A stretch of 64,000 nt of DNA, taken from positions 49,688 through 113,687 of the forward strand of contig JARXAD010000002.1 of the NCBI GenBank assembly GCA_029866025.1, given 5' to 3'. Of this stretch, positions 1 to 64,000 are shown one piece after another (within the stretch, counting starts at the first letter, position 1; every line of letters starts with the position of its first letter). The stretch is from Vampirovibrionales bacterium (GTDB taxonomy: Bacteria > Cyanobacteriota > Vampirovibrionia > Vampirovibrionales > Vampirovibrionaceae). A program made the position numbers and the translations under genes. The notes under the pieces were generated by a model. The model had not been told where the DNA came from and made no database searches. It saw nothing but the letters and a program-made list of their open reading frames with translations.

Positions 1-279
1 TTTATATCGTTCACCTTCTTTAGTGGATTCTAATAACCCCTTAAACTCCTCACTAGAAACCCATTTTCGTAATGCTGTTTCTATACCATCCCATAAGTAC
101 TCTGGGAAAAGCTGTGTAGTTATTTTTATAGAGGTTTCAATATTATCATCTCTAAAATAATCGCAAGCCGTTTTAGCAGTAAGATCAAACCCCCTTTTTA
201 CAGCCCAAGTCTTTATCTGCCCTCCTAAAAAGATTACGCTACTTGTAATGTCGACCATATCTGTCCCTGTATCGTTCAT
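1..279 (-). CDS. Hypothetical protein, 3'-truncated by the window start (N-terminus MNDTGTDMVDITSS...). It lies in the low-GC island downstream of the OLD-family gene.
   Basis: Reverse-complement of 1..279 is an open frame from ATG (279..277) to position 1 (93 codons, no stop). It was not in the ORF track because it is incomplete. GC is about 35%, like the neighbouring OLD gene. No recognisable motif (not UvrD-like). Confidence 0.4.
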   Translation of the reverse strand, partial: MNDTGTDMVDITSSVIFLGGQIKTWAVKRGFDLTAKTACDYFRDDNIETSIKITTQLFPEYLWDGIETALRKWVSSEEFKGLLESTKEGERYK

Positions 280-671
280 ATACTTAAATGGAAATCCTGA
301 AGAGTCTTGGTCGATAGAGGGTACTTATTGACTATAGGAATAATGCATAATCTATGAATAGTCTGAAAGTAGCATCAAATTTTTGAATAAAACGAGGGAT
401 CTGAGACGGAAGGGTTCGTCTCATTCTAGAGCTATTCAAGCACAGTTATACAGATGAATCATACCATAACCCTCTTGGGGGCTACTTTAAAGGGCACGAA
501 ATTGGTTGCACTAGGTTGTAAAACCATAGAGGGCAATTATGCGAAGGTCACCGATATGGCCTTTTAACAATGATCCTAATCGGTATTAATTCTTAGTGAA
601 CGCATAGGTGCACAGAAATGCCTTTAGATGGTTTATCGCTAGCTAGCAGAAGGATTCTCCTATTGAGAGCG

Positions 672-2408
672 TTAAGTATATGTGTTCGCTGTTTTAATGA
701 ATTCAACTAATTTTAGAATCTCAGCTTTAAATCTATATTTAAAGCTATCTAAAGATGGATTTTGACCAACAACGTGCATAGCAATTTTGACCTTGTCCGC
801 TGATATCTCTTTGTCAGAACGGCTAATAAGGCTAAGAGGATTCTCATAGCGTGTTATTTCTGGCAACCTTGCTGTGGGATGAACTGCTTGTATAGCACTA
901 ATTAGTGTCGCGTCAGGTAAATAATTCTCAATTTCTTTGCCCGCTGTAACCCAACAATGGCCATTGCTACTTTCTGTAAACTCATTACGAACCCGTTCCT
1001 TTGTTTGATTTATTTTCCCACCTGCTCTTTTCTTATCGCTATCAATGATGATTACCATATTTTGATTAATTTTTTTAAGCTGGATAAACTCGTCAATTTC
1101 GTGGTCACTTGCACTTAAATGACTAAGAAGTCGTCCCCCGTAAAACATAATCGAGTAATGTAGCCCTTCTTGAAAGTCAGGTGCTATTTGAGATATTGAA
1201 TAGTTTATATAAGCTCGATCTGAGGGCCCTTCGACCCAAATAATGGCATTTGATTGAAATAGGTCAGATGCAGAGACTCCAAGCTCTTTACATATCATAA
1301 GACGCCCCAAGTCATTCGGAGCATAAGAAACCTTTGTACTTTTCCCATGAAGATAAACATGAAATATAGAGACGTTTTTTTGACTAATGATATGTGACGA
1401 GTGCGTCGTTATAAAATATTGGTTTTTAGTTTTTTCATTTAAGTACGTAATAAATTTTTTTTGAAGTTCAGGGTGAAGATGGAGCTCAGGTTCTTCAATA
1501 CAAATAATTGAATCGCTTTTAACAGTGCAGGCTGCTGCCAAAATTAAGACTTGCGAAATACCTGTTCCTAAATCTGTAAGATTCATTTTTTTCTCATGCA
1601 AAGTAACGTTAATTTTGTCTCTTGTGTGTGGAATTTCAATTTTTGCTGAAGGATCCCCGGTTAAAGCTCTTAAAAAACCTAAGATGTTATCAAATCTTTG
1701 AGAAAATTCTGTTTCATGAGTATCTGGATTCTGTAATTTAGCTAGCTCGTAAATTAAACCTTTTCCGCTTAGCTCCTTTAAAAAATTTACAGGCTCGGAA
1801 TCAATCTCCCTATGTGTAGGAATAAACATTGCTTGAGGAAAGGCCTCGTTTACCTTCTGTAAGTAGGTTCTTAGTATGGACTGCACCTGAAGAGGAGGGC
1901 TAGAGTTATCTTGGCCACTAATATTATGCGCTAATGCACGTATATCTTGATTAAGTAACTCATGAACTCTAGCCCATGTTGTTTCCCCAGAACGACCATT
2001 TTTAGAGAAATCAATCCAAAAAAAGTCTTTTTCTTCAGAAATTTCAGCCATGGAATTTAAAAACGCACTATTTGTATCAGTAATACCTATTACTGGCTGA
2101 AATTTCCCCCTTAATAAATTGTTTAAATAACCGTTAAATAGAACCCCTAATGAAAAGGTTACTTGGCTGCTTGAGTCGTAAATGTGCTGCTCCACTCCCC
2201 TTCCCATTTCATTGCTATCGCATAAAAAACTTAGATCGTTTTTTAATTGTGCGTATATATATTTGAGTATATTTGACTTTCCTGAATTGTTTTTTCCTGC
2301 AAATATGTTTATTTTTGAAAAAGGTCCGATCCTTTGTAGTTCTCCAAAGCTGCGGTAATTCCATATACCTAAGCCCTCTATAAAGAGTGGAACACTATTT
2401 TCAGTCAT
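672..2408 (-). CDS. OLD-family ATP-dependent endonuclease: N-terminal ABC-type ATPase plus C-terminal Toprim domain (GajA/OLD class-like).
   Basis: 578-aa ORF. Walker A is GKNNSGKSNIL near the N-terminus. The C-terminal Toprim signatures are IIWVEGPSDRAY (conserved E) and IIIDSDKKRAGG (DxD). GC is about 33% versus about 52% for flanking genes. Confidence 0.7.
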   Translation of the reverse strand: MTENSVPLFIEGLGIWNYRSFGELQRIGPFSKINIFAGKNNSGKSNILKYIYAQLKNDLSFLCDSNEMGRGVEQHIYDSSSQVTFSLGVLFNGYLNNLLRGKFQPVIGITDTNSAFLNSMAEISEEKDFFWIDFSKNGRSGETTWARVHELLNQDIRALAHNISGQDNSSPPLQVQSILRTYLQKVNEAFPQAMFIPTHREIDSEPVNFLKELSGKGLIYELAKLQNPDTHETEFSQRFDNILGFLRALTGDPSAKIEIPHTRDKINVTLHEKKMNLTDLGTGISQVLILAAACTVKSDSIICIEEPELHLHPELQKKFITYLNEKTKNQYFITTHSSHIISQKNVSIFHVYLHGKSTKVSYAPNDLGRLMICKELGVSASDLFQSNAIIWVEGPSDRAYINYSISQIAPDFQEGLHYSIMFYGGRLLSHLSASDHEIDEFIQLKKINQNMVIIIDSDKKRAGGKINQTKERVRNEFTESSNGHCWVTAGKEIENYLPDATLISAIQAVHPTARLPEITRYENPLSLISRSDKEISADKVKIAMHVVGQNPSLDSFKYRFKAEILKLVEFIKTANTYT

Positions 2409-2535
2409 TTAAACAGACCTTAGTATCCTTACAATTCCCTGCAACCCAAAACATGTTCGACACATGACACATTACTATAAGTGCAGTAGGAAGATCTATG
2501 ATTCACCTGTATCATAGGACAGGATCTAGGGGGTG

Positions 2536-2607
2536 TGGGCCCAGATGGATTCGAACCATCAACCAAGGGATTATGAGTCCCCTGCTCCACCATTGAGCTA
2601 TAGGCCC
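2536..2607 (-). tRNA. tRNA-Met/Ile2 (anticodon CAT), elongator-type. It has a G1-C72 pair and no encoded CCA.
   Basis: Reverse-complement folds as GGGCCTA / GCTC..GAGC / GGGGA-CTCATAA-TCCCT / GATGG-TTCGAAT-CCATC / TGGGCCC-A. The T-loop GTTCGAATC is canonical. Confidence 0.85.
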
Positions 2608-2831
2608 GTGAATTGCCACTTAGTTTAACACGTACAAAGTACAACCATTCACATCATTTGTATAAATAATCTTACTGAAAGCTTATGAGTCCCCTGCTCC
2701 ACCATTGAGCTATAGGCCCGTGAACCTTGGTTCAGTTTAACACGTCCAAAACACATCGGTTCACATCGTTTGTATAAATAATTTTACAGTGAGTTTATGA
2801 GTCCCCTGCTCCACCGTTGAGCTATAGGCCC
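2608..2831 (-). repeat. Two tandem 112-bp units, each a copy of the first 37 nt of tRNA-Met (5' half up to the anticodon loop) plus a conserved ~75-bp spacer.
   Basis: ttatgagtcccctgctccaccattgagctataggccc occurs at 2571..2607 (inside the tRNA), 2683..2719 and 2795..2831 (one SNP). The 75-bp spacers 2608..2682 and 2720..2794 are about 80% identical. Confidence 0.8.
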
Positions 2832-3018
2832 TAATACATACGCTTTTAGAAATACTCTTGCAAGAAGAATAAATCAATTATAACAAAAACATTCACCGCT
2901 GCTATAAAGCGGCAGCGGCCGTACAAAGCGTTCTAGGGCGGGGTTTTTTGTGATAAGGTACTCCTTAGTCGTTTTGACGGATCTCGGTGAATACTCTAGT
3001 TTCTGAAAGTTGTTTTGA

Positions 3019-5511
<2,493 letters not shown>

Positions 5512-5561
5512 TCGCTAAAACAAAACTTTGTAACATTTTTGCAATAAATTGTTCTAATGGC

Positions 5562-5601
5562 CCCCTATAATTTGTTTATACAAGTAAATGAATTATAGGG
5601 G
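5562..5601 (+). promoter_or_regulatory. Perfect 11-bp stem-loop (CCCCTATAATT ... AATTATAGGGG, 18-nt loop) whose 3' arm contains the GGGG Shine-Dalgarno of the downstream ORF.
   Basis: The inverted repeat is read directly. GGGG lies 5 nt upstream of ATG 5607. No U-run follows, so it is not a canonical terminator for gyrB. Confidence 0.45.
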
Positions 5602-5606
5602 TGCTT

Positions 5607-6464
5607 ATGCCAATACGTCCAAAAATTATTATTGCAGATTGCTTTCAAATTAAAACAAAGGACTTAGACGGAGACGGTAAGTTCGATGTAAGCCATGGCG
5701 GCATGGTAAAAATTGCCTTTATGAAACAGCTTAAAGAAAATGGTATTGAGCCAGACCAAGTTGATATTGTTGAAATTGAAATGGACACTGATGGGGATGG
5801 CTACGCCACCTTAGAAGAGTCTGTTGCTCAACATCAAAAAATACTGGACCAGGTTAAAAAAGGAGGTGTATTTTGCGTTTCTTCCTCTATGGGCTTTGTT
5901 ACCAATAAGAAAAAGATGAAGGCCATTTCTGATTCTAAAGAAGCTCGCTATTTAATGCAGGAAGAGAATTGCTATATCGGCGAAATAGCAAGATTGTGCC
6001 CGTATTTTCAGGCTCTAGATAACGACAATCGGAAAACATGGGAAAAGCAGGTAAAAGACGTGTATACCGTTGGAAACCCAATTACAGGGGAAAAAAATCC
6101 CCGTTTACTAATGGATAACTCCTTAACCTTAACCACCACTATTGATGGTTTGGACTTTGACTACAATGGAACCACGGATGTTGTTATACCAGGGTTTTCC
6201 CCCAAAAAAACTGGAGAAAAAAACGAGCTGACTGGAAATTCTTTTGCCACACCGTTTGCTGCAGGAGATGCCGTGGCTCGCTATATACAATCTGATGGCA
6301 AAGCCAGTCCTTGGATTTGCGCAGACCCGATGGCTTCAGATTATTCTCCATGGAATATGCCCAACCGCCCGTCTTATCAGGCACAAAAGAATGCCAAGGA
6401 CACTGGAGTCCCCTTAAAAAAAGAGAAAAAGGCAGAAGAAAAGCAACGAAGAACCAGCGGATAG
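5607..6464 (+). CDS. Divergent subtilisin-like (S8) serine peptidase-like protein without signal peptide, AT-rich.
   Basis: Asp-like IIIADCF, His-like VSHGGMVKIA and Ser motif GNSFATPFAAGDAVARYI (compare subtilisin GTSMATPHVAGAAAL), in D-H-S order. The ORF track starts at GTG 5601; ATG 5607 has the better RBS. GC is about 42%. Confidence 0.4.
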   Translation: MPIRPKIIIADCFQIKTKDLDGDGKFDVSHGGMVKIAFMKQLKENGIEPDQVDIVEIEMDTDGDGYATLEESVAQHQKILDQVKKGGVFCVSSSMGFVTNKKKMKAISDSKEARYLMQEENCYIGEIARLCPYFQALDNDNRKTWEKQVKDVYTVGNPITGEKNPRLLMDNSLTLTTTIDGLDFDYNGTTDVVIPGFSPKKTGEKNELTGNSFATPFAAGDAVARYIQSDGKASPWICADPMASDYSPWNMPNRPSYQAQKNAKDTGVPLKKEKKAEEKQRRTSG

Positions 6465-6483
6465 CCTGCTTTAGAGAAAATGG

Positions 6484-8334
6484 TTACATGCTTTCTGGAG
6501 CGCTGACGCCCAGTAGCTGGAGCGCTTGAGCCAAAGTTTTTTGTACCGCCATCACCAAGGCCAAGCGGGCTTGGGTAGTTTCAGGGTCATCCGTTAACAT
6601 GCGACACACATTGTACACACTGTGAAAATTCGCCGCCAGCTCTTGGGCATACCGGGCAATCAAGTGCGCAGAACGTTGCTGTGCTGCCGAAGTCACCACC
6701 GCCTCAAAACGGTCCAACTCCAAAATAAGTTCAACAATCGCCGGTAATGCTGTTTCATCGGCGCTAAATAGCGATGCCAACAACGCCGGTGTGGGATGAC
6801 TGGACAATTGAGCCAACGCTTCTTCTGTAATAAAGGCAGGCGTGGGAGTTTCGGTGGTTTGTGTGGGAGAAACCGCGTTACGCAAAATACTGGCACACCG
6901 CGCGTGAGCATACTGCACATAAAACACAGGGTTTTCATGAGTCGCACTGGCAGCTAAGGCCACATCAAAGTCCAAGGTAGTGTCGGCGCTTTTACTAATC
7001 ATCCAAAAACGCGTAGCGTCGACACCCACTGTATCCACTACATCACTTAAGGTTAGCATCTTTCTGCGCTTACCCATGCGCTCTCGCTCGCCATCCACAA
7101 TCAGGTTCACCAGCTGGCCCAGCACAATTTCAAAGGCAGAATCTTTTTCATCACGCAAGTGGCCCAAAGCAATCATAGCTGCCCGCATGCGGGGAATATA
7201 CCCATGATGATCCGCGCCCCAAATATTAATGATGCGGTTGTATTGGGGCTGTCCGTTGTCATCTTCGCGGGTGTATTTTTGATGATGATAGGCAATATCA
7301 GCCGCCAAATAGGTAAAACTACCGTCCGACTTGACCAATACCCGATCTTTATCATCCCCAAGCTCGCTAGACTTTAGCCACAAAGCCCCATCGGCCTCAT
7401 AAGCAAACTGGGTTCCCTTCAAATGCGCCAACATATGAGACACCAAGCCACGGTCATGAAGCAGTTCTTTTTCAGAAAACCAGGCCTCAAAATTGACGTC
7501 CAGTTGTTTTAATAACTGCTGTTGGCTGGCTAACATCATTGCCTTGACATAAGGAATGAGAACGGATTCTATCCAAGCCCAATCAGCCGCGGGTAGATTT
7601 AAATGGTCAAAGTGCAAGGGTTTGTCTTCAGCCATTAAGTGGTGCCACACATCCAGTAGCGCCGCCTCGTCATCGGATGAAAGCTGGCCAACAAAGGCAT
7701 TAGCAGCCTCTATTACATACTCGCCAGGATACGGGTACTCCATAGCCAAAGGCGTTTCAGGTAATTTCCCAGCAGCAATCAAAGTCTCGCGGGTACGAAA
7801 CAAGACGGAAACACCGATTTTTCGCATCTGTTCGCCAGCATCGTTAATGTAAAACTCTGGCGTAACAGTGGCACCGCAATGGCGTAAAATCCGTACTAAC
7901 GAATCACCCAAGGCCGCCCAGCGCCCATGCCCCACGTGCAACGGCCCCGTAGGGTTGGCAGAAACGTACTCCAGCAAAATAGAGTTGTCTTGCAGCGTGC
8001 TATTTTTACCCGGGGCTGCCTCCATCAAGCGGTGGCACAGGGCACTGGCCAACAATCCATCGGAAAAACGAACATTCACAAATCCCTGAACCGTATTCAA
8101 TGTAATATCCGGATGGGACTTCAAAGCATCGGCTACTGTATTGGCAATCACAGGGGGGGCTTGTTTCAGGTCGCGCGACCAAGGTGACACATTAACAGCA
8201 TAATGGCCAAACTGACGATCTCGGGGACGTTCAATAGCGACGGAAGTCATTGCTTCCAATGGTAGCCCACAAAAGAAATTAGACTGCTGTTGTGTGGCCG
8301 CTATTAAGGCGTCCTTAACCATTTGCTGCAACAT
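6484..8334 (-). CDS. argS: Arginine--tRNA ligase.
   Basis: Class I HIGH motif NPTGPLHVGHGR, a DALK-like anticodon-binding C-terminus, and length 616 aa. Confidence 0.9.
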   Translation of the reverse strand: MLQQMVKDALIAATQQQSNFFCGLPLEAMTSVAIERPRDRQFGHYAVNVSPWSRDLKQAPPVIANTVADALKSHPDITLNTVQGFVNVRFSDGLLASALCHRLMEAAPGKNSTLQDNSILLEYVSANPTGPLHVGHGRWAALGDSLVRILRHCGATVTPEFYINDAGEQMRKIGVSVLFRTRETLIAAGKLPETPLAMEYPYPGEYVIEAANAFVGQLSSDDEAALLDVWHHLMAEDKPLHFDHLNLPAADWAWIESVLIPYVKAMMLASQQQLLKQLDVNFEAWFSEKELLHDRGLVSHMLAHLKGTQFAYEADGALWLKSSELGDDKDRVLVKSDGSFTYLAADIAYHHQKYTREDDNGQPQYNRIINIWGADHHGYIPRMRAAMIALGHLRDEKDSAFEIVLGQLVNLIVDGERERMGKRRKMLTLSDVVDTVGVDATRFWMISKSADTTLDFDVALAASATHENPVFYVQYAHARCASILRNAVSPTQTTETPTPAFITEEALAQLSSHPTPALLASLFSADETALPAIVELILELDRFEAVVTSAAQQRSAHLIARYAQELAANFHSVYNVCRMLTDDPETTQARLALVMAVQKTLAQALQLLGVSAPESM

Positions 8335-8418
8335 ACGCTAGATGCCTTTATGAGAAACGCATCTAAGCCTACCACAGCCACCGACATCATATCATCCGAC
8401 AACAGGAGCGTGGCGAGG

Positions 8419-8862
8419 CTATACGGGAGAGAGCTCGCGAACGGAACGTAGGCGGTTTAAATTACGGGTGCGTTCAAACATAGGCTGGCGACCCGCGTCC
8501 GAATAATCTCCGTCAGCTACATCGTCCGTGGTGGGGCGTAGCTTTTCCAAGCAGGCGTACAAGGCTGCTACATCATCACAAAAATACTGATGAATCACCT
8601 TCTGCAAGGCCAAGGCACCTGCATCGCCACGTTGCATCACCGCTTGGTATAAAAACCGCTTACCGTCTTTATGGCGAACAGCCAAGCCTTTGTCTACCAA
8701 TCTATCCAGTACCGTTTTAACGGTGGTATAGGCCCATTTTTTAGCTTGAGAATTAATACGGGTTTGAATATCGGCGACAAAAATAGTCTCCAAACCATCT
8801 TGTTCCAAATCCCACAAGGCATTCAAAATAATATTTTCCAGATCGCCTTGCCGTAAGTCCAT
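8419..8862 (-). CDS. BlaI/MecI/CopY-family winged-helix transcriptional repressor.
   Basis: The N-terminal segment LENIILNALWDLEQDG...TVKTVLDRLVDKGL matches the penicillinase-repressor family pattern. No adjacent BlaR1-like sensor. Confidence 0.55.
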   Translation of the reverse strand: MDLRQGDLENIILNALWDLEQDGLETIFVADIQTRINSQAKKWAYTTVKTVLDRLVDKGLAVRHKDGKRFLYQAVMQRGDAGALALQKVIHQYFCDDVAALYACLEKLRPTTDDVADGDYSDAGRQPMFERTRNLNRLRSVRELSPV

Positions 8863-9248
8863 TCGTGTGTTCCCTATACCTTAACGCACTATGATTTAAA
8901 CCCAACAAGAAAAGAACTATTACCTCACTGCACCGGCTTAGGATAATGCCTGCATCATACTAAGAGAGGGTATTGTGAGACTTCCTGTTCCTTCCCGTTG
9001 CTAAAAACAATACCCAACAGTCCTTTTAAAAAAGGCTCACTGTCTTTGCCTCCCCGCTGGTTGCACAACCCTGCAAAACGGCCAAAAGCCTAAGCGCTAG
9101 AGGAGAGCATTGAGTATAGGAAACATTGATGGGGAAGATCAAGTCAGCGTAACGATTCGTGGAGTAACATTTTCTAACGCACACCGGAGTGTTTTACTTG
9201 ACGTAAGGGCCTAGTGTTGGTTTTAAGTTTGAAAACCATACTAAAACC

Positions 9249-9935
9249 CTAGCACACCAAGGCTTGAGGTACCTTCATTTCTGGTACCGTGGTGGGAACC
9301 ACTAAGTGGGCCTCGGTTTTAGCCAAAATTTCTTCCACGCTCACACCAGGGGCTCTTTCCAGTAAGCGATACCCAGGTACACTGCCATCGGTAATGCGCT
9401 CCAATAGTGCTAAATCCGTAACAACCTTGGTGACACAGCCTACGCCAGTAAGGGGTAAGGTGCATTGCTTTAAAATCTTCGATTGGCCGGCTTTATTGGC
9501 ATGTTGCATGGCCACAATAATACGTTGGGCGCTGGCCACCAAGTCCATGGCGCCCCCCATCCCCTTTACCAACTTTCCCGGCACCATCCAACTGGCAATA
9601 TTGCCCGCCTCATCCACTTCAAAGGCACCTAGCACCGTTAAATCCACGTGGCCGCCGCGTATCATGGCAAAACTATCAGACGAAGAAAAAAAGGCGGCCC
9701 CCGCCACGGTAGTAACGGTTTGCTTGCCAGCATTAATGAGATCCGGGTCCACGTCGGCATCGCTGGGAAATTCCCCCATGCCCCAAATGCCATTTTCACT
9801 TTGCAACATCACTTGCATGCCTGTGGGCACGTGATTGGCCACCAAGGTGGGAATGCCAATCCCCAAGTTGACGCTCATGCCGTCGGTGAGTTCTTGGGCA
9901 ATGCGGTGGGCTATTTGGTCGCGGGTGAGGGTCAT
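9249..9935 (-). CDS. scoB: 3-oxoacid CoA-transferase subunit B.
   Basis: [11 protein letters not shown], catalytic-Glu region and GGAMDLV motifs. 228 aa, typical of ScoB/AtoA. Confidence 0.85.
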
Positions 9936-10065
9936 GGGCGTGGATTCCTACCAAGGCATCAAGGGGTCGTTGCCACGTATGTTACATCAACGTAACAATG
10001 AAGATCAAAAATGAGAGCTGCTAGCAACAAAATTAATTCACACAACTTGATACAGTTGATAAAAG

Positions 10066-11037
10066 ATGTGTTTCCCTACATTTAGGATCCGTATTATGCG
10101 TATTTCTCATATGGCTACAGCTTTTTCGCCCAACTTTGGACAGCGACCAAAAACGGCCTCAAATATAGTCAATTCTACAGATCAACTATCCATTCGTTTT
10201 GGCTCTATACCTTTATCCACCTATATTAATCAGGTGCATGTTTCCATTGTAGAGGGTGATATTTCGCAGCAAAAAGTAGACGCTTGTGTGGTTCCTCAGC
10301 TACTCACCGGATTAAGGGGGGGGGGAGTCTCAGACGCGCTTTACTCTTCGGGAGCAAGAAATGGGGTAAAAGCGTATCAAAATAAAATTGAGACAGGCCA
10401 TACGATGCAATTGGGTGAAGCACTTTGTTGTGAGTCAGGTGGAGGTAATTCAAAGTACTTGATTCATATTGCCACAGGGAAAGATTATTCGGGCTCTGTC
10501 GAAGATGCTGCTTTAGCGAAGCTAAAAGCCCCTACTATTTATAAAAATCCTAATCAAACAGTGGAAAAATATGCTGATATTGCGTTTATTGCCGTTAAGG
10601 AAGGCGTGAAAAACGCACTTGTTCAGGCAGAACGTAAGGGTTTAAGCTCTGTGGCCATTCCCCATATGGCTATCTTCAATTCATTGTTAGAAGTTCAGGC
10701 AGCCGAAGCCACGTTAGGAGGCATTGAAGAATACTCCAAAACAAGTAAAAACCCAGTAACAGTGAAAATTATTGCCTATCAAGATAAAGATAACGCTACC
10801 AAAAATGCTTACCGTGATGTAATACAGACTAAATCGTATGAGAATCCCTTTTGCCCCGTGGGCCTTACCGTTGGAAATTCCTTTGCGACAATGGAGCATA
10901 GGGTTAGAGGCGATAAATTTTTACCACCCATCGCTAAAGCCTTTAAAAAATATTATGCTACAAACGAGGGCTCTACCGATCGCAAATTAAAGGAGCTTAC
11001 CTATCAAACCTTATCTCTGGAAAAGAAAATTGGCTAA
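10066..11037 (+). CDS. Macro (ADP-ribose-binding / deacetylase) domain protein with an extra C-terminal region.
   Basis: VDACVVPQ and GGGVSDALY..G reflect macrodomain-like glycine-rich loops. GC is about 42%. A G10 homopolymer sits inside the coding region. The C-terminus contains GNSFAT, shared with two other ORFs. Confidence 0.5.
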   Translation: MCFPTFRIRIMRISHMATAFSPNFGQRPKTASNIVNSTDQLSIRFGSIPLSTYINQVHVSIVEGDISQQKVDACVVPQLLTGLRGGGVSDALYSSGARNGVKAYQNKIETGHTMQLGEALCCESGGGNSKYLIHIATGKDYSGSVEDAALAKLKAPTIYKNPNQTVEKYADIAFIAVKEGVKNALVQAERKGLSSVAIPHMAIFNSLLEVQAAEATLGGIEEYSKTSKNPVTVKIIAYQDKDNATKNAYRDVIQTKSYENPFCPVGLTVGNSFATMEHRVRGDKFLPPIAKAFKKYYATNEGSTDRKLKELTYQTLSLEKKIG

Positions 11038-12842
11038 ATCATCGGTTTAATGCCCATATAATCCATACTATCAGTAACAATTTGTTTAAAAATAGGCCCC
11101 GCCACCGTACTCCCCCACGATTCTGCCATGCGGGGGGTATCCACCAGCACAAAAATAAGCACTTCCGGCTTCTCTGCAGGGTAAAACCCCACAAAAGACG
11201 TAAACAAATCCGAGCTGTAGCCTTTACCGCTATTACTGGGTTTGCGAGAGGTGCCCGTTTTACCGGCAATGCGAATTCCCGGCACCCGCACCGAGGATAC
11301 TTTGGGGCGATCAATGGCTTTGGCCAAAAGCTGAGTGAGGTCGGTGGCGGTTTTTTCAGTTAGTACACGGCGACGAATGGGTTCTCTGCTGCCCATACTG
11401 GCTACGTGGGGCTGTATCCACACGCCCCCATTGGCAATGGCTGCTACTGCTGCTGCCATTTGAAGGGGCGTGGCGGCCAATCCATAACCGTAACCCAAGC
11501 TAGCCTGGGTGGACTGGGTCCACGTATCATAATGAGGCAACAACCCAGCGGATTCTCCTGGTAAATCAAGCCCCGTAGGCTGGCCAAAGCCAAAGCGCTT
11601 CAACAGTTCGTACTGAAGAGGCTTCGGCGTCATCATAGAAATTTTGGCGCTGGCAATGTTGCTGCTGTGCTCTAGCAGGTAGGTCAGGTCAATCATGCCA
11701 GGATGAGGGCGCTTGTGGTAATCGTAGTTTTGGATGGTCCATTTTTCAATCACCATGCGGCCCGTATCCAGTATTTTGCTATCGGGTTGTATCGCACCAC
11801 TTTCCAAGCCATTGGCCAAGGTTAAAATTTTCATGGTGCTACCCGGCGGGTACACATCACTCACCGCCCAGTTTTTTAGATTTTCATAGCCATAACGGTA
11901 ATAATGTTCTGGCGTATACGTCGGCGTTACGGCAAAGGCTAAAATATCGCCCGATTTTGGCTGTAACATTACCACGGCACCACGCTTGGCTTTGGATTTA
12001 GCGAGCCCTTCGGTTAATGCTTTTTCCGCAATAAACTGCAAGCGGGCATCAATGGTTAGGGTCACGTCATCGGACTTGGGCAAGCTCACTACTTCTGGGG
12101 CACGAAACGCTTCAATGTTAAGCAACTGGCCATGACCATCCAACATGGGCAAGCGGCCCAATAAAGGAGCCTTTTTTAAAGTTTCCCGTTGCGCATACTC
12201 AACCCCACTACTGACCCCCGTATCATCATTCACATACCCCAGAACATGGGCCGCCAACTGACCTTGAGGGTATTGGCGCACTGTTTTTTTAGGAAAATCC
12301 AAGCCACCAATGGGCTTACGCTCACCGTCCACTTCAATTTTTAATGCACGTAGGGCTTGTACCGTTTCTTTTTCCAAGTTACTGGCCAAGCGAATAGTGC
12401 TAAGCGGCTTACTTAAATCTTCTGACAACCGAGCCGCTGGCATGTGGAGAACAGGGGCAATAGCGGTGGCAATTTGCTCTGGAGATGCCTTGCCAAAGTA
12501 CTCTGGGTGGGCAAAGGCATCGTATAAAATTTGGTCTTGCGCCATTACCATGCCATGACGATCGAGAATGGTGCCACGGTGGTATAGGCTTGTGGCATGG
12601 CTTCGAGACTGCTTTGCTTTTTGCTGAAGCTGGCCGCCCGTAATGAGCTGTAAATAAACCAGTCGCCCCATTAAAACCAGCAACACGACGATGGCAACCA
12701 CACCCACTTGCTGAAGGCGACGCGTTAGCACATGGTGGGGCTTGGCAGCCAGCGGTGTTCCTGTAGGTCTAGCAGGAACGGGGCGAGGCCTAGATGCAGC
12801 CGGTGGAAGAGCCATCGTTAATACCCCGTTACAATAGGCCAA
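11034..12842 (-). CDS. Class B penicillin-binding protein (PBP2/FtsI-type peptidoglycan D,D-transpeptidase).
   Basis: N-terminal TM helix and dimerisation domain. The transpeptidase motifs STMK, SSN and KTGT are all present. Confidence 0.85.
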   Translation of the reverse strand: MAYCNGVLTMALPPAASRPRPVPARPTGTPLAAKPHHVLTRRLQQVGVVAIVVLLVLMGRLVYLQLITGGQLQQKAKQSRSHATSLYHRGTILDRHGMVMAQDQILYDAFAHPEYFGKASPEQIATAIAPVLHMPAARLSEDLSKPLSTIRLASNLEKETVQALRALKIEVDGERKPIGGLDFPKKTVRQYPQGQLAAHVLGYVNDDTGVSSGVEYAQRETLKKAPLLGRLPMLDGHGQLLNIEAFRAPEVVSLPKSDDVTLTIDARLQFIAEKALTEGLAKSKAKRGAVVMLQPKSGDILAFAVTPTYTPEHYYRYGYENLKNWAVSDVYPPGSTMKILTLANGLESGAIQPDSKILDTGRMVIEKWTIQNYDYHKRPHPGMIDLTYLLEHSSNIASAKISMMTPKPLQYELLKRFGFGQPTGLDLPGESAGLLPHYDTWTQSTQASLGYGYGLAATPLQMAAAVAAIANGGVWIQPHVASMGSREPIRRRVLTEKTATDLTQLLAKAIDRPKVSSVRVPGIRIAGKTGTSRKPSNSGKGYSSDLFTSFVGFYPAEKPEVLIFVLVDTPRMAESWGSTVAGPIFKQIVTDSMDYMGIKPMI

Positions 12843-13342
12843 CGCCTCTGAGCATCCTGGCCATTGGTATTTCTTAAAGCCGAGCCAATGGCCACAGTCT
12901 GGGGCAAGGGCTGACCCATGGGTGCCATTAAGGTTAGGGTTTCTTTAGGAGCGCTCAACCATTGAGAATCTTGAGCATTTTTCATAATGCCCGTAAAGGA
13001 TTGTAATCGGTTGAGGTGAATGGATCGTGCTGTATTCGACTCTTGAATCGCTTGGGTTTCTTGAATCAATTGTTGCATGGTAAATTTTTGGTGCACTACC
13101 CAACCGTACGTCGCAATGGTTATTAAAAATCCTGCTGTTACCGCACTCAGTAAAAACCGATTCCATTTTTCTAAAAAAGCCTGATGCCCTATCTGCCGAA
13201 CCAATTGCCGAAAAATCTGCTGTAAAAAAAGGCCCAGCCACCAGGCAGAAGTCTTTGGCAAAGGCTTTTTCACCACGGCTGGGTCATTAAAATCAGTGGG
13301 GGTTGCGCTCGTCATGCCCCTATTATAGGTCGGCTTAGGCAT
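12818..13342 (-). CDS. Single-pass membrane protein with coiled-coil, overlapping the PBP gene start (FtsL/MreC-like partner).
   Basis: 174 aa with one TM (FLLSAVTAGFLITIATYGWVV) followed by a Q-rich helix. It overlaps the PBP start by 25 nt, suggesting an operon. Confidence 0.35.
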   Translation of the reverse strand: MPKPTYNRGMTSATPTDFNDPAVVKKPLPKTSAWWLGLFLQQIFRQLVRQIGHQAFLEKWNRFLLSAVTAGFLITIATYGWVVHQKFTMQQLIQETQAIQESNTARSIHLNRLQSFTGIMKNAQDSQWLSAPKETLTLMAPMGQPLPQTVAIGSALRNTNGQDAQRRWPIVTGY

Positions 13343-13934
13343 TCAACCAAGCAGCCATTACTTCCTTCGCCGATCCGTAACTGACTTCTTTTCTTCGAAT
13401 CACGGGTGGCTAACCCCTCAAGGCCCTTCCTCTGGTTGGTGGAGAACGGCCATTGGGTTTTGTCCTCTGGCCAGAGGAGACCCTTCACCTCCAGTGCACA
13501 ATTTAATAAAGCCAAAAATCTCTTTATTGATAAGGGTTTTTAGCTTTATTATTTTATCTAATTTTGCGTATTAGGAGCTACAACGACCAATGGAAGTTGG
13601 CGTATTAGGGGTAAATACCCACAGGTTTTACTCCGATACCCTCATCACAAGGAACACAGCAAAGTAGGTTTAAAAGAAACCGAAACAAGCGGTGTTCCAC
13701 CCCTTCCAGGAAGGGGACACTTTGATAAAAGCATTCTTTGGACTTGCTTTATGGCAAACCCAAATGAATTCATTCATCCAAGGCTCCTTTCCCGGAAAAA
13801 TGAGTAGGAACAACATATTACACATAACCCTTAGGCTACAGGGCCTATTTGGGTCGTGGTTTTGCCCTAAACAAAACCCCGGCCACAAGTGGGTGGATGC
13901 CTGATGCCTATCGATTGAAAGGAGTCCTTCGACT

Positions 13935-14774
13935 ATGCCACTCGTCATTAATACCAACTCTTCATCCATTAACGCACAGCGTAATTTAGGCGTTAACAGC
14001 ACCATGCTAGCCCGCAGCATTGAGCGCTTATCGTCAGGGTACCGCATTAACCGAGCTGGCGATGATGCCGCCGGTTTGCAGATATCAGAAAACCTTCGTG
14101 CTCAGATTCGAGGCTCTCAGAAAGCCTTGGATAACGTGCAGGACGGGATGAACGTACTTAACATTGCTGATGGTGGACTGCAAGCCATTACCGACAACTT
14201 GCAACGGATGCGTGAACTTGTGGTCCAAGCGGGTAACGATACCAACTCAACCGCGTCTCGTACCGCTATTAAAGCGGAAATTGATCAACTCGTCTTGGAA
14301 ATTACCCGTGTGAGTGACTCCACTCGATTTAACGGGGTGGGCTTGTTAGACGGCACCACTGCTACCATTAACTTGCAGGTGGGTGCCAACGCCGTGGCTG
14401 CCAACGATGTAATTGCTGTGGCTGCCTTTGGTGACATTGACTCAACCGCATTGGGCACCACCGCCGCAGCAGTTTTGGTGGCAACCAACGCCAACGCATT
14501 AACGTCGTTGGGCCTAATTGATACGGCTATTGGAACCGTCAACACCCGTCGATCCACGATTGGTTCTATCTATAACCGATTGGAGAAAGCGGCGACTAAC
14601 CTCTCCATGACGGTAGAAAACACCCAAGCTGCCGAATCTCGTATTCGCAACGTGGATGTGGCTGCAGAAAGTGCCGAGCTCTCTCGTTTCCAAATCTTGC
14701 AGCAATCGGCCACGGCCATGTTGGCACAAGCCAATACCATGCCTCAAATTGCCCTCAAGCTACTGGGAGGTTAA
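13935..14774 (+). CDS. fliC: Flagellin (short, 279 aa).
   Basis: N-terminus MPLVINTNSSSINAQRNLGVN...LSSGYRINRAGDDAAGLQISE. C-terminal D0 helix ELSRFQILQQSATAMLAQANTMPQIALKLLGG. An AAGGAG RBS lies 8 nt upstream. Confidence 0.9.
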   Translation: MPLVINTNSSSINAQRNLGVNSTMLARSIERLSSGYRINRAGDDAAGLQISENLRAQIRGSQKALDNVQDGMNVLNIADGGLQAITDNLQRMRELVVQAGNDTNSTASRTAIKAEIDQLVLEITRVSDSTRFNGVGLLDGTTATINLQVGANAVAANDVIAVAAFGDIDSTALGTTAAAVLVATNANALTSLGLIDTAIGTVNTRRSTIGSIYNRLEKAATNLSMTVENTQAAESRIRNVDVAAESAELSRFQILQQSATAMLAQANTMPQIALKLLGG

Positions 14775-14903
14775 TTCCTGTAGCACGAGCGACTGTCTTT
14801 TTCATTTTCCCCGCTCATTTTTCCAAACGGGGCTGGCGCTCACCGCGCTGGCCCCTTTTTCTACGGGCAACGCCCGTTTTAAAATTTTCATAATGTTGGC
14901 TGC

Positions 14904-15548
14904 TCAATTAACAGAATCTCTATCAGAGCACTCTTGCAAATCGGCTATTTGCTGCTGAAGCACGGCAATGGTTTCACTGAGGGAATCCACCGAGGGCTCT
15001 GATGCGTCTACTGTCCGCTCGCCACCAATGCTCACTACTTTGCCTGGAATTCCTACCACCGTAGCCTCCGGTGGTATATCACTCAGCACCACAGAACTAG
15101 CCCCCACCACCGAATCATGGCCAATAGTGATATTACCCAACACTTTGGCCCCGCTACCAATCACCACCCGGTTTTGCAAGGTAGGATGCCGCTTGGCGCC
15201 TTTATCTTTGCCGGTACCACCCAAGGTAACGCCCTGAAACAAGGTCACATCGTCGCCAATGACGGTGGTTTCACCAATCACCACACCCATGCCATGATCA
15301 ATAAACAGACGTTTACCCAGTGTGGCACCGGGATGAATCTCAATCCCCGTCCAAAAGCGGTTCCACTGAGAGAGAATGCGAGCCGGCAGCCGCAGTTGCT
15401 TTTTCCACAAGGCGTTTGCTAGGCGATGCCCCCATGCAGCATGAAGTCCGGGGTAACACAGCACCACCTCGAAGCGAGATTTTGCCGCAGGGTCTCGCTG
15501 GAGGATGGTGCGAATGTCGTCTCGCAGGCGGCAAATAATAGGGAACAT
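14904..15548 (-). CDS. cysE: Serine O-acetyltransferase.
   Basis: N-terminal SAT helix domain and hexapeptide repeats [44 protein letters not shown]. Confidence 0.85.
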
Positions 15549-15554
15549 ATCAGG

Positions 15555-16544
15555 TTACAGTAAGGCTTTTAAGGCCTCATCCAATTCGGCGTGCTTAAAC
15601 TGGTAGCCGGTTTCCTGCAAACGCACGGGGCGTACCTTGGTGCTGGCTAAAAACAAGGCATTGGCCATCTCCCCCACCGGTGACAGTCGCAACGCCAAGG
15701 CAGGAGCCGCAATGCTGTTAGCCAAACCGGCCAAAGGCTTAAACAAAAAGGCCCGTTTGCTTAAGGCGCGGGTAAACACCTTGTTGGTAACGGGGTTGGG
15801 CGCCACCACGTTAATGGGCCCCTTAAGGCTAGCCGTGTTAAGGGTGTGAATAAAGGCCCCCACCACATCATCCAGGCTTACCCAGCTCATAAACTGTTTT
15901 CCATCACCAAAGGGGCCAGCGGCACCCAGCATAAAGGCGGGTAACATGGTTTTTAAGGCACCGCCATCGGGGCTTAACACAATGCCCAAGCGCATATTGG
16001 CCACCCTTATACCCGCAGCTTTGGCAGGCAAGGCGGCTTCTTCCCACGCTTGGCAGGTGGCGGCTAAAAAATCGGGGCCCCATTGAGGATCGCACAAGAA
16101 AAAAGGCTTATCGCGAGGTTGGCGATGAATGGCATGGCCCGGGTCGGCGGTTTCCGATAGTTCCGTATCGCCACGGTGGCCGTAATACCCAATGGCGCTG
16201 GCGCTAATAAAGCTGTGGGGCTTGTGTTCTAGCCCTGCTAAGGCGTTGGCCAGTACCAAGGTGCCTTGCACGCGGCTGTTTTTAATGGCGGCTTTTTTGG
16301 CGCTGCTCCAGCCCAAGCCCACAATGGGCTCTCCGGCTAGGTGAATGACGGCATCCACGTGGGCGGCTTCGAGGGCTTCGGTATCAATGAGGCCTTTGGC
16401 GGGGTTCCAACGAATCTCGTTAGCCCCGACCGTTTGGCCCGCTTTGGGGCGCACCAATTTAACAATGTCGTGGCCTTGGGCCGTTAGGGCTTGGCACAAG
16501 GCATTGCCCACCAAACCGTTGGCACCACTGATTAAGACTTTCAT
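15555..16544 (-). CDS. TIGR01777/YfcH-family NAD-dependent epimerase (DUF1731 C-terminus).
   Basis: MKVLISGANGLVGNAL Rossmann start at ATG 16544; the track ORF extends to 16607. The C-terminal domain is typical of the family. Confidence 0.7.
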   Translation of the reverse strand: MKVLISGANGLVGNALCQALTAQGHDIVKLVRPKAGQTVGANEIRWNPAKGLIDTEALEAAHVDAVIHLAGEPIVGLGWSSAKKAAIKNSRVQGTLVLANALAGLEHKPHSFISASAIGYYGHRGDTELSETADPGHAIHRQPRDKPFFLCDPQWGPDFLAATCQAWEEAALPAKAAGIRVANMRLGIVLSPDGGALKTMLPAFMLGAAGPFGDGKQFMSWVSLDDVVGAFIHTLNTASLKGPINVVAPNPVTNKVFTRALSKRAFLFKPLAGLANSIAAPALALRLSPVGEMANALFLASTKVRPVRLQETGYQFKHAELDEALKALL

Positions 16545-16656
16545 TGCAGGAGATTCCTTATTTGACCAATGCAGGCAATTAACCGCATTGTAACTCAACC
16601 CCCGCATTGGGATAAGGGTTGTGTTTCTGCAAGGTAGTATCTAATTTTCAAGCCAT

Positions 16657-16839
16657 TTACTTAAGCTTTCTCGCAATCTCCTCGGCAACATCACTAGCCC
16701 AAGGATACCTGTCATAATTAATTTTATAGGGAATCTCTAGTGATTTACCATCATGGACAGTAAGCTGATTTTGAGTAAGATCGCCTTCGACAGCGCATCG
16801 TGTTGCTTTACGAAGGGCAACTACAGCCCTATTCATCAT
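16657..16839 (-). CDS. Small hypothetical protein (60 aa), AT-rich.
   Basis: ORF only. Preceded by a 170-bp AT-rich gap containing the direct repeat gtgaccgagtgaccgagt. Confidence 0.25.
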   Translation of the reverse strand: MMNRAVVALRKATRCAVEGDLTQNQLTVHDGKSLEIPYKINYDRYPWASDVAEEIARKLK

Positions 16840-17012
16840 TTCCCGAGAGGGGGTTGCTGTAGTAAATTTAACAATACTTGAAAAAGTGACCGAGTGACCG
16901 AGTATACATAGGGTTTTTTACCTTATAGGCTAACAATAATAAAAAAACTAAAGGCCAACGCCCCAACCAAGGGGATAAAACACCTGAAAAACCACCATTG
17001 CCTTTTTGGGTC

Positions 17013-18092
17013 CTACAACACCCCGCGGCGCTCCTGGTCGCGCTCTATGGATTTAAAGAGGGCCCCAAAGTTACCGTGGCCAAAGCCCTCGTGCTGCTTG
17101 CGCTGTATAAACTCAAAAAAAATGGGGCCAAACTGGTTTTGGGTAAATATTTGCAACAAGTAGCCCTCGTCGTCGCCATCCACCAACACTTGGTGGGCCT
17201 TAATGCGGGCTTTGTCTTCGGTTACGCCCTGCACACGGTCAAAAATGGTGTCGTAATAGTCGTTATCAATATCTAGGGTGGCAATATGGCTGGTTTTCAT
17301 GGCATCCAAGGTGTCTAGCAGGCTGCTGGTGTGCAACGCAATGTGCTGAATCCCTTCGCCATGATACTCGCGAATGTATTCGGCAATTTGAGATTTTTCT
17401 TCGGTGGCCTCGTTGATGGGCAGGCTAAAGGTTTTGCAGGGCGATTGGAGGGCATACGACAGCAAGCCCGTTTTTTCGCCACGAATATCAAAGAACTGAA
17501 GATCGGTAAAGCCAAAGATGTTTTTGTAAAAATCGCTCCAGACTTCTTTTTTGCCTTGCTCCACGTTGTTGGTGAGGTGGTCAATACACTCAAACCCGGT
17601 GCTAGGCACCAGCGTTGGGTTGGCAATGGGCTCCAAGCCATGAGACGCCCCATCGGCTTGGGTATAAAAGCCATTGACAAAGTAAATGGCACTGCCTCCC
17701 ACACCTTCCACGGCTAGGTAGTCATGGTCCACGCTGGACTTTGGCGTAGCCCCACGTGCCACGGCTGTTTCAAAGGCGGCCTCAGGGTTTTCCACCTCAA
17801 AGGCCATAGCACAGGCACTTTGGCCATGCAGGCTGGCAAATTGGCTGGCAAACCCGCCTTGGCGGGTATTGAGTAGGAAGTGAACATTGTTCAATCGGTA
17901 GTTAAACACCGTGCCATCGAAACTTTGGCGCACTTTGCTAAGGCCCAAGCGGGTAAACACATCGTTAAAGGCCTCAGGGTTAGGGCCGGCGAACTCAATA
18001 AAGGCAATACCTTGAATGCCACAGGGGTTTAACTCAGAAGTCGAGGCAACGTTGGTCATAGGGGCAGGGGCTTCCAAAGTGGTGATGGTCAT
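17013..18092 (-). CDS. hppD: 4-hydroxyphenylpyruvate dioxygenase.
   Basis: Two VOC/glyoxalase-like modules. C-terminal GFGHGNFGALFKSIERDQERRG matches the HPPD C-terminal signature. Confidence 0.85.
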   Translation of the reverse strand: MTITTLEAPAPMTNVASTSELNPCGIQGIAFIEFAGPNPEAFNDVFTRLGLSKVRQSFDGTVFNYRLNNVHFLLNTRQGGFASQFASLHGQSACAMAFEVENPEAAFETAVARGATPKSSVDHDYLAVEGVGGSAIYFVNGFYTQADGASHGLEPIANPTLVPSTGFECIDHLTNNVEQGKKEVWSDFYKNIFGFTDLQFFDIRGEKTGLLSYALQSPCKTFSLPINEATEEKSQIAEYIREYHGEGIQHIALHTSSLLDTLDAMKTSHIATLDIDNDYYDTIFDRVQGVTEDKARIKAHQVLVDGDDEGYLLQIFTQNQFGPIFFEFIQRKQHEGFGHGNFGALFKSIERDQERRGVL

Positions 18093-18316
18093 GAGGGGTG
18101 TCTCCCAATAATAAAGTAGCTGCTATTAAGTAAATGAATACAGTGAAGAATCCACACCTTACCTAAAAGAAAGGTTCCAAACAATTACCCATGTCAGTGC
18201 CAACAGTCTAGGTAATTTTTCTCACGTCGTTGGGGCGCATCATTGCTTTACTAAGGGTATCAAATCACTTCCTCTCTTAAACCAGCGAATAAACCACCCT
18301 GAAGGATGACCCAACC

Positions 18317-19036
18317 ATGAGCAATTCGACATTTTCGACTTTGTTGACATCTCCTCACAATCCCTTTTCACAAAATGCCGTCAAATTTGGTGAAGAAGGT
18401 AACAACTCTCCCTATGGCATTCGGCAAATTGGCACGCAGCAATACCTGCCCATTCAAGCCAAGCGGCAGCTCACCCCTTTAGACCAAGCAGAAGTACAGC
18501 GGGGCCTAAGCCAATGGTTCCCCAACATATTTCAAAGTTATGCCACGCCCTTGTACAAAATGCTGGCCAGCCCCTTTAAATCATCACTTTTAAGTGGCTT
18601 AGTGGCCGGTGGTGCTGCTGCATTGTACGCAGGCCTTAGCCGCTTGGGGGGAGGGACCATTGCGTTGGTGGGCGGTGGGGCGGCTTTACTAGTGGGTATT
18701 ATCAGCTACTTCAGTCGTCAGCAAGCCAACGACAATGTATTGGACTTGATGCAGCGCTTGCCCGAAGGCGCCACCAAGCGGGACATGCTATCCGACCCCG
18801 TGTACCAAAAAGATTTGGATCGGCGTGCTATGGCGGCTGGGGGTTACGGCGGCGGCGGTGATTTAAGCACCCTCCTCATTGCCCAGTCCCTTATGGGTGG
18901 CCATTATGGGGGAATAGGCCACGCCAACAGCTTTCGCAACGTCTCGTATGGCGGCGGCTCACGGAGTCTAAGCCGTCCATCCTACAGTCGGCCTATCAGC
19001 GTTCGGCCCACCGTAATACGTTCCAGCCGTCGCTAA
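18317..19036 (+). CDS. Glycine-rich membrane protein, hypothetical.
   Basis: TM segment LLSGLVAGGAAALYAGL...LLVGIISYF and GGYGGGGD/GGHYGGIG low-complexity. The C-terminal tail is rich in R, S and P. Confidence 0.4.
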   Translation: MSNSTFSTLLTSPHNPFSQNAVKFGEEGNNSPYGIRQIGTQQYLPIQAKRQLTPLDQAEVQRGLSQWFPNIFQSYATPLYKMLASPFKSSLLSGLVAGGAAALYAGLSRLGGGTIALVGGGAALLVGIISYFSRQQANDNVLDLMQRLPEGATKRDMLSDPVYQKDLDRRAMAAGGYGGGGDLSTLLIAQSLMGGHYGGIGHANSFRNVSYGGGSRSLSRPSYSRPISVRPTVIRSSRR

Positions 19037-20613
19037 AGGGTGTTAATCAAGGCTTGTTCTGCTACCAACAAGGGGTGAGCGTTGCACTCCGCCGCCGTCC
19101 AAAAGGCTTTACCACAAGGTTGCAAGGATTGTCCGTAATGCGCTTGGTAGCGCTTGGACTGGTGCGCTTGAATTTGAGTTATCGGCACCTCTGTTAGATA
19201 TATTTGGGTATGAATGGCCAAAGCCGCCGCAATGCCCAAGGCTTCGCCCACCATAGCGTTGTGCTGAATGATACGACAAGCCCCTTGGGCCACAGGTCCA
19301 TAGCCGGCACTTCGCCCCACCACCGCCAAGTTGTTATAATCCCCTGTGGGAAACACAGACCCCAGCCCCACGTTAAACACGGGCTTAGGGAAGGACTTTA
19401 ACTGGGGCGCGTATTGCTTCAGGTTGGCACCACGCCAATCCACCCAATAACTAAAGGTGCCAATGGCCTCCGATTCATCCACTCCACCTTGCAAGAGTGA
19501 GGCCCCCGTCACCATGGCTTGCGTGCAAACCTGCACCGATTGCCGCACGTATGGCATGGTGGCCATTGAGACTGAGCCAACGGTCAAGCCGCCAACCTCA
19601 CGCAAAAACTGGCAAAAACTATCTACGGCTTGCGCCATTTCGCTGGGCATACCGTGTTTTCCTTGGGAGAGGGCGATGTCCTCATCCGTCGAATCGCCGT
19701 GAAACACAATACCATTGAACCCAAAGGCTTCGTTAGATTGGCCTTTGTTCAGCCACGCCGTGTTAAAGCCGTCAATTTTGGGAGAGGCTGAGGGGTAGCT
19801 CTCGGGTGTGCCGCCCCGCCACCGATGCCAATGCAACCCAATGATGGGGTTGAGAATATCCACATAGTCTTCATCCTCAGGAGAAAACACGGGCCGCGTC
19901 AGCAATTCGGCTTGCTCAGTCTGCGAAAGCCAAGGCAGCCCCGCGGCAATCAACTGAGGGGTATCAGGGTGTTGGCGAAGTATTTCCTCAAAGGCAATGA
20001 GGGCTTGTCGTGTCAATCCACAGAGGGTAAACAGCGGGCTAATGCCCAAGGTATTGGGGGCAGCGGAATTACCCGATACTTGTTGCAGCAAACCGCCCAA
20101 CCCTTGGATGAAGCGACACCCGGCCAGCCGTGCTACATCGGCATCAGGGGTGGCGTCTATCATTACTGTGGTGTGAAAAGCTTGGCCTTGCTGGGTAAGC
20201 ACTTCCCAGCCTGTGGCTTGTGGTTCAATAGCGGTCGCGTTACCAGTCGCTACCTCAACCCCAGCCTCGGTTAACATGGCTCGCAGGGTGTTCGAAGCCC
20301 GTTGGGCATCGAGGGCAACTCGAATCACCCCAGCCCGCTGTAAAAATTCATCAAACAAGGGGGATTTATAGAGGGCAGAAACCTCATTGAGGGTAATGTC
20401 CATATAACTCAGGCCTCCCCAGGTGGACAGCCCCCCCAGCAGTCCCGTTTCCTCAAAGGCGGGCGGAGCTAATAACATCACCGAGCCTTGGCAACCCAAA
20501 GCCTTCAGCGCCCGTGCCGCCGAGACGGCTGCCAAACAGCTTTCAATCTCATCGCCAACCACTAAAATATCAACGGGCTTACTACTCATTACAAATTGGT
20601 GCTGGTGCCACAA
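19033..20613 (-). CDS. Hypothetical protein with a degenerate FAD/NAD(P)-binding Rossmann-like N-terminus (FAD-oxidoreductase-like).
   Basis: DILVVGDEIESCLAAVSAARALKALG resembles hhhVGxGxxGxxAAxxAAR with the glycines substituted. A second region is ATGNATAIE...VMIDATPDADV. It overlaps the upstream zinc-ribbon gene by 25 nt. Confidence 0.3.
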   Translation of the reverse strand: MWHQHQFVMSSKPVDILVVGDEIESCLAAVSAARALKALGCQGSVMLLAPPAFEETGLLGGLSTWGGLSYMDITLNEVSALYKSPLFDEFLQRAGVIRVALDAQRASNTLRAMLTEAGVEVATGNATAIEPQATGWEVLTQQGQAFHTTVMIDATPDADVARLAGCRFIQGLGGLLQQVSGNSAAPNTLGISPLFTLCGLTRQALIAFEEILRQHPDTPQLIAAGLPWLSQTEQAELLTRPVFSPEDEDYVDILNPIIGLHWHRWRGGTPESYPSASPKIDGFNTAWLNKGQSNEAFGFNGIVFHGDSTDEDIALSQGKHGMPSEMAQAVDSFCQFLREVGGLTVGSVSMATMPYVRQSVQVCTQAMVTGASLLQGGVDESEAIGTFSYWVDWRGANLKQYAPQLKSFPKPVFNVGLGSVFPTGDYNNLAVVGRSAGYGPVAQGACRIIQHNAMVGEALGIAAALAIHTQIYLTEVPITQIQAHQSKRYQAHYGQSLQPCGKAFWTAAECNAHPLLVAEQALINTL

Positions 20614-20795
20614 CTAGGGCAACGGTACAGGGTTTCTCCTAGCTGATTAAGACCCGAATAGGCCATAACGTTTCCGCAGCGACACATAATTTCCTGAGAC
20701 ACAGCCCCTTCAGCACTACCTGCGCACGCATCATTCAAACAACGCTTACCTAATTCGGTTTTCATCACACGCCCCCCGCACACATCACAAGGCAT
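20589..20795 (-). CDS. Small zinc-ribbon protein (68 aa, four CxxC-type pairs).
   Basis: CDVCGG...CLNDAC...CRCG...CPSCG. Translationally coupled to the 526-aa ORF. Confidence 0.5.
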   Translation of the reverse strand: MPCDVCGGRVMKTELGKRCLNDACAGSAEGAVSQEIMCRCGNVMAYSGLNQLGETLYRCPSCGTSTNL

Positions 20796-20832
20796 TGTTT
20801 GTCTCCTTCGCTTAATTCGGCTAAAACCGAGA

Positions 20833-20906
20833 TGGAGGTGGCACCCAGATTCGAACTGGGGATAGGGGTTTTGCAGACCCCGGCCTTACCACTTGGCGAT
20901 GCCACC
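20833..20906 (-). tRNA. tRNA-Cys (GCA) with encoded CCA.
   Basis: Reverse-complement GGTGGCATCGCCAAGTGGTAAGGC-CGGGGTCTGCAAAACCCC-TATC-CCCAGTTCGAATCTGGG-TGCCACC-T-CCA. Anticodon loop CTGCAAA. Confidence 0.85.
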
Positions 20907-20973
20907 GAATCCTCTATTGAGACCCATTAGCATAGGTAAAACACCCGCCTCCGTCCACCAGCCCCCAAGGGGG

Positions 20974-21270
20974 CCAGCCAAAGGCTGGTTTATCTACTGA
21001 AATCAAGCGTAAACCTTTAAAGCTATTGATATTAACGCCCAATGCCACTCTATAAACCCAGCCAGCCAAAGGCTGGTTTATCTACTGAAATCAAGCGTAA
21101 GCCTTTAAAGCTATTGATATTAACGCCCAATGCCACTCTATAAACCCAGCCAGCCAAAGGCTGGTTTATCTACTGAAATCAAGCGTAAGCCTTTAAAGCT
21201 ATTGATATTAAACCCCCAATGCCACTCTATAAACCCAGCCAGCCTAAAGGCTGGTTTATAGACTGGTCTT
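20974..21270 (+). repeat. 3.3 tandem copies of an 88-bp unit, each with a 6-bp hairpin (CCAGCC aaa GGCTGG) plus U-rich tail and a promoter-like TTGATA-N19-TATAAA.
   Basis: Unit starts at 20974, 21062, 21150 and 21238 (degenerate). Copies differ by 1-2 SNPs. Confidence 0.85.
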
Positions 21271-21313
21271 TGGCGTAAGCATTGATAATTTTCGGGATTT
21301 ACGCCAAAGACCA
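21264..21313 (+). promoter_or_regulatory. Perfect 15-bp inverted repeat (TGGTCTTTGGCGTAA ... TTACGCCAAAGACCA) with a 20-nt loop. It is followed by a second small hairpin ACCCGCC-TT-GGCGGGT.
   Basis: Read directly. It lies 80 bp upstream of the SPFH gene start. Confidence 0.5.
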
Positions 21314-21394
21314 CTATAAAAACCCGCCTTGGCGGGTGCTTTGTGGGTATGATGCTAAGTAGTAGACACCGTACGTTGTTGGAGACACACCGCC

Positions 21395-22459
21395 ATGATT
21401 CCAGACTGGATTTGGGAAGGCTTGGGACTCGATCCTAAAAAATATTCAGGCGGCGGCAACACGCCATCGTACGGTGACGGCAGCGGCGGAGGATTTAAGA
21501 TGAACAGTGGCAACACATGGTTTGGCCTTAATCCCCTTATTGTGATTGCCATTGCGCTACTGGCCCTCAGCCAGTGTTTTGTCATTATTGAACCCGGCTA
21601 TGCCGGTGTGAGCGTGATTTTAGGACGCGCCAACACCCAATATTTGGCCAACGGCATCCATTTTAAATTGCCCTTTATTGAAGCCATTAACATCATTCGC
21701 ACCAAGCAAACCACCGTGGCGGGCGAAGCCGAGTGCTTTAGCAGCGACTTGCAAACCGTCAAGATCTCCTTTAATGCCCTATTTAGAACACCCGAAGAAC
21801 GGGCGGTGGATCTCTTTACCAATTATCGCGGTGACCGCGCCTATGAAGAGTTACTCTACCCTCGGATTCAAGATTCCATCAAACAAGTGGCGGCCTTGTA
21901 CCGAGCGGAAGACCTAGTGAAAAGCCGAGACAAAGTAAAACTGCAGGCGGCACGCTTGGTACGTAAATCCTTGCGCGTTAAAAAGGGCTACGACATTGAT
22001 GATGTGTTTGTGTTGGAACGCAAACAGCAAGCGTTGGAAATGGCCCTGGATTCCCTACCAAGTGATGCCCCTGAGCGGAAAGCCATTAACGCCCAGCTGC
22101 TGGCCTTGGGACAAGAAAGCAACAAAATGCTGAATACCACCGCCTTGGTAGAGTTGGTGGATTTGCCCATTAGCAACATTGATTTGACCGATGAGCTGGA
22201 AAAAGCCATTGAGCAAAAGCAAATTAAAGAACAAGAAGCTTTGGCCAAGCGTTACGAGCTTGAAAAAGCCAAGCGTGACGCCGAGATTACCATCGTCAAT
22301 GCGCAGGCCGAGGCCAAGTCGGTGCAAATTAAGGGTGCCGCATTACGCTCTGCCCCTGCTGTGATTGACCTAGAAATTGCCAAAAAATGGGACGGTAAAT
22401 CGCCCACCACTGTTGTTGTGGGCCGTGGCGGCGCCAACGTATTGTTACCACTTAAGTAA
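21395..22459 (+). CDS. SPFH/band-7 (prohibitin/HflK-C-like) membrane protein.
   Basis: TM LIVIAIALLALS then VIIEPGYAGVSVILGR...TVAGEAECFSSDLQTVKIS, typical of the SPFH core, with a C-terminal coiled-coil. The true start may be the internal Met near 21497. Confidence 0.75.
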   Translation: MIPDWIWEGLGLDPKKYSGGGNTPSYGDGSGGGFKMNSGNTWFGLNPLIVIAIALLALSQCFVIIEPGYAGVSVILGRANTQYLANGIHFKLPFIEAINIIRTKQTTVAGEAECFSSDLQTVKISFNALFRTPEERAVDLFTNYRGDRAYEELLYPRIQDSIKQVAALYRAEDLVKSRDKVKLQAARLVRKSLRVKKGYDIDDVFVLERKQQALEMALDSLPSDAPERKAINAQLLALGQESNKMLNTTALVELVDLPISNIDLTDELEKAIEQKQIKEQEALAKRYELEKAKRDAEITIVNAQAEAKSVQIKGAALRSAPAVIDLEIAKKWDGKSPTTVVVGRGGANVLLPLK

Positions 22460-22471
22460 ACTCGCTATTCG

Positions 22472-23074
22472 TTAGCCTGTATACGATTGAGAAGGCCACC
22501 GTTGGCCTTGTTGTGCCCCTTGTGGCTGTACTTGCAGCCCCTGTTGCACTTGTAATGGTTGTTGTACTTGCGGTTGCTGCTGTTTTGCATTCACGGCCAG
22601 ATATTTCAACATTTCCAGCTGCGCTTCTTCTTTTTGCAGCCGAATCTCCTCCAGACGTTCTTTGCGAGCGTCAGAGGCTTTATCATCTTTGTCGTCTTCC
22701 TCTTCTTCAATCTTGTCTTCGGCTTTTTTCACTTTGTCCTCAGCAGCCATTTGGGTAAATTTACCCGACCCTATTTCTTTCATAATGGCAGAAATGGTAC
22801 TGGACTGCTGGCCGCTTAGCGGGTTAGCTGTAGGATTATTGAGCTGCTTCATCATCGCGGAATCCAAGCCACCCAAGGCGGTAATTTGACTTGATATTGC
22901 GCTAAACCCTGCAATGCCCGCGTTTAAATCCATACCCAAAGGATTGATGGGCAAGCTTAGAGGATCGACACCCGTGCCCGTGTTGGCACCTAACATACTG
23001 GCAGGCAACCCCATGTTTAAATTGGTATTCATATTGGCAGGCAAATTAAAACCTGCAGGAATGCTTATAGTCAT
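22472..23074 (-). CDS. Hypothetical protein with acidic coiled-coil and Q/P-rich C-terminus.
   Basis: ORF only; EEEDDKDDK and QQPQVQQPLQVQQGLQVQPQ low-complexity. Confidence 0.35.
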   Translation of the reverse strand: MTISIPAGFNLPANMNTNLNMGLPASMLGANTGTGVDPLSLPINPLGMDLNAGIAGFSAISSQITALGGLDSAMMKQLNNPTANPLSGQQSSTISAIMKEIGSGKFTQMAAEDKVKKAEDKIEEEEDDKDDKASDARKERLEEIRLQKEEAQLEMLKYLAVNAKQQQPQVQQPLQVQQGLQVQPQGAQQGQRWPSQSYTG

Positions 23075-23187
23075 TACTCACTCTCCTCTTTAAGGCGTTC
23101 ACACGCCAGTTAGTATTTTTTAGCTACTCACTCTTACAGTAATAAAAACATTTTATTTTGCAAAATTGCTCTTTTGATTGAAAAACT

Positions 23188-24276
23188 TTAGCCCGCAGAT
23201 TGGCCGCCGCGCTCGCGCCACCACACCAATAGCAAACTGGCTACCCAAATACTGGAATACGTCCCCGCCGTAATACCCACCACCAAGGCCAAGGTAAACA
23301 AGTGGGTGCTTTGCCCCCCAAAGAAAAACAGGGTAAGCATGGGCAATAGCGCCGTAACGGAGGTGTTAATACTGCGCGACAAGGTTTGGTTAATGCTGAT
23401 GTTGGCCAGCGTGCTAAAAGGTAGTTTTTTGCTATAAAACAGGCGCAAGTTTTCGCGAATCCGGTCAAACACCACAATGGTATCGTGGACGCTAAAGCCC
23501 ACCACCGTCAGCATCGCCGTTATAAACAGGCTGTCCACTTCTATACCATACAGGTACCCCAACCCGGCAAACACGCCAATCACAAACAAGGTATCGTGCA
23601 GCAAGGCCACAATGGCGCAAATGGCGTAATCAAACTGAAAACGGAAGGTTAAAAAACCGACAATCAAAACATAGGCTGCTACCAACGCCAAAATACCGTT
23701 GGTGAGAAGTTCACTCGCCAAGGTAGGGCCAATAGCGGTTTTTTGAAGCAAGGTAAAGGGGCCCACTTGTTGGGTAATGCCAGCGCCAATGGTGGCCATG
23801 GCCCCTTCTGGCAAATGGGGCATGCGCAACGACACAATGGTTTTAAGCGAAGCGTTTACAGATGCTTTGGAAACATTTGATTTGTCGGCAGAGGTTTTAG
23901 AAGCCTCTAACGCGGCCTGAGGTTGTTGCAATTGAACAATGGCGTCTTTATAGCCCGCCTCTTTCACCACGGTTTGGATGGTGACGCCATCGGCTGCCGT
24001 TAAAGGTTTGTTAAAGCCCATTTCTACCAACGTGCCGCCGGTAAAATCAATGCCCAGCTTTACTGGGGCATGATTGGGTTGCTGCCACATCATCAGGGCA
24101 ATAAACACAATGCTGGGAATCAGCAACAAGGCAGAAATGGCAATATACCAGCCACGTTGGCTTACCAAGTTCACCGGCCCTGTGGGCAGTTTATCCAACA
24201 AGTTAGTGGAAGTAGCGGTAATGTTGGAAGGAGAAGTCATAGGGGCAGCCGAGGTTGCAGTAGTCATGGGAAGCAA
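23188..24276 (-). CDS. secF: Protein translocase subunit SecF.
   Basis: Six-TM SecF topology with the conserved DxxxVxDR..E region (VHDTIVVFDRIREN). It lies immediately downstream of secD. Confidence 0.85.
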   Translation of the reverse strand: MLPMTTATSAAPMTSPSNITATSTNLLDKLPTGPVNLVSQRGWYIAISALLLIPSIVFIALMMWQQPNHAPVKLGIDFTGGTLVEMGFNKPLTAADGVTIQTVVKEAGYKDAIVQLQQPQAALEASKTSADKSNVSKASVNASLKTIVSLRMPHLPEGAMATIGAGITQQVGPFTLLQKTAIGPTLASELLTNGILALVAAYVLIVGFLTFRFQFDYAICAIVALLHDTLFVIGVFAGLGYLYGIEVDSLFITAMLTVVGFSVHDTIVVFDRIRENLRLFYSKKLPFSTLANISINQTLSRSINTSVTALLPMLTLFFFGGQSTHLFTLALVVGITAGTYSSIWVASLLLVWWRERGGQSAG

Positions 24277-24291
24277 AGTCCTAAAATAAAA

Positions 24292-25536
24292 TTAATGAGC
24301 AGCAGAGCGCTGAGAATCACGTTGATTATCAAACATCAAGTGCAAAAAGGTTTTGGTCACCGTAATGGCAGAAAACATACTGACGGCCACACCAATGGCT
24401 AAGGTTAAGGCAAAGCCCTTCACACTTCCGGTACCCAACAAGTACAGCAGAGTGCAGGTAATAAGGGTGGTGCCGTTGCTATCCAAAATGGACGGAAACG
24501 CACGGTCAAAGCCCACATCAATGGCTTTTAGCATGGAACGGCCCATGGACAGTTCTTCTTTCATGCGGGCAAAAATCAAAATGTTGGCATCCACCGCCAT
24601 CCCCACGCTGAGGATGAAACCCGCAATACCGGCCAGGGTAAAGGTAACCCCCGCCAGGTTAAACATGGCGTAGCATAACAAGGTGTACACCAGCAATGCT
24701 GCTGAAGCCACCAGCCCTTGCAGGCGATACATGACCACCATAAACAACAACACCAAACCAAGGCCAGCAATGCCTGCCGTCATGCTTTGGCGAATGGACG
24801 CCGCCCCTAACAAAGGGCCGACGGTGTTTTCTTCAATAAAGCTCACATCCAGCGGCAAGGCCCCTGCATTCAGGGTGTCTACCATGCTCTTGGCTTCGTC
24901 GTATTTAAAGCTACCCGTAATTTGCCCCGACCCGCTGGGAATGGCCGATTGCACCGAAGGCGCCGAAATGGGCACTCCATCAAAGAAAATTCCCAAAGGC
25001 TCGTGATTCACTACCAATTTTTCAGTTAGCTTACGGAAGGCGGTTTTGCCTTGAGCATTGAGTTGAAAAGACACCACCCAGCCATTGGCGCCATCCGGAG
25101 CCACGTCGGCGCTTTCTAAATCTCGCCCCGAAACACCCGAAGGCAACCAAATGGGCTCGCCGGTTTTGGGATCTTTGCTCACGGTTCTAAACTCTAACAA
25201 CCCCGTTTTACCGATGCGGGCCTTGGCATCTTCGGGGTCAAACACACCGGGGATTTCCACAATCAAGCGATTTTCACCCGAGCGCTGCACGACGGTTTCC
25301 GCCACACCCATTTGGTCAATGCGGCGCTGAATGATTTGTTGCAAGGCGTCCATGGCTTTGGGGGCAATAACCGCCGTTGCCTTACCCAATTGGGTGGGTG
25401 CTTTGGCTTCCATCACCAAACGAACCCCGCCGGACAAATCCAAGCCCAGCGTGGCCGGATGTTTAACCACCCACACCAAGGCGCCCATCACCAAGGCTAA
25501 AATAATGAGCAGCATCACACGAGGGTTTTCTAGCAT
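24292..25536 (-). CDS. secD: Protein translocase subunit SecD.
   Basis: N-terminal TM, a large periplasmic domain and a C-terminal six-TM bundle with GIAGFILSVGMAVDANILIFARMKEE. Confidence 0.85.
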   Translation of the reverse strand: MLENPRVMLLIILALVMGALVWVVKHPATLGLDLSGGVRLVMEAKAPTQLGKATAVIAPKAMDALQQIIQRRIDQMGVAETVVQRSGENRLIVEIPGVFDPEDAKARIGKTGLLEFRTVSKDPKTGEPIWLPSGVSGRDLESADVAPDGANGWVVSFQLNAQGKTAFRKLTEKLVVNHEPLGIFFDGVPISAPSVQSAIPSGSGQITGSFKYDEAKSMVDTLNAGALPLDVSFIEENTVGPLLGAASIRQSMTAGIAGLGLVLLFMVVMYRLQGLVASAALLVYTLLCYAMFNLAGVTFTLAGIAGFILSVGMAVDANILIFARMKEELSMGRSMLKAIDVGFDRAFPSILDSNGTTLITCTLLYLLGTGSVKGFALTLAIGVAVSMFSAITVTKTFLHLMFDNQRDSQRSAAH

Positions 25537-25578
25537 CGGTCTTAATCCACAACAACGGGCGGTACGAATGCCTTTAAT

Positions 25579-26526
25579 TTACCGCAACCACAGCACCGAA
25601 TGAATGGGGCGACGAACGGGCTGCCCTTTAGCATCACGCATGCCTTCAATCCACTGGCCTTTTGGGTGGGCTTCGTCTTGTATCCACAAGCTGCTAGAGC
25701 TGCCACCATCCAGAGCCATGGCTTGGGTAGCGCCCAGATCTTCAAAGGCTTGGGCAAACTGGGGCAAGGTCCATCCGGGGGTTTGACCCTTAGCGGTGGG
25801 AGTTCTCTGGCCTAAAACTATAACAACGGTGCCATCCGGACGAAGACCCACACCACTACGGGCCGCCGAACGATAGACCCCAATAGGATCACGCTTACCC
25901 CCCTGGGCATAAAAGCGTTCGTCTTCTGCCGTTAAGGTGGGCAGCAACTGCGGACCAGCCCCAATGCGGGCATCCACCGTGCAGCCAGATGACACGGGGT
26001 CGTTGTGGCGTTGAATGCTCGCCCGATACTCGGGAGCAAGCGCTGTGCGAGGGCATTGCAACAACCGCAGCTCGGATCGGTTTTGAATGGCCTCCCAATA
26101 AGGCTTTAATCCCTCGTTGTTGGTGAGACGTGGGTTGTCTTCAGGGCTAAAGGGGCTCAATGTGGCCACCATGGAACGAGAGCCATCGACCCAAACAGAC
26201 GGTTGCCCGTAGGAAGCAGCCAAACCATTGGCTGGATCAAAAAATCCGGCATTAATGGCTACTTTGGGCTGATAATTTTTGCCAAGGGTGGGCATGGTTT
26301 GCAAAGGGCTAAACGCTGCCACTGCCAACCGGTGAATATCCTTCATATCAACCCAGTGCAAGGTGCCTTGAGGGGTGACTTTAGCATGATAAACGAATGC
26401 TTCGAAAACGGGAGTCCACTGTTGGGTAGAACCTTGCTGTGCATAGGCAATGATGCCCAGATAAGACCCACATAGGACCAGGGTACACAGCAGCCCTATG
26501 GTGACCATTGTCCAAGTACGTGTCAT
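25579..26526 (-). CDS. Phosphodiester glycosidase family (NAGPA/DUF2233-like) exported protein.
   Basis: N-terminal signal/TM, AINAGFFDP and AMALDGGSSSSL motifs characteristic of the family. A paralog is at 42411..43514. Confidence 0.55.
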   Translation of the reverse strand: MTRTWTMVTIGLLCTLVLCGSYLGIIAYAQQGSTQQWTPVFEAFVYHAKVTPQGTLHWVDMKDIHRLAVAAFSPLQTMPTLGKNYQPKVAINAGFFDPANGLAASYGQPSVWVDGSRSMVATLSPFSPEDNPRLTNNEGLKPYWEAIQNRSELRLLQCPRTALAPEYRASIQRHNDPVSSGCTVDARIGAGPQLLPTLTAEDERFYAQGGKRDPIGVYRSAARSGVGLRPDGTVVIVLGQRTPTAKGQTPGWTLPQFAQAFEDLGATQAMALDGGSSSSLWIQDEAHPKGQWIEGMRDAKGQPVRRPIHSVLWLR

Positions 26527-26952
26527 GCAACCCTATTCCTACCAAGACTCATCATGAAAGGGATAATAGTAGCATTAAAAGCGTTTATTCACGGGTGCAC
26601 ACAGGCTTTTTGACTTTTATTGACGGAAGCTGACACCCTGTATATAGTGGTACGATGGACTTTCACAGGTCTGGTATCATCCAACAAAAAAATACTAAGC
26701 CTTAAAAAACAAGGATTAGCACCAAATGGGTGCATTTGGGTTTAATACGATTAAGCCCGCCTCCCTATCAAACTCTATCTGGTCTTCAAGGGCATGAGAG
26801 ACTCCGTCCCTTCCTTGCTACTGTTCAAAAAATTGAGCCAAGACACTTGAAGAGAGACCTGAACACTGGTTGTATTCCCCCCTGTGAATTAAGCCCCCCT
26901 CGGGCAGGCCTATTTTCCACCTGCTCGTCATTTGTGAGTTAAGCCCCCCTTC

Positions 26953-27873
26953 GTGCCGTTTTTCTTCACAATTTTTAACCTGCCCTTTATGGCGCAGATT
27001 GCATTGATGGCACGCGCCATGGTTGCGGCAGCCCGCATTGTGGTGGATCACCCAAAGTTTAATCAACACTCCAACCTATCGCCTGAGGAAGTAAGAGCCA
27101 ACTACGCCGAACGCTGGTTTATGGAAGCGGGGGGAACACTATTACAACACGCGGCCATGTACGGCGCTATGCAAGGCATCAGTCGCTGGTTTGAGAGCTG
27201 TTTAGAACGCCCTTACAAGGCAGTGTGTCAATCGCTAAAAGTGTTTCCTCAAGGAGTCCAAGACGCCTTTACCAAACACTTTGGGCAAGGGGGATTAGCC
27301 CACCCCACACGCGGGCTGATTCATCGAGCCACCTTTCATGGCGATAGCTTTCGCCCATTTCGAACCACCGTTCAAAAAGGGGTGGGAGGTTCTCTTCAGG
27401 CCTTCTTTGATTCGGCGAGACCGCACTTAAAAGAACACACGCCCCACAATATGGCGGCATTGGAAAAGGCCATTCAACCCTTTAGCGGCAAGTTGCTTCG
27501 GCGCGTGGCCGCAACGCCTCTGATGGGCGTGTTGGCGGGCTGTGTGACAGGCGGTATTCTCATTCAGTTTTTTAACGATCGGGTGTTTCGCCCCTTAGTG
27601 GCCCAAGGGCTAGGAATTAATCGAAACAAGCCCACCAAAACGGTTTCAAACTCTTTAGCACCTCCGACAGCCCCCTCTACCTCTCCCTACCTAGCCATTG
27701 CCTCCACCCCATCGTCTTCAATCTTAAATCAAGTAGACGGACCCAGACCAGAACCTCTCGATGCAAGCGTTGTCCGGGCCATGTCATTAAACAGCCTGCA
27801 ATTAGAAAGTTTTCAACGCTTTGCGGCTCTCCCTAGCCCTTCAAACAGTGTGGGAGGCAAAGCCTTGTGGTAA
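26953..27873 (+). CDS. Hypothetical protein with one C-proximal TM helix (cluster member A).
   Basis: ORF from GTG 26953 (ATG 26989 possible). TM ATPLMGVLAGCVTGGILIQFF. The C-terminal tail is rich in S, T and P. No recognisable domain. Confidence 0.4.
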   Translation: MPFFFTIFNLPFMAQIALMARAMVAAARIVVDHPKFNQHSNLSPEEVRANYAERWFMEAGGTLLQHAAMYGAMQGISRWFESCLERPYKAVCQSLKVFPQGVQDAFTKHFGQGGLAHPTRGLIHRATFHGDSFRPFRTTVQKGVGGSLQAFFDSARPHLKEHTPHNMAALEKAIQPFSGKLLRRVAATPLMGVLAGCVTGGILIQFFNDRVFRPLVAQGLGINRNKPTKTVSNSLAPPTAPSTSPYLAIASTPSSSILNQVDGPRPEPLDASVVRAMSLNSLQLESFQRFAALPSPSNSVGGKALW

Positions 27874-28865
27874 CCACCTCCCGCATAGCGTCCCAAAGCA
27901 AAGCCCCTGTTTCTAAAACCTTTAGGCAGGGTTCTTCCATTTTGTCTCGGCCCACTGTTACCCAGTTTTCGGGGGCAAGAACACTCCCTCGCCAAGTGAT
28001 GTCTCATTATGGCAATATTTTGGTACAACAAGCGTCTGCCTTAAAGTACTACCCCGCCATTATTGCCAGCCTATTGCTGGTTACCTTTCGTTGCTTTATT
28101 AGTTGGGGCAGCAGCATTAAGGCCCGGGGCACCACCCAGCAAGATTATGTGGAAAAGCAGGCCTACAGCACAACCTTTAGAGAAATTGGTGCGTTTTTAG
28201 GCACGTATGGCTTTATGAAGCTGTTTGAAGCCAACCGAAAGCGGCATTTACTCAGTTTGCTGAGTTTGGGTAAACATGGACAAAAACTTGCTTTAAAAAC
28301 ACCTTTTTATGAGTTGCCCCGCATTGGTCCAACGACTCGATCTTTTGGGACTGATTTATGGAACAGTTTACGAGGGAAAAGTATTTCCACAGAGCTTACC
28401 TCTAAGCGCTTGTATTTAGAGCTGGAAGACGATTTTTCCAAGGCAAAGCCAGCCAAATTTTTAGAAAAACTCAACGATAGTGGGTTTTTTCGTAGCTGGA
28501 TGCGCTTGAGCAAATGGTTTGACGCGGATGCAAGAAGCATTGCTTTAAGTGCCGAAAATTTTGCCGACCCCAGAAAACTACAAACTGTATTAAAAGCCGT
28601 TACCAAATATGCCCCCATTACCGCTGGGGCTGTATTGGCCACGGCGTTATCGGGCGTGTTGCTAGAGTGGTTTACCTTGCACAAGATGGATAGCTTTACT
28701 CGCTGGCTAAGTGGCGCCAAACCTTTGCCCAATATTCCAACTAACCTCCCTTATGGGGCGGTGCCAGTGGCAGCTCAGCCCATGATGAACCTTCGCAACG
28801 CAGACGCTCTATCTGCAAGTCAAAAAGCCAATCGTCTGTTCCACCAATTTCAACAGAATCAATAA
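27867..28865 (+). CDS. Hypothetical membrane protein (cluster member B).
   Basis: ORF overlaps the member A stop. TMs at YYPAIIASLLLVTF and APITAGAVLATALSGVLLEWF. No recognisable domain. Confidence 0.4.
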   Translation: MVTTSRIASQSKAPVSKTFRQGSSILSRPTVTQFSGARTLPRQVMSHYGNILVQQASALKYYPAIIASLLLVTFRCFISWGSSIKARGTTQQDYVEKQAYSTTFREIGAFLGTYGFMKLFEANRKRHLLSLLSLGKHGQKLALKTPFYELPRIGPTTRSFGTDLWNSLRGKSISTELTSKRLYLELEDDFSKAKPAKFLEKLNDSGFFRSWMRLSKWFDADARSIALSAENFADPRKLQTVLKAVTKYAPITAGAVLATALSGVLLEWFTLHKMDSFTRWLSGAKPLPNIPTNLPYGAVPVAAQPMMNLRNADALSASQKANRLFHQFQQNQ

Positions 28866-28905
28866 GTCTTAAGTGTATGGATCCAGCACCCCCCAAGTGT
28901 CTTAA

Positions 28906-29409
28906 ATGTTTTCCCTTACCTCTGTGCTTCAATACATAAGTCTGTTGAATAACGGTGCACTGGAGTACGTAACAATGGCTGGGCTGGGCTTAACCAACGT
29001 GTGTTTAGGAACCGATTTAATCTACATCCCCCGGGTTCAGCAAGGCCTTAAACGCTTTGCACGCCACTACGCGAGCAAATTATTTACATCCCAAGAATGG
29101 GACTATTGCCAAACCCACGCCGGAGGCCCCCTCCAGCAAGCCACTATAAAAGCAGCCACCCTAATGGCTGCCCGTTTGGCAACCAAAGAAGCTGTGGCCA
29201 AGGCACTGGGGTGCGGCCTGAACGGCTTAGGGTATGGCCAAGGGATTCATTGGCAGTCCATTGAAGTGGTTTCTGCCCTTCACCAGCCCCCTACCTTAAT
29301 GCTGCACGATAAAGCGTTTGTGGTGGCCAACCAACGGGGTATTACTCAGTGGCTACTAAGCTGGTCTCATGACGGAGACTACGCAACAGCAACAGTCATT
29401 GGCTTATAA
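28906..29409 (+). CDS. acpS: Holo-[acyl-carrier-protein] synthase (4'-phosphopantetheinyl transferase, AcpS type) with an N-terminal extension.
   Basis: GLGTDLIYIPRVQ matches the G.G.D...I.R motif and EAVAKALG.G matches the conserved helix. Core is about 125 aa. Confidence 0.7.
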   Translation: MFSLTSVLQYISLLNNGALEYVTMAGLGLTNVCLGTDLIYIPRVQQGLKRFARHYASKLFTSQEWDYCQTHAGGPLQQATIKAATLMAARLATKEAVAKALGCGLNGLGYGQGIHWQSIEVVSALHQPPTLMLHDKAFVVANQRGITQWLLSWSHDGDYATATVIGL

Positions 29410-29427
29410 GCGAATCTCATAATTTGA

Positions 29428-30768
29428 TTGTTTTTATCAGTCAGCAATTATATCACGCAATTGTCATTGTTAGCAACAAAACGATACACAGCCCCTAAGA
29501 ATAGGCAATTTGTACTATTGAGGACCTTTAAGACAACAGTCTCTCTTTCACTCACACGGCTTGGCAAAAAATTACAGTATTTTTTGCACCCTGTTCATTG
29601 GATGGCTTACTTTTTTATGGCACCTGGCATTAAGGGCGTTACACCCCTTTCTTTTTCATCCACCCAAACACCCTCTGCTACGGCATTGGCTTTGTCTGCC
29701 ATGGATAACAACCAGCTGCCTATGTTGGCTCGCTCGGTCTCCATGGGACGTGTGGGGGTTACAACGCATCTTAAACAACAAGGCTTTGGCAGCAGTGCTG
29801 AAGCCTTGTTGTTTAAGCCCACTATTTGGGACGCTTTTGCCAATCGGTTGTACGAAGGTTTTCGTGGGGATCTTAATGTAATCACCGGGGAGGCGCGGCA
29901 AGGGTTTCGATTGAGCGAAACAAAAGGCCAAATTGCTGGGCTTTCGCTGGAAGACTGGATGAGTCGTTTTAATACTATTTTTGCTGTGTACATCCCTCAA
30001 AACATTGCCGCAATTAAAGCTCAATCTCATCAAATGGAAACATTTGGACGCAACGTTTTAACATGGTTTGCCACCTTTGGTCTCATCAGGCTAATGAAAA
30101 ACGACAGCTTCAGCTTCCCTAAGCTGGTGGACAGATGGCTGTTATCACCGGAAAAGAAGCTGCTTTGGGGGCGTATTAATACTGGCTTGGGCTTTGACTA
30201 CAAAGATTTGTTACGAGCCGCTTCCAACCATTTGTCGAGTAAAGGTATTGATGCGTCGCAAGCCAGTTATTACCGCGTGGAAGCCGCTAGCGATTTAATC
30301 AACAAGCTAAGCGATGAGCACGGCAAAGCCATTAAGGCCATTGATTGGAAAAATCCAGACAAAGGGGCATTGAGTGCTTTAGAAACCGAGCTGAAGAGTT
30401 TCTTTAATCTTCGCCCGCATCAGTTTGAGCGTTTGGGAGCAAAATACGGCAAAGAAGTGGGGGACCCGAAAGGGATTGTAAGCTTTGCCAAAACCATTTT
30501 AGAGCGCGGACCCGTTTTCCTGAAACGCTTGTCTTATTCCAAGCTGGCAGCAGTAGCCCTTTCCACCATTGTGTTTGCCGTTCTTATTGGTGATTTTGTC
30601 TTACGCCTAAACTGGCTGACGTTCGCACGCCTGGACAAAGATTTTGACCCCAAATCGATGGAAAAACGAAAAGCAAGCAAGAAAGAAGGTATCAAATCCC
30701 TGGTACCGCCTACATACCTTTTTAAGGCTTTGCCCAGTAACCTAACCGCCACGGGAGGAGATCACTAA
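29428..30768 (+). CDS. Hypothetical protein with a C-terminal TM anchor (cluster member C).
   Basis: ORF only. TM LAAVALSTIVFAVLIGDFVL near the C-terminus. The start is uncertain; an internal Met near 29701 is possible. Confidence 0.4.
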   Translation: MFLSVSNYITQLSLLATKRYTAPKNRQFVLLRTFKTTVSLSLTRLGKKLQYFLHPVHWMAYFFMAPGIKGVTPLSFSSTQTPSATALALSAMDNNQLPMLARSVSMGRVGVTTHLKQQGFGSSAEALLFKPTIWDAFANRLYEGFRGDLNVITGEARQGFRLSETKGQIAGLSLEDWMSRFNTIFAVYIPQNIAAIKAQSHQMETFGRNVLTWFATFGLIRLMKNDSFSFPKLVDRWLLSPEKKLLWGRINTGLGFDYKDLLRAASNHLSSKGIDASQASYYRVEAASDLINKLSDEHGKAIKAIDWKNPDKGALSALETELKSFFNLRPHQFERLGAKYGKEVGDPKGIVSFAKTILERGPVFLKRLSYSKLAAVALSTIVFAVLIGDFVLRLNWLTFARLDKDFDPKSMEKRKASKKEGIKSLVPPTYLFKALPSNLTATGGDH

Positions 30769-32597
30769 TGCTTCTTTCCCTTCCCCTCAGCGCCATTTAC
30801 GGTGTCTCACTCGCTCTAAACAAAACCAGCGACATCAGCTATACCTTACGCGACGCCTACCGAAACGAAACATCTGTACCTGAAAGCCGTTACATTGACT
30901 ATGCCCTGATTGGTTACTTAGGAACATTTGTTTCGGCAACCGTTATTGAGCTCGCCATTCGCATCAGTGAAGCCCTGTACTCTAATCGCGTGGTGGCCCA
31001 GCGTGCGCTTCAGTTGCACCGATTAAACGAGTGGTATCATCAGCCAGGTAGTAAACTCGCGGCTCACCCTATTGGTTCTCTGGGCAAAGTGCCTGATTTA
31101 ATTAGTCGCGTCTCTGGTTCTTTAGGAGAACGTAAAGATTTTAGAACCCTCAGTGGCGGTATTTTAGGCCCTGCGCTTCGACAAAATGCTCATCAGTTAG
31201 GTACTAACCCAACGCTAGCAGGCTTGGCCAAGCAAGCCCCGGCGTGGCTTCAATTACTACGACGTACCAACTATGCTTTGATTGGTAATGAAAATTTGAA
31301 AGAAGCGGGTAAATTTATTCAACACGATTATTTGGGCGTAATGGTTCAAGAAGACACCCATGTACCCGAGCTGTACAAAATGTTACAGCCCCATAAAGCA
31401 CCCACTGTTAATGATTTATTAACCCCCGGATTACAAAAACACTTTAGCGAAAGCTTGGGACAGTACCGCTTATTAACAAAAGAACACGCCAACCTGGTTC
31501 GCCATGCCATTGAAGAATACGAACTGACATACAAGTTTTTTGACAATATTTTGGAAGAACCCCCTAAAAAATGGGTGCTATGGGGCAACATAAAAAAAAC
31601 AGACCCAAAAAAGAACATCTACCGTGTGGTGGATAAGCTTAAAGCCACTTTAGAAGCCAACCCCAAAGCCTGGATCGAAAATCCCGGTATTGTGCTGGAT
31701 AAAACTAAAAACGACGGCATCTTCCGTAAGTTTTTTATGGACTTTTTTGAAAGCCGTGATTTTATTGACAAGAAGAAAAAAGGCGTAGAAGCCAAAGAGG
31801 TGGATTATCGACTTTTATCCGAACACCTCGACCCCAAATCGCGAGAAACCATTCAGCGTGTTTTAAAGCATGTGCAAGAGCTATTGGGTGATAAAGAACT
31901 GGGCCTTACTGCCCATGGCCGCCCTGGAGATCCTTTGCCCGACAAAGTGTTAACCCGCCTTTTTGAGCGTGTGTCTCAACGATTTGAGACGGCTGCCCCT
32001 AAGGGAACCGATTTGAGAAAATGGCTCAATACCTACTTACACGATGGCATGGTGTCTCATCAAGCAAAAAAAACCATTAGCAGCGTGTATCGCAGCCAGT
32101 TTTGGCTGACGATGGTAGCAGGCATTGCGGTTAACTTTTTTGCCTACGGCATGTTGCCCTTCATTCAAATGAATTGGGCCATTCCACTCCAGAAAAAACT
32201 ACTAGGCCAAGGCATTAACCCCAAAGATATGATGCAAGGGCCTATGTATTTGGCCCCATTGCCGGGTATTGCCGTGTACACCATATTAATGCACCAAAAA
32301 ATAAACCGTCATTTGGGTGGCTTGGGCAAGGCATTTCTATCGTTGGGCCGTGTAGCACGCCACACGGTAGCAGGTGTGTTGGGCTTGGGTATTACCGCTG
32401 CCGGTCTGGCGTGGGGCCTTAATCGCAATATTAAAAATAAGCAAGCCCAACTCAAGCAGCAGCACCCTACGTGGGGGCAAAAAGTCATTCCTACCGGTAT
32501 GCAAGAAGTACGCCTCAACCCGTATGCCTTCCAACACTTTGCTCAAACAGCTGCGGTTTCTCCTGCCAACCCTTTTGAGTCGGCTCCTCTTCAGTAA
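30768..32597 (+). CDS. Hypothetical 609-aa protein with three C-terminal TM helices (cluster member D).
   Basis: Its ATG overlaps the member C stop codon TAATG. Large soluble N-terminal region. TMs at FWLTMVAGIAVNFFAYGMLPF, LAPLPGIAVYTIL and VAGVLGLGITAAGLAWGL. Confidence 0.45.
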   Translation: MLLSLPLSAIYGVSLALNKTSDISYTLRDAYRNETSVPESRYIDYALIGYLGTFVSATVIELAIRISEALYSNRVVAQRALQLHRLNEWYHQPGSKLAAHPIGSLGKVPDLISRVSGSLGERKDFRTLSGGILGPALRQNAHQLGTNPTLAGLAKQAPAWLQLLRRTNYALIGNENLKEAGKFIQHDYLGVMVQEDTHVPELYKMLQPHKAPTVNDLLTPGLQKHFSESLGQYRLLTKEHANLVRHAIEEYELTYKFFDNILEEPPKKWVLWGNIKKTDPKKNIYRVVDKLKATLEANPKAWIENPGIVLDKTKNDGIFRKFFMDFFESRDFIDKKKKGVEAKEVDYRLLSEHLDPKSRETIQRVLKHVQELLGDKELGLTAHGRPGDPLPDKVLTRLFERVSQRFETAAPKGTDLRKWLNTYLHDGMVSHQAKKTISSVYRSQFWLTMVAGIAVNFFAYGMLPFIQMNWAIPLQKKLLGQGINPKDMMQGPMYLAPLPGIAVYTILMHQKINRHLGGLGKAFLSLGRVARHTVAGVLGLGITAAGLAWGLNRNIKNKQAQLKQQHPTWGQKVIPTGMQEVRLNPYAFQHFAQTAAVSPANPFESAPLQ

Positions 32598-32824
32598 CCA
32601 AAAACCACTCCCTTAAGCCAATTGGGGGAAGCCATTCGGTGGACGAATCCGCCACACGGGCTTGTTAAGATGCCAATAGACCGTTACCCCCCATTGGTAT
32701 TTTAAAACCCTCTGTTCTGACAGAAGTGATGGTGTAAACCCAACACACGGTGCTATTTTTTTGTCTCTATGCTTCAGTAAGCGTGTTCTCTTATTTACCT
32801 GTCTACCCTCACAAGGAACCCTAC

Positions 32825-34450
32825 ATGACTACCGCCACCCCCACTCGCCCCTCAGATGCATCGACACTGCTCCCCGTAGAGCTCTCCCCCGTCGTCCCTC
32901 TTTTGTTAGCAACCGGGCCTGTTCGGTATCAATGGTCCCCGGCACGTTTAATAGAGGCGGCCCTGACTGACCACGAAGGAACCTTAAGCAACACCGGCGC
33001 CTTAATGGTTACTACCGGCCAATACACAGGGCGTTCCCCCAACGACCGCTTTTTTGTGGATACCGCCGCCGTGCATGACACCATTGATTGGGGCACCACC
33101 AACCTGCCCACCAGCGAAACCACCTTTAATGGCGTGTATGAAAAATTTAAAGCCTTTTTAGAATCACACCCCGTGTATGTGCACGACGGTTACGCCGGTG
33201 CTGACCCCGAGTATGCTATGCCGGTGCGTTTCATCAACACCTTGGCGTCTCAAAACTTGTTTGTTCACCAAATGTTTATTCGTCCTACAACAAGCCAGCT
33301 AAAAACCTTTACGCCCGAGCTAACCGTTATTTGCTGCCCCGATCTTAAGCTAAACCCCGCTACTGATGGCGTGAACTCGGAGGCGTGCATACTGGTAAAC
33401 TTGGAACGGCGCCTCATTTTAGTGGCAGGCACAAGCTACAGCGGCGAAATGAAAAAAGCCGTGTTCACCACCCTCAATTACCTCATGCCTCAACGCGATG
33501 TGTTCCCCATGCATTGCAGCGCCAACGTAGATACCATAACCGGCGCCTCAGCCCTATTTTTTGGGTTGTCTGGCACGGGTAAAACGACGCTTTCTGCCGA
33601 TAGCAGCCGTACCCTGATTGGTGATGATGAACACGGCTGGGGGCCCAACGGCATTTATAACGTTGAGGGCGGTTGCTACGCCAAAACCATTCGCCTAAAC
33701 CCTGCCCACGAGCCGGAAATTTATGGAGCCATACGGTTTGGCGCCTTGGTGGAAAACGTGGTGATGGACACTGCCACCCGCACGCCTGATTACGATGATG
33801 CCACCCTGACAGAGAATGGTCGGGTAGCCTACCCTATTGATTACATTCCCAACGCCAGTGAGAGTGGTATGGCGGGCCACCCTACCACCGTGATTTTTTT
33901 AACGGCGGATGCTTTTGGGGTGATGCCTCCCATTGCCAAACTGACCCCACAGCAAGCCCAGTACCACTTTATGAGCGGCTACACCAGCAAGCTGGCCGGT
34001 ACAGAACGTGGCATTACCGAGCCCAAAGCCGTGTTTAGCAGCTGTTTTGGGGCCCCCTTTATGCCACGCCCTTCCGCCGTGTATGCCAAATTGCTGCACG
34101 ATCGCTTGGAGCAGCACCAAGCCACTGTGTACCTAATTAACACGGGCTGGCAGGGTGGTGGTTACGGCAAAGGCGGCGAGCGCATTAGTATTCCCCACAC
34201 ACGGGCCATGGTGAATGCGGCTTTGAGTGGCGAGTTGAATGCCATGCCCTATGAAACCTTGCCAGGCTTGAATTTATCCATACCTACCCAGTGCCCCGGT
34301 GTGCCCAGTGAAATTTTAAACCCCCGCGCCCAGTGGCCGGATAAAGCGGCTTATGACGCTGCTGCCAAACACTTGGCCACCCTGTTTGTGGAGAACTTTA
34401 AACAGTTTACAGATGCCGAAGAATTGGCAGCCGTTGGCCCACACATTTAA
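32825..34450 (+). CDS. pckA: Phosphoenolpyruvate carboxykinase (ATP).
   Basis: Kinase-1a loop GLSGTGKTTLS, plus the conserved motifs NTGW..GG and RFGALVENV. The start is taken at Met26 of the track ORF. Confidence 0.9.
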   Translation: MTTATPTRPSDASTLLPVELSPVVPLLLATGPVRYQWSPARLIEAALTDHEGTLSNTGALMVTTGQYTGRSPNDRFFVDTAAVHDTIDWGTTNLPTSETTFNGVYEKFKAFLESHPVYVHDGYAGADPEYAMPVRFINTLASQNLFVHQMFIRPTTSQLKTFTPELTVICCPDLKLNPATDGVNSEACILVNLERRLILVAGTSYSGEMKKAVFTTLNYLMPQRDVFPMHCSANVDTITGASALFFGLSGTGKTTLSADSSRTLIGDDEHGWGPNGIYNVEGGCYAKTIRLNPAHEPEIYGAIRFGALVENVVMDTATRTPDYDDATLTENGRVAYPIDYIPNASESGMAGHPTTVIFLTADAFGVMPPIAKLTPQQAQYHFMSGYTSKLAGTERGITEPKAVFSSCFGAPFMPRPSAVYAKLLHDRLEQHQATVYLINTGWQGGGYGKGGERISIPHTRAMVNAALSGELNAMPYETLPGLNLSIPTQCPGVPSEILNPRAQWPDKAAYDAAAKHLATLFVENFKQFTDAEELAAVGPHI

Positions 34451-34602
34451 CGGGCTTCCTCCCCTATTAAAAACCCCTTTGCCCCGATTGTAACGCTTTG
34501 GTTACAGGCGGGGTTTTGGGTAGCAATTCGTTGTCTTTACAAGGCTTTATGTAAGGGTAAACACGTTTTTTTCCCCTTGCGCTCACTTGAAAGGTTATTT
34601 CC

Positions 34603-35046
34603 ATGTCCGTTGCCTTTGGTCACACTGCCCCCCCCCACGCGTTAGCCCCAAAATTTGGCGCTTTGCTTCTTGCTGCTTCAAACCCAACGCTAAATCAAAA
34701 AGCTGTTAAAGGTCAGCAGTTTGAATTTGATGAGTTAGAAACACACTTGGCTAACGTGCCAAAGACGGATAGTTTTATAGTTGAGTGCGGCAACGACCGC
34801 AATCCCAATAATTACCGGATTCATATTTATTCATTCCCACTAAAACACCTTGAGAAGAAAGAGGGTTCCGAAGCAATTACTAAAAAGTTTCCACCGTCTG
34901 TTTGGTACAATTGGCAAAAGACGGTGATTGTACCCGCAGCAGAATTACTGACAAAGAAAACCAAAGACGCACTTACTGCAATTTTAACCAAAATGGCTAG
35001 CTTGCAATACACGGTTGATGACCTTGATGAAATCACATTAACCTAA
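34603..35046 (+). CDS. Hypothetical 147-aa protein, AT-rich, with a C9 tract in codons 9-12.
   Basis: ORF only; no motif recognised. Confidence 0.35.
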   Translation: MSVAFGHTAPPHALAPKFGALLLAASNPTLNQKAVKGQQFEFDELETHLANVPKTDSFIVECGNDRNPNNYRIHIYSFPLKHLEKKEGSEAITKKFPPSVWYNWQKTVIVPAAELLTKKTKDALTAILTKMASLQYTVDDLDEITLT

Positions 35047-36353
35047 GGATAAAGCCCCCGCAGAGTTTTGGCCTGGGCCACACGCCCTACCCCCAACATC
35101 ATAGCGGCGGTGCGCAGGTCTACTTGTTTTTCTAGGTGGAGGGCGTACACGTCGTCAAAGGCCTTGGCCATCAAGGTATCCAGCTTTTGCACGATTTCGC
35201 CTTCAGCCCAAAACAGGCGCTGAATATCCTGCACCCACTCAAAGTAACTCACTACCACGCCCCCGGCGTTGCACAAAATACCGGGAATAATGGCCACGCC
35301 CTTGCTTTGCAAAATGGCGTCGGCATCGGGGGTGACGGGGCCGTTGGCACCTTCTGCCACCAGTTTGGCCTTCACACGCGGGGCGTTTTCGGCGGTAATC
35401 ACATTGGCCACAGCCGCAGGTACCAATACATCCACGGGCAGTTCAAAAATATCGCTGGCATCCATGCGCTCGGCATGAGGGTACCCCACAATGCTGCCAT
35501 TGGCCTTTACGTAGCTGAGTAAATCCGGCACGTTAATGCCGCCTTCCGCATGGATGGCGCCCCGAACATCACTAATGGCCACAATTTTATAACCCGCTTG
35601 GTGCAAATACTTGGCCGAGACACTGCCCACATTGCCAAACCCTTGAATGGCCACCGTGGGGGTTTCTAGCTCGGGGTGAAGGCGTTCCATGGCGCGCTTA
35701 ATGGTAAAAGCCACACCACGGCCTGTGGCTTCCACGCGGCCTTCCGTACCTCCCACCACCACGGGTTTGCCCGTAACCACACCCGGCACAGCATGGCCCA
35801 CAAAATTGCTGTAGGTATCCATAATCCACGCCATGGTTTGCTCGTTAGTGTACATATCCGGCGCTGGAATATCTTTTTCGGGACCAATAAAGGGCAAAAT
35901 TTCGGTGGTGTAACGGCGGGCAATGCGTTCTTGCTCGCCAATACTCATTTCCTCAGGGAAGCAACACACGCCACCCTTAGCGCCGCCATACGGCAAATTC
36001 AGGAGCGAACATTTCCACGTCATCCACATGGCCAAGGCCGCCACTTCCCCCAGAGAAACCTCATGATGGAAGCGAATGCCGCCTTTGCACGGGCCTAAGG
36101 TTTGGTCGTGCTGCACTCGATAGCCGGGAAACACCTTCACCGTACCGTTATCCAGCCGGATGGGCACCGACACAATAATGGATTTACGGGGCCAGCGTAG
36201 GCGTTCATGCACACCGGCATCCAAATTCATCAGTTTGGCCACATCGTCCAGTTGGCGTTGCGCCATGCGGTACGTGTCGTTGAGGTAATATTCTTGAGTA
36301 TCCAACACAGGGGTGTCTCCAGTAGCCTTGAATGAAGTGATTGATATCGCCAT
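35043..36353 (-). CDS. gdhA: Glutamate dehydrogenase (GdhA-type, 436 aa).
   Basis: GGAKGG, the active-site Lys region and the Rossmann GFGNVGS motif. Confidence 0.9.
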   Translation of the reverse strand: MAISITSFKATGDTPVLDTQEYYLNDTYRMAQRQLDDVAKLMNLDAGVHERLRWPRKSIIVSVPIRLDNGTVKVFPGYRVQHDQTLGPCKGGIRFHHEVSLGEVAALAMWMTWKCSLLNLPYGGAKGGVCCFPEEMSIGEQERIARRYTTEILPFIGPEKDIPAPDMYTNEQTMAWIMDTYSNFVGHAVPGVVTGKPVVVGGTEGRVEATGRGVAFTIKRAMERLHPELETPTVAIQGFGNVGSVSAKYLHQAGYKIVAISDVRGAIHAEGGINVPDLLSYVKANGSIVGYPHAERMDASDIFELPVDVLVPAAVANVITAENAPRVKAKLVAEGANGPVTPDADAILQSKGVAIIPGILCNAGGVVVSYFEWVQDIQRLFWAEGEIVQKLDTLMAKAFDDVYALHLEKQVDLRTAAMMLGVGRVAQAKTLRGLYP

Positions 36354-36408
36354 TCTACAGCGAACAGAAGCCCCTCACTGAAACCCACCGTTAGAAAAGA
36401 CCACCCCC

Positions 36409-36708
36409 ATGCGATTGGATAAATTTCTTAAAGTCACCCGCCTCATTAAGCGTCGCACCATTGCCAACGCCCTGTGCGATTGCGGCGGCGTGGTGTTGGA
36501 CAACAAAATTGCCAAAGCCAGCACCGAGGTAAAAACCGGCCAAAAAATTACCTTGCTGTTTGGCAACCGAACCATTACGGCCACCGTGATAGGCGTGCCC
36601 AGCGCCACCCAAAAAATAATGGCCATTGATGCCATGATTGCCGATGTGGTGACCACCCCCGTGCCTCGCAATACCCCACAGGCCCAACATCCATCGGATG
36701 ACGAATAA
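36409..36708 (+). CDS. S4 RNA-binding domain protein (Hsp15/RqcP-like).
   Basis: MRLDKFLKVTRLIKRRTIANAL...VLDNKIAKAS is an S4 fold signature. Overlapping minus-strand ORFs are treated as spurious. Confidence 0.6.
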   Translation: MRLDKFLKVTRLIKRRTIANALCDCGGVVLDNKIAKASTEVKTGQKITLLFGNRTITATVIGVPSATQKIMAIDAMIADVVTTPVPRNTPQAQHPSDDE

Positions 36709-37005
36709 TTATTTGGCTTGAGGGGCCGTTCCCTCCCGCTCAAACGCCCCCTCCCTTTTTTCTTAAAGGGCTTCGCCCTTTAGAGAATCCCAAAAAATCA
36801 CTGCTTTGGTTGATTAGGGAGGCTTCTATAAAACCCAGCTTGCTGGGAGGGGGGTGTCTTGGGTACAATAAACCCCCGTGCAACCCCTGTGTTTATTGCG
36901 GTGTCGATTCGTCGCCATCCTAAGCCAAACCCAGTGGCTGCACGGTTTTTTGTTTTTTGGCTTTTTTCCTGTTTACCCCCATACCTTTGTTGATGGAAGG
37001 CTTCT

Positions 37006-38370
37006 ATGCTCATGACCCCCGCTCAAACTTCTACTGCGTCTGTTCCTTCCATACAAGAGATTTTGGCCCAAGCCAAAGCCGCCAACGTTAAGCTGGTGCG
37101 CCTGCAATTTGTGGATATCCACGGCCTGCCCAAAAACATGTCCATTCACGTGGATCAATTTGAAAAAGCCCTCAACAACGAGCACATGCTGGATGGCTCG
37201 TCCATTGCCGGTTTTAGAAGCATTGAAACCAGCGACATGTATTTCTTCCCAGACCGTAGCACCTTTAGTGTGTTGCCTTGGACGGTGGATGGCCGTGCCG
37301 TGGCCCGTATTATTTGCGATATTTACAACCCCGATGGCACCCCCTTTGAAGGCTGTCCCCGCAACAACCTAAAACGTGTGCTGGCAGAAGTGCGTGAGAA
37401 AGGCTACATCTTTAACGTGGGCCCCGAGCTGGAATTCTTTTTATTTGAGCGCAACGCCGATGGCACCCCCAGCACCCGCACCCACGATACCGCTGGTTAT
37501 TACGACTTAGGCCCTGATGACAAAGGTGAAGATGTTCGCGGCTGCATTGTGGACAGCTTGGAACAGCTGGGCTTTGAAATGGAAGCCGATCACCACGAAG
37601 TGGCCCAAGGACAGCACGAAATTGACTTTAAATACGCCGATGCCTTGCTACAAGCCGACAACGTAACCACCGTAAAAATCGTCACCCGTAAAATTGCCTC
37701 TGAGTATGGGTTGCATGCCAGCTTTATGCCCAAACCTGTTTACGGTGTGAATGGTTCAGGCATGCACTGCAACCAATCGTTGGGGCGCCTAGCGGGCGGC
37801 AACGCCTTTGCCGATGAAAACGGTGACTATGGCCTAAGCCAAGAAGCACACTGGTTTATTGGTGGCATGCTGGCCCACGTGCGTGGCATTACTGCCATTA
37901 CCAACCCCTTGGTAAACAGCTACAAGCGCTTGGTACCTGGTTATGAGGCCCCCGTGTACGTGGCATGGAGTGCCGCCAACCGCAGCGCCCTATTGCGTGT
38001 GCCTGCCAAGCGCGGCAACGCCACCCGCGTGGAATTGCGCTCGCCGGATCCTGCGGCTAACCCCTATTTGGCCTTTGCCGCCTTGGTTACGGCTGGCTTG
38101 GATGGCATTGAGAAGAAAATGGACCCTGCCAGCCCTGTGACCAGCAACATCTACCGCCTAAGTGAACTGGAGCGGGAAGAGATGAACGTACCCAGCTTGC
38201 CCGGTAGCTTGTATGAAGCCTTGGAAGAGATGAAAAACAGCACCGTGGCCAAAAAAGCCTTGGGTGAGCACATCTTTAACGAGTTCATCAAAGCCAAAAC
38301 CCGCGAGTGGGATCAGTTCCGTACCTGCGTGACCCCGTGGGAACTGGAAGCCTACATGGGCAAATTCTAG
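37006..38370 (+). CDS. glnA: Glutamine synthetase, type I.
   Basis: FDGSS, GPEPEFF-like, NPYLAF and the adenylylation-region motifs. 454 aa. Confidence 0.9.
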   Translation: MLMTPAQTSTASVPSIQEILAQAKAANVKLVRLQFVDIHGLPKNMSIHVDQFEKALNNEHMLDGSSIAGFRSIETSDMYFFPDRSTFSVLPWTVDGRAVARIICDIYNPDGTPFEGCPRNNLKRVLAEVREKGYIFNVGPELEFFLFERNADGTPSTRTHDTAGYYDLGPDDKGEDVRGCIVDSLEQLGFEMEADHHEVAQGQHEIDFKYADALLQADNVTTVKIVTRKIASEYGLHASFMPKPVYGVNGSGMHCNQSLGRLAGGNAFADENGDYGLSQEAHWFIGGMLAHVRGITAITNPLVNSYKRLVPGYEAPVYVAWSAANRSALLRVPAKRGNATRVELRSPDPAANPYLAFAALVTAGLDGIEKKMDPASPVTSNIYRLSELEREEMNVPSLPGSLYEALEEMKNSTVAKKALGEHIFNEFIKAKTREWDQFRTCVTPWELEAYMGKF

Positions 38371-38511
38371 CCGCCACAGCGGCTTATACATTTTGCCGTT
38401 GGTTGCATAATAACTAGGGGCTTTTTGTTTTGCCCTGATTATCAACACTCATTGCCCTGTGGTTTAATGGGGGAGAAAAAACAAATCATTCCCAAATGGA
38501 CTTTTTAATCA

Positions 38512-39237
38512 ATGACAACAGTGACCCTTCACCACCAAGTGGAACATTTTTTTAGCCAAGGCTCGGCTGGCTACGATGCCGAAATCCTCCAAATTGTCCC
38601 CCTTTACCCCCAACTGTTTGAAGAGCTCCTCGAGTCCTGCACCTTCCCCACCAGCAGCTTGGATAAAGAGGCTCCGCTAAATATTCTTGAGCTGGGCTGT
38701 GGGACGGGCAATTTATCATTGCTCCTCAGCCAAGTCTATCCCAACGCCCAGTTAACCGTGGTGGATGCCAGCGCCGAGATGGTGGCCTTAGCCGAGGCTA
38801 AGATCAGCCAGCCACAACGAGTTACGCCCGTGGTGTCGGATTTTCGCATGTTATCTATTGCGCCCAACTCGGTGGATTTGGTTATTTCCAGCCTCGCCTT
38901 GCATCACTTACCTGACGAAGACAAGCCGGGCTTTTATCAACAAATGCTCGGTTGGCTCAAGCCCGGCGGTCTCTTCCGCTGCGCGGATCAAGCCATTCTC
39001 AACCCTCGCACCGAAGGACTGGACTACCAACTGCAACGCTGGGAAACCAAAGCCTTGGCCAACGGTGCCGACCCCGCCGTACTGGCCCACTGGAAAACCC
39101 ACCTCCTCACCCAAGATCACTACGCTACCGTTCCTGAACACCTCTCTTGGCTGAGTGACGCTGGGTTTACAGACATCGACTGCTACTGGCGTGTCGCCTT
39201 TTGGGCCGTCTTCGGCGGGGCCAAAGGCCCTTATTAA
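38512..39237 (+). CDS. Class I SAM-dependent methyltransferase.
   Basis: Motif I ILELGCGTGNLSLLL and acidic motif II VVDASAEMV. Confidence 0.7.
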   Translation: MTTVTLHHQVEHFFSQGSAGYDAEILQIVPLYPQLFEELLESCTFPTSSLDKEAPLNILELGCGTGNLSLLLSQVYPNAQLTVVDASAEMVALAEAKISQPQRVTPVVSDFRMLSIAPNSVDLVISSLALHHLPDEDKPGFYQQMLGWLKPGGLFRCADQAILNPRTEGLDYQLQRWETKALANGADPAVLAHWKTHLLTQDHYATVPEHLSWLSDAGFTDIDCYWRVAFWAVFGGAKGPY

Positions 39238-39342
39238 ATTGGAGGTCCTTGTATTCATCCAAGCCTGTACAGGGTTAAGAAGCAAAGCCCCTAGCAAGCT
39301 GGGTCTATAAAATTAGCACATTGCGCAACCCTCAAACACTTC

Positions 39343-39963
39343 TCAGGACTCTAACAACGCTTCTACTTGAGCTGCTAGCACGTCTAAGGTGTCGCTATTC
39401 ACGATGATAGCGTCGTGTTCATTACGCCACTCGCTGTTGAGTAAGGCCACCTTATCTTCAATGGGGGTTTGGCTAGCAATACGTACTTCTGCCTCGGCTT
39501 CCGATAATCCCCGGTTGCCCATGAGCCTTGCCAGCTGATGCTGTGGCGTGGTGGCCACCAGCCACACCCCATCATAGCCTTCTCGAATAACAGTGAGGGG
39601 ATACACCTCAAACAGCAGGGGAATGGAGGCCACTACCAGCGGAGCCTCTGAATGGGCTTGAAAAAAGGCTTCCGTTTGGCGCTTTACCCGCGGATGAATG
39701 TAATCGGTGAGTAGCGTTCGCTTGGCGGCATCCCCAAACACAAGAGCCCCCAAGGCTTTACGATTGACCGTAGCGGTGGGGTCGTTGTCTTCAAAGACAC
39801 TAGCCCCAAAATGCTGGTGCACATGGGCTTTTAGCTCCGGGGTTTCGTACAAGGCGTGGGTCAGGGCGTCGCTATCCACCACCGGCACGCCGTGGCGCTG
39901 CAAGATGGCTTCTACCGTGGATTTTCCGGAGGCGATGCCACCCGTCAGTGCGATGCGTTTCAT
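39343..39963 (-). CDS. coaE: Dephospho-CoA kinase.
   Basis: MKRIALTGGIASGKSTV P-loop at the N-terminus. About 200 aa. Confidence 0.85.
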   Translation of the reverse strand: MKRIALTGGIASGKSTVEAILQRHGVPVVDSDALTHALYETPELKAHVHQHFGASVFEDNDPTATVNRKALGALVFGDAAKRTLLTDYIHPRVKRQTEAFFQAHSEAPLVVASIPLLFEVYPLTVIREGYDGVWLVATTPQHQLARLMGNRGLSEAEAEVRIASQTPIEDKVALLNSEWRNEHDAIIVNSDTLDVLAAQVEALLES

Positions 39964-40009
39964 GGCTATCTCTCAAAACTAACCGATGCCATCCCAGTGT
40001 AGCGCAAGG

Positions 40010-41086
40010 TTACGCGACATGAGTTTCCTTCAGCCGATGGCCTTTATTTTTGTAGGCTTCATAAGTTGCGGGGTCAGGAAAGGCAAAATCATACAGGTTG
40101 AGACTTTTAAATTCTTTTTGGGCCTGTTTTTGGGTCTGCTTTTTGTTTTTTGTTGTTTGGTCTAAGTGTTTGATGACACGGGCCACATACTGGCCAAAGG
40201 CCTTGGGCGCCGTAAAAGAATTACCCCTTACCTGAAAGCGCTTACCAATGGCTTTTTTGTTCAAGGGTGTGCAGTAATAGTCAATTTTGCCATCAGGGTT
40301 CGGCCCAAAATCCAGTCCTGTTTTTCCATCTTCCTCAATAACGGTGGCCTCTAGGAGGTCATTGGTAAACATATCCACATAGTTATCATGGTTTTGTTGT
40401 TTTTTTTGACAGGTCTCAGCAATACCAATCGCTTTTGGGTGAGTTAGGTAAGTACTGACTGATCCCTCTACATTATTGTTCGCAAAAAAACAGGGCCACC
40501 GTTTAAGCTTCTCTATCTGTTGGGCTACTTTATTAAGCAAATGTTTAGTCTCCCATGTTCTCCAAACCGGATGTTTCAATTCAGTCAATGAGACCATACT
40601 AGCAACACTACAAACCACGCCTACAGCCCCGGTGGAGGATGTGCCATATGCCTTCATGGCGGCTGCTTGGGCTAGCCCGTAACAAACAGAAGTTTTTCTA
40701 TCAATCTCTTCTTGAAAGCTCTCGAAAGGGGTTAGTTGAAGACCAGCAGGGTTAACGCCTTGTTGCCACAAGCCGTAGGCCACACTGGCGGCTACCAACG
40801 TGCCATGGGTAAAAACCCTATATACGGTTTCTTCCTTATCCGTGCAGGTAATATTCCCAAGCTTTTCTGAATTATCCGTCCGAAAGGTGTCCCAAACGGC
40901 TGCTTGCAAAGATATAGGCGATTGAACCCACGGCTTACCTGTATGAGGGCACACGCCATTGACAGGCGCAGGGCGGCCCATAACCTCTTCAGCATTGGGC
41001 ATGGCATGCTCACCGGGTTGCAACGTTGGCCCTGTGCCGGTTTTATATTTAAAACTGGTTGTAAATGGAAAGGCCAAACGCAGCAT
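40010..41086 (-). CDS. Divergent subtilisin-like (S8) protein, paralog of the ORF at 5607..6464, no signal peptide.
   Basis: AAVWDTF (Asp-like), VFTHGTLVAASVAYG (His motif HGT) and RGNSFTAPKAFGQYVARVIKH (Ser motif GxSxxxP..G), in D-H-S order. GC is about 45%. Confidence 0.4.
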   Translation of the reverse strand: MLRLAFPFTTSFKYKTGTGPTLQPGEHAMPNAEEVMGRPAPVNGVCPHTGKPWVQSPISLQAAVWDTFRTDNSEKLGNITCTDKEETVYRVFTHGTLVAASVAYGLWQQGVNPAGLQLTPFESFQEEIDRKTSVCYGLAQAAAMKAYGTSSTGAVGVVCSVASMVSLTELKHPVWRTWETKHLLNKVAQQIEKLKRWPCFFANNNVEGSVSTYLTHPKAIGIAETCQKKQQNHDNYVDMFTNDLLEATVIEEDGKTGLDFGPNPDGKIDYYCTPLNKKAIGKRFQVRGNSFTAPKAFGQYVARVIKHLDQTTKNKKQTQKQAQKEFKSLNLYDFAFPDPATYEAYKNKGHRLKETHVA

Positions 41087-41209
41087 GGAACAACTCTCTT
41101 AAAGCTCTGGAAGGATCGTATGGAGGCATTAACACCCGTGAAGCTTAAAGGCTGCGGTACAATGGCGTTAAACCCACGGTTTGTTACAGCGTTGTTACCT
41201 TAAAGGTTA

Positions 41210-42403
41210 TTGATGATGCCCACTGCCACCCACAATAAACTCTCTTTTATTGCCGATGAATTGCAGGCCCTCAAAGATCAGCATTTGTATCAATCGTTGG
41301 TCACGGTGCAAGGCCCCCAAGGGCCAGAAATCACCCTGGATGGCCGCACAGTATTGAACTTTTCTGCCAACAACTACTTAGGCCTATGCACCCACCCCGC
41401 CTTAAAAGAAGCCGCCATTAAGGCCACTGAAAAATACGGCGTGGGCGCGGGGGCTGTGAGGACTATCATTGGCACGCTGGATATTCACCAAGAGCTGGAA
41501 ATAGCCCTAGCCAAATTTAAGCACTGCGAAGCCACCATGGTCTTTCAATCGGGCTTTACCGCCAACGCAGGCGCCATTAACAGTTTATTGAACGAAGAAG
41601 ACTATACCCTCAGCGATTCGCTGAATCACGCCAGCATTATTGATGCCGTGCGCTTGAACAAAGCCAAAAAAGGTGTGTATTTACACAGCGATATGGCCGA
41701 CTTGGAAGCCAAACTCAAAGACGCCCAAGGCTTTCGCCATCGGTTGGTGGTCACGGATGGCGTGTTTTCCATGGATGGGGATGTGGCCAAACTGCCGGAT
41801 ATTGCCGACTTGTGTGACCAATACAACGCCTTGCTAATGGTAGATGATGCCCACGGCAGCGGCGTGTTTGGCGAGCATGGCGAAGGCACGGTAGCCCACT
41901 TTGGCCTGTGCGACCGGGTGGATTTGGTGGTGGGGACGTTATCCAAGGCGTTGGGCAGTATGGGTGGCTATGTGGCCAGCACCCAAGCCATGCGCGATTT
42001 GATGGTGAATCGTGCGCGCCCATTGTTGTTTAGCACCCCCCACCCCCCCAGCGTGGCAGCCAGCGCCTTAGCGGCGGTGAACTTGCTGATAACCGACAAC
42101 AGCTTGGTCAAACAGTTGTGGGACAACCGCAACTACTTTAAAGCCGAAATGAAACGCCTCGGCTACACCATTACCAGCGATTCGCCTATTTTGCCCGTGA
42201 TTGTGGGGGAAAGCGAACGGGCACAGTTGCTTTCCAAGCGATTGCTGGACGAAGGCGTGTTTGCCCGAGCCATTGTCTTCCCCACCGTGGCTAAAGATAA
42301 AGCCCGTGTGCGCCTGATGATGAGCGCCGCCTTTACCCGTGAACAGCTGGACCGCGGCCTTGCTGCTTTTGCCAAGCTGGGTAAAGAACTTTCTTTGGTT
42401 TAA
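41210..42403 (+). CDS. Class II aminotransferase-family acyltransferase: glycine C-acetyltransferase (Kbl) / 8-amino-7-oxononanoate synthase family.
   Basis: PLP-lysine region GTLSKALGSMGGY and DDAHGSGVFG. The 397-aa length favours Kbl. Confidence 0.75.
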   Translation: MMMPTATHNKLSFIADELQALKDQHLYQSLVTVQGPQGPEITLDGRTVLNFSANNYLGLCTHPALKEAAIKATEKYGVGAGAVRTIIGTLDIHQELEIALAKFKHCEATMVFQSGFTANAGAINSLLNEEDYTLSDSLNHASIIDAVRLNKAKKGVYLHSDMADLEAKLKDAQGFRHRLVVTDGVFSMDGDVAKLPDIADLCDQYNALLMVDDAHGSGVFGEHGEGTVAHFGLCDRVDLVVGTLSKALGSMGGYVASTQAMRDLMVNRARPLLFSTPHPPSVAASALAAVNLLITDNSLVKQLWDNRNYFKAEMKRLGYTITSDSPILPVIVGESERAQLLSKRLLDEGVFARAIVFPTVAKDKARVRLMMSAAFTREQLDRGLAAFAKLGKELSLV

Positions 42404-42410
42404 GGCCTCG

Positions 42411-43514
42411 TTATTCCACACGGAACATGGGGCGGTTATCCAAGAGTGTTCCCGTAACCGTTCCATCCACAATGTGGCCACTAACACTGGCACCATCCAA
42501 AGTCATCGCTTCAACGGCACCGGCATTCCGCATCATTTGCTGAAGCTGCGTAATGGTTACTTTTTTGGTGGTGGTAATGGCAATTAATTGACCGGCTGTA
42601 TCATAGCCCATAGCCGAGCGTATTTCTGGAGTGTCGCCGTAACCCGTGTAATCAGGATCAGCTGCCTTGCCACTCGCATCTTTATCCAGCAAAATACACC
42701 CGTTTTGGAAGGCCCATCGAGCGCCAGCCGTTAATGTCTGATTCTTATTCCACTCATCATACGTAATCTGGAAAAAGTTACCGCCGGCATCTTGCCCCAT
42801 AATGCCGTTATATTTGGCAAAGTTTGATCCTTTTTCAGTTGCCGGATCGATAAACTTTGTCATCTGTATGCCTTTCTCAATATAGCCGCCCGTTGTTCCT
42901 TGTTTAACAACATCACCCGCCTCATTTTTCTTGTAGTGGTGCAACGGTCCATTTATTACAAAGGCATTACTAGGGTCCGAATCAAAAGTCGCCGCTGTAG
43001 CACCAGCAGCATCTTTGGTATCGATCACAATGGATACGCTGGTCGGCGTTTTCTTAAGTACCGTGTAACCGTCGTATTCTTCAACTATTGCACCATTTTT
43101 TGACGTTGTTGTTGACTTAGGAGCAATGGGTTTAATAGGATTCTTGCCCTTTGGGTCCGTCACAGCCGGAGCGGCGGGCGTGGGCACAGTAGCCACCGAT
43201 TTTTTGGTGTGTTTGATAATGGTAATCTCTTCTGTGGGCCTACGATTACGAATAAAGTTGGCTGCCACGGCTACAGCCGCCAAGGTGGCAAACACACCCA
43301 AAATCCCAATACCACCCCTGGGTTCAGGAGCACACACGTTGCTTTGCACCGTGTATTCTGTGGGGCGGGCCAAACGGCGGTTTAAATCGCCAGCGCCAGG
43401 AAAACACCTTTGGGGTACCCAAGTGTTATACTGATTGAAGCCGTACGATGGATCAGAAAATGAATAATTCACAATGATCGTTCCCTTAAGCGCAATAATT
43501 AACGGCCCAAACAC
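42411..43514 (-). CDS. Phosphodiester glycosidase family (NAGPA/DUF2233-like) protein, paralog 2, with N-terminal TM.
   Basis: AMTLDGASVSG motif, TM ILGVFATLAAVAVAANFI and a P/T-rich linker. Confidence 0.5.
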   Translation of the reverse strand: MFGPLIIALKGTIIVNYSFSDPSYGFNQYNTWVPQRCFPGAGDLNRRLARPTEYTVQSNVCAPEPRGGIGILGVFATLAAVAVAANFIRNRRPTEEITIIKHTKKSVATVPTPAAPAVTDPKGKNPIKPIAPKSTTTSKNGAIVEEYDGYTVLKKTPTSVSIVIDTKDAAGATAATFDSDPSNAFVINGPLHHYKKNEAGDVVKQGTTGGYIEKGIQMTKFIDPATEKGSNFAKYNGIMGQDAGGNFFQITYDEWNKNQTLTAGARWAFQNGCILLDKDASGKAADPDYTGYGDTPEIRSAMGYDTAGQLIAITTTKKVTITQLQQMMRNAGAVEAMTLDGASVSGHIVDGTVTGTLLDNRPMFRVE

Positions 43515-43623
43515 CGCTACAAATAGAGTGAATACAGCGGTAAGGCGTTATCATAAGTTAATTGTATAAAAACAGTTTTATAGGCTTTTAGAACCCTTTG
43601 TATCCAAGGCGTTACAAAACGCC

Positions 43624-44028
43624 TTAAACGCTCCCCGGTTTATTCACGGCGTGTTTCTTCATGCCTTCCACGTCACAAAATTCCAGGCTTCGGGCGTGGG
43701 TGGCTTCTAGCACCACGGGTGGTGCAAAGCCCGCTTCATAGGCTTCTTGCCAGCGGCTGGCGCACAAACACCAGCAATCGCCCGCTTTTAAGCCAGCAAA
43801 CCCATACTCGGGCATGGGGGTGGATAAATCATTGCCTACGGATTGGGTGAAGGCCAAAAATTCATCGGTAGCAACCACGCACACCGTATGCACGCCCATG
43901 TCTTCGCCGCCCGTGTTACAGCAGCCGTCTCGGTAAAAACCCGTCAGTGGGTCGGTGCTGCAGGCAATCATGGGGGTGCCCAACACGTTGGTGGGTTGGG
44001 TCAGGGTTTGCGAAGAGTCTGACGTCAT
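43624..44028 (-). CDS. DUF2237-family small Cys-rich protein.
   Basis: GFYRDGCCNTGGEDMGVHTVC...GDCWCLCASRW pattern typical of DUF2237. Confidence 0.55.
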   Translation of the reverse strand: MTSDSSQTLTQPTNVLGTPMIACSTDPLTGFYRDGCCNTGGEDMGVHTVCVVATDEFLAFTQSVGNDLSTPMPEYGFAGLKAGDCWCLCASRWQEAYEAGFAPPVVLEATHARSLEFCDVEGMKKHAVNKPGSV

Positions 44029-44069
44029 GGCAACTTCCTTTAATCACGTTGGAACAGAGTACACATCCA

Positions 44070-46103
44070 TCATACCGCAGTAGCCAATAGATTTTTTAGC
44101 GCCCCGATTTGGTCTCGCAGTGCAGCGGCTTTTTCAAATTCCAGCAAAGTGGCAGCTTGCTCCATTTGGTCGTTTAGTTGGGTAATCAGTTCTTGCAATT
44201 GGTCATCGCTCAGGTGGGCTGTTTCTGCCTGCTGAATCACCGCATCCACTTCTTTTTGGCGGTCTTCCGGCTTCATGCCCATCAGCTCCAATAGCCCGTT
44301 GGCAATGGGTTTTTTAATGGTTTTGGGCACAATACCGTTGACCTCGTTAAAGGCGTGTTGTTTGTCGCGGCGATCGCTCGTCATTTGCATGGCGCGCTGC
44401 ATGCTGTCCGTGATTTTATCGGCAAACAAAAACACCTCGCCACAGGCATTACGGGCCGCCCGCCCAATGGTTTGGATGAGACTCGATTCGCTGCGCAAAA
44501 AGCCTTCTTTGTCGGCATCCATAATGGCCACCAGCGATACTTCCGGTAAATCCAAACCTTCTCGCAGCAGGTTGACGCCCACCAGCACATCAAAGGTTCC
44601 CAAGCGCAGGTCTCGCAAAATTTCAATTCGTTCGAGGGGTTTAATATCGCTGTGTAAAAAGCGCACCCGCACATTCAGGGCCCGATAATACTCGGTGAGA
44701 TCTTCGGCCATGCGTTTGGTGAGGGTGGTAATGAGGACTCGCTCGTCTTTCGCCACGCGATCTCGGATGGCGGTCAGCAGGGTATCCACCTGATGGGCCG
44801 TGGGATGAATGGACACGATGGGATCCAGCAAGCCTGTGGGGCGAATGACTTGCTCCACCACTTGCGAAGACTGTTCCAGTTCGGTGGCGGTGGGCGTGGC
44901 AGAAATAAAGAGGCGCTGGCCAATACGCTCGCAAAACTCTTCGTAGCGCAAAGGACGATTGTCTCTCGCACATGGCAAACGAAAGCCGTAATCCACCAGC
45001 GTGTTTTTACGCGCCTGATCCCCGTGGTACATGCCCCGCAACTGGGGCAGCGTCACGTGAGATTCATCAATCATCATCAAAAAATCGTCGGCAAAGTAAT
45101 CCATCAGGGTTTTGGGTGGCGTGCCCGGTGGGCGCCGATCGAACACCCGACTGTAGTTTTCAATGCCCGGGCAATAGCCCACTTGCTTAATCATTTCCAC
45201 ATCGCGATAAGTGCGGCTGCGAATGCGATCGGCTTCGGCATTTTTACCAATGCTTTTAAAGTAAGCCTCTTGCTGAGTGAGTTCGGCCATGATGTCGTCA
45301 ATGGCATCATTGACGGTGTTTTTATTGGTCACATAGTGAATGGCTGGATAAATAACCACTTCATCCACGCGTTCAATCACATCGCCGCTTAGAGCATCCA
45401 CCCACACCAAGGCTTCCACTTCATCGCCAAACAAGGTGAGTTTGAGAGATTTGGTTTCTTCGTAGGCGGGGAAAATCTCAATCACATCGCCTCGTACCCG
45501 AAAGGTGGCTCGCTTAAAATCCAGCTCCACGCGGGTGTATTGGGTGCGTACCAAGTGGCGCAGTAGCTCTTGGCGATCCAGCTCATCCCCCACGCTCACG
45601 CGAATGGCGGCGTCAAAGTAGGCTTCGGGGGCGCCCAGGCCGTAAATGCAGCTCACACTGGCAATCACCACCACATCGCGGCGTTCGTACAAGCTGCGGG
45701 TGGCGCTGTGGCGCAAGCGGTCGATGTTGTCGTTGATGCTGGCGGTTTTTTCAATGTAGGTATCGGTGCGGGGAATGTAGGCTTCGGGCTGGTAATAATC
45801 GTAGTAACTTATAAAGTATTCCACCGCATTGTGGGGGAAAAAACCCTTCATTTCGTTGTACAGCTGGGCGGCCAAGGTTTTGTTGTGGGATAAAATAAGC
45901 GTGGGCCGCTGCACGGCTTGAATAACATTGGCCATGGTAAAGGTTTTACCGCTACCCGTTACGCCCAGCAAGGTTTGAGATTCTTGGCCGCATTCCAAGC
46001 CCTCCACCAGTGCCGCAATGGCTTGGGGTTGATCGCCGCCGGGGGCGTAGTCTGTTACCAGTTGAAAGGGTTTGTGTGCCATAAAAAGAGTACTGCCAAG
46101 CAT
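44070..46103 (-). CDS. uvrB: Excinuclease ABC subunit B.
   Basis: Walker A GVTGSGKTF, helicase motifs, the beta-hairpin region and the C-terminal UVR domain LQELITQLNDQMEQAA..LEFEKAAALRDQI. Confidence 0.95.
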   Translation of the reverse strand: MLGSTLFMAHKPFQLVTDYAPGGDQPQAIAALVEGLECGQESQTLLGVTGSGKTFTMANVIQAVQRPTLILSHNKTLAAQLYNEMKGFFPHNAVEYFISYYDYYQPEAYIPRTDTYIEKTASINDNIDRLRHSATRSLYERRDVVVIASVSCIYGLGAPEAYFDAAIRVSVGDELDRQELLRHLVRTQYTRVELDFKRATFRVRGDVIEIFPAYEETKSLKLTLFGDEVEALVWVDALSGDVIERVDEVVIYPAIHYVTNKNTVNDAIDDIMAELTQQEAYFKSIGKNAEADRIRSRTYRDVEMIKQVGYCPGIENYSRVFDRRPPGTPPKTLMDYFADDFLMMIDESHVTLPQLRGMYHGDQARKNTLVDYGFRLPCARDNRPLRYEEFCERIGQRLFISATPTATELEQSSQVVEQVIRPTGLLDPIVSIHPTAHQVDTLLTAIRDRVAKDERVLITTLTKRMAEDLTEYYRALNVRVRFLHSDIKPLERIEILRDLRLGTFDVLVGVNLLREGLDLPEVSLVAIMDADKEGFLRSESSLIQTIGRAARNACGEVFLFADKITDSMQRAMQMTSDRRDKQHAFNEVNGIVPKTIKKPIANGLLELMGMKPEDRQKEVDAVIQQAETAHLSDDQLQELITQLNDQMEQAATLLEFEKAAALRDQIGALKNLLATAV

Positions 46104-46180
46104 TCAGGGTAAACCATCAATCCCTGACTGTAGCAAGAGAACGAGCCTCTCTCAATGAAACAACCGAAAGGTTTAAGCTT

Positions 46181-47209
46181 TTAAGGAGCGACTGGCATTT
46201 CTGCCAAGGCCACTTTGGGGTTACCTACTTTGTTGGTCAGCTCGCCCAGCTTATCAATGGCCAGCGTCATGGTATCGCCGGGTTGAATCCAGCGGTCCAA
46301 CTCCAGCCCGCAACCACGACCCACGGTGCCGCTGCCAAAAATATCGCCCGGTTGCAGCCATTCATCTTTACTGGCGTGGGCTATCATTTGTTCAAAGCGC
46401 CAGTGAATAGTGCCACTGTGGCCATCGCTCCAACGCTCGCCGTTAATGTCAGCCGTCATGCGCAAATCGTAGGCATCGCCCACCTCATCGGGGGTCACTA
46501 GCCACGGTCCAATAATAGTGGCAAAATCCTTGGCTTTGGCGGGGCCGAGACGGCACAGCATCTCTTGGCGTTGAATATCCCGTGCGCTTACGTCGTTAAT
46601 AATGCAATAGCCGGCAATGTAGTCTGTGGCTTGGTTTTCTGGAATATTCATACCCGCTTTGCCAATAATGCAGCCCAGTTCCAGCTCGTAATCCAGCCTT
46701 TTGGTGTAGCTGGGCCATGGCGCTTCCACATTAGGGCCAATAACGCTGTTGGGATTACCCTTGTAATACACAGGCAGCTCAAACCACGGGTCTGGAATGG
46801 GCTCTTTGCGACGGGCAAAGCCGTTGCGCACGTGTTCTTCAAAGGCGTAAAAATCACGAAAGCTGGTAGGGTTGGGCAAGGGCGCTTGAAGGGTCACCTC
46901 AGCATGGGCAAACAGCAGGCGGGCATTATTGAGACCCAAGACAGGGTTGGCCAAATCCCCCAGCTCCCCCATTTTGTAAAACTCTAGCATCAGGCGGGCT
47001 TGGCCCATGGCCCGATTGCCCTGCTGCAACAACCCCAACACGGTACTGGGTAGCAACACATTGGCCACCGCTTGAGGCTGAGGGTCGCCTTGCTGATGCA
47101 AGTACCACGCATAGGCGGCGTTCAGGTCTAGCACCACATCGCCCGCCAGGGCACCGGCCCGATCAAACCAGCCCAAGGGGGTTTGTATGCGAAAAGTTAC
47201 AAGTTTCAT
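46181..47209 (-). CDS. Fumarylacetoacetate hydrolase (FAH)-family protein.
   Basis: N-terminal MKLVTFR...G then the FAH fold. In a genome that also has HPPD, a role in tyrosine catabolism is plausible. Confidence 0.65.
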   Translation of the reverse strand: MKLVTFRIQTPLGWFDRAGALAGDVVLDLNAAYAWYLHQQGDPQPQAVANVLLPSTVLGLLQQGNRAMGQARLMLEFYKMGELGDLANPVLGLNNARLLFAHAEVTLQAPLPNPTSFRDFYAFEEHVRNGFARRKEPIPDPWFELPVYYKGNPNSVIGPNVEAPWPSYTKRLDYELELGCIIGKAGMNIPENQATDYIAGYCIINDVSARDIQRQEMLCRLGPAKAKDFATIIGPWLVTPDEVGDAYDLRMTADINGERWSDGHSGTIHWRFEQMIAHASKDEWLQPGDIFGSGTVGRGCGLELDRWIQPGDTMTLAIDKLGELTNKVGNPKVALAEMPVAP

Positions 47210-47242
47210 ACAGGGTATTATAGTCCTAGGGGGTTGGTTGCA

Positions 47243-47923
47243 CTAGTCAACAACTTGCCTTTCAGAGACATAGCCTTCAGGCAAATTGTTTAAATCCAAC
47301 TCGTTTTTTTGGATATACAACAGTTTTTCTGGTCCCCAATAAAGGTTTCCCTTTTCTTTAATTTTAAAATAACTTTCATTTTTGCTTATTCCGTTAAGAG
47401 CAGGGACAAAGAGAAAATCGTTGGTTGAAGGACAGCCTCTCCCATTAAGATCACAAGCATCTTTATGAGCATCTATCATAGAAAACATTTCTTCTAATAA
47501 TGCTCGGTTGGTAGTTAATGTTAATATACCGGAATGATTATTTTTATGTTCTAGAAGAATTTTATAATAGCCACTACTGGAAGCAGCGGCCTTTTCATCA
47601 TCATAAAATCTATGAAGCAAACTTCCTTGAGGCGAAGAGGTATAGATTACATGTGTGTACTTCCCACTCTCAGAGGTATTTTTTACAGAGCTGGCTTGGC
47701 TAACCTTTTGGCACGCATAACCAAAGGTTTTACACAGGCCCTCTAACCATTGGTTCACATTCGGTTCGGTATCATTATTTTGTTGGGCAAATGTATCCGT
47801 GTCAAAGTCAAAGGCCTCATTTGTCGGGCGAAAGCCTAACAGTTGCTGAAAACCACGAAATTCATCCCCCCCCCCCCGATTGGCTGGAGCAATGTGATAC
47901 TGGGTGCCAAATTGAATGTTCAT
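47243..47923 (-). CDS. Hypothetical 226-aa protein, AT-rich, with a G12 tract in codons 16-20.
   Basis: ORF only. The GGDEF-like string is the translation of the homopolymer, not a cyclase motif. Confidence 0.35.
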   Translation of the reverse strand: MNIQFGTQYHIAPANRGGGDEFRGFQQLLGFRPTNEAFDFDTDTFAQQNNDTEPNVNQWLEGLCKTFGYACQKVSQASSVKNTSESGKYTHVIYTSSPQGSLLHRFYDDEKAAASSSGYYKILLEHKNNHSGILTLTTNRALLEEMFSMIDAHKDACDLNGRGCPSTNDFLFVPALNGISKNESYFKIKEKGNLYWGPEKLLYIQKNELDLNNLPEGYVSERQVVD

Positions 47924-48047
47924 GACAAGGTTTCCTTTAGTAAAGGTGTAAAGCTATGTTAGCCATACAAAAGGCCCTCAAGGCCCCTTGGTGCTAGCTT
48001 ATGGGATAATAAGCGGACTTTCGTTACATTTGTTAGGAAACCACGCC

Positions 48048-48788
48048 ATGGCTGGGCTCAATAAAGTCATTACTTCTTATTACGACGCGCTAGACGGCCT
48101 GCACGACGGCATGACGGTCATGGCCGGTGGCTTTGGTCTGTGCGGCATTCCCGAAGGGTTGATTGGCGAAGTGGCGCGCAAAGGCACTAAAAACCTAACG
48201 TGCATTAGCAACAACGCTGGTGTGGATGACTTTGGGCTTGGGATTTTACTGGCCAACCACCAAATTAGCACCATGATTGCCAGCTACGTGGGCGAAAATG
48301 ACGAATTTGAACGCCAATACCTAACCGGCGAACTGAACGTTATTTTTACCCCCCAAGGCACCCTGGCGGAAAAAATTAGAGCCGGTGGCGCTGGCATTCC
48401 TGCCTTTTACACCCCCACCGGTTACGGCACCGCCGTCGCCCAGTATCCCGATGGCACCCCCAAAGAGACGCGACAGTTTAAGGATATTCACGGCAACACC
48501 AAGTGGTACGTACTGGAAGAATCCCTCACCGCCGATTTTGCATTGGTGAAAGCGTGGAAGGCCGATACGTATGGCAATCTCATCTTTAACAAAACTGCGG
48601 CTAACTTTAACCCCATGATGGTGACCGCTGCCCGCACCACAGTGGTGGAAGTGGAAGACATTGTGGAAGCGGGCCAGCTGGACCCTAACGATATTCACGT
48701 GGCCGGCATTTACGTGGACCGCTTGATTGTGGGCACCTTTGAAAAACGTATTGAGCAACGGACGGTGAAAACCGCAGCGGCAGTGTAA
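48048..48788 (+). CDS. scoA: 3-oxoacid CoA-transferase subunit A.
   Basis: [10 protein letters not shown]...[20 protein letters not shown] is the canonical ScoA/AtoD N-terminus. Start is taken at Met21 of the track ORF. Confidence 0.85.
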
Positions 48789-49858
48789 TGGCCCCATTAT
48801 TTCAGTCGCATCACGGTTCACCTCATCAGCCCCAGCCTTTTACTACGGTCATGATTGTTCCCACGGGCGTGGGTGCCAGCATCGGAGGCTTTGCCGGCGA
48901 TGCTACCCAAGCCATGCATCTGTTGGCAGCCGTCAGCGATCGGTTGATTACCCATCCCAACGTGGCCAATGCCGCTGTGTTTCAAAAACTGCCTGCTAAT
49001 GCTTGGTATGTGGAAGGCTATGCCTTAGACGCCTGTCTGCAAGGACGCTGGGCCTTACGTGCCACCAACAAACGTCATCGTATTGGCGTGGTATTGGATG
49101 CGGGTATTCCCAAAGACATGGAGATTCTCACCCGCAACACCCTTAACGCCGTGACTAGTATTTATGGCGTGCCTATAGCCGGTATTGAAACCACCACAGA
49201 GCCCGTCTCTCTGGCTTTTGAGACGCTGGACTCAGGAGCCTCTTCTGGGCAAATAAGCAATCCTCATGTCGTCATCGAAGCCGCACAGCGCTTAATGAAT
49301 CAAGGCGCTACCGCCATTGCGTTGGCCGTGTTCTTCCCCGAAGCCGAAGCACTGGGCTTAGCAGACGCTGAGGCTAATTACAAGGCCGGTAGTGGTGTGG
49401 ATCCCATTGGCGGGCTAGAAGCCTTGCTCTCTCATACCGTGGTAAAAGCACTGGGCGTGCCCTCCGCCCATGCGCCGGTGCTCAGCTATGAGGCGAGCGA
49501 ACCTGAAACCAAAACAATTTTGGATCCACGGGTAGCCCCAGAATTTATTGCCCACACCTTTGTGCCGTGCGTTCTCACCGGTCTCATGCAGGCCCCCCAA
49601 TTCATTACAGACTCCCGATTTTTTCAGCCCAGTGACGTTACCGCTCAAAGTATTCATGCGGTGGTAGTGCCTGCCGATTGTTTAGGAGGCCCAGGCGTGT
49701 TGGCTGCTATTCAGCAGGGCATTCCCGTCATTGCTGTGGCCAGTAACACCACGTGGTTGAGTGTAACACCCGAATCAATGGGACATCTGCCCACCGTGCG
49801 CACGGTGGCTAATTACGAAGAAGCTGTCGGCGTTCTAGTTTCGTTGCGGCTAAATTAA
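48788..49858 (+). CDS. DUF3326-like conserved hypothetical protein, start overlapping the scoA stop (TAATG).
   Basis: The 356-aa ORF starts at 48788 inside the scoA stop codon. It is Gly/Ala-rich and predicted soluble. I recall the family name from memory. Confidence 0.4.
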   Translation: MAPLFQSHHGSPHQPQPFTTVMIVPTGVGASIGGFAGDATQAMHLLAAVSDRLITHPNVANAAVFQKLPANAWYVEGYALDACLQGRWALRATNKRHRIGVVLDAGIPKDMEILTRNTLNAVTSIYGVPIAGIETTTEPVSLAFETLDSGASSGQISNPHVVIEAAQRLMNQGATAIALAVFFPEAEALGLADAEANYKAGSGVDPIGGLEALLSHTVVKALGVPSAHAPVLSYEASEPETKTILDPRVAPEFIAHTFVPCVLTGLMQAPQFITDSRFFQPSDVTAQSIHAVVVPADCLGGPGVLAAIQQGIPVIAVASNTTWLSVTPESMGHLPTVRTVANYEEAVGVLVSLRLN

Positions 49859-49875
49859 AAATGGTTTGAGAATGG

Positions 49876-50607
49876 CTACGGGGCAGCCACCGGTGTTTTG
49901 GGTCCTGTGGTTACCGTGTTAGTCACGGTTGTGGGGGCAGCACTCTTAGTTTGCAATGAGGGGTGCAACGAAGACGACCCCGTGGCTACCGGCGTTTCTC
50001 CAAAGGGGTTTGGCTTAGGCGCATTTGAAGCGGTCGAAGTCGTTGCGGCGGCAGCAGTGACAGGGGCTTTGAGCGCAGTTTGGACCAGGGTTGTCTGTGG
50101 CGCAGTTACAACAGCAGGTTGAGACGTTCCCGTCGGTGTCGTAGCACCCTCGGTTGTTGATGAAGCGGCCACGGTTGTCACCTCTTCTAGTGACGTTGTG
50201 GTGACAGCACCAGGCGGTTCTGAGGTTTCGGAGGCTACAGGAGTTTTCATACGCATCACCGGAATATTGGCCACCAAAGCAATGGTATTGGATTCCGTCT
50301 CTAAATTCAGTTCCAAGGCTTCCCGGTCAATATCCACGTATTTGGAAATGACCTGCACCAGCTCATCCCGCATTTTTGAAAGTACATCGGGGGAAATTTG
50401 AGTGCGGTCATGCATTAACACAAGCTTTAAGCGATTATAGGCGTCATTTTTTGAACCATCACCGCCCTGCTTGCCACTGTTGCCACCTTGCTTAGATCCA
50501 GACCCATTATTAGACTGGCTGCCATTGCGACCAAACGCCGCGCTGTAAGGGCGAGACGATTCTTTACCGTCCAGCTCTAGGTTAAACAATTTACTCAGCC
50601 AGCCCAT
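49876..50607 (-). CDS. minE: Cell division topological specificity factor MinE with a ~150-aa T/A/P-rich C-terminal extension.
   Basis: MGWLSKLFN membrane-targeting start and RLKLVLMHDRTQISPDVLSKMRDELVQVISKYVDID, which aligns with the MinE core. The core is followed by low-complexity TTxT/AAP sequence up to the stop. Confidence 0.8.
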   Translation of the reverse strand: MGWLSKLFNLELDGKESSRPYSAAFGRNGSQSNNGSGSKQGGNSGKQGGDGSKNDAYNRLKLVLMHDRTQISPDVLSKMRDELVQVISKYVDIDREALELNLETESNTIALVANIPVMRMKTPVASETSEPPGAVTTTSLEEVTTVAASSTTEGATTPTGTSQPAVVTAPQTTLVQTALKAPVTAAAATTSTASNAPKPNPFGETPVATGSSSLHPSLQTKSAAPTTVTNTVTTGPKTPVAAP

Positions 50608-50685
50608 GGCCCAACTCCTTATATCCGTAAACGGTTGCAATCAACACAGCAGGGCACTTTGGCCATTGGCTGCTAAACAATACTC

Positions 50686-51768
50686 TTAAAAAGCAGAGAC
50701 CTTGGATGAGCGAAACAGATTTTTGATGCGCTCAAAAATGCCTTGAGGCTCTTCCAAGTTCAAAAAGGGCACATCTTCGCCTGCCACACGACGAGCAATG
50801 TTACGATACGCCTGCCCCGCTACGGATTGTTCATCCAGTACAATAGGCTCACCCCGATTGGTGCTTACAATAATGGAAGGATCTTCTGGCACCACGCCCA
50901 ATAGTTTAATGGAAAGAATTTCCAACACATCATCAATGTCCATCATGTCGTGAGACCGAACCATAGCCGGCCGCATGCGGTTGATAATGAGCTTGTAATG
51001 CTTTACATTTTCGCGGGTTTCTAGCAAACCGATAATACGATCCGCATCGCGAATGGACGACATCTCAGGGTTCACCACCACAATGGCTTCATCGGCAGCC
51101 GTCACAGCATTTTGAAAACCTTGCTCAATGCCAGCAGGGCTATCGATAATAATAAAGTCCACTTTTTTACGCAGTTGACCAATGAGATCCTGCATTTTTT
51201 CTTCGTCTAACGCGCTTTTATCGCGAGTTTGAGCGGCTGCTAGCAGGCTTAAATTAGGCATGCGTTTGTCTTTAACCATGGCTTGATTCAGCTTACAGCG
51301 GCCTTCAATCACATCAATCAGGTTGTAAACAATGCGATTTTCCAACCCCATCAAGATATCCAAGTTACGCAAACCAATGTCAGTATCCACCAACACCACC
51401 GAATACCCCAAACGTGCCAGACCGGTACCCACGTTAGCCGACGCCGTTGTTTTACCCACACCGCCTTTACCGGAGGTCACGACAATCACACGCCCTTCAC
51501 CGGGCTCACGGTCAGCTTTGGGAGCAGTCTTCTCTGACGAAGACGTACTGGATGCAATAGACACCACGTTGGAAAGAGCATCGGGCGTCTCGGACGTAAT
51601 ATCAACCAAGGGTGTCTCACGAGAATCGATGGAAGGCTCCAATACAGAATCGGGTGCATCAGGCGAAGTGGCCATAACAGAAGTGTCCTTAAGGGTGTCC
51701 CCAGCGGTAATAGAAGAATCTACCGTGGGGGTAGCGTTTTCTGGAGTAGAGTGAGCCATAACGAACAT
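50686..51768 (-). CDS. minD: Septum site-determining ATPase MinD. The ORF track gives 360 aa; the canonical core is 267 aa from GTG 51489.
   Basis: VIVVTSGKGGVGKTT deviant Walker A, DTDIGLRNLD, and the C-terminal amphipathic helix. Either the 93-aa S/T/P-rich N-terminal extension is real or the start is GTG at 51489. Confidence 0.9.
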   Translation of the reverse strand: MFVMAHSTPENATPTVDSSITAGDTLKDTSVMATSPDAPDSVLEPSIDSRETPLVDITSETPDALSNVVSIASSTSSSEKTAPKADREPGEGRVIVVTSGKGGVGKTTASANVGTGLARLGYSVVLVDTDIGLRNLDILMGLENRIVYNLIDVIEGRCKLNQAMVKDKRMPNLSLLAAAQTRDKSALDEEKMQDLIGQLRKKVDFIIIDSPAGIEQGFQNAVTAADEAIVVVNPEMSSIRDADRIIGLLETRENVKHYKLIINRMRPAMVRSHDMMDIDDVLEILSIKLLGVVPEDPSIIVSTNRGEPIVLDEQSVAGQAYRNIARRVAGEDVPFLNLEEPQGIFERIKNLFRSSKVSAF

Positions 51769-51829
51769 CCTGTGTAAAAAGTGTTACTTCAAAAATCAAT
51801 TATCCACGTTGGTAAAAGGTCGGTTACCG

Positions 51830-53041
51830 CTATACAAAATCAATGGAATGCCCTGGGTTTAGATCGGCCTGAATCCGAATTTCGCCATCCACCATGCGTG
51901 CAAACTCAGGATGCCAAGCCCGATCCACAGGGGACTCTGGCTTATGGTTACTGGTTCTGTCCGGACGGCGCGCAATGGTAGAACCAATACGCAACTGAAC
52001 GGCTCGTAGCAGCAAGGCCCGAATACTGGCCCACTGCTGAGGCGCATCGCCAGCTTTTAGGGGGGCTCCGGCATGGGCAACACCGCGCAATTCACCCCAC
52101 ACCACAATGTGGCCACGAGCAATAATTTCACTGCCGCTGTGCACATCTCCCATGACCAACAAGTGGCCTTCAGACACCACCGTCTGTCCTGAGCGCAACG
52201 TCCCCGTTACCAGACGAGTGGGCATGGCCTCGGCGCCTGTTGCCGGCACCGGAACCAATGTGTCCGCCGCCGTGGCTTGATAATGAGTGACGGTTGGCGC
52301 CTCTAAAAACGCCGGCACCGTTACCAATGAGGGATCGGGTTTTGACGCAGCAGTCTCGCCAAGGCTTTCAACCGTCATACGCTCTGACAATGATTTAGGC
52401 ACATCACTGTCCAACGATACCAATGGCATTGGGTCCACGGAAGACGTTGAATCCACAACATCCGTTATGTTTTCAAGAAGCATTGCCGTGGTTTGGAGCG
52501 ACGATAAACCTTCTAGTGTTTCAATTGATGACAAGATGGGTGTTTCTTCAGCAGCTGTTCGCTCTGTTACACTTGGAAGCCTCTCTACAACAGAAGGCTC
52601 AACCAAAGAGAAGAGAGGCTCTGGCGGAGCAACCAAAGCGGTCGCCAAGGGAGAAGCCGCATAACCATCGGAGGACAAGGCTTCCTCATTCGCCGGCGGG
52701 TATTCTTTTACTCCCAAACCACAACTAAGGGCTGCCTGCTGGGTTTGAGACAAGCGCGCATACACCATAGTCACGCTGAGACCTTGCTGGCGCAACGTTT
52801 CTAACAACTTACTCAGCATTTTTCCCGTCAGCACCAACGACCCACAGTCTAATGCCACCTGCGTTGTTTCTAAACTTTGCGATGGGTGCTGCTTTAGCCA
52901 GGCAGCTAATAAGCGCTGAGAATCAGAAAAACTAAGAGCCGAAGAAATATCCACAAACAAGGGTGGTAGTGCCAAGACAGGCACTGGCAAAGAGGGCAAT
53001 GAGGTAGAAAGCGTGGCCGTAGGCAAAAGTATGGATTCCAT
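51830..53041 (-). CDS. minC: Septum site-determining protein MinC with an expanded ~180-aa low-complexity interdomain linker.
   Basis: N-domain VALDCGSLVLTGKMLSKLLETLRQQGLSV. C-terminal beta-helix GTLRSGQTVVSEGHLLVMGDVHSGSEIIARGHIVVWGELRGVAHAG. Confidence 0.85.
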   Translation of the reverse strand: MESILLPTATLSTSLPSLPVPVLALPPLFVDISSALSFSDSQRLLAAWLKQHPSQSLETTQVALDCGSLVLTGKMLSKLLETLRQQGLSVTMVYARLSQTQQAALSCGLGVKEYPPANEEALSSDGYAASPLATALVAPPEPLFSLVEPSVVERLPSVTERTAAEETPILSSIETLEGLSSLQTTAMLLENITDVVDSTSSVDPMPLVSLDSDVPKSLSERMTVESLGETAASKPDPSLVTVPAFLEAPTVTHYQATAADTLVPVPATGAEAMPTRLVTGTLRSGQTVVSEGHLLVMGDVHSGSEIIARGHIVVWGELRGVAHAGAPLKAGDAPQQWASIRALLLRAVQLRIGSTIARRPDRTSNHKPESPVDRAWHPEFARMVDGEIRIQADLNPGHSIDFV

Positions 53042-53420
53042 AACCGAAAAGGGAGAAACTCCCCAACCTTGCGAATGCAGCGTGGGCTTAACCTGAAAGC
53101 TTAGGCAGGGGTCACTCTAATATCTCTAGCCGTTGTGGCGGGCGGTTATAATTAACAACAAGGTATTTAGCTTAAGCGACTACTTGTATTACGCGATCAC
53201 TAACCAACAAAGTCCATAGCATTGCATTCGTTGGGTAAATTATACGAAGGGCCCCGCCATTCCCCTAGCAAATACAGCCAGTTGTAACACCATTCTTTAC
53301 AAGCCGCGAAGCGGCTTTGTCCATTGCGTCAATACTGCCACCTATCAAAGGAAAAGCGCCCTCAGCTGGTGAGCGAGGACGCCTCTGATGATTTAAGAGC
53401 GCAAAAAATCAGAAAAGAAT

Positions 53421-54242
53421 TTACAACAACGCATCCGACAGAGCTTGCTGACGGTCTTGCAAACTTTGACGAATACTTTTACCAGCAGGGGCGGCCTTGC
53501 CTTGAGCTGCTTTGCGATTACCGCCGCGAGGCAAGGGTAGCGGAGGCAAAGAATCCATAGGGACCTTACCCGCTTCGGACACCACAGGACGATGGGACAA
53601 GGTGCTGGCCTGACCAGGCAACGAAATACCATCCGCAGGTGGAGCCGCTGGCGCCACCATGGCCGGCATCATTTGGGCAGCATTGCGTGGCTGGCGGGCA
53701 GCGGCTTCGGAACGAATGTTACGTAAATGCTGCTGACCATTTTTGACGACTTGCTGAAAGCTGGACAAATCTTTGTCAAGACTGTTCAACACTTGCTCGG
53801 CATACACATCGGCGCCTTCACGCACACGGCGGGCATCTTCCAAAGCTTGTTGGCGCAAGGCGTCCATTTCACCCAGCACGGTTTTGCGGTGGGCTTCCAG
53901 TTCACCCATCAATTGATGACGGATTTTAGCGGCTTCGTCTTCCACGGCGCGCATAAGGGCACTATTGTTCAGCATGCTTTCCGCTTGGCGACGGGCTTCA
54001 TCCAGTGTGAAGGAGCCTTTGCGCTGGGCTTCAGCGATAATTTCATCGCGGCGGTCTAGAATGAGCCGCGCCTGAATGATTTCTTCCGGCAACACGTCAC
54101 GCACATGATCGAGTAATGGCAGCAATTGGTCACCGTTCACCACCAACCACGGGGTAAAGGGAACGCTAAAGCCAGCGAGAAGCAGATCTTCCATGCGTTC
54201 TACTGATTTAATGAAGGACTGGATGGCTGATTCGCCTTTCAT
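53421..54242 (-). CDS. Coiled-coil protein between coaD and minCDE, hypothetical.
   Basis: Long predicted helices (EARRQAESMLNN...ELEAHRKTVLGEMDALRQQALEDARR) then a P/A-rich tail. It lies 56 bp downstream of coaD. Confidence 0.4.
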   Translation of the reverse strand: MKGESAIQSFIKSVERMEDLLLAGFSVPFTPWLVVNGDQLLPLLDHVRDVLPEEIIQARLILDRRDEIIAEAQRKGSFTLDEARRQAESMLNNSALMRAVEDEAAKIRHQLMGELEAHRKTVLGEMDALRQQALEDARRVREGADVYAEQVLNSLDKDLSSFQQVVKNGQQHLRNIRSEAAARQPRNAAQMMPAMVAPAAPPADGISLPGQASTLSHRPVVSEAGKVPMDSLPPLPLPRGGNRKAAQGKAAPAGKSIRQSLQDRQQALSDALL

Positions 54243-54298
54243 GGTCTCTATCCTTTATACCGGGGAAAACAAACAATACTAAACATCACTAAAATGGG

Positions 54299-54850
54299 TT
54301 AAGGCACGGACGCCACAGGCAATGTGCACAGTCCACCTTGATAGTGCTCTTTCAACAACGTTTCTACGGCAGGGGGAACGGCTTTACTAATGTCCCCACC
54401 ATACCGGGCGACTTCTTTTACCACCGACGACGAGAGGAACTGATGCTCCAGACTGGCCATCATAAACAGGGTTTCCACGCAGGGATTGAGGGTTTTATTC
54501 ATCTGAGACATTTTAAACTCAAATTCAAAATCAGAGACTGCCCGAAGGCCGCGCACAATCACCTCTGCCCCAGCAGCTGCGGCAAAATCAATGGTTAGGC
54601 CTTCAAAGGGTTGAACGGTCACGTTGGTAATAGGTCTTTCACTTTGCTGAATACAGGTTTGGATGAGCTGAACACGTTGCTGAAGGGTGAGTAAGGGCGC
54701 CTTGTTGGGATTACGGACTACTGCCACCACCAACTGATCAAACAAATGGCTAGCCCGCGTCACAATATCCAAGTGGCCGCGAGTCATGGGGTCAAAACTA
54801 CCGGGATACACGGCGGTTACCACGTTTAAACGTCCTTTAGCGGTTACCAC
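54299..54850 (-). CDS. coaD: Phosphopantetheine adenylyltransferase.
   Basis: VYPGSFDPMTRGHLDIV (the T/HxGH motif). Core is about 160 aa; the start may be downstream of the track start. Confidence 0.85.
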   Translation of the reverse strand: MVTAKGRLNVVTAVYPGSFDPMTRGHLDIVTRASHLFDQLVVAVVRNPNKAPLLTLQQRVQLIQTCIQQSERPITNVTVQPFEGLTIDFAAAAGAEVIVRGLRAVSDFEFEFKMSQMNKTLNPCVETLFMMASLEHQFLSSSVVKEVARYGGDISKAVPPAVETLLKEHYQGGLCTLPVASVP

Positions 54851-55196
54851 ACACCGTTAAAACAAGGGCCCTCGTCACATTTCGTCACGATTTTCCTCCG
54901 CACTCTGGCAAAGTAATCAACAAACCATTGACCATACAAACCAATGAGCACAGGCGCTTGTTCAACACGTTTAGTCTACCCCAGTTTGCTCTGTTTCCCG
55001 TCACCCCTCCACACCCAAACCGAGGAATCGTTAAAAAACGTTACACCCCACCCCCCGCAAGCTGGGTTTTTAAATTTGCTTTGCTAAGCCTTTGGGCAGA
55101 GCGTGGCAAACCCTACCCTAACAACCAAAAGCCCCATTACTTTTAAAGTAATGGGGCTTTACGCTTTATTGATGAACTACAATTCTTTGGAATGAA

Positions 55197-55655
55197 TTAT
55201 TTTCCTTCAGAGCCGTTAGTAGCGTCTAGATCTTTATCAGGCGCTGTTTCTTCAAGCTCCCCAACAGGGCTGACCATATTTTTTTCCACTAGTTGCCCGT
55301 GGAGGTCTTTAACGAGGTCTGTTAAAGTACGAACAAGTTGTTTTAAACCATACGAAGCGTTTGGTTCTTCAGCTCTCTGTGCAGTATGCTCTTTGTTTAG
55401 TGCAGGGTGTTCCAGATCGTGAATCAATACCTTTGCCTTCACACCTGCCTCTCCGCTCGGGGTTGAATACGGCTTGGCCTTTATGCTTACTATCCCTGAG
55501 TAGTCTTTGACTTGGTCTGCTAGCGTCCGTAAAGCCTCTTCTATATTGTAAATTTTATCACCTGAAGTTTTCCCAATTTTATATGTGATTCTTTCCTCTT
55601 CTATATCGCGGTGTACTAACGAAGTAAACTGGATTGGATTGGATTGGATTGTCAC
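55197..55655 (-). CDS. Hypothetical 152-aa protein, AT-rich, with an (AATCC)4 pentanucleotide repeat in codons 2-8.
   Basis: ORF from GTG 55655, with GGAG 7 nt upstream. The repeat on the plus strand is ggatt x4 at 55631..55650. Confidence 0.35.
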   Translation of the reverse strand: MTIQSNPIQFTSLVHRDIEEERITYKIGKTSGDKIYNIEEALRTLADQVKDYSGIVSIKAKPYSTPSGEAGVKAKVLIHDLEHPALNKEHTAQRAEEPNASYGLKQLVRTLTDLVKDLHGQLVEKNMVSPVGELEETAPDKDLDATNGSEGK

Positions 55656-55800
55656 GAGTGCATCTCCGTGCGTGTAGGGGGCATCAAATACGCCCCAAAT
55701 GCTTGAAGCGTTACTTCCTTAAAAGCCCCTAAGACATTACTTGTGCTAGTCGGGCGCACAATGATTACAAAACCGTTACAAACGCGACTGTCCAAAGACT

Positions 55801-56484
55801 TTATAAAGCGCCCTGATACGCCCACAACTGCCCCAAGGTTAAAATGCTGGGCTCTTGCTCTGCCAAGCGTTTAAGCAGCACCCACAAGGTATCGGCCGTC
55901 ATTTTCACATCGTACTCAGCCCGGTGGGGGTTGGCATTGTACACGCCACAGGCATGGGCCACGGCCACCCCTTCGTAGGTAGGTAAGCCTGGCAACAGTT
56001 TTTTAGCCAAAGCACGGGTACACAAGCTCTTGGCAAAATCCACACGGGGCTGGTAGCCTTGCAAGCCCGTTTCTTCCAGCTTGGCTTGTAAAAAACCAAT
56101 ATCAAAGCTTACGTTGTGGCCCACAATCAAAGGCTCTGGGCCCAATAGCTGGCATAAGTCTCGCAGTACTACTACTGGGGCTGGGGCATTGGCCACCATG
56201 GCATCCGTAATACCCGTAATGGCCACAATATTCTCTGGAATCGACTCGGTAGGCTTGACCAGGGTTGAAATGCGGTTCAGTTCTTCCCCCCGCTGAAACT
56301 GAATGGCCACCAATTCGGTAATGGCATTTTTTTTGGCTTGCAAACCCGTGGTTTCCAAATCCAGCACCGTAAAAATGGCATCGGCAATCAAGGTATCTGC
56401 CATCATGGGCGGCAGCGGCGCTTTAAATGCCGTGGTGTCGGTATTGGGTGATTCTAACAACGCCCCAAACAGTGATTGCTGCAT
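55801..56484 (-). CDS. DEDDh 3'-5' exonuclease (DnaQ/DNA polymerase III epsilon-like).
   Basis: Exo I VLDLETTGL, Exo II GHNVSFDIGFL and Exo III HRAEYDVKMTADTL. Confidence 0.75.
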   Translation of the reverse strand: MQQSLFGALLESPNTDTTAFKAPLPPMMADTLIADAIFTVLDLETTGLQAKKNAITELVAIQFQRGEELNRISTLVKPTESIPENIVAITGITDAMVANAPAPVVVLRDLCQLLGPEPLIVGHNVSFDIGFLQAKLEETGLQGYQPRVDFAKSLCTRALAKKLLPGLPTYEGVAVAHACGVYNANPHRAEYDVKMTADTLWVLLKRLAEQEPSILTLGQLWAYQGAL

Positions 56485-56556
56485 CGTGATTTTCCCAAAA
56501 AGCTCTTAGGATTACGTTGCTTCATCATCCCAAGACAAAGTAGCCACTGCAAGCAC

Positions 56557-57486
56557 CTACGTTGCAAAAGCTCCAAACCATTCGCTTCTTAGCGTCTTTA
56601 GGCCCAAAAGCTTCATTGCTTTGTTTAAGGCTTTGGCTACTCTATTCGCCCAGCGATTGGCCCCTGCGGCAGGGGCATCAATCCAAGGGCCTTTTTGGTT
56701 TTTCGTGGGTTTTGCCAAGTCATCTTGGGTTGAAAATGCCAAGTAGTAGCAATCGTGCCCGGTTGGGATATTAAGGTAGGCATTGCGAGCGTCCGGATCA
56801 TCGGGCTTAGCACCCTTGCCAAAAACGCCTATTTTTAGTGTTTGCCAGCAAGTGCGGTTAAACTCCTTAAAAAGAAACGTTTTATAACCCGGCGTGTTAT
56901 TAGGCTTTCCTAATGCGTCTGTTACCGTGATTAAAGGCTCACCATTTTTATTTTCGCCGATGGCTTTAATTAACTCAAAATGATACTGAGTTCGAGCCCG
57001 ATGCATGACAACAATCACGTGCCCTAAGGCTAAATGCCTTCTAACATCGTCCACACTGCCGTGGTTATAGGCTTGGGCATACAGCCCCTGACGTCTAGCC
57101 TCATCCAGCATTAACTGTGGCGTTAAACCCAAATTTTTCCAACGGCGTATGTGATGGTCCAAGTCATTGCTACTTTGAGGAGGAGTTTGAGATTTCAACG
57201 CATTTAATACCATGGCCAAAGCCCTTGTGCCACAAGAAGAGCTGCCGGCAGGTTGATCTAAGGGCGTTAATAGGTGCTTTGTCTCCGTTTTTTTAATATA
57301 CGTAGAATCCTTAGCCTCCAACAACGTGGCTTGATGATGGCTAAAATACCCAAAATACACACCGTTACTTGGCACAAGTAACGTTTCCTTTATACCCAAC
57401 AAGCACGCACGTTGATGCACCCAATGCGGAGGTTGTTCCGACGGGTAAAATGAACGCTGCAAAGAGTTTGTCGTCAGCTGCACCAT
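56557..57486 (-). CDS. Papain-fold cysteine peptidase-like protein (C39-like).
   Basis: SSCGTRALAMVLNAL resembles the C39 catalytic Cys region (CG.A.LAM.L). The downstream His candidate is GHVIVVMH. Confidence 0.35.
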   Translation of the reverse strand: MVQLTTNSLQRSFYPSEQPPHWVHQRACLLGIKETLLVPSNGVYFGYFSHHQATLLEAKDSTYIKKTETKHLLTPLDQPAGSSSCGTRALAMVLNALKSQTPPQSSNDLDHHIRRWKNLGLTPQLMLDEARRQGLYAQAYNHGSVDDVRRHLALGHVIVVMHRARTQYHFELIKAIGENKNGEPLITVTDALGKPNNTPGYKTFLFKEFNRTCWQTLKIGVFGKGAKPDDPDARNAYLNIPTGHDCYYLAFSTQDDLAKPTKNQKGPWIDAPAAGANRWANRVAKALNKAMKLLGLKTLRSEWFGAFAT

Positions 57487-57557
57487 AAAAAGCTCGCAAA
57501 AGACTCGTCAAAGATAAGGACTTCTTCTGCATAAACGCCCCTCAACAAAAAACGATG

Positions 57558-58538
57558 CTAGTGGTTTTTCATCCTTTGATGACTGGCCTCAATGACGTGA
57601 TGGCGCCACTGTTCTTTAATAGCATTGGTTTTTTCAAAACCCGTCGCCACTTCCGTGGCCAGCTGTTGAGCAAAGGTGCCGTTTTCAATCTCGGTAAGGA
57701 TGGCCTCCATCTGCTGGCGAGTATGCGTATCAATCACGCGACCCCCATTGAGCAAATCCCCCACACGAGCGGCAGGGCTAATAATATCGCGCAGGCCGGT
57801 GGGGCCACGGTCGCACAGCAACTGAGCGATTAGTTTTAGCTCGTGGAAACAGCGAATATAGGCCACCTCCGCCGAGTACCCACGGTCGACCAAGGTATCA
57901 AAGGCCATGGTGACAAGACGTGAGAGGCCGCCGCACAAAACCGCCTGCTCACTAAATAAGTCACACACCGTTTCTTCTTGGATGGTGGTTGGGTAAATGC
58001 CTACCCGGCCTGAACCAATGGCCTTGAGGTAGGCCAAGGCCACACCCAAGGTTTCACCAGACGGGTCTTGATGAACGGCTACCAAGGCAGGCACACCGCT
58101 GCCATCCACAAATTTTTGCCTCACCCCACTGCCGTGGCTTTTGGGCGCCGCCAAAAAGCCATTCACTTGGGGTGGTAATGGCGCCAGATTGTAGTACCAC
58201 GCATAGCCATGGCCAATGGCAATAAAATGACGCCCCGTGAGCTTGGGGGTGATGGCGGCAATGGTCTCGCCAATGGCATGATCCGGCACGAGCAGCATGA
58301 GGACGTCTGCGTGATTGGGCAATTCGGCTAAGGGTACCACGGTAAAACCATCAGCCTTGGCGTGACTGGCCTTGGTGCTAGCGTCTCGTGCGCCCACAAT
58401 CACGTTAATGCCACTGTCTCGGAGGTTCAAGGCTTGGGGGTGGCCGTGATTACCATAGCCCACCAATCCCACCGTGCGGTGCTGCAATGGGGACAAATCA
58501 ATGTCGGCATCGTGCCAGACTGTTGTTGCTTCCAACAT
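57558..58538 (-). CDS. ilvC: Ketol-acid reductoisomerase (class I).
   Basis: GLVGYGNHGHPQALNLRDSG NADPH-binding motif and the C-terminal knotted domain. Confidence 0.85.
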   Translation of the reverse strand: MLEATTVWHDADIDLSPLQHRTVGLVGYGNHGHPQALNLRDSGINVIVGARDASTKASHAKADGFTVVPLAELPNHADVLMLLVPDHAIGETIAAITPKLTGRHFIAIGHGYAWYYNLAPLPPQVNGFLAAPKSHGSGVRQKFVDGSGVPALVAVHQDPSGETLGVALAYLKAIGSGRVGIYPTTIQEETVCDLFSEQAVLCGGLSRLVTMAFDTLVDRGYSAEVAYIRCFHELKLIAQLLCDRGPTGLRDIISPAARVGDLLNGGRVIDTHTRQQMEAILTEIENGTFAQQLATEVATGFEKTNAIKEQWRHHVIEASHQRMKNH

Positions 58539-59642
58539 TTAAGAGTTCACACTAGAGGCAGATGATAAACCACGCGTATCCTGATACCAGCGAACAAATT
58601 TAGGAATGCCGTCTTCAATAAGAGTGGTAGGCATGTAGCCCAGTAGTTTCTTCGCTTTGTCCACATTGGCATAGGTAATGGGCACATCGCCCTGCTGGAG
58701 AGGCTGGTAGTCAATGATGGCTTTTTGACCCAGAGCGTCTTCCAGCAGTTGAATGAGCTTGGACAGCGTCACGGTGTGGCTCTCACCCAAGTTGATGACC
58801 TCGAAGGGGGTTGCATCGTAGCGCATGGCCGCTAAAATACCTTGTTGAATGTCGTCAATGTAGGTGTAGTCGCGCTCGGTGGAGCCATCCCCAAACTGGG
58901 GTACGGGCTGGCCCTTGGCAATCAAGTCGGTAAACTTATGAATGGCTAAATCGGGGCGCTGACCGGCACCGTACACCGTAAAAAATCGCAAACACACCAC
59001 CTGCAAGCCAAACAAATGGCTGTAACTGTGGAGCATGTTTTCGTTCATCACCTTGGTAGCCGCATAAATGGAAACGGGCTTGGTGGTGTCTTGGGTTTCT
59101 AAAAAGGGCACCGAACCGGGAATACTGGCATCCACCGAACCGTAGACCGAGCTAGAGGACGCAAAGGTAAAACGACTGACACCAAACTCACGGCACAGTT
59201 CGGCCAGCACATGGGTTCCTGTGACGTTGGCTTGCATATACAAACTGGGGTTGTCCAGCGACGGGCGCACCCCAGCCCACGCCGCCAGATGAACAATACC
59301 GCCTTGCTTTAAAGCCGCACCATGGGCGTCAAACACGCGTCGCATGGCAACCACATCGCAAATATCGGCTTCCACCAAAGTAAATTTTGGGTTGTGGGCG
59401 TGTTCCGCCACATTGGCGCGCTTAACGGCCGGGTCATAATAAGGGTTAAAGTCGTCCACCACCACCACAAAAGCACCCATGTGTAGCAAGTGGCGCACCA
59501 AATGAGAGCCAATAAATCCGGCACCACCCGTTACTAGATACGTATTGCCATCGTAAAACCCAGCATGGGTCGTCAGTTCAGCTTGGAGATTGGGCGTGAG
59601 TGTCTGCCAATCGTGAGTGTTGAGCATAGGGGTAGAGTCCAA
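58539..59642 (-). CDS. NAD-dependent nucleotide-sugar epimerase/dehydratase (extended SDR).
   Basis: YLVTGGAGFIGSHLVRHLL and the catalytic YxxxK within YAATKVMNE. Confidence 0.75.
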   Translation of the reverse strand: MDSTPMLNTHDWQTLTPNLQAELTTHAGFYDGNTYLVTGGAGFIGSHLVRHLLHMGAFVVVVDDFNPYYDPAVKRANVAEHAHNPKFTLVEADICDVVAMRRVFDAHGAALKQGGIVHLAAWAGVRPSLDNPSLYMQANVTGTHVLAELCREFGVSRFTFASSSSVYGSVDASIPGSVPFLETQDTTKPVSIYAATKVMNENMLHSYSHLFGLQVVCLRFFTVYGAGQRPDLAIHKFTDLIAKGQPVPQFGDGSTERDYTYIDDIQQGILAAMRYDATPFEVINLGESHTVTLSKLIQLLEDALGQKAIIDYQPLQQGDVPITYANVDKAKKLLGYMPTTLIEDGIPKFVRWYQDTRGLSSASSVNS

Positions 59643-59692
59643 AACAATGAGTAAGGGTTACCCCCTATTATCGTCTCAACAACCGTCCGTGG

Positions 59693-60211
59693 CTATGGAA
59701 TGAGGCAAGAAATATATTCATCGCTATACTCATCGCTATCCAAGGAAGACGTGCTTTTTGCAGCTACTTTTACGGAGACAGAAACGACCCGAGTCTCTCT
59801 TTGGACTTGAAAGCGGATGACATGCCCCACCACATTGCTAATGGCATCATCCACTGCCTCTTTGGTTAAACCTGAAAGAGGCACATTATCGGCTGTTAGC
59901 AGCACATCACCACTGCGTAAACCGCTTTTAGCAGCAGGAGATCCCAAAAACACGTTGTTGACGATGGGAGGCGTATTTGGGCTAATCGTTAAATCCAATC
60001 CCACATAACCATTGCCAACTGGCTGAACCGGTTTTGACATGGGTGGAGTCACTTTTTCAATCACCTGGCTGGCTGAAATTCCACCCGTAAGGGGCTTACT
60101 GGCAAAGGTATCGGGTGCAATAATAACCAGCACTGCTAGCAGAATGGCGAAGCCAACGGAAAAGACGGAAAAGTCTACGCATGATCGCAAGCAGGATTTT
60201 AAAAAGCCCAT
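59693..60211 (-). CDS. Membrane-anchored PDZ domain protein.
   Basis: N-terminal TM plus GLDLT...VFLGSPAAKSGLRSGDVLLTADNVPL (PDZ carboxylate-binding loop). Confidence 0.6.
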   Translation of the reverse strand: MGFLKSCLRSCVDFSVFSVGFAILLAVLVIIAPDTFASKPLTGGISASQVIEKVTPPMSKPVQPVGNGYVGLDLTISPNTPPIVNNVFLGSPAAKSGLRSGDVLLTADNVPLSGLTKEAVDDAISNVVGHVIRFQVQRETRVVSVSVKVAAKSTSSLDSDEYSDEYISCLIP

Positions 60212-60252
60212 AGCCTTACCCCTCCATACAGTACACCGGAACTCGATACCCC

Positions 60253-61098
60253 TTAGTAAATTCGGTCACGTTGAATGTGAAAGACGATGGGTTCAGACTT
60301 TAGTTCCTGAAGTGGTGAAATGTCTAAGGGAGCCTCAAGAACCGCTGTTTTGTTGGATTTGTTTGCCTTGGCTTGAGACTTGGATTGAGGCTTGGATTTC
60401 AGGGGCTTTTCGGGAGCATCTTCAACAATCAAATCAAAGCTGTCCATGTTGGTAATGGGCTCAATTTTAAAGTAGTAGGCAATCACGGCTTCATATTCGT
60501 TAGCGGCTGTCCCCCCACGGGCGTCATCCACAGCGCCTACGGCAGTGGCTTTAAGCGGTGCCAAGGTGCGTACCGGGTAAATAACAAAATGCTTACCCCG
60601 CCCAATGCCTTCAATGCGAGCTTTGCGACGCGACGGAAAGGTAGCCGTTGGCCCAAAGCTAGACAGGGAAAATTTCACTTCCACGGGATAATGGAGATTG
60701 GTAAGACGATCAATATCCCCGTGATGGAGTTTTTTGACCTTTTTCAAGCTTTCGTTGGCCGGGTAAAGGCTTTTAGAGATCTTGGTGGCCAACATCATAA
60801 AGGGGCTGTAGATATTGAGCAGGGTGCCGTCCGCTTTTTCCATCCAGTTAGGTCCCAAAACCTCGGCCAAGCCAAAACGTCCGTGCTCAATGCCGTGGCG
60901 CACCGCCTGATTAATGCCAGCACCATCCAGCGGTACCAATGCGCTACTAGGGGTGGACAACAATGCTAAGCCCAAAGCGATTATGGCCATCCATAGAGTG
61001 ATTAAACGATTGCGAATCATGACGCAAAGCACCTTACGGTTGAGTGGGCATAAAGAGAATCCACTTGAATGGTACCGCAACGACGAAGGCAGGATCAA
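60253..61098 (-). CDS. Secreted hypothetical protein.
   Basis: Signal-peptide-like MIRNRLITLWMAIIALGLALLSTPSSA (internal start), and a K/S/Q-rich C-terminal tail. Confidence 0.4.
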   Translation of the reverse strand: MILPSSLRYHSSGFSLCPLNRKVLCVMIRNRLITLWMAIIALGLALLSTPSSALVPLDGAGINQAVRHGIEHGRFGLAEVLGPNWMEKADGTLLNIYSPFMMLATKISKSLYPANESLKKVKKLHHGDIDRLTNLHYPVEVKFSLSSFGPTATFPSRRKARIEGIGRGKHFVIYPVRTLAPLKATAVGAVDDARGGTAANEYEAVIAYYFKIEPITNMDSFDLIVEDAPEKPLKSKPQSKSQAKANKSNKTAVLEAPLDISPLQELKSEPIVFHIQRDRIY

Positions 61099-61237
61099 AA
61101 GGCGCTAGCCAGAATGAGCAAGGGCGGGCTACAATACTATTTCGTTACAATTGGGCAAATGCCTTTTTTAGAGTGGTTAGACAATTCGGCGATCGCGTGT
61201 CTTAGCAAGAGACACAGAGCCCGAGGATGAGACGCGC

Positions 61238-62482
61238 ATGTTTGAATTTTTAAAGCAAAAAGTAAGCTTGCCTGGCAGTGGCGGTGGTGGTCAAGGCAAA
61301 CTGCCACGGGTGCTTAAGGTGGCCCCCATGTTTGGGGTGCCCTTGGATGACTACAAAGCCACGGGCGAGCGAGACGCCATTTTGGCGTCTTCTGGGATGG
61401 GGAAAAGCTACCTAACCGGTGTGCTAATGGAAGAGACCCTAGAAACAGGATCGTTGCTGTGCGTGATAGACCCTGAGGGCGAGCATTTTACCCTGGCAGA
61501 ACGCTACCCCATGCTCATTGTAGGAGGCGAGCACGCCAACTTACCCTTGGAAGAAGCTGCCATTGATTTATACATCGATGCCATGCTGAAATCCGGCGTT
61601 TCCGCCGTTTTTGACCTCTCTGATCATGTGGATGAAGAGCAACAACACTTGTACGGCCTGATTGCCGATGCCTTGTTTACGGCAGAGCAAAAATACCGCC
61701 GCAAGGTTCGCATCGTCATTGAAGAAGCGCAAATTTACGCCCCTCAAAAAACAGGGGGCATTGCCAGCGCCAAAAAAGGCAAAGATGCCAAAATGGACCC
61801 GTTGCTGGCCAGCCAAAAACTCGCCAAACGAGGCCGTAAACGCGCCATAGATAGCCTGTGGGCCACCCAACGCCCTGCCAGTATTAGCAAAGATATTTTA
61901 AGCCAGTGCAACCGGTTTTGGTTTGGTGGCATTACCGCAGAGCTAGACTACAAAGCCATTCGCCCCTTTTTAAACGAGGCGGGCATTTCCTTTCCCGAAA
62001 TTCGCTCTCTGCAACCCGGTGAGTTCTTCTTTTATAGCAAGGGGCTGACGAAAAAAATTAAGGTACGCAAGCGCCATTGCCGCCACGCCGGGGCTACGCC
62101 AGAAGCAGGCCAAACCTTTAGCGCCACCAAAAACGAAAGCATGGACAAGGCGCTATCGGGCCTAAGTGCCGCCATTAAAGCCCGTGCCGAAGAACGCGTG
62201 CACGAAGACAGCGAAATTGAACAGCTCAAAAAATTCATCAAAACCCTAAAGGGCGAAAACGAAAAACTAAAGAAAGAGCTGGAACAAGAGCGCTTGGCCA
62301 CCAAGGTCATTGAGCGCATTCATGGCGTAACGCCCGAGGGCTTGGGCGAAGTAGCCAGTGGCAGCGGACGGCCCCGGCGCCGCACCACCCGCCGCGAAGA
62401 TTTAACGCTGGCGCTGATTGCTGACAAGGTCAACGAAGCAGATCAACGCCTCCACCCCAGCCACATACGCCTGGATGGGTAA
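61238..62482 (+). CDS. P-loop NTPase of the HerA/FtsK-like (DUF87-type) class with a C-terminal coiled-coil and basic tail.
   Basis: Walker A SSGMGKSY, Walker B VRIVIEEAQIY, a sensor region WATQRPASIS and a C-terminal KKELEQERL coiled-coil. Confidence 0.5.
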   Translation: MFEFLKQKVSLPGSGGGGQGKLPRVLKVAPMFGVPLDDYKATGERDAILASSGMGKSYLTGVLMEETLETGSLLCVIDPEGEHFTLAERYPMLIVGGEHANLPLEEAAIDLYIDAMLKSGVSAVFDLSDHVDEEQQHLYGLIADALFTAEQKYRRKVRIVIEEAQIYAPQKTGGIASAKKGKDAKMDPLLASQKLAKRGRKRAIDSLWATQRPASISKDILSQCNRFWFGGITAELDYKAIRPFLNEAGISFPEIRSLQPGEFFFYSKGLTKKIKVRKRHCRHAGATPEAGQTFSATKNESMDKALSGLSAAIKARAEERVHEDSEIEQLKKFIKTLKGENEKLKKELEQERLATKVIERIHGVTPEGLGEVASGSGRPRRRTTRREDLTLALIADKVNEADQRLHPSHIRLDG

Positions 62483-62552
62483 CTCAAGCTACCAAGATAA
62501 AAAGCGCCCCCAATAAAAGTGAAGGCGCTTAATGAACAGAAAAAACCTTTAA

Positions 62553-63026
62553 CTAACCAAAGGTTCGGTAATCGTTATTGCCTTGATAGCCGCTTTGATT
62601 GCCACCACCAGCATTTACAGGAGGGTGGCCTTGAGGAATCATATTTTTCGCGGCATTAATAACCCCAGGGGCAGCAGCAGCCATACCCGCATAAGGGCAA
62701 GAGACCATAGCAACAGCAGCGCCCATACCTGCCGAAGCAGCCCCATTAAGGTATGGGTGCTTTTGGGCAAATTGCTGATAGCCCGCATACATGTTTTGGG
62801 CCTGATTGCGCATCCATCGAGCACTATTATTCCACATGGTGGCCATGGGGTTTACGCCTTGAGCGTTATAGCCACCTTGCACAGGGGCATTGTAATTTTG
62901 TTGAGGACGATAGCCTCCGGCGCTTTGAACACCACGGTTGAGTTGCTGGCCGTAAGGGAGTTGCATTCCATAAGTCATAATAAAAACTCCTAATTTAAGT
63001 AGGGATAAATAAGCGAAATAAAACAA
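62553..63026 (-). CDS. Q/N/G/Y-rich low-complexity protein.
   Basis: ORF only; YGQQLNRGVQSAGGYRPQQNYNAPVQGGYNAQG composition. Confidence 0.35.
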   Translation of the reverse strand: MFYFAYLSLLKLGVFIMTYGMQLPYGQQLNRGVQSAGGYRPQQNYNAPVQGGYNAQGVNPMATMWNNSARWMRNQAQNMYAGYQQFAQKHPYLNGAASAGMGAAVAMVSCPYAGMAAAAPGVINAAKNMIPQGHPPVNAGGGNQSGYQGNNDYRTFG

Positions 63027-63135
63027 TAATTAAACGTGATAATATAAAAACATTTTATTGGATTCTTCTGCTAATTTGTTACAGCATGTAACTAGCCCTT
63101 GCAAATTACAGGCGCAACTCTGGTATGCTACGCCT

Positions 63136-63519
63136 TGCCAGGCAGATGGTTGCGCTGGTGTGTGTTGGTAACAGCACCCACTGGTGAGGAAAGTCCGGGC
63201 TCCGTAGGGCAGGTTGCCGGGTAACGCCCGGTGTGAGTAATCACGAGGACAGTGCCACAGAAATGAAAACCGCCGATGGACCCTCCTTAAGTTCACTTAA
63301 GAGTCGTCACAGGTAAGGATGCAACGGTGGGGTAAGAGCCCACCAGCAAGGCCGAAAGACCTTGGCTAGGTAAACCCCAACCGTGGAGCAAGGTGAAGAG
63401 CAACGATTCAATTCGTCAGGGCTGCCCGTCCGCTTTTCGTAATCCGCACCGAGCGGGTGATGTGAATCCCCGCCCAGATAGATAACCATCCAACGACAGA
63501 ACCCGGCTTATCGCCTGGC
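63136..63519 (+). ncRNA. rnpB: RNase P RNA, bacterial type A.
   Basis: GGAAAGTCCGGGCTCC (P4 5' strand), ACAGAAA, GGTAAGAGCCCACCAG and ACAGAACCCGGCTTA (P4 3' strand). P1 pairs GCCAGGC with GCCTGGC. Confidence 0.85.
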
Positions 63520-63526
63520 CCCTCCC

Positions 63527-63560
63527 AAGGGCCGCCCACAGGGCGGTTTTTCAACTTTAA
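63527..63560 (+). terminator. Rho-independent terminator after rnpB.
   Basis: GGGCCGCCCACAGGGCGG hairpin followed by TTTTTCAACTTTAATTTTTT. Confidence 0.5.
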
Positions 63561-63718
63561 TTTTTTACTTCCTCTATTATCCCTTGATTATTAGCAAGCA
63601 ATTTATCGTCCTATAAAAAAGGGGCTTTGCCCCTCGATCTCGCCGGTGGGTTGCCGTAAGCTACAGGCATTGGGGCCGTTCTGGCTTTTTGTGGACTTAG
63701 TTATAGGGGTGTTGCGCC

Positions 63719-64000
63719 ATGCGCTTTGGAGTGTTTTCGTCACTTATTACGGGCTTGTTAGCGTTAGGTCTTGTATTCAATAGTGGCAGTTCTTTAGCTA
63801 TCCCCCTCGCCACCCCCGATGCCGTGATTGTGGTTCCCCCCGCCGGTGTGCATCCCTTTGGCAGTAAAACGGCTTATATTTGGGGTATTCCTGGCGCTCA
63901 AGCGCCCTCCGTCTCCTTATTCAACCCCAAAAAGCCAGGCTTTTTACCCGGCATGCTGGGCAAAACCGTGGCGTCAAACTTACCAGTCACCTCAGCTTCG
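63719..64000 (+). CDS. Secreted hypothetical protein, 3'-truncated by the window end.
   Basis: ATG 63719 with AGGGG 7 nt upstream. The N-terminus MRFGVFSSLITGLLALGLVFNSGSSLA is signal-peptide-like. Confidence 0.45.
   Translation, partial: MRFGVFSSLITGLLALGLVFNSGSSLAIPLATPDAVIVVPPAGVHPFGSKTAYIWGIPGAQAPSVSLFNPKKPGFLPGMLGKTVASNLPVTSAS

What the first reader, a model, noticed from the sequence alone, without database searches (positions are those of the whole stretch)
1..2535. Low-GC island with an OLD/GajA-like ATPase-Toprim nuclease abutting the 3' end of tRNA-Met; partner genes run off the window
Positions 1..2410 are about 34% GC against about 52% for gyrB and argS. The island starts 128 bp from the 3' (discriminator) end of tRNA-Met, the classic landing site for integrative elements and defence islands. 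It encodes a 578-aa ABC-ATPase + Toprim protein (Walker A GKNNSGKSNIL; Toprim E and DxD). That places it in the OLD family, which includes Gabija GajA, class 1/2 OLD and PARIS AriA/AriB-like systems. A 390-bp noncoding gap and a second AT-rich ORF of unknown type follow on the same strand and continue beyond position 1. The downstream ORF is not UvrD/GajB-like, so this is either a standalone class-1 OLD or an OLD nuclease paired with an uncharacterised partner.
Basis: partly seen in the sequence, partly recalled or inferred. Interest (0 to 1): 0.7.

Follow-up and report, generated by a model that had tools for sequence, protein, structure and literature searches.

The report
Stand-alone OLD-type nuclease beside tRNA-Met
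An AT-rich, horizontally acquired gene next to a tRNA-Met gene in a Vampirovibrionales genome encodes a single-gene OLD-family ATPase-nuclease, probably an anti-phage defence enzyme; it belongs to a large, untested branch of a known family and is not a new kind of system.

Summary
ORF 672..2408 (-) encodes a 578-aa ABC-ATPase plus OLD-type Toprim protein. It starts 126 nt after the 3' end of tRNA-Met (2535..2607, -). It lies in the lowest-GC stretch of the window: 36.5%, not 34%, against 50%.

The protein is intact and keeps every invariant catalytic residue of its family. That family has at least 2,889 clusters at 50% identity, members of about 580 aa, and occurs in many phyla.

In 80 genome loci no neighbouring gene is conserved. 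The gene is on average 12.5 GC points below its flanks, and the dip covers only the gene plus 0.5-1 kb on each side. By context it is therefore a single-gene (Class 1-type) OLD. It is not Gabija, a retron effector or PARIS. Its sequence is far from P2 Old, TsOLD and YbjD.

The downstream open frame (279..1) has no detectable homologue anywhere, so a partner gene is not supported.

The tRNA-integrated island idea stays open. The visible 2.5 kb holds no integrase and no att repeat, and the source contig could not be extended. However, three relatives sit in precisely bounded 5-6.5 kb tRNA islands with an integrase.

Verdict: a new member of a known kind, of modest interest.

The parts
672..2408 (-). 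Gene for a 578-aa OLD-family protein: N-terminal ABC ATPase with a helical insertion (about residues 1-370) and a C-terminal OLD-type Toprim region (about residues 385-578)
2274..2297 (-). Walker A / P-loop codons (G38-K-N-N-S-G-K44-S45)
   Evidence: G38, N40, N41, G43, K44 and S45 are invariant in alignment A1.
1470..1502 (-). Walker B / D-loop block C303-I-E-E-P-E-L-H-L-H312-P313. It has a glutamate in place of the Walker B aspartate and a histidine seven residues later, as in TsOLD E276/H283.
   Evidence: C303, E305, E306, P307, E308, H312 and P313 are invariant. The TsOLD residues are from PMC7049728. This block is the only part that aligns with P2 Old (hhalign 97% probability).
1218..1232 (-). 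Toprim glutamate motif E393-G-P-S-D397 (an ExxxD spacing, as in TsOLD E377/D381)
   Evidence: W391-V-E-G-P-S-D-R398 is invariant. GajA HMMs align across it.
1035..1043 (-). Toprim DxD motif D456-S-D458
   Evidence: Invariant in A1. Codons checked against the sequence.
2409..2534 (-). 126-nt spacer between the tRNA 3' end and the OLD start codon. It contains a possible ribosome-binding site (TAAGG, 11 nt before the ATG).
   Evidence: Read directly from the sequence. GC 40.5%. No promoter on the gene's strand (-) is called there by the consensus scan.
2535..2607 (-). tRNA-Met(CAT) gene, intact. It has a G1-C72 pair and its anticodon-stem base pair next to the loop is A31-U39, so it is not a canonical initiator tRNA.
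   Evidence: ARAGORN. Rfam RF00005 71.8 bits. Stem features read from the sequence.
2608..2836 (-). Two extra copies of the tRNA's 5' half (positions 1-38, at 2683..2719 and 2795..2831). Each is followed by a 75-nt spacer, and the period is 112 nt.
   Evidence: TRF: period 112, 2.3 copies, 86% matches. The repeat finder families D1 and D2. Three matches to the 37-nt 5' half against 0 expected.
280..671 (.). 392-nt stretch after the OLD stop codon with no ORF of 40 aa or more. GC 39.5%. No RNA family and no terminator detected.
1..279 (-). N-terminal 93 codons of an open frame that runs off the window. No detectable homologue; probably a real gene, but weakly supported.
   Evidence: Translation. 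The stretch is stop-free for 108 codons; 3% of shuffles reach that length. GC by codon position is 0.41/0.40/0.30, close to the OLD gene's 0.44/0.35/0.29. No hit in the 5.8-billion-protein search, none in Pfam, NCBIfam or PADLOC, only insignificant PHROG matches (E 0.06 and 0.25), and none in the 120 loci.

Best explanation
The gene is a horizontally acquired, stand-alone OLD-family nuclease that acts without a dedicated partner. By gene context it is Class 1.

Shown:
- An intact ABC-ATPase head with an inserted helical domain.
- An OLD-type Toprim domain carrying the full set of family-invariant residues: the Walker A lysine, the Walker-B glutamate and D-loop histidine, the H-loop histidine, the ExxxD and DxD metal ligands, and conserved K470, R472 and E494.
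- A foreign, AT-rich composition that is typical of this family in every host examined.
- No conserved neighbouring gene across the family.

Inferred from the characterised family members P2 Old, TsOLD, VcOLD and GajA:
- The protein dimerises through the inserted domain.
- A phage-derived cue changes its nucleotide state.
- The Toprim site then cuts nucleic acid by two-metal catalysis, blocking phage replication or killing the infected cell.

I consider DNA nicking or degradation the more likely chemistry, because the C-terminal region resembles GajA and BpOLD most closely. Cleavage of tRNA, as shown for P2 Old, is the alternative.

How it reached this site is unresolved. The most likely route is as cargo of a small tRNA-integrating element of the kind seen in three relatives, whose integrase either lies beyond position 1 or has been lost.
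For: Architecture:
- Pfam AAA_15 and AAA_21.
- GajA, AriA and AriAB HMMs span residues 300-508, which include both Toprim motifs.
- AlphaFold model with pLDDT 81.6.
- The best Foldseek hits are full-length OLD nucleases: retron Eco8 OLD at 1.6e-15 and GajA at 6e-13.

Integrity: the window protein carries every invariant column of the 35-sequence alignment.

Stand-alone status:
- No neighbour cluster occurs in more than 4 of 80 loci.
- No Pfam or PADLOC family is found in more than 2 of the 123 immediate neighbours.
- The downstream frame is unique to this genome.

Foreign origin:
- 36.5% GC against 50% for the window.
- In 78 related loci the gene is on average 12.5 GC points below its flanks; 74 of 78 are more than 3 points lower.
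- The dip covers only the gene plus 0.5-1 kb on each side.
- The homologue in Vampirovibrio chlorellavorus (L063) is only 41% identical and lies at a different locus with no tRNA nearby.
- The closest relative's gyrB region (L085, GyrB 86% identical) has neither the gene nor the tRNA-Met.

Vehicles:
- Three relatives lie in 5.2-6.5 kb tRNA islands with an integrase and exact att repeats.
- 9 of 82 loci have an integrase-like ORF within 10 kb.
- About 25 full-length members are found among 2.9 million IMG/VR viral contigs.

Class definitions and the activities of characterised members come from PMC10568477, PMC12392090, PMC7049728, PMC12445682 and PMC13261556.
Against: - No member of this clade has been tested, so the defence role rests on family membership, patchy distribution and composition alone.
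- Immediate neighbours in other genomes are mostly housekeeping genes rather than defence genes, so there is no guilt by association.
- Pfam's OLD-like_TOPRIM model scores below its threshold (14.1 against 23.2 bits). The C-terminal region alone finds no solved structure by sequence.
- The assignment of the second-metal ligands was not checked by superposition.
- The C-terminal region (about 194 aa) is closer in length to a Class 2 region than to TsOLD's 156 aa.
- The DNA to the left of position 1 is unknown. A partner gene there cannot be excluded for this particular locus.
Confidence: 0.65

Rival explanations
1. Two-gene system: the OLD nuclease works together with the unique downstream gene (279..1 and beyond), forming an undescribed OLD-plus-partner defence pair.
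For: The two are on the same strand with similar AT-rich composition and similar codon-position GC. The frame is stop-free for 108 codons (3% of shuffles reach that length). Several OLD classes do use partners (PMC10568477).
Against: A 392-nt gap separates the genes. The fragment has no homologue in the 120 related loci or in the 5.8-billion-protein search, whereas the OLD clade has thousands of members. No neighbour is conserved anywhere in the family.
Confidence: 0.1
2. The gene is cargo of an intact integrative island in tRNA-Met that extends left of the window, with an integrase, an attR copy of the tRNA 3' half and perhaps further defence genes. This concerns how the gene arrived and is compatible with the best explanation of its function.
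For: The gene starts 126 nt after the tRNA 3' end, in the tRNA's orientation. Low GC continues to position 1. L010, L023 and L069 show this architecture: an integrase and att repeats of 49-175 nt that begin at the anticodon loop. The locus lies at a synteny break relative to the closest genome.
Against: In all three precedents the integrase lies directly next to the intact tRNA; here the OLD gene does. No copy of the tRNA 3' end occurs in 1..2534. In most of the family the GC dip ends within 1 kb of the gene, and 73 of 82 loci have no integrase within 10 kb.
Confidence: 0.35
3. It is a Gabija, retron or PARIS component whose partner lies off-window or has been lost.
For: The best PADLOC hits are GajA models (1.6e-25), with AriA and AriAB at 1e-23. 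The best NCBIfam hit is the retron Eco8 effector. The top Foldseek hits are Eco8 OLD and GajA.
Against: All these matches are partial and far below the curated cut-offs: Eco8 67 against 250 bits, PtuA 52 against 500 bits. The gene immediately downstream is not a UvrD-like helicase. Upstream lie a tRNA and gyrB, with no reverse transcriptase or retron RNA. No UvrD, reverse-transcriptase or AriB-type neighbour recurs in 80 loci.
Confidence: 0.04
4. It has a housekeeping or genome-maintenance role rather than a defence role, like RecF/SMC-type ATPases or the archaeal OLD-family protein Cran1.
Against: Distribution is patchy, and the closest homologue is only 42% identical. The gene is absent from the closest relative's locus. 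It has a strong and consistent foreign GC signature in 74 of 78 hosts. It occurs on integrative islands, plasmids and predicted proviruses. RecF scores 21.5 bits against a cut-off of 172.
Confidence: 0.05

Closest known systems
Class 1 OLD family nucleases (P2 Old, Thermus scotoductus OLD, Vibrio cholerae OLD, E. coli YbjD/OldB)
   Same: A single gene without a conserved partner. Length within the 500-600 aa range. An N-terminal ABC ATPase with an inserted helical domain, plus a C-terminal Toprim domain. A Walker-B glutamate with a histidine seven residues later, an H-loop histidine, and ExxxD and DxD motifs as in TsOLD.
   Different: Sequence similarity is minimal. hhalign to P2 Old covers only 71 columns, around the Walker B block. 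The match to YbjD has 22% probability. TsOLD matches the family profile only in the ATPase (2.4e-8). The C-terminal region is about 40 aa longer than TsOLD's. The clade is nearly absent from sequenced phages: 1 weak hit in 50,697 records.
Gabija GajA (Class 2 OLD)
   Different: There is no GajB/UvrD-like helicase downstream, either here or in any consistent way across 80 loci. Matches are partial (87.6 bits at best).
Retron Eco8 OLD effector (Class 3) and PARIS AriA/AriB (Class 4)
   Same: The same ATPase-Toprim architecture. The Eco8 OLD nuclease is the top Foldseek hit. AriA and AriAB HMMs match at 1e-23.
   Different: No reverse transcriptase or ncRNA is adjacent. NF038234 scores 67 bits against a cut-off of 250. 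The protein is not split into ATPase and Toprim genes. Pfam gives no DUF4435 match.
Small tRNA-integrating genomic islands with a tyrosine integrase
   Same: The gene is adjacent to the 3' end of a tRNA gene and has atypical composition. Three homologues (L010, L023, L069) are cargo of such islands.
   Different: Here there is no integrase between the tRNA and the cargo gene, and no att repeat in the visible part.

Membership tests
OLD family (ATPase-Toprim nucleases) | N-terminal ABC-type ATPase with a Walker A lysine | tested here: met
OLD family (ATPase-Toprim nucleases) | OLD-type Walker B / D-loop (glutamate, then a histidine seven residues later) and an H-loop histidine | tested here: met
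   E305/E306, H312 and H336 are invariant. The spacing matches TsOLD E276/H283/H310 as described in PMC7049728.
OLD family (ATPase-Toprim nucleases) | C-terminal Toprim domain with a conserved glutamate and a DxD motif | tested here: met
OLD family (ATPase-Toprim nucleases) | Second metal site and a basic residue (TsOLD D381, S478, E480, R487) | tested here: inconclusive
   D397 has the right spacing from E393. E492, E494, K470 and R472 are conserved. Their equivalence was not checked by structural superposition.
OLD family (ATPase-Toprim nucleases) | Metal-dependent nuclease activity and ATPase activity | not testable with these tools
   Requires purified protein.
Class 1 OLD | Single isolated gene with no conserved neighbour | tested here: met
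   Across 80 loci the largest neighbour cluster within 4 genes on either side spans 4 loci. No Pfam or PADLOC family occurs in more than 2 of the 123 immediate neighbours. In the window the flanks are a tRNA and a gene with no detectable homologue.
Class 1 OLD | Length 500-600 aa, the cut-off used by Patel and Seed | tested here: met
   578 aa. The cut-off is quoted in PMC12392090.
Class 1 OLD | C-terminal region lacks the extra helical domain of Class 2 | tested here: inconclusive
Gabija (Class 2 OLD, GajA+GajB) | [quoted passage not shown] | tested here: not met
   The downstream frame has no Walker A and no helicase match. No helicase is conserved in 80 loci.
Retron type I-B (Class 3 OLD) | Adjacent reverse transcriptase and msr/msd RNA | tested here: not met
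   Upstream lie the tRNA-Met and gyrB. Rfam finds only the tRNA in 1..3100. NF038234 scores 67 against 250 bits. The sequence to the left of position 1 is unseen.
PARIS (Class 4, AriA/AriB) | Separate ATPase and DUF4435-Toprim genes, or their fusion | tested here: not met
   One polypeptide. Only partial AriA and AriAB HMM matches at the same level as GajA. No DUF4435 match in Pfam.
tRNA-integrated genomic island | Tyrosine integrase gene next to the target tRNA | tested here: not met
   No such ORF in 1..2534. Beyond position 1 this cannot be tested.
tRNA-integrated genomic island | Direct repeat of the tRNA 3' part at the distal end | tested here: inconclusive
   None in the visible 2.5 kb, nor elsewhere in the window, at up to 3 mismatches in 24 nt. 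A distal end, if there is one, lies off-window.
tRNA-integrated genomic island | Atypical composition, and absence from the same site in close relatives | tested here: inconclusive
   The composition criterion is met. The closest genome (L085) lacks the gene near gyrB, but its gene order differs, so no true empty site was seen.

The most novel reading that the evidence does not exclude
The roughly 580-aa AT-rich clade is a distinct, functionally separate class of stand-alone OLD nucleases, with at least 2,889 clusters at 50% identity across many phyla. It has its own trigger and target. Current defence-finder models do not capture it: PADLOC, the only defence library tested here, gave only partial matches. 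On this reading the array of tRNA-Met 5' halves next to the gene is not a coincidence. It would be either a record of repeated anticodon-loop recombination by the elements that carry this gene, or a functional link to tRNA targeting of the kind shown for P2 Old.
Probability: 0.07. Interest if true: 0.65.

Novelty: new member of a known kind. Interest (0 to 1): 0.3.

Why it matters
Single-gene (Class 1) OLD nucleases are the least understood branch of a major anti-phage family. Only P2 Old, VcOLD and YbjD have phenotypes, and their activities differ: tRNA cleavage for P2 Old, DNA nicking for VcOLD, and an effect that does not need the Toprim domain for YbjD.

This locus is one representative of a very large, widespread and experimentally untouched clade. 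Public records label its members only 'AAA family ATPase', and none of the curated models tried here matches them over their full length.

The family-wide pattern is the useful part of the result. The gene is always markedly AT-rich relative to its host. It is usually a lone gene among housekeeping genes, and occasionally the cargo of 5-6 kb tRNA islands. This gives a clear target for cloning and phage-challenge tests.

The window itself adds no new principle.

Tried and rejected
(1) Extending the contig to the left. All attempts failed.
- Exact-protein look-ups of the OLD protein and of GyrB found nothing on record.
- The genome collection held no 100% match.
- Two metagenome scans, one with the first 61 bases of the window and one with the whole tRNA, found nothing.

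(2) A conserved partner gene. Rejected by neighbour clustering and by the Pfam and PADLOC census.

(3) The downstream frame as a known protein. No hits in any library or in the protein database.

(4) att sites inside the visible region.
- There is no copy of the tRNA 3' end.
- A 21-nt, 81% match at 753-773 lies inside the coding sequence and is taken as chance.

(5) Terminal inverted repeats flanking the gene.
- A 16-nt pair, 94% complementary, lies at 448-463 and 2497-2512.
- It scores only marginally above shuffles (13 against a shuffle maximum of 12), and no comparable feature recurs across 72 loci. It is taken as probably chance.

(6) tRNA adjacency as a family trait. About 6 of 82 loci have a tRNA within 2 kb, close to my rough background estimate of 5-7% (not computed).

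(7) The tRNA 5'-half array as an intron, a structured RNA, or decayed whole-tRNA copies.
- No Rfam hit.
- Fold z-score of -1.26.
- The spacers are not similar to the tRNA 3' half or to either flank.

(8) Direct sequence relatedness of the C-terminal region to solved Toprim structures. None by phmmer. The assignment rests on HMMs, motifs and the predicted fold.
Full report
**What is in the sequence**

On the minus strand the left end of the window reads, from right to left:
- gyrB, which is on the plus strand at 3019..5511.
- An intergenic region that holds a repeat array.
- tRNA-Met(CAT) at 2535..2607 (Rfam 71.8 bits).
- A 126-nt spacer.
- A 578-codon ORF at 2408..672.
- A 392-nt stretch with no ORF of 40 aa or more.
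- An open frame of 93 codons from an ATG at 279, which runs off the window.

GC is 36.5% for 1..2410, 35.8% for the ORF, 51.1% for gyrB and 50.4% for the rest of the window. Positions 1..2400 are the lowest-GC 2.4-kb stretch in the window. The mean over all such stretches is 50.0% with sd 2.8%.

**The protein**

- Pfam finds AAA_15 (1.5e-23) and AAA_21 over residues 10-341. It gives only a sub-threshold OLD-like_TOPRIM match.
- PADLOC GajA, AriA, AriAB and ATPase-Toprim models match at 1e-25 to 1e-21. Their aligned stretches run from residue 300 to 469-508, so they cover both Toprim motifs.
- No NCBIfam equivalog comes near its cut-off: retron Eco8 effector 67 against 250 bits, PtuA 52 against 500, RecF 21.5 against 172.
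- An AlphaFold model built on a 35-sequence alignment has mean pLDDT 81.6.
- The best Foldseek matches are full-length OLD nucleases, namely retron Eco8 OLD and GajA.
- The C-terminal region alone finds nothing in the PDB by sequence. The Toprim call therefore rests on the HMM alignments, the motifs and the predicted fold.

In the family alignment the following residues are invariant and all are present in the window protein:
- G38, K44 and S45 (Walker A).
- R200, at the position where many Class 1 OLDs have an arginine in the Q-loop.
- E305, E306, H312 and H336.
- E393 and D397.
- D456 and D458.
- K470, R472 and E494.

The E-x6-H, ExxxD and DxD spacings match the catalytic residues mapped in Thermus scotoductus OLD (PMC7049728). 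The gene looks functional.

**The family**

The nearest homologue other than the source genome's own record is 42% identical. The source is an NCBI Vampirovibrionales MAG, contig 486,615 bp (P0001). A profile search of 1.84 billion cluster representatives finds 2,889 clusters at E <= 1e-30. The best hits are collinear proteins of 560-630 aa, and the window protein is its own 50% representative.

Members occur in Proteobacteria, Actinobacteria, Planctomycetes, Nitrospira, Bacteroidetes, Cyanobium, Vampirovibrio and other groups. They are almost absent from 50,697 sequenced phage genomes, which give one weak partial hit. They are rare on plasmids, with 10 records. About 25 full-length copies are present among 2.9 million IMG/VR contigs.

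Relations to the characterised Class 1 proteins are remote. hhalign to P2 Old covers only the Walker B block. The YbjD alignment has 22% probability. TsOLD matches the profile only in the ATPase.

**Context in other genomes**

I called ORFs in 80 genome loci and clustered all neighbours within four genes of the OLD-like gene. The largest cluster spans four loci. A Pfam and PADLOC census of the 123 immediate neighbours shows no family in more than two of them. Most are ordinary housekeeping genes, such as tRNA synthetases, Hsp70, PolA, DnaB, MutS and GlnA. Only a handful are defence-related. There is no recurrent UvrD-like helicase, reverse transcriptase or DUF4435 gene.

The published definitions are as follows (PMC10568477, PMC12392090):
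- Class 1: an isolated single gene.
- Class 2: paired with GajB.
- Class 3: part of a retron.
- Class 4: PARIS.

By these definitions the clade is Class 1 by context.

A striking regularity emerged. In 78 loci the gene is on average 12.5 GC points below its flanks, and 74 of 78 are lower by more than 3 points. The dip covers only the gene and 0.5-1 kb on each side. The window's 14-point drop is therefore the family norm and does not by itself indicate a large island.

**The island question**

Within 1..2534 there is no integrase and no copy of the tRNA 3' end. I could not obtain the sequence to the left of the window.

The closest available genome (L085, GyrB 86% identical) has neither the OLD gene nor tRNA-Met next to gyrB. 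Its argS block is inverted relative to the window, so the locus lies at a synteny break and no clean empty site can be shown.

Against this, the family does include clear tRNA-island cargo:
- L010: a 6.5-kb island in tRNA-Lys, bounded by a 96-nt repeat.
- L023: a 5.56-kb island in tRNA-Phe, bounded by a 49-nt repeat.
- L069: a 5.2-kb island in tRNA-Arg, bounded by a repeat of about 175 nt.

L010 and L023 have a Pfam-confirmed tyrosine integrase. L069's integrase was identified by the iterative HMM search. In each island the integrase lies next to the intact tRNA, and the identity block begins at the anticodon loop.

Nine of 82 loci have an integrase-like ORF within 10 kb. In the window the OLD gene, not an integrase, abuts the tRNA. 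If this was once such an island, either its integrase has been lost or the layout is different. I put the chance of an intact island extending to the left at about one in three.

**The downstream frame**

It is stop-free for 108 codons; 3% of shuffles reach that length. Its codon-position GC resembles that of the OLD gene, so it is probably a gene. It has no homologue in the 5.8-billion-protein search, in any profile library or in the 120 fetched loci. A clade-wide partner it is not.

**Mechanism**

Shown: an intact ATPase-Toprim enzyme with complete catalytic motifs, foreign composition and no conserved partner.

Inferred from characterised OLD proteins: dimerisation through the inserted helical domain, a nucleotide-dependent switch, and two-metal cleavage by the Toprim site after a phage cue. 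The outcome would be a block to phage replication, as with VcOLD (a DNA nickase), or death of the infected cell, as with P2 Old (which cuts the anticodon arm of tRNA; PMC12445682).

The C-terminal region is closest to the GajA and BpOLD type, so I favour DNA as the substrate. This step is unsupported by any direct evidence.

**An unreported feature**

Upstream of the intact tRNA-Met lie two further copies of its 5' half, positions 1-38. One is identical and the other has one mismatch. Each is followed by a 75-nt spacer; the two spacers are 87% alike, and the period is exactly 112 nt. Identity ends precisely at the 3' edge of the anticodon loop.

The spacers resemble neither the tRNA 3' half nor either flank. 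There is no Rfam match or unusual fold. The array is absent from all fetched loci.

The array lies on the side of the tRNA away from the OLD gene, and it duplicates the opposite half from the one that normal att sites duplicate. The most economical reading is a scar of site-specific recombination in the anticodon loop, later amplified by unequal crossing-over. This is a guess.

**Verdict**

The 'partner genes' and 'integrative island' parts are respectively unsupported and untestable here.

The gene is a new member of a known kind. The clade it belongs to is large and uncharacterised, which gives the finding modest value as a lead for experiments.

Noticed in passing
window 2571..2836 (- strand): Tandem array of the tRNA-Met 5' half (positions 1-38). 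There are three copies with a period of 112 nt, separated by two 75-nt spacers that are 87% alike. Identity stops exactly at the 3' edge of the anticodon loop. Unexplained; possibly a scar of anticodon-loop site-specific recombination.
   Followed up: partly
window 3019..17291 compared with L085 1..12499: In the closest available genome (GyrB 86% identical) the argS-PBP-flagellin block lies upstream of gyrB in direct orientation. In the window it lies downstream and inverted. L085 has tRNA-Ser directly after gyrB, and no tRNA-Met or OLD gene nearby. gyrB therefore sits between rearrangement breakpoints.
   Followed up: partly
window 5601..6464 (+): A 287-aa ORF in a 39% GC patch between gyrB and argS. 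It has no significant match in Pfam, PADLOC or PHROGs, and tblastx finds no counterpart in L085.
   Followed up: partly
window 10066..11037 (+): A 323-aa ORF with a weak Macro-domain match (8e-07) in a 41% GC patch. It fills a stretch of about 1.1 kb between the CoA-transferase and penicillin-binding-protein genes, which are adjacent in L085. This is a second small AT-rich insertion. No PADLOC match.
   Followed up: partly
78 related loci (L001-L082): Across many phyla the OLD-like gene is on average 12.5 GC points below its host flanks, and the dip is confined to the gene plus 0.5-1 kb on each side. The family is consistently AT-rich whatever the host.
   Followed up: yes
L010 6195..12828; L023 9738..15377; L069 8274..13661: Three precisely delimited 5.2-6.5 kb islands in tRNA-Lys, tRNA-Phe and tRNA-Arg. 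Each has a tyrosine integrase next to the tRNA, att repeats that start at the anticodon loop, and the OLD-like gene as cargo. L010 and L023 also share an unannotated ORF of about 450 aa.
   Followed up: partly
window 448..463 and 2497..2512: A 16-nt inverted repeat, 94% complementary, brackets the OLD gene. It scores only marginally above shuffles and has no equivalent in other loci. Probably chance.
   Followed up: yes
window 3038..3048 (+) and 47866..47877 (+): Homopolymer runs of 11 and 12 C. The first lies inside the first dozen codons of gyrB, where it encodes a proline run. The NCBI protein record starts 4 codons later than the longest ORF. These are possible sites of slippage or assembly error.
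   Followed up: no
L063 (Vampirovibrio chlorellavorus contig 16), 9983..11743: Another member of the Vampirovibrionales carries a homologue that is only 41% identical, at an unrelated locus with no tRNA within 10 kb (34.5% GC against 55.3% in the flanks). This points to independent acquisitions within the order.
   Followed up: partly

Follow-up and report, generated by a model that had tools for sequence, protein, structure and literature searches.

The stretch of DNA analysed here (64 kb; the window) contains two tRNA genes, tRNA-Ile2(CAU) and tRNA-Cys (20833-20906). ARAGORN places the former at 2535-2607 on the minus strand, where it scores 71.8 bits against the Rfam tRNA model; the mature tRNA, with its CAT anticodon, occupies 2536-2607. 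Because the gene lies on the minus strand, upstream corresponds to higher window coordinates. The CCA end is not encoded, the discriminator A being followed by CAC. In the tRNA-Cys gene, by contrast, CCA stands directly after the gene.

The initial annotation had called this gene a tRNA-Met, which is also the label given by ARAGORN. We assign it to tRNA-Ile2 instead, because in 5,423 E. coli genomes the genes most similar to it (82% over 73 nt) all carry the annotation tRNA-Ile, its antisense strand matches RF04354, an Rfam model covering the plastid trnI-CAU region, and its acceptor stem (GGGCCUA/UGGGCCC) contains the pairs C4-G69 and C5-G68, which we take from the TilS literature to be determinants of tRNA-Ile2. 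Judged from its sequence, the gene is therefore a lysidine-dependent tRNA-Ile2 and not a tRNA-Met, the modification itself being predicted. In tRNA-Ile2 the CAU anticodon is read as isoleucine after lysidine modification, and there is normally one essential gene for this tRNA.

Partial copies of the gene were sought with its 37-nt 5' part, GGGCCTATAGCTCAATGGTGGAGCAGGGGACTCATAA, allowing up to 3 mismatches over the whole 64 kb, with 100 shuffles of the window as control. Exactly three sites were found, all on the minus strand, and the shuffles returned no match. A1 (2571-2607) is the 5' part of the intact gene, the 3' half of which we call C. A2 (2683-2719), a displaced 5' half-copy, has no mismatch to A1, and A3 (2795-2831), the outermost half-copy, has one, in the D-loop, where C replaces T; intact tRNAs from other organisms also have this C. 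These matches bear out the earlier description of the first 37 nt as recurring twice more at a spacing of 112 bp. Allowing up to 9 mismatches revealed neither an additional 5'-half copy nor a second 3' half anywhere in the 64 kb. The period is exactly 112 bp from start to start in both intervals, with the units arranged head to tail; Tandem Repeats Finder (TRF) reports a period of 112 with 2.3 copies and a match rate of 86%. Between the first two copies the exact identity covers 42 nt, made up of the 37 nt and five extra upstream bases (GTGAA).

The boundaries of the half-copies fall on landmarks of the tRNA. The 37-nt part begins with the 5' strand of the acceptor stem and includes the entire anticodon loop (canonical positions 1-38). 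In all three copies identity is lost precisely where the 7-nt loop, CTCATAA, ends on its 3' side, and the bases that follow differ from copy to copy (TCCC, GCTT and ACTC). For A3, identity also stops exactly at tRNA position +1. Read in the orientation of the tRNA, the locus has the order Y-A3-B2-A2-B1-A1+C-low-GC island, in which B1 and B2 are spacers and Y is the outer flank; there are thus three copies of A and two of B.

Both spacers are 75 nt long: B1 lies at 2608-2682 and B2 at 2720-2794 (minus strand). They align without gaps and are identical at 55 of 75 positions (73%), rising to 85% over the central 54 nt. The initial annotation had described a 75-bp spacer, about 80% conserved, after each half; the length and the homology hold, but the ungapped identity is 73% and there are only two spacers. 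The 20 mismatches in 75 positions between B1 and B2 compare with none in 37 between A1 and A2 (Fisher p = 1.5e-4). They are also clustered (p = 0.02), leaving two conserved blocks. One of these, GTAAnATTATTTATACAAAnGATGTGAA, adjoins the junction with the anticodon loop. The other, ACGTGTTAAACT (2742 to 2734 in B2), contains a TAAACT hexamer that ends 14 nt before tRNA +1. Its counterpart in B1, TGTTAAACT (2630 to 2622), is an extended -10-like element, the hexamer of which likewise ends 14 nt upstream of tRNA +1. The -10-like hexamers of intact tRNA-Ile2 genes on other contigs end approximately 16-20 nt before +1. Its match to the consensus makes TGTTAAACT a candidate promoter of tRNA-Ile2; a promoter scan of B1 made no call for this element.

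Several other readings of the spacers were considered. Neither contains an open reading frame (ORF). A structured RNA was rejected, as the predicted structures of the spacers, the units and the whole leader are no stronger than those of shuffled controls (z-scores of -0.7 to +0.7). We also rejected the idea that B is a decayed tRNA 3' half, left from an old array of whole genes: by hand count, its first 36 nt match at approximately 28%, the random level. On inspection, the start of B does not resemble the inverted strand of the anticodon stem, as a tyrosine-recombinase core site would. The initial annotation had proposed looking for the spacer elsewhere in the genome. We found nothing in the 64-kb window, and searches of viral contigs and of phage and plasmid records with the spacer, or with the attP-like combination of spacer and half-copy, were also negative. 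Such collections may contain no elements from this little-sampled lineage.

GTGAAY motifs are concentrated around the array, with seven in 2501-2992 compared with 0.92 per kb across the window, making this the densest 450-bp stretch of the 64 kb. In each spacer one such motif adjoins tRNA +1 and has an inverted partner 39 bp away; in B1 the inverted GTGAAT motifs are at 2608 and 2647. The cluster may represent arm sites or binding sites for a recombination or regulatory protein, a suggestion made post hoc. It lies on both strands and includes three occurrences of GGTGAAT (2501, 2891 and 2986).

The outer flank, Y (2832-2914, minus strand), has a different character. A terminator-like hairpin followed by a T-run (2914 to 2894), called on the minus strand by a terminator scan, precedes TGTTATAAT (2885 to 2877), the hexamer of which ends 45 nt upstream of A3. 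Because of this succession of terminator-like hairpin and TGTTATAAT, Y resembles the start of a gene that was once complete, and we regard it as the candidate promoter region of the original tRNA gene. Its similarity to B is no higher than that of shuffled controls, and we therefore rejected the possibility that Y conceals a degenerate third spacer. According to the ORF list, there is no minus-strand gene to the right of Y that the hairpin at 2894-2914 could terminate. This hairpin may be a relic of a former gene order.

The closest relative available for comparison (L081) encodes a GyrB 86% identical to the one beside the array, and it has no tRNA-Ile2 near gyrB. In L081 gyrB comes after argS; relative to argS, gyrB is inverted between the two (window 2915-6480 versus L081 9224-12810), and the L081 region upstream of gyrB aligns only beside the start codon. 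L081 also carries a 169-aa gene and a tRNA-Ser beside gyrB, both of which are missing here; no remnant of the tRNA-Ser was found next to gyrB in the window.

Local duplication is one possible origin of the array. The initial annotation had considered tandem duplication of a promoter-plus-leader cassette and replication slippage; both predict equal numbers of spacers and half-copies and an even divergence, neither of which is seen. The array shares with slippage-generated minisatellites an exact period and head-to-tail units, but the spacers number one fewer than the half-copies (two B to three A), the divergence is uneven, and both boundaries coincide with tRNA landmarks, the array ending exactly at +1. 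A more elaborate version would have the 112-bp unit (B plus the 5' half) duplicated locally, the A copies kept alike by gene conversion and the outermost spacer lost by rearrangement. We consider this version rather unlikely, although several observations are in its favour. The 112-bp period is exact and the units are head to tail; the -10-like element of B is at the usual position for tRNA-Ile2, so that B could be the native promoter; the inversion of gyrB relative to argS places a rearrangement breakpoint nearby; and identical tracts of 37-42 bp could support gene conversion. But duplication predicts three B for three A, yet Y is unrelated to B, and instead looks like a gene start itself. 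The loss of the outer spacer would need to have stopped exactly at +1, and only chance would place the unit boundary exactly where the anticodon loop ends. Moreover, gene conversion that held A at 0-1 differences should have homogenised B too, whereas B differs at 20 of 75 positions. The excess of A over B and the dissimilarity of Y and B therefore argue that new DNA was inserted at A, and not that local DNA was duplicated.

Given that the source is a metagenome-assembled genome (MAG), a false expansion during assembly, or the joining of strain variants in tandem, also has to be considered. With 20 differences between the units, and no exact repeat longer than 42 nt, a length below the usual assembly k-mers, an error of assembly is an unlikely source of the copy number. 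In addition, such a path can assemble only if there are reads that cross from the anticodon loop into B, and the contig spans 486,615 bp. Overall, an artefact is barely credible: the array is a real, unusual and small structure.

On its other side, the tRNA gene directly adjoins a low-GC segment (1-2534) with minus-strand ORFs. As the initial annotation had noted, the 3' side of the tRNA thus abuts a low-GC island: the GC content is 33-39% at 1-2400, compared with approximately 50% to the right of the array. The segment contains a gene for an OLD-family/GajA-like ATPase-nuclease (672-2408, minus strand), which matches Pfam AAA_15/AAA_21 and, in PADLOC, GajA, AriA and NsnB. Its closest non-self homologues share just 42% identity with this protein and are of scattered origin. 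A second minus-strand ORF, identified by six-frame translation, occupies 1 to approximately 370, runs off the edge of the window and has no PADLOC match. The two genes probably constitute a two-gene anti-phage system. No integrase or recombinase gene was found in the 2.5 kb of the island inside the window, and there was no recombinase among ten other ORFs scanned against Pfam (8.4-24.3 kb of the window).

Using the half-copy alone as the search pattern, we found the identical 37-nt half on 39 metagenome contigs. In every case it belongs to a single intact gene and never to an array; the regions upstream of these genes are unrelated to B or Y. Of the 179 tRNA genes across all sequences compared, the tRNA-Ile2 described here is alone in being accompanied, at a distance of up to 600 nt, by a partial self-copy. 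Relatives at 67-69% identity show no synteny. Among the 80 loci retrieved in a genome scan, identity over the full-length gene does not exceed 60% (a single partial match reaches 69%), and tRNA-Ile2 is present in none of them. The viral contig IMGVR_UViG_3300037833_000006 holds a truncated tRNA-Ile2-like gene, its 3' two-thirds beginning at the D-stem (approximately 2740-2792, minus strand), where ARAGORN calls no tRNA. From its sequence, this fragment has the classic look of a 3'-type phage attachment site for tRNA-Ile2, in another host.

These comparisons also bear on the idea that the array is kept by selection, either because tandem promoters raise the output of tRNA-Ile2 or because the half-copies give rise to 5' tRNA-half RNAs acting as regulators or as decoys for anticodon nucleases. 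The half-copies are much better conserved than the spacers, each B retains a -10-like element, and a defence island adjoins the array, all of which would be consistent with a function. Against it, the 39 other contigs that share this 5' half all lack an array, and none of the 178 other tRNAs compared has a nearby partial copy. The RNA structure, as described above, is no stronger than in shuffled controls. The terminator scan found no terminator after the half-copies, and hence no discrete half-sized transcript is predicted. Selection would, furthermore, account for the maintenance of the array but not for its origin. We regard this explanation as highly improbable.

The boundaries at the anticodon loop point to site-specific integration. 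Crossovers in tRNA genes are most often located in the anticodon loop, as in 2083 of the 3919 islands of the Islander collection (PMC4383910). Islander recognises an island by an intact tRNA gene together with an end fragment in the same orientation, a 5' fragment being located upstream or a 3' fragment downstream (PMC4383910). At the present locus there are two 5' fragments upstream of the intact gene and on the same strand, and their inner boundary is the anticodon loop, which is a recognised crossover sublocation, as are the T-loop and the 3' end. The spacers between fragment and intact gene, on the other hand, are only 75 nt long and hold no ORF and hence no integrase, and the spacing of 112 bp is far from the 2-200 kb that Islander requires of an island. 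The initial annotation had considered a 5'-half array unusual, since integrases normally duplicate 3' halves. Such fragments are indeed the rarer kind, but only in degree, with 159 Islander islands having a 5' fragment and 3760 a 3' fragment (PMC4383910). Islands upstream of arg2 have also been reported in Klebsiella (bioRxiv 10.1101/2020.11.02.365908).

The array resembles the islands made by tyrosine integrases, such as those in Islander and at Klebsiella arg2, in having direct-orientation end fragments on the correct side of an intact tRNA. As in Islander-type islands, the inner boundary is at the anticodon loop, and several fragments are present, as in tandem arrays of islands. It differs from them in that no island or integrase lies between the fragments, which are separated by 75 nt each, whereas Islander rejects anything below 2 kb; in that the only island-like DNA is on the other side of the tRNA; and in that the crossover leads into a candidate promoter and a further copy of the tRNA, rather than into a complementary half that restores the gene. 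Because there is no integrase, and no island between the fragments, the locus cannot be classified as an island by the usual criteria.

One way to reconcile these features is classic 5'-type integration with an attP consisting of B-A, the bodies of the elements having been deleted later between the half-copies and the downstream island being unrelated. As we have seen, 5'-type islands are known (159 of 3919 in Islander, and those at Klebsiella arg2), and both the configuration and the orientation of the fragments fit. Partial tRNAs have been reported as remnants of degenerate elements in islands of Prochlorococcus, and selection on an essential tRNA would shield the promoter arm from deletion. 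The difficulty lies in the deletions. Two independent events would be required, each running from the edge of the anticodon loop to the same position in B, which is very unlikely unless they were site-specific. No trace of an element body remains in the ORF-free 75-nt spacers, and the adjacent low-GC island is left as a coincidence. The need for two later deletions with identical end points makes this version improbable, and we give it only a small chance.

The arrangement could instead be explained if the elements extended in the opposite direction. The array most likely consists of insertion scars at the anticodon loop of tRNA-Ile2. As to mechanism, we tentatively favour two successive site-specific insertions by related elements that carry their own promoter and tRNA copy, a reading that we put somewhat short of even. 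Each insertion would cut the resident tRNA-Ile2 after canonical position 38. The gene would not be restored by fusion; rather, the element would supply a promoter (B) and a copy of tRNA-Ile2 75 bp inside its end, and the remainder of the element would extend downstream of its tRNA as the low-GC defence island. The first insertion would have stranded the native promoter and 5' half (Y-A3), so that A3 would be the 5' half of the original resident gene. A second, related element would then have entered the tRNA copy of the first and stranded B2-A2. The working gene would now be B1-A1-C, derived from the newest element, and the low-GC segment at 1-2534 would be the body of that element. The sequence directly presents the anatomy of the array, its boundaries, its pattern of divergence and its adjacency to the island; that a recombinase acted, that B-A-C is foreign and that the insertions came in this order is what we infer.

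Insertion of such downstream elements explains the sharp boundaries, the missing third spacer, the gene-start appearance of Y, the adjacency of the island and the conservation of the half-copies. The A copies would be nearly invariant because selection acted on each, within a working tRNA, up to its displacement, and the B copies would differ by 27% because the spacers had diverged earlier, in the elements' own lineages. No deletions are needed, since the body of the element would lie downstream of the tRNA. The initial annotation had offered integration with a crossover in the anticodon loop as one possible origin. In light of the boundaries, the dissimilarity of Y and B and the greater conservation of A than of B, this fits best among the origins it named, but no element or integrase is found between the copies. 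If the downstream-element model is correct, displaced 3' halves and a recombinase gene should lie beyond the window's left edge. Counting against it are the lack of a displaced 3' half within the window, of an integrase or recombinase gene in the 2.5 kb of island and the ten other ORFs covered, and of an attP-like B-A sequence in the viral, phage and plasmid collections, as well as the start of B, which is unlike a tyrosine-recombinase core site.

No element is known to us that brings a whole replacement tRNA next to its attachment site instead of repairing the target by fusion. Nor did our literature search, the coverage of which was incomplete, return any report of a tRNA target being replaced by a complete copy from the element, or any array of this kind. 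In its workings the locus is like the attachment-site scars that integrative elements leave. Among known systems, the array resembles most closely the partial-tRNA remnants in the islands (tycheposons) of Prochlorococcus. Streptococcal integrative and conjugative elements (ICEs) provide a further parallel, in that decayed elements flanked by attachment sites can be mobilised in cis. The features shared with the Prochlorococcus remnants and the cis-mobilisable streptococcal elements are the repeated use of the same tRNA site, the outward displacement of older sites and the presence of scars without recombination genes. The Prochlorococcus remnants are, however, scattered among cargo genes, with no regular spacing described, whereas the half-copies here have a fixed 112-bp period beside the intact gene.

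A superficial likeness to a CRISPR array was also considered, as conserved repeats of approximately 37 nt alternate with longer and more variable spacers. This reading was rejected on the grounds of homology between the spacers (73%); in addition, the repeat is part of a tRNA gene and there are only three repeats. In a non-systematic inspection, no cas genes were noticed near the array.

If the preferred reading of successive insertions is right, the element replaces the tRNA gene with its own copy rather than restoring its target, and the locus preserves an ordered record of past insertions. By extension, there might exist a class of integrative elements that split an essential single-copy tRNA gene at the anticodon loop and carry a replacement gene and promoter 75 bp inside their end, a generalisation that we consider doubtful. 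If it were true, each arrival would take over the cell's only tRNA-Ile2 gene and leave a stack of dated 5'-half scars upstream. On the preferred reading as on this generalisation, an essential function, AUA decoding, would be tied to the element, making it costly or hard to lose. Programs for finding islands would miss such a locus, because they seek one fragment at least 2 kb away and on the expected side. If local duplication and gene conversion were responsible instead, the array would be a small curiosity in a poorly sampled non-photosynthetic relative of cyanobacteria. On either reading, no wider consequence is evident without the rest of the contig.

A few features of the neighbourhood deserve mention. 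The GyrB encoded next to the array is 100% identical to MDH4378689.1, from a Vampirovibrionales MAG whose 486,615-bp contig also encodes MDH4378688.1. In gyrB, an essential gene, the first codons contain a run of 11 C at 3038-3048 (plus strand; encoding PPP) that the 86%-identical relative lacks. So long a homopolymer invites slippage or sequencing errors, and the reading frame could be shifted as a result. We considered whether a replication origin might lie nearby, given gyrB and the DnaA-box-like TGTGAAT, and rejected this because the GC skew shows no turn in the window. Following gyrB, a 287-aa ORF (5601-6464) without a family match is situated in lower-GC DNA. Further along, a 323-aa ORF (10066-11037, plus strand) with a weak Macro-domain match coincides with a dip in GC content between genes for a CoA-transferase and a penicillin-binding protein. 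As these two genes are adjacent in the relative L081, the 323-aa ORF looks like another small insertion.

Follow-up and report, generated by a model that had tools for sequence, protein, structure and literature searches.

This study identified two related genes of a Vampirovibrionales MAG, ORF1 and ORF2, whose products are probably active subtilase-like peptidases that have neither a prodomain nor a signal peptide, carry Ca-binding-type loops, evolve under weak or diversifying constraint, and may serve in an exported or effector role. We classified the family to which both genes belong as a very small and previously undescribed branch of the subtilase fold (clan SB, S8-like) that has diverged to an extreme degree and is restricted to a Vampirovibrionales clade. 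The assignment is supported by predicted structures, by a conserved Asp-His-Ser order, and by a sequence match of one family member to Peptidase_S8. The unusual constraint was revealed at a syntenic locus shared by three genomes.

Two related genes of a small, lineage-restricted family

Both genes are located in the window, that is, the whole 64,000-nt stretch of DNA that was analysed. ORF1, a representative of the short ORF1 type (5607..6464, plus strand; 285 aa, MDH4378690.1), lies between gyrB and argS, and a Shine-Dalgarno-like AGGGG precedes its ATG by 5 nt. ORF2, a representative of the ORF2 type (40010..41086, minus strand; 358 aa, MDH4378720.1, QE263_02285), is flanked on one side by a divergently oriented, kbl-like class I/II aminotransferase gene, which is labelled kbl here, and on the other side by coaE, which is encoded on the same strand and 46 nt downstream. 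The original prediction had proposed these two ORFs as relatives that share subtilisin-like motif strings. Both ORFs were confirmed at these coordinates and all the strings were found at the residues described below. The relationship also extends past the motifs to most of both sequences, because BLASTP aligned ORF1 and ORF2 over 217 columns with 24% identity (E 2e-8).

To define the family, we searched 1.84 billion cluster representatives exhaustively with an HMMER profile. The search recovered 8 clusters only, both queries included, and the six other clusters were matched at E values ranging from 1e-30 to 4.5e-5. Three paralogue types were distinguished: the ORF1 type, comprising ORF1 and P0006; the ORF2 type, comprising ORF2, P0004, and P0007; and the P0005 type, comprising P0005, P0008/P0009, and, at a greater distance, P0003. 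ORF1 is most closely related to P0006 (38% identity, BLASTP E 3e-43). A six-frame HMM search of the window revealed no copies other than ORF1 and ORF2. P0005 (QE263_08020) is encoded on another contig of the source MAG, and all three types are therefore present in one genome; the search for further paralogues that had been recommended at the outset thus yielded a third copy.

Other searches did not enlarge the family. Word-index homologue searches with ORF1 and ORF2 returned self matches only, and a further search with the 8-sequence alignment returned three known members and nothing new. No family match was obtained by tblastn against plasmids and phages, and searching genome and metagenome contig collections (which do not include the sample of contig L002, described below) with the family alignment and CoaE provided no useful further copies of the ORF2 slot. 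Neither ORF1 nor ORF2 received a Pfam, NCBIfam, PADLOC, or PHROGs assignment, and neither was matched in PADLOC at E<=1. The restricted set of clusters, together with the predicted subtilase-like fold and the invariant D-H-S order, agrees with the earlier proposal of a lineage-specific S8-like family.

Predicted fold and proposed catalytic residues

We analysed template-free AlphaFold2 models of both proteins, built from a shallow MSA of 8 sequences. The ORF1 model reached a pLDDT of 67.7 and a pTM of 0.70, and the ORF2 model reached 77.2 and 0.83, respectively. A fold unrelated to subtilases had been named in advance as the result that would refute the assignment. The best 16 Foldseek matches of the ORF2 model were all S8/S53 proteins, with probabilities of up to 1.00 and E values starting at 5.6e-5, TM-scores being low (0.3-0.43) and identity to subtilases in the structural alignments amounting to 10-16%. 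The models thus support a subtilase-like alpha/beta fold for ORF1 and ORF2.

In both models, the proposed catalytic Asp directly follows the first core strand, and the proposed His and Ser are each placed at the N-terminus of a helix. The triad of subtilisin BPN', D32/H64/S221, is positioned in the same manner. In ORF1 (plus strand), the string IIIADCF (5625..5645, residues 7-13) forms predicted strand beta-1 with the proposed catalytic Asp11 at its end, as indicated by the model and by the invariance of this Asp in the family. SHGGMV (5691..5708, residues 29-34) contains His30, the proposed catalytic His, at the start of helix 30-44, and GNSFATPFAAGDAVARYI (6234..6287, residues 210-227), in which N-S-x-x-x-P is invariant, contains Ser212, the proposed nucleophile, at the N-terminal end of helix 211-228. 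Between the latter two, PYFQALDN (6000..6023) comprises a conserved PxF strand and, after it, Asn139, which is a candidate for the oxyanion hole. In ORF2 (minus strand), on the basis of model and conservation, AAVWDTF (40883..40903, residues 62-68) corresponds to strand 60-65 and then Asp66, the proposed catalytic Asp, THGTLVAAS (40784..40810, residues 93-101) to His94, the proposed catalytic His, at the start of helix 94-108, and GNSFTAPKAFGQYVARVI (40172..40225, residues 288-305) to Ser290, the proposed nucleophile, at the N-terminal end of helix 289-315. The PxF strand is found in PCFFANNN (40472..40495), followed by Asn203/Asn205 as candidate oxyanion Asn.

No more than 16 positions are identical in all eight sequences (in ORF2 numbering, D66, F68, H94, G95, E122, P198, F200, G257, D259, G266, D269, G281, N289, S290, P294, and Y342). 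The proposed triad, D11/H30/S212 in ORF1 and D66/H94/S290 in ORF2, is invariant in all members covering those residues, and the order of residues in the family is Asp, His, (Asn), Ser. The residue aligned as Asn205 in ORF2 and Asn139 in ORF1 is Asn in seven of eight members and Asp in P0006. Asn139 of ORF1 may be the equivalent of subtilisin N155, although hhalign instead paired N203 of ORF2 with N155.

Sequence comparison provided a narrower connection to S8. Neither ORF1 nor ORF2 was matched, even at E<=10, by PF00082 (gathering threshold 21.8 bits) or by the subtilases of the PDB, and PDB sequence searches with 2- and 8-sequence profiles retrieved no subtilase. P0006 is the sole family member that scores: its residues 55-219 matched PF00082 Peptidase_S8 with an E value of 3.8e-4 and 20.3 bits, against the cut-off of 21.8 bits. 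At the level of sequence, this match is an independent bridge from the family to S8. The HMM search recommended in the original prediction therefore failed for the two ORFs themselves and gave a match just under the threshold for their relative. An hhalign comparison with three subtilisins was not significant (E 0.021 in local mode and 0.18 in relaxed mode) and served as a register check only; the relaxed alignment, though not significant, was colinear and paired D66 with D32, H94 with H64, N203 with N155, and S290 with S221.

The classical S8 signatures (PROSITE, MEROPS) are D-[ST]-G, H-G-T-H, and G-T-S-x-A-x-P. The family motifs, D-[CTSF]-F, [ST]-H-G-x, and x-N-S-x-[AT]-x-P, resemble these signatures but do not match them. 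Such deviations, D-[CTS]-F in place of D-[ST]-G and N-S in place of T-S, would be expected if the proteins were catalytically dead pseudo-proteases, as had also been suggested, or if a non-subtilase alpha/beta fold had acquired a chance likeness to the motifs, and the lack of a significant S8 sequence match for ORF1 and ORF2 points in the same direction. Nevertheless, the triad accounts for 3 of the 16 invariant positions, P0006 reaches PF00082 (E 3.8e-4), and the motifs are colinear with those of subtilisin on equivalent secondary-structure elements, which renders this explanation highly improbable. Membership of the triad in this small invariant set speaks for proteins that have kept their catalytic function rather than for a pseudo-enzyme. 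We infer that ORF1 and ORF2 are active serine endopeptidases, in which the Asp, His, and Ser would act through a classical charge-relay mechanism.

Ca-binding-type loops, export signals, and prodomain

The product of ORF1 is named 'EF-hand domain-containing protein' at NCBI (MDH4378690.1). The name is explained by DTDGDGYATLEE (5784..5819, plus strand), a canonical 12-residue EF-hand-type loop that is found in the ORF1 type only and that is matched by EF-hand_1 in P0006 with an E value of 0.0014. A second loop confined to the ORF1 type, DLDGDGKFD (5661..5687, plus strand), has the Ca-binding-type pattern DxDxDGxxD and directly precedes the catalytic His; it is kept in P0006 and produced weak EF-hand, FG-GAP, Dockerin, and Excalibur matches. 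In addition to these two, one loop is family-wide. In ORF1, it is represented by DFDYNGTTD (6153..6179, plus strand), a Ca-binding-type loop of the pattern G-x-D...G-x-x-D, the G, D, G, and D of which are invariant. These residues are G257/D259/G266/D269 in ORF2, and the loop, which is of the DxDxDG type, is inserted just before the Ser strand. Its counterpart in ORF2, GLDFGPNPDGKIDY (40277..40318, minus strand), is degenerate because of a 2-residue insertion.

All Pfam matches of EF-hand, Dockerin, FG-GAP, and Excalibur to the DxDxDG strings were below threshold. For ORF1, EF-hand_7 scored 13.7 bits against a cut-off of 30, and EF-hand_1 scored 8.1 bits against 25.4. The EF-hand likeness of ORF1 thus consists of isolated DxDxDG loops inside a subtilase-like fold, without an EF-hand pair above threshold. 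Judging from their sequence, the DxDxDG-type loops probably bind Ca2+. The C-terminus distinguishes the types further, because a conserved extension containing LYDFAFP, represented in ORF2 by LNLYDFAFPDPATYEAY (40052..40102, minus strand; pLDDT ~90), is common to the ORF2 and P0005 types and is missing from the ORF1 type.

A Kyte-Doolittle scan revealed no hydrophobic N-terminal segment or TM helix in any family member, in accordance with the expectation that signal peptides are missing from both ORFs. The prodomain proved to be missing as well. The inhibitor_I9 prodomain was not matched in ORF1 or ORF2, and ORF1 has no space for a prodomain because its proposed catalytic Asp is located at residue 11, with a stop codon just upstream of 5592. 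No secretion, inhibitor, or substrate genes were found near the ORFs. On the basis of these features, we classified the family as a highly divergent, minimal, Ca-loop-bearing branch of the subtilases.

Evolutionary rate, synteny, and GC content

An ORF2-type gene (X) occupies an identical kbl|X|coaE slot on two metagenomic contigs, L001 (GCA_020049755.1) and L002 (JGI 3300043504). The identity of ORF2 to the orthologues on these contigs was 33-35%, whereas that of CoaE in the same comparison was 89-92%; among all three genomes, amino-acid identity ranged from 33 to 46% for X and from 89 to 93% for CoaE. The Nei-Gojobori dN among the three genomes was 0.52-0.79 for X compared with 0.05-0.07 for coaE, and the corresponding dS ranged from 1.4 to saturated for X compared with 0.84-1.1 for coaE. 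When the dS of the flanks was used as a clock, the mean omega of X was roughly 0.5-0.9, compared with about 0.06 for coaE. The nonsynonymous rate of X is therefore approximately 10 times or more that of the adjacent coaE. Relaxed constraint alone can produce such an omega, which is no proof of positive selection.

The flanks of L001 and L002 exhibited 81-86% DNA identity to the window. Nucleotide similarity ended 18 nt into ORF2, so that the first six codons (MLRLAF) are common to the three genomes, and it returned at the coaE start codon. The resulting hypervariable stretch across ORF2 (39964..41068, minus strand) has no nucleotide similarity to the two related genomes. The higher apparent dS within X could be explained by an exchange of older alleles through the conserved flanks, by less stringent codon selection, or by errors in the alignment; an apparent synonymous divergence above that of the flanks hints at the route of old-allele exchange. 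A DGR-type mechanism was rejected by inspection, and no reverse-transcriptase domain was found among the Pfam-scanned ORFs. In the copy on L002, the half with the Asp and His is missing, and the 252 nt in front of this copy have a GC content of 21% and are full of stops. Loss of the gene therefore does occur, which fits dispensability.

The GC content was 0.417 for ORF1 and 0.461 for ORF2, compared with 0.498 for the window and 0.50-0.56 for the neighbours, and the lower-GC patches described previously were thus reproduced. In five of six loci outside the window, the family genes were 5-12 GC points below their flanks, indicating that low GC characterises the family as a whole and does not point to recent transfer. 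For this reason, and because the slots are syntenic across genomes, we rejected a recent horizontal acquisition as the origin of the low GC. The P0008/P0009 slot is bordered by an Aminotran_4 gene and a DMRL synthase gene, and P0003 is found near gyrA and a gene for a TPR protein. In all cases, the family gene stands alone among housekeeping genes, and its slot is fixed.

These observations bear on three further explanations. The proteins may be intracellular, self-compartmentalised or regulatory subtilases, similar to the Bacillus ISPs, that act on cytoplasmic substrates, with the high rate resulting from low constraint on a dispensable gene. The lack of a signal peptide, TM segment, and prodomain, the mean omega below 1, the truncated orthologue on L002, and a low GC3 suggesting weak codon selection are all consistent with this explanation. 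However, three types are kept in fixed slots in several genomes with an invariant triad, which argues against mere decay; multiple Ca-loop motifs would be unusual at cytosolic Ca2+ levels; and housekeeping intracellular proteases rarely fall to 35% identity beside neighbours at approximately 90%. We consider an intracellular function unlikely.

Anti-phage or conflict-system proteases, diversified by an arms race with mobile elements, would also evolve rapidly and could have a low GC content, and a low-GC OLD/GajA-like ATPase gene (672..2408) is located 3.2 kb from ORF1. However, gyrB stands between this gene and ORF1, the family has no PADLOC or PHROGs match and no member on plasmids or phages, and its genes stand alone in stable housekeeping slots, with neither a sensor nor a partner gene beside them. 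A defence function is therefore scarcely credible.

PatA and PatG, which are cyanobacterial and cytoplasmic and have no classical prodomain, would be the precedent for proteases or macrocyclases of RiPP peptide maturation, acting in the manner of PatA/PatG, LicP, CylA, NisP, or EpiP on substrates encoded elsewhere. Beside the six loci examined, however, no precursor-peptide, modification, or transporter genes were present, all neighbours being housekeeping genes, and this function would leave three hyper-divergent paralogues unexplained. We regard it as very unlikely.

The GNSFAT string of the macro-domain ORF

The original prediction had also connected the family with a macro-domain ORF (10066..11037; Pfam Macro PF01661, 29.4 bits) through the string GNSFAT. 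The string is present (10873..10890), but the comparison did not reveal a meaningful link: BLASTP yielded an E value of 0.67, and the family HMM, run with --max, found no match at E<=10. When sequences were shuffled, 13% of trials produced some 6-mer that ORF1 shared with the 49 other proteins of the window, and 0.15% produced GNSFAT itself. Because an isolated hexamer is accompanied by no other similarity, homology of the macro-domain ORF to the family was rejected. By sequence, GNSFAT in this ORF is most likely an a posteriori chance coincidence.

Proposed mechanism and significance

We favor the explanation that ORF1 and ORF2 are prodomain-less, signal-less peptidases with an exported role. 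If the DxDxDG-type loops bind Ca2+, one of them directly preceding the catalytic His in the ORF1 type, low cytosolic Ca2+ may hold the enzyme unfolded or inactive until a Ca-rich compartment is reached. Control by Ca2+ would then stand in for the safety function of the absent prodomain. Divergence outside the catalytic core would result from weak or diversifying constraint, possibly imposed by a changing external partner such as substrates or inhibitors of prey or host. Ca-type loops and very fast evolution appear to be no less compatible with export or translocation of the enzyme than with a cytoplasmic location.

To our knowledge, the only cultured relative is Vampirovibrio chlorellavorus, an algal predator, and we know of no experimentally identified predation factor in Vampirovibrionales. 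An effector-type protease that is exported or translocated would suit a lineage with such a relative. In the genome paper of Vampirovibrio chlorellavorus, hydrolytic effector enzymes were predicted to reach the prey through a type IV secretion system (PMC4451040), and an effector role of the two ORFs, whether exported or directed at prey, is therefore plausible.

A wider reading, which we consider possible but doubtful, is that the family constitutes a rapidly diversifying repertoire of Ca2+-gated, prodomain-free subtilase effectors in a predatory, non-photosynthetic cyanobacterial lineage, with fixed slots, turnover of the coding sequence, and non-Sec delivery. Turnover would proceed through diversifying selection or through the exchange of old alleles across conserved flanks, and activation would occur only in a Ca-rich prey or extracellular environment.

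The family extends the subtilase fold by a branch that escapes recognition by curated profile libraries. Because its members have no signal peptide and no folding prodomain, they are relevant to the folding and the control of minimal subtilases. The contrast at one locus, X at 33-46% beside CoaE at 89-93%, is a clean sign of unusual evolutionary pressure on the gene, and the three paralogues per genome are testable candidates for prey-interaction factors. If the proteins turn out to be no more than intracellular proteases under weak constraint, the interest of the finding would be modest.

Comparison with known systems

The family shares its predicted three-layer alpha/beta fold with the subtilases (clan SB, S8; subtilisin BPN'/E, proteinase K, and thermitase), as well as the Asp-His-(Asn)-Ser order and the Ser motif x-S-x-A-x-P. 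In contrast to classical S8 subtilases, which have D-[ST]-G and T-S, the family has D-x-F and N-S; it lacks the signal peptide and the I9 prodomain, the Asp being residue 11 in ORF1; and it carries a DxDxDG loop inserted before the Ser strand and, in two of three types, the LYDFAFP C-terminal extension.

The lanthipeptide leader peptidases LicP (4zoq), CylA (9ekq), NisP (4mzd), and EpiP (3t41) are secreted or membrane-anchored and are encoded inside cognate clusters, a context that is lacking here. The mycosins of type VII secretion, MycP3 (4kg7) and MycP5 (7np7), are likewise secreted or membrane-anchored and clustered, unlike the family. Both groups scored only marginally higher than generic subtilases. 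SubA of the AB5 subtilase cytotoxin (2iy9) exemplifies a subtilase fold turned on a host target, as we propose by inference for the present family. However, SubA carries a signal peptide, is accompanied by a B-subunit partner, and can be recognised as an S8 member, and no delivery partner was seen for the family.

PatA and PatG originate from the cyanobacterial phylum. Like the Bacillus intracellular subtilisins (7xr8, 7y6m), PatA/PatG (3zxx, 4aks) resemble the family in having a compact catalytic domain with no Sec signal or classical prodomain. In contrast to ORF1 and ORF2, both are recognisable as S8 by sequence. PatA/PatG are encoded in biosynthetic clusters, whereas the present family is found beside housekeeping genes only; the Bacillus enzymes have an N-terminal inhibitory extension and are encoded by conserved, housekeeping-type genes, whereas this family evolves approximately 10 times faster than its housekeeping neighbours. 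By analogy of organisation, these prodomain-less subtilases, the Bacillus intracellular subtilisins and PatA/PatG, are the closest analogues of ORF1 and ORF2.

Divergence and a truncated orthologue at the ORF2 slot

The synonymous divergence of the subtilase-like gene ORF2 (40010..41086, minus strand) was compared with that of the adjacent coaE by using L001 (GCA_020049755.1) and L002 (JGI 3300043504), two metagenomic contigs carrying an ORF2-type gene in the same slot. In the protease-like gene (stretch 39964..41068), dS ranged from 1.4 to saturated, whereas that in coaE was 0.84-1.1, an apparent excess that is subject to saturation and alignment error. Instead of acceleration in place, the higher value may reflect an exchange of old alleles between flanks that are themselves conserved. 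The positional orthologue in L002 (L002:1-939) is a truncated copy: its open frame is confined to the C-terminal two thirds (253..939), the Asp/His region is missing, and the open part is preceded by 252 nt at 21% GC full of stop codons. This state could be the result of gene decay or of an AT-rich insertion.

Other genes in the window

The low-GC ORF at 10066..11037 (plus strand; GC 0.415) encodes a macro-domain protein (PF01661, 29.4 bits), of which the approximately 80 N-terminal and 90 C-terminal residues matched no family. The GNSFAT hexamer at 10873..10890, noted in the original prediction, is its sole link to the subtilase-like ORFs, and the sharing appears to be coincidental. Adjoining gyrB, the gene at 672..2408 (minus strand), which has the lowest GC of the window (0.358), encodes a 578-aa OLD-family/GajA-like ATPase matching Pfam AAA_15 (84.6 bits) and AAA_21 and, in PADLOC, GajA (1.6e-25), AriA, and NsnB; it appears to be a defence-type gene standing on its own. 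Two minus-strand ORFs without a Pfam match, 47243..47923 (GC 0.394) and 12818..13342, may be further lineage-specific, fast-evolving genes dispersed amid housekeeping genes. A flagellin gene (13935..14774, plus strand; Flagellin_N and Flagellin_C) fits a motile lifestyle such as that described for Vampirovibrio, and 42411..43514 (minus strand) encodes a NAGPA-type phosphodiester glycosidase.

Comparison with subtilisin

The His helix is followed by a strand, directly past which a Glu is invariant in all seven family members covering the region; this Glu lies in PFES in ORF2 (Glu122; 40718..40729, minus strand) and in EIEM in ORF1 (5772..5783, plus strand), the other subtilase-like gene of the window. 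The analogy with subtilisin assigns no role to this residue.

Follow-up and report, generated by a model that had tools for sequence, protein, structure and literature searches.

Does a run of twelve guanines near the 5' end of a small accessory gene act as a switch for that gene, or is it a place where the DNA slips to no purpose? The question is raised by a gene in a metagenome-assembled genome (MAG) of the Vampirovibrionales, whose 226-aa product (MDH4378726.1) is annotated as 'hypothetical protein' and which lies within the 64-kb stretch of DNA that we analysed, referred to here as the window. A sequence-only reading of the same DNA had called the run a strong candidate for slipped-strand phase variation. 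Our analysis shows that the run is a genuine and evolutionarily recent homopolymer, of a kind prone to slippage, and that it lies in the 5' coding part of an inserted accessory gene (Table 1).

Table 1. Coordinates, in the window, of the tract, its gene and neighbourhood, and the three other long G:C runs
Feature	Position	Strand	Remarks
G12 homopolymer (C12 on +)	47866..47877	-	from position 2 of codon 16 to position 1 of codon 20, R-G-G-G-D
226-aa accessory gene MDH4378726.1, QE263_02315	47243..47923	-	GC 0.39; ATG start; homologues by HMMER
Shine-Dalgarno-like AAGGAA	47932..47937	-	8 nt before ATG 47923
Lineage-specific insertion, approximate extent	47210..47923	-	gene plus 33-nt tail before FAH
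FAH-family gene	46181..47209	-	Pfam FAA_hydrolase, E 1e-58; directly downstream, co-directional
Divergent intergenic spacer, 124 nt	47924..48047	.	accessory gene to CoA-transferase (ATG 48048); loose alignment with relatives' spacer
C11, gyrB codons 7-11 (ACC CCC CCC CCC TCC)	3038..3048	+	gene 3019..5511
G10, codons 84-87 of macro-domain gene	10316..10325	+	gene 10066..11037
C9, codons 9-12 of 147-aa hypothetical gene	34628..34636	+	gene 34603..35046

The G12 run within a translated gene

On the forward strand the tract is a C12 at exactly 47866-47877 (...attcat CCCCCCCCCCCC gattgg...), which corresponds to G12 on the reverse, coding strand. Counted from the ATG at 47923, codon 16 is CGG (47878-47876), codons 17 to 19 are GGG and codon 20 is GAT (47866-47864), and this reading, CGG GGG GGG GGG GAT, agrees with the earlier placement of the run in codons 16-20. 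It is likewise correct that no longer homopolymer exists in the window, the next being C11 at 3038, G10 at 10316 and C9 at 34628. Extrapolation from run lengths 3-7 gives an expectation of 0.26 G or C runs of at least 9 in 64 kb and of 0.003 for runs of at least 12, against four (an excess of about 15-fold) and one observed, respectively. The observed G9 count was reached by none of 100 dinucleotide-preserving shuffles, and in 1.53 Mb of unrelated bacterial loci the longest runs were two of 9. Codon usage was examined as well: GGG is a rare codon that accounts for only 19% of glycine codons, the tract places three of them in a gene of 39% GC, and GGG GGG GGG is used by none of the ten other tri-glycine stretches found there outside the tract genes. 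A G12 run is highly improbable by chance and is more than a chance occurrence here. At this length it also exceeds the hypermutability threshold of G:C mononucleotides, which lies at about 7-8 or more.

The gene that carries the tract is a 681-nt ORF with 39% GC overall, compared with 52-55% for its neighbours, and 35% GC at third codon positions, so that its description as AT-rich holds. An exact-protein lookup with the 226-aa sequence was empty and a word-indexed search of 5.8 billion proteins matched MDH4378726.1 to itself only, and remote relatives emerged when 1.84 billion cluster representatives were scanned in full with HMMER. One of them, P0245 (230 aa, E 1.5e-11), matches the whole 226-230-aa architecture of the tract gene and aligns from residue 1 to about residue 108, with 36% identity over residues 1-108 (MNIQFGTQYHIAPAN... 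in the N-terminal alignment versus MLVQFGAQYRILSN...). The alignment crosses the position of the tract to within one residue, and both flanks are conserved. Because P0245 aligns from M1 and a Shine-Dalgarno-like sequence stands at a distance of 8 nt, the tract must lie within translated sequence, 15 codons after the start; judged by this comparison, the ORF is a real gene whose start codon is validated by its homologue. The context of the AAGGAA mirrors the AGGAAACC-N5-ATG of the divergent CoA-transferase gene, the two forming an inverted repeat.

Homopolymers are error-prone on several sequencing platforms and our sequence comes from one assembly of a metagenome-assembled genome, and it might be suspected that the run, or its exact length, is an artefact of sequencing or assembly, either a homopolymer miscall or a poly-G artefact. 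We consider this very improbable, since all four tracts of at least 9 are in frame, which would be about 1% likely if their lengths were random, since the tract is far from being terminal, in the interior of a contig of 486,615 bp, and since the region aligns with its homologue as described above. Poly-G artefacts occur at the ends of reads or contigs, and runs within genes, on one strand as well as the other, are not what they would produce.

The translation of the tract contains the literal string GGGDEF, which had been attributed to the run itself and not to a diguanylate cyclase, and our searches bear this out. A GGDEF diguanylate cyclase (PF00990) can be dismissed, with no Pfam match even at E 0.1, and P0245 reads 'AREDF' at the same place. 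Residues 18-22, G-G-D-E-F, result from the tract followed by GAT GAA TTT and fall in a region of low confidence in the predicted structure. Whereas GGDEF cyclases possess a domain of about 160 aa around GG[DE]EF, the tract gene has only the literal G-G-D-E-F. This string, and the location of the tract less than 60 nt from the start codon, could still be taken to indicate a role that involves no frameshifting, whether as a Gly3 linker or GGDEF-like motif, through mRNA or G-quadruplex structure, or as a spacer in the CoA-transferase promoter. Such a role is hardly credible: the GGDEF domain is missing, P0245 does without the glycine run, shuffled sequences fold as well as the 191 nt of the 5' region (z = -0.13), which has no Rfam match, so that an RNA element around the tract is rejected, and the tract is about 170 nt from the CoA-transferase start. 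Since relatives fit that promoter in 85-104 nt, the promoter-spacer role is rejected. A lone G12 run is not known to fold into a canonical quadruplex of three tetrads.

An inserted gene and its protein family

The C-terminal part of the protein is shared with a protein family, its last ~105 residues being common to six proteins of ~350 aa and to one of 131 aa. The motifs common to this family (PQGNLFH, ATLEHAFSMIDxLRDACDLxG and W.I.EK..L.W) are recognizable in the tract protein as PQGxLxH ... FSMIDxxKDACDLxG ... W. An AF2 model built on an 8-sequence alignment predicts an alpha/beta domain for residues ~88-226, with pLDDT of ~80-90, and its prediction for the N-terminal ~87 aa has low confidence. 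The ~350-aa proteins differ from the tract protein in having an N-terminus with a lipobox or TM segment and a coiled coil, only the last ~105 aa being common to both. Unlike the 226-aa gene, no member of the family (P0245; P0246, P0249-P0253) has a G tract at the equivalent site. Searches of the 226-aa protein against Pfam, NCBIfam, PHROG and PADLOC gave no match, a PDB profile search gave a best value of only E 0.38, and the protein displays no signal peptide or known domain and no surface, defence or host-interaction signature. The window contains no paralogue of the gene. Distant relatives of the C-terminal domain, the lipoprotein-like ~350-aa proteins, occur in a nine-gene co-directional operon (L089, 22-10964 of JGI Ga0163151_10004633, and also L088) that encodes proteins without Pfam families, among them one of 965 aa with weak likeness to Hsp70/actin and one of 699 aa of the OmpA family. 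PADLOC and NCBIfam searches of this operon returned no match that would clarify its function; it looks like an uncharacterised envelope-associated system.

The gene lies 33 nt upstream of the FAH-family gene and is co-directional with it, in keeping with the earlier remark that the two adjoin. In the window the start codons of the CoA-transferase and FAH genes (48048 and 47209) are 838 nt apart. In two relatives the same genes are much closer: in a related Vampirovibrionales MAG (L083, GCA_046328025.1; 81% aa identity in FAH) they are divergent and 85 nt apart, and in a closer relative represented by a Logan contig (L084, 84% nt identity) the distance is ~104 nt. Comparison of these spacings shows that the accessory gene is a lineage-specific insertion of ~735-755 nt. 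Among the GTDB representative genomes there was no close relative (best FAH match 56%), the searched collections held no conspecific assembly, their closest relatives being ~85% nt identical, and a scan of JGI metagenomes for tract-length variants, in which both flanks had to be present with N{8,16} separating them, turned up none.

A phage, plasmid or viral origin of the gene was considered and rejected, there being no tblastn match in phage or plasmid collections or in IMG/VR and no PHROG match. No significant direct or inverted repeats flank the insertion, where only short repeats at chance level were seen, and no integrase was found there; with this and the missing phage or plasmid similarity, cargo of a mobile element or phage was also discarded.

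Both promoters, that of the accessory gene and that of the CoA-transferase, are presumably located in the 124-nt spacer; no strong sigma-70 consensus was seen on the reverse strand. This spacer aligns loosely with the ancestral one, and on this weak alignment the gene may have been inserted between the FAH gene and its expression signals. The FAH gene of the window has, in the region 47210-47245, lost the (G)AGGA-N7-ATG ribosome-binding site that is present in L081, L083 and L084, and a perfect TATAAT is found at 47217-47222 on the reverse strand, 7 nt before the FAH ATG. Loss of the ribosome-binding site and the proximity of the TATAAT to the ATG suggest either a leaderless transcript or read-through from the inserted gene, and FAH may thus be co-transcribed with the accessory gene or expressed from the TATAAT.

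The one full-length homologue also gives a direction to the history of the tract. At the corresponding position the P0245 gene reads AAT CCT TCA GCA AGG GAA GAT, with no homopolymer, from which it follows that the G12 tract is derived. The P0245 gene (L086, 2353-3045; Logan SRR26425193) is found between Tmemb_14 and agmatinase-like genes, a locus different from that of the tract gene, and the same sample holds a related FAH contig (L085). With 42% GC in a contig of 52.5% GC it is, like the tract gene, a low-GC single gene flanked by genes of housekeeping type. Its presence in this form at a different locus suggests that members of the gene family move as single-gene insertions.

Long G:C runs as a class

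The G12 tract is not isolated. For lengths 4-7 the run frequencies equal those in the relative L083; length 8 is not represented among the G or C runs of the window, and then follow single runs of 9, 10, 11 and 12, which indicates that the long runs form a separate class and are not the tail of a general bias. All four runs of at least 9 are inside ORFs and in frame. Codons 7-16 contain three of the four, for which p is ~ 0.001 if placement is taken as uniform, and runs of at least 9 are found in 3 of 6 low-GC ORFs and in 1 of 49 others (Fisher p = 0.003, in a sample of 64 kb). Each of the three low-GC tract genes stands singly, with housekeeping genes on either side. The macro-domain gene (41% GC) is inserted between the genes for CoA-transferase subunit B and PBP2; its G10 encodes the conserved 'GGG' motif of the protein (AGG GGG GGG GGA), and a change of one nucleotide in either direction would leave ~100 aa. 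The 147-aa orphan, flanked by the genes for PEPCK and glutamate dehydrogenase, has no family match and would be reduced to 13-35 aa by the same change. An interrupted run, C6-A-C7 (TPHPPS), occurs at 42036-42049 in a class I/II aminotransferase gene (41210..42403) and may be a stabilised tract or a proto-tract.

The fourth long run is in gyrB, and long tracts do not, in this window, avoid essential genes. The C11 forms part of an N-terminal extension of the product that an 89%-identical relative (L087) has as well (MSIAMTTPPASSGSS against a 15-residue counterpart). Since that relative encodes the same extension (MSIAMTTPPASS), the extension is translated, and a slip of one nucleotide in the C11 would inactivate an essential gene and be lethal. 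In L087 the same 11 nt read CACCTCCTGCC, so that the window's C11 arose through four substitutions, all to C, with the length unchanged. Two consequences follow from the presence of such a tract in gyrB: long G:C runs may come into being and be kept in this genome although they are not selected switches, so that a tract by itself is no proof of one; and the rate of slippage must be low enough for the cell to tolerate it.

These observations lend themselves to an account in which G12 is a non-adaptive mutational hot spot, which slips, which arose by chance or through a tendency of the lineage, and which is merely tolerated, or is a first step to pseudogenisation, with no selected role. Besides the gyrB tract, which is of the same class and was built by substitution, this account can draw on the fact that all of the tracts are in the ON state, on the dispensability of the gene in relatives, and on the general selection against long simple sequence repeats (SSRs) (PMC3315296), by which a young tract has perhaps not yet been purged. 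On the other hand, the association with low-GC accessory genes and the bias to the first ~16 codons are what selection for switching predicts and not what uniform mutation would give, and the window has no excess of runs of 4-8, as a general bias would produce. We regard the hot spot as doubtful, if well worth keeping in mind. An N-terminal bias of SSRs was proposed by Lin and Kussell as a signature of phase variation (PMC3315296), and the 5' bias of our tracts, together with their occurrence in low-GC genes, is the pattern that they proposed as a genomic signature.

Frameshift states and the comparison with poly-G contingency loci

Simulated changes of tract length show what slippage would do to the gene. 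Lengths of 9, 12 and 15 preserve a product of 225-227 aa; with 11 and 14 the translation ends in ...RGGG(G)MNFVVFSNC* at a TAG, giving 28-29 aa; and 10 and 13 lead to an immediate TGA and 19-20 aa. In the other frames, which have no long ORF, a stop is reached within 1-10 codons, which rules out alternative-frame coding or a programmed frameshift product, and the next in-frame ATG downstream of the tract is at residue 156 of 226. Because changes of one or two nucleotides yield stubs of 19-29 aa with no long alternative ORF, a change of one nucleotide is a clean null that can be reversed by the opposite slip. The placement of the repeat also fits switching, as it is inside the coding sequence, 5'-proximal and upstream of most of the coding information. 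The length found in the assembly is that of the ON state.

The mechanism that we propose is that of the simple-sequence 'contingency' switches of the poly-G type known in Campylobacter and Neisseria. Slipped-strand mispairing in replication would add or remove a G; the gene would be ON at lengths of 9, 12 and 15, which keep the frame, and OFF at 11 and 14 (TAG after 28-29 codons) or 10 and 13 (TGA). Since the change of length would be reversible, some cells of a population, though the smaller part, would at all times be in the opposite state. Judged on its sequence, the tract is somewhat more probably than otherwise a functioning stochastic ON/OFF switch of this kind. In mechanism it would be a standard example of an intragenic poly-G switch. 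On this reading slippage would occur at a useful rate, the gene would be expressed and switching would be selected for. The earlier designation of the tract as a strong candidate thus stands in its sequence expectations, namely the length of the run, its 5' placement, the 19-29-aa stubs and the low-GC accessory host, and is weakened by the C11 in essential gyrB and by all four tracts being in frame.

The known poly-G contingency loci have much in common with the G12 gene: they carry G8-G13 in an accessory reading frame within AT-rich DNA and are turned ON and OFF by frameshifts of one nucleotide (PMC3401435). A genome contains several such loci, whose rate of switching depends on the length of the tract (PMC3401435). 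Published rates per division are 1.6-4.1e-3 for G11-G12 tracts of C. jejuni; for G10-G12 of N. meningitidis, frequencies of 1-3e-5 are given for the wild type and of ~10^-3 for mutS mutants (PMC3401435). The host in our case is an uncultured member of the Vampirovibrionales, a non-photosynthetic cyanobacterial lineage, has a genome of ~50% GC and, unlike the known poly-G loci, has one of its tracts in an essential gene. A second point of comparison is provided by the poly-G/C 'phasome' loci of N. meningitidis and H. pylori, where mononucleotide G:C tracts likewise cluster towards the 5' ends of genes (PMC3315296, PMC3401435). Those loci are mostly surface, LOS and restriction-modification genes of host-adapted pathogens, whereas the tract genes described here encode a macro-domain protein, a 147-aa orphan and the uncharacterised 226-aa protein, in an environmental, probably predatory bacterium.

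Within the 64 kb, tracts exceed the number expected from composition and favour 5' ends and accessory genes. None of the four is in an OFF state, which counts against a switch, as do the missing promoter consensus and the missing surface, defence or host-interaction signature of the protein. More tentatively, the low-GC single-gene islands that carry 5' G:C runs of 9-12 nt (the 226-aa, macro-domain and 147-aa genes) could together form a small 'phasome' through which recently acquired accessory functions are expressed stochastically, with the gyrB tract as a spill-over of tract building into essential genes. They would then be the first simple-sequence contingency loci in the Melainabacteria/Vampirovibrionia; the literature that we searched had none linking Vampirovibrio or Melainabacteria with SSR phase variation. 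We hold this wider proposal to be possible, if short of probable.

If the tract does switch, a strategy of contingency loci that has so far been documented mainly in host-adapted pathogens would extend to an uncultured and probably predatory non-photosynthetic relative of the cyanobacteria. The 226-aa family and the macro-domain and 147-aa genes would then be expected to provide functions of fluctuating cost and benefit, for example in relation to prey, phage or competitors. If it does not, the cluster of long G:C runs, that of gyrB included, still calls for a mutational explanation. A switching tract would also be a ready-made marker of strain-level heterogeneity in metagenomes, and annotators should then expect some assemblies to show the 226-aa gene as a 'pseudogene'.

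Two other parts of the window deserve mention. Its lowest-GC ORF (36%), at 672-2408 on the reverse strand, adjoins gyrB and has no long tract; it encodes a 578-aa ATPase of the AAA_15/AAA_21 type (OLD/AbiEii-like) and looks like a defence-type island. In the minCDE cluster at 49876-53041 the proteins are unusual: MinC has 403 aa, MinD has an N-terminal extension of ~90 aa, and MinE reaches 254 aa with a long Pro/Thr/Ala-rich tail, the MinE of L083 having 204 aa.

Follow-up and report, generated by a model that had tools for sequence, protein, structure and literature searches.

The sequence under study, a 64,000-nucleotide stretch of DNA from a Vampirovibrionales bacterium, is referred to throughout as the window. 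The minus strand carries, in this order, ilvC, a gene for a 309-amino-acid protein that is weakly C39-peptidase-like, a DnaQ-like exonuclease gene (RNase_T; 55801-56484; protein MDH4378735.1 of the source MAG), a 152-amino-acid orphan ORF that we call ORF152 (55197-55655), coaD, a gene for a 273-amino-acid coiled-coil protein, and minC. ORF152 starts with GTG, and the identical 152-amino-acid protein is called in the NCBI annotation of the source MAG, as hypothetical protein QE263_02355 of 'Vampirovibrionales bacterium'. A Shine-Dalgarno sequence, GGAG (55664-55667, minus strand), precedes the GTG by 8 nt. A 145-nt leader (55656-55800, minus strand) separates the ORF152 start from the exonuclease stop and has a hairpin, GGGGC-N9-GCCCC, at 55678-55696. 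A sigma-70 consensus promoter was not found in this leader. Downstream, 37 nt past the ORF152 stop, a terminator-like perfect hairpin of 15-16 bp with a T-rich tail (55128-55160, minus strand) ends what is a one-gene unit.

Two of the surrounding genes deserve brief comment in their own right. The 309-amino-acid protein, encoded upstream of the exonuclease at 56557-57486 (minus strand), resembles Peptidase_C39 and phytochelatin synthase (papain-like fold) only weakly and below threshold, and 59-66% identity is kept in genus-level relatives. The two candidate GTG start codons of coaD, 27 nt apart, each coincide with a copy of an 11-nt direct repeat, GCGGTTACCAC (GTGGTAACCGC on the coding strand; window 54813-54850). 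Translation of coaD probably begins at the downstream codon, at 54823.

The feature of interest is at the very beginning of ORF152. On the minus strand, positions 55631-55650 read AATCCAATCCAATCCAATCC. They belong to a perfect pentanucleotide repeat, (AATCC)4.4, that occupies 55630-55651, equivalent to nucleotides 5-26 of ORF152 (Tandem Repeats Finder: period 5, 4.4 copies, 100% matches). The 5' end of the ORF is GTG ACA ATC CAA TCC AAT CCA ATC CAG, or MTIQSNPIQ. Hence, the protein begins MTIQSNPIQF and the residues encoded by the repeat are IQSNPIQ. In a regex census of all 64 kb, this was the sole pentanucleotide SSR of at least 3 units, and no tetra-, hexa-, or heptanucleotide SSRs of at least 3 units were present. 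The (AATCC)4 pattern arose in 0 of 100 dinucleotide-preserving shuffles of the window, even with 2 mismatches allowed. The GC content of ORF152 is 43.1%, compared with 49.8% for the window, and its GC3 is 37%, compared with 53.5% for the window's long genes. A preliminary description of this DNA had placed four AATCC units in codons 2-8 of an AT-rich ORF. The sequence read, Tandem Repeats Finder, and the shuffles bear out the repeat, and the base composition bears out the description of the ORF; the position is essentially right, the tract being codons 2-9. An uninterrupted tandem repeat with a unit length that is not a multiple of three is the structure seen at contingency loci.

The same description had noted that the true start might be downstream of the repeat. 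Our analysis does not favour this, and we take GTG at 55655 as the ORF152 start. It is the only usable start codon: it has the GGAG Shine-Dalgarno sequence, the start codon of a related locus (L085, below) aligns with it, and canonical in-frame starts do not recur until codon 72. Upstream, the nearest in-frame stop codon is 21 codons off. Nor is there a start upstream of the tract that rescues the other frames. An ATG at 55663-55661 meets TGA before the tract, and the third frame is startless. The tract lies after the functional start and ahead of the predicted fold (residue 21 on), which is the position expected of a contingency locus.

We determined the consequences of unit changes in silico. 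With 1, 4, or 7 units, full-length products of 147, 152, and 157 amino acids result. With 2, 5, or 8 units there are only 9, 14, and 19 amino acids, and with 3 or 6 units 23 and 28. With its present 4 units, the gene is ON. Adding or removing one unit leaves a peptide of 14 or 23 amino acids in place of the full-length product, which returns with further changes. Hence, the switch design is real, with ON in one frame of three and no second start. Note that mRNA folding with 2-6 units showed no unit-dependent change in accessibility of the Shine-Dalgarno sequence or start codon. We conclude that the locus is a credible candidate contingency locus. Our preferred interpretation, which we hold tentatively, is that slippage in the tract switches a dispensable accessory gene ON and OFF by frameshift, and that the gene is now ON.

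The predicted protein offers few functional clues. It is hydrophilic (GRAVY -0.61), with a maximum 19-residue Kyte-Doolittle hydropathy of 0.14, and has no Cys, no Trp, no TM segment, and no signal peptide. No family was matched in Pfam, PHROG, PADLOC, or NCBIfam. A word-indexed search of 5.8 billion clustered proteins found no homologue beside ORF152 itself. Similarly, there were no relatives in phage or plasmid records (tblastn), nor in viral or metagenome contigs. A full HMMER search of 1.8 billion cluster representatives returned ORF152 and one extra match, P0002 (E = 5e-5). This is a 2628-amino-acid HYR-repeat protein, matched seven times over approximately 40 residues across domain junctions. 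We judged it a spurious homologue, since the score is summed over repeats, the matches span junctions, and the conserved cysteines are missing from the match. The AF2 model of ORF152, made from the single sequence, has a beta-alpha-beta-beta-alpha core at residues 21-124. Residues 1-18, which include those encoded by the repeat, are predicted to be disordered (pLDDT <50). Foldseek comparison of the model with the PDB gave nothing at E <=0.001. The matches obtained were generic, ferredoxin-like or PII-like beta-alpha-beta arrangements with E >=0.01, and we dropped any fold assignment.

The number of units, four, is borderline for high mutability. In Haemophilus influenzae, the threshold for pentanucleotide SSRs is 3 units (PMC2651432), and '3+ GACGA' has been put in the hypermutable class, with 1e-5 to 1e-2 changes per division, by a review (PMC4235727). 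Conversely, PhasomeIt needs at least 5 units for pentanucleotide repeats, while stressing that mutability is a continuum (PMC6321876). (AATCC)4 passes the first threshold and fails the second; hence the borderline status. The H. influenzae hsdM (GACGA)n tract described by Zaleski et al. 2005 is like that of ORF152 in being a coding pentanucleotide repeat of approximately 4 units in which a one-unit change truncates the product (summarised in PMC2651432 and PMC4235727). The measured switching of hsdM (GACGA)4 is reported to be high, with rates comparable with those of much longer tetranucleotide tracts (PMC2651432). Unlike ORF152, an orphan from an uncultured Vampirovibrionales bacterium, hsdM is a type I restriction-modification (R-M) methylase gene with a phage-resistance phenotype and documented strain polymorphism. 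A second coding pentanucleotide repeat, CACAG, is found in a type III R-M gene of Mannheimia (Pasteurella) haemolytica and was proposed to modulate expression (Ryan & Lo 1999, cited in PMC6321876). It differs from ORF152 in belonging to an R-M system, in having many more units, and in coming from a host-adapted pathogen. The contingency-locus design proposed in the preliminary description is upheld in part: its geometry, meaning the sole usable start and the frame effects, holds, as does the accessory, AT-rich nature of the gene. A tract of four units, under the PhasomeIt cut-off, counts against it.

Neisseria opa genes provide a further comparison. These have (CTCTT)n in the signal-peptide coding region, right after the start, and undergo frameshift-mediated ON/OFF translational switching. 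The tracts are approximately 7-28 units long, in a multigene family of outer-membrane adhesins with a hydrophobic signal peptide. ORF152 shares with opa a pentanucleotide repeat immediately past the start codon. However, opa tracts are much longer, and ORF152 has neither paralogues nor a signal peptide. Because of the latter, the ORF152 tract is not an opa-type leader-peptide repeat.

Four other long SSRs, all G/C homopolymers, are present in the window, and all four are within ORFs and in frame. A C11 tract (3038-3048) occupies codons 7-10 of gyrB (3019-5511, plus strand), where it encodes TPPPS ahead of the conserved N-terminal arm. In ORF 10066-11037 (plus strand; AT-rich, GC3 0.36), a G10 tract (10316-10325) specifies the Gly-Gly-Gly-Val motif conserved in a macro domain; all three glycines use GGG codons. 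A C9 tract (34628-34636) forms codons 9-12 of an orphan ORF at 34603-35046 (plus strand; GC3 0.41). Finally, a C12 tract (47866-47877), which is G12 on the coding strand, forms codons 16-19 of an orphan ORF at 47243-47923 (minus strand; GC3 0.35). Counting the pentanucleotide tract, four of five long SSRs are in the first 20 codons of an ORF, although the first 60 nt of ORFs make up only approximately 5% of the window (binomial P ~4e-5). Three of these ORFs, namely ORF152 and those with C9 and G12, are AT-rich orphans. The C9 and G12 ORFs have no Pfam family and good Shine-Dalgarno sequences ahead of them, and a 1-nt change either way truncates them to 13-35 amino acids. On these sequence features, both are candidates for phase variation as good as the pentanucleotide locus, or better.

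The lengths of homopolymers in the window are unusual. There are 62, 16, and 2 C runs at lengths 5, 6, and 7, and then runs of 9, 11, and 12. For G and C together, the distribution is bimodal, falling to 6-7 and followed by outliers of 9, 10, 11, and 12. A/T runs stop at 8, whereas Markov models expect approximately 4-5 runs of at least 9. The pattern points to expansion of, or selection for, G/C tracts specifically, with long A/T runs being avoided.

Two of the G/C tracts caution against reading too much into position. The identity of gyrB is clear from matches to Pfam DNA_gyraseB, Toprim, and HATPase_c. Solved GyrB chains align from residue 17 on, and the stretch from C11 to the conserved region lacks a start codon. 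With C10 or C13 in place of C11, translation from a TTG at 3015, which is in the -1 frame and has the same GAAAG Shine-Dalgarno-like motif ahead of it, would yield full-length gyrB; TGA at 3032-3034 blocks the third frame. Having two starts may thus protect this essential gene when slippage goes one way. Neither C11, in gyrB, nor G10, in a conserved macro motif, can be a contingency switch. It follows that, in this genome, a tract near a start codon is insufficient evidence for contingency by itself. The preliminary description had taken the G/C tracts as support for phase variation. This holds for C9 and G12, in AT-rich orphan ORFs, and for the 5' bias, but not for C11 in gyrB or G10 in the macro domain.

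Longer repeats and RNA genes were also seen in the window. A tRNA-Met gene (2535-2607, minus strand) is overlapped by a tandem repeat of 112 bp, present in 2.3 copies, with partial tRNA copies (region 2535-2831). Adjoining this repeat is a very AT-rich AAA_15/AbiEii-like ATPase gene (672-2408; GC3 0.29). The region looks like the edge of a tRNA-integrated element, possibly with a defence gene. A tRNA-Cys gene (20833-20906, minus strand) is followed by an 88-bp tandem repeat in 3.2 copies (97% matches) at 20973-21259 (region 20833-21320), the units of which contain the palindrome GCCAGCCAAAGGCTGG. The RNA of a bacterial class A RNase P is encoded at 63134-63526 on the plus strand (228 bits).

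Comparison with relatives shows that ORF152 occupies a hypervariable slot, which runs from the DnaQ-like exonuclease to the region upstream of coaD (55081-55800, minus strand). The loci compared were L085:902-1500, L086:1143-1460, L084:3119-3220, and L083:6694-6990. The slot content is absent, or the slot is empty, in L001, L083, L084, and L086. The more distant L001 and L083, with exonucleases 58% and 72% identical, keep the gene order exonuclease, coaD, 273-amino-acid protein, minC, with approximately 300 bp between exonuclease and coaD, and without the ORF. Six short metagenomic contigs are from genus-level relatives, their exonucleases being 90-92% identical in protein and 77-82% in DNA. 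Among the contigs, the interval is 'empty' in L086 and L084. L081 agrees with L086 over its extent, ending 48 bp past the exonuclease stop. In L085, which is identical to L088 and overlaps L082, the slot contains an unrelated 129-amino-acid orphan ORF. L087 carries the leader, and the contig stops short of the start codon. The L085, L087, and L082 lineages were represented in samples JGI 3300043504, ERZ28593844, ERR4869734, and SRR27422806. Hence, the slot has at least three states among related species. Since it is empty or otherwise filled in relatives, and ORF152 is lineage-specific and AT-rich, describing ORF152 as acquired or accessory is reasonable.

Two further ideas about the slot were considered and dropped. 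An 11-nt inverted repeat that flanks the unit (55181-55191 and 55791-55801) is, by our estimate, at chance level for a 1-kb region. An integron-type gene cassette does not fit either, since no recombinase was seen among the adjacent genes scanned (exonuclease, C39-like, coaD, coiled-coil) and the hairpin is a perfect terminator-like stem.

The 5' part of the slot in L085 is the most informative comparison. The leader is 72% identical to that of the window (z = 24.7), whereas synonymous sites in the adjacent exonuclease are only 58% identical. The Shine-Dalgarno sequence and start position match, CAAGGAATTACACGGATG being aligned against CACGGAGATGCACTCGTG, with AGGA and ATG in L085 at the positions of GGAG and GTG. 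Past the start, in the same place as the window tract, L085 has a degenerate stretch with 5-nt periodicity, ACTC AATTC AATTC GGTTC. The ATG linked to the Shine-Dalgarno sequence opens a frame of only 10 codons (MNTQFNSVRM*), and the long ORF is in the -1 frame. Deleting one AATTC unit would fuse the two, the offset being exactly one unit. The gene caller chose an upstream TTG, inside the leader hairpin, as the start in L085. Judged by sequence, this arrangement could be the OFF state of the ORF152 design; equally, it could reflect a different start or a decaying gene. Note that we also aligned the sequence past the tract to see whether the window has exactly two units more than L085 (PIQFTSLV against SIQFGSDV). 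The best offset, 10 nt, gave 12 of 24 matches and was not significant (shuffle P 0.32), and this was dropped.

These observations can be combined in a simple scheme. Slippage would have produced the tract, a microsatellite still prone to it, in the opening codons of an accessory gene that is real and lineage-specific. By analogy with H. influenzae hsdM (GACGA)4, replication strand slippage may alter the number of units at well above the base-substitution rate. If so, populations would hold OFF variants able to revert. Logically, expansion from one 5-mer to four by slippage, in steps of 5 nt, passes through 2 and then 3 units, neither of which is in frame. Hence, the gene was very probably once off and later on again, and for this history ORF152 would have to be dispensable. 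The periodic stretch at the same place in L085, with an ATG one unit out of frame, supports the switch. Several observations count against it. The product has no family, signal peptide, or TM segment, unlike typical contingency genes. The repeat encodes part of the tail predicted to be disordered, which would tolerate 15 nt inserted in frame. The nearest relatives are only approximately 80% identical in DNA. No second sequence of ORF152 from the same species was found in the proteins, metagenome or viral contigs, phages, and plasmids searched, and copy-number variants (1-7 units, exact-flank pattern) had no match in metagenome contigs.

The best-surviving alternative is that slippage produced an incidental microsatellite in a disordered N-terminal tail that is under little constraint, the orphan gene being one that evolves fast. 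The tract would be mutable but neither maintained by selection nor regulatory. The in-frame state would then amount to an insertion of 15 nt, or five extra residues (SNPIQ), that is merely tolerated. We regard this as possible, if on the doubtful side. A model for it is the (CTGG)3 repeat of E. coli lacI, which Farabaugh et al. are said to have identified as a frameshift hotspot in 1978. Like the ORF152 tract, this is a short, perfect, non-triplet coding repeat subject to one-unit slippage. Unlike the ORF152 tract, it is inside a conserved housekeeping regulator rather than at the 5' end of an accessory gene, and it is not considered adaptive. The low predicted confidence of residues 1-18 and the small number of units fit an incidental origin, as do the long tracts that encode Pro or Gly runs in gyrB and the conserved macro motif. 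Typical contingency loci are surface or R-M genes, and the family and signal searches give the ORF152 product no such contingency-type function. The degenerate tract of L085 similarly suggests decay rather than maintenance. However, neutral tracts decay, whereas the window tract is perfect over 22 nt. The concentration of long SSRs in first codons, with three of them in AT-rich orphan ORFs, also argues against accident, and a stepwise path to four units requires OFF intermediates and then a return to ON.

A second alternative is that ORF152 is not a gene. The exonuclease-coaD spacer would then be non-coding, or specify an RNA, with a frame open by chance and a repeat that is a neutral intergenic microsatellite. 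The failure to find a credible homologue anywhere searched, or a family in any of the four collections, is as this predicts. Codon usage is also equivocal. Against codon frequencies taken from the long genes of the window, the sense frame of ORF152 has a value of -0.02, inside the range of shadow ORFs; host genes have a mean of 0.33 (SD 0.13) and open shadow ORFs a mean of -0.05. This absolute score is low, and many shadow ORFs equal or exceed it, so codon usage alone shows only that the ORF is atypical. However, the other five frames score far lower, between -0.36 and -0.95. GC1 is 0.57, far above GC2 at 0.35. The Shine-Dalgarno sequence, start codon, and terminator frame ORF152 exactly, and the first two are conserved in position in L085, the unrelated slot ORF of which scores 0.23 in its own frame. 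The AF2 model of ORF152 has a mean pLDDT of 63, a pTM of 0.52, and 70 residues at 70-90, well above a 149-amino-acid shadow-ORF control from the same window (pLDDT 35, pTM 0.25, zero residues >50). Rfam searches of the region gave only chance-level matches, at the terminator hairpin, and no family at a meaningful score, and the reading of the spacer as a non-coding RNA was rejected on this basis. We conclude that ORF152 is very likely a real gene, and that its being none is improbable.

In a third account, the leader, Shine-Dalgarno sequence, start codon, and 5-nt stretch are a fixed expression module, and recombination at or beside the repeat has attached unrelated ORFs to it. On this view, the repeat is no switch but was left behind by the exchange, or served as its substrate. 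Homology between the window and L085 does have a striking outline. It runs from the exonuclease through the leader and start into the tract, falls to random, and resumes at the 3' arm of the terminator hairpin (GGGGCTTTTGGTT, common to both), and again in the coaD upstream region, at approximately window position 55081. The 5' boundary of the variable part of the slot coincides with the repeat. Between these points, ORF152 and the 129-codon ORF of L085 have no detectable similarity in DNA (z = 0.4) or protein, and both are singletons. However, only two filled alleles are known, there is no recombinase or integrase among the adjacent genes scanned, and no copy of the pentanucleotide unit marks the 3' boundary of the slot. 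In addition, ordinary homologous recombination in the conserved flanks would produce this pattern too. We consider this account unlikely.

It is similarly a long shot that all of these elements belong together, with exonuclease-coaD a dedicated one-gene slot of the genus in which the leader, Shine-Dalgarno sequence, start, and 5-nt tract are fused to unrelated orphans from one species to another, the tract being both capture joint and ON/OFF switch, and part of a wider SSR phasome that includes gyrB, buffered by two starts in different frames, in a non-pathogenic, predatory or uncultured lineage.

To our knowledge, nearly all SSR contingency loci have been described in host-adapted pathogens, for example Haemophilus, Neisseria, Campylobacter, and Helicobacter. 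In the literature searched, no paper linked phase variation to Vampirovibrionales or Melainabacteria. The exonuclease-coaD slot is small and well bounded, making it a convenient test site. Should there be no switching, the locus would serve as a caution that a textbook-looking design can come from slippage in a tolerant N-terminal tail. If the switch described here is real, a known mechanism would be extended to a new lineage and lifestyle. Furthermore, if all three orphan ORFs switch, the non-photosynthetic sister lineage of the cyanobacteria would be using localized hypermutation on its accessory genes, for example in interactions with prey or phages.
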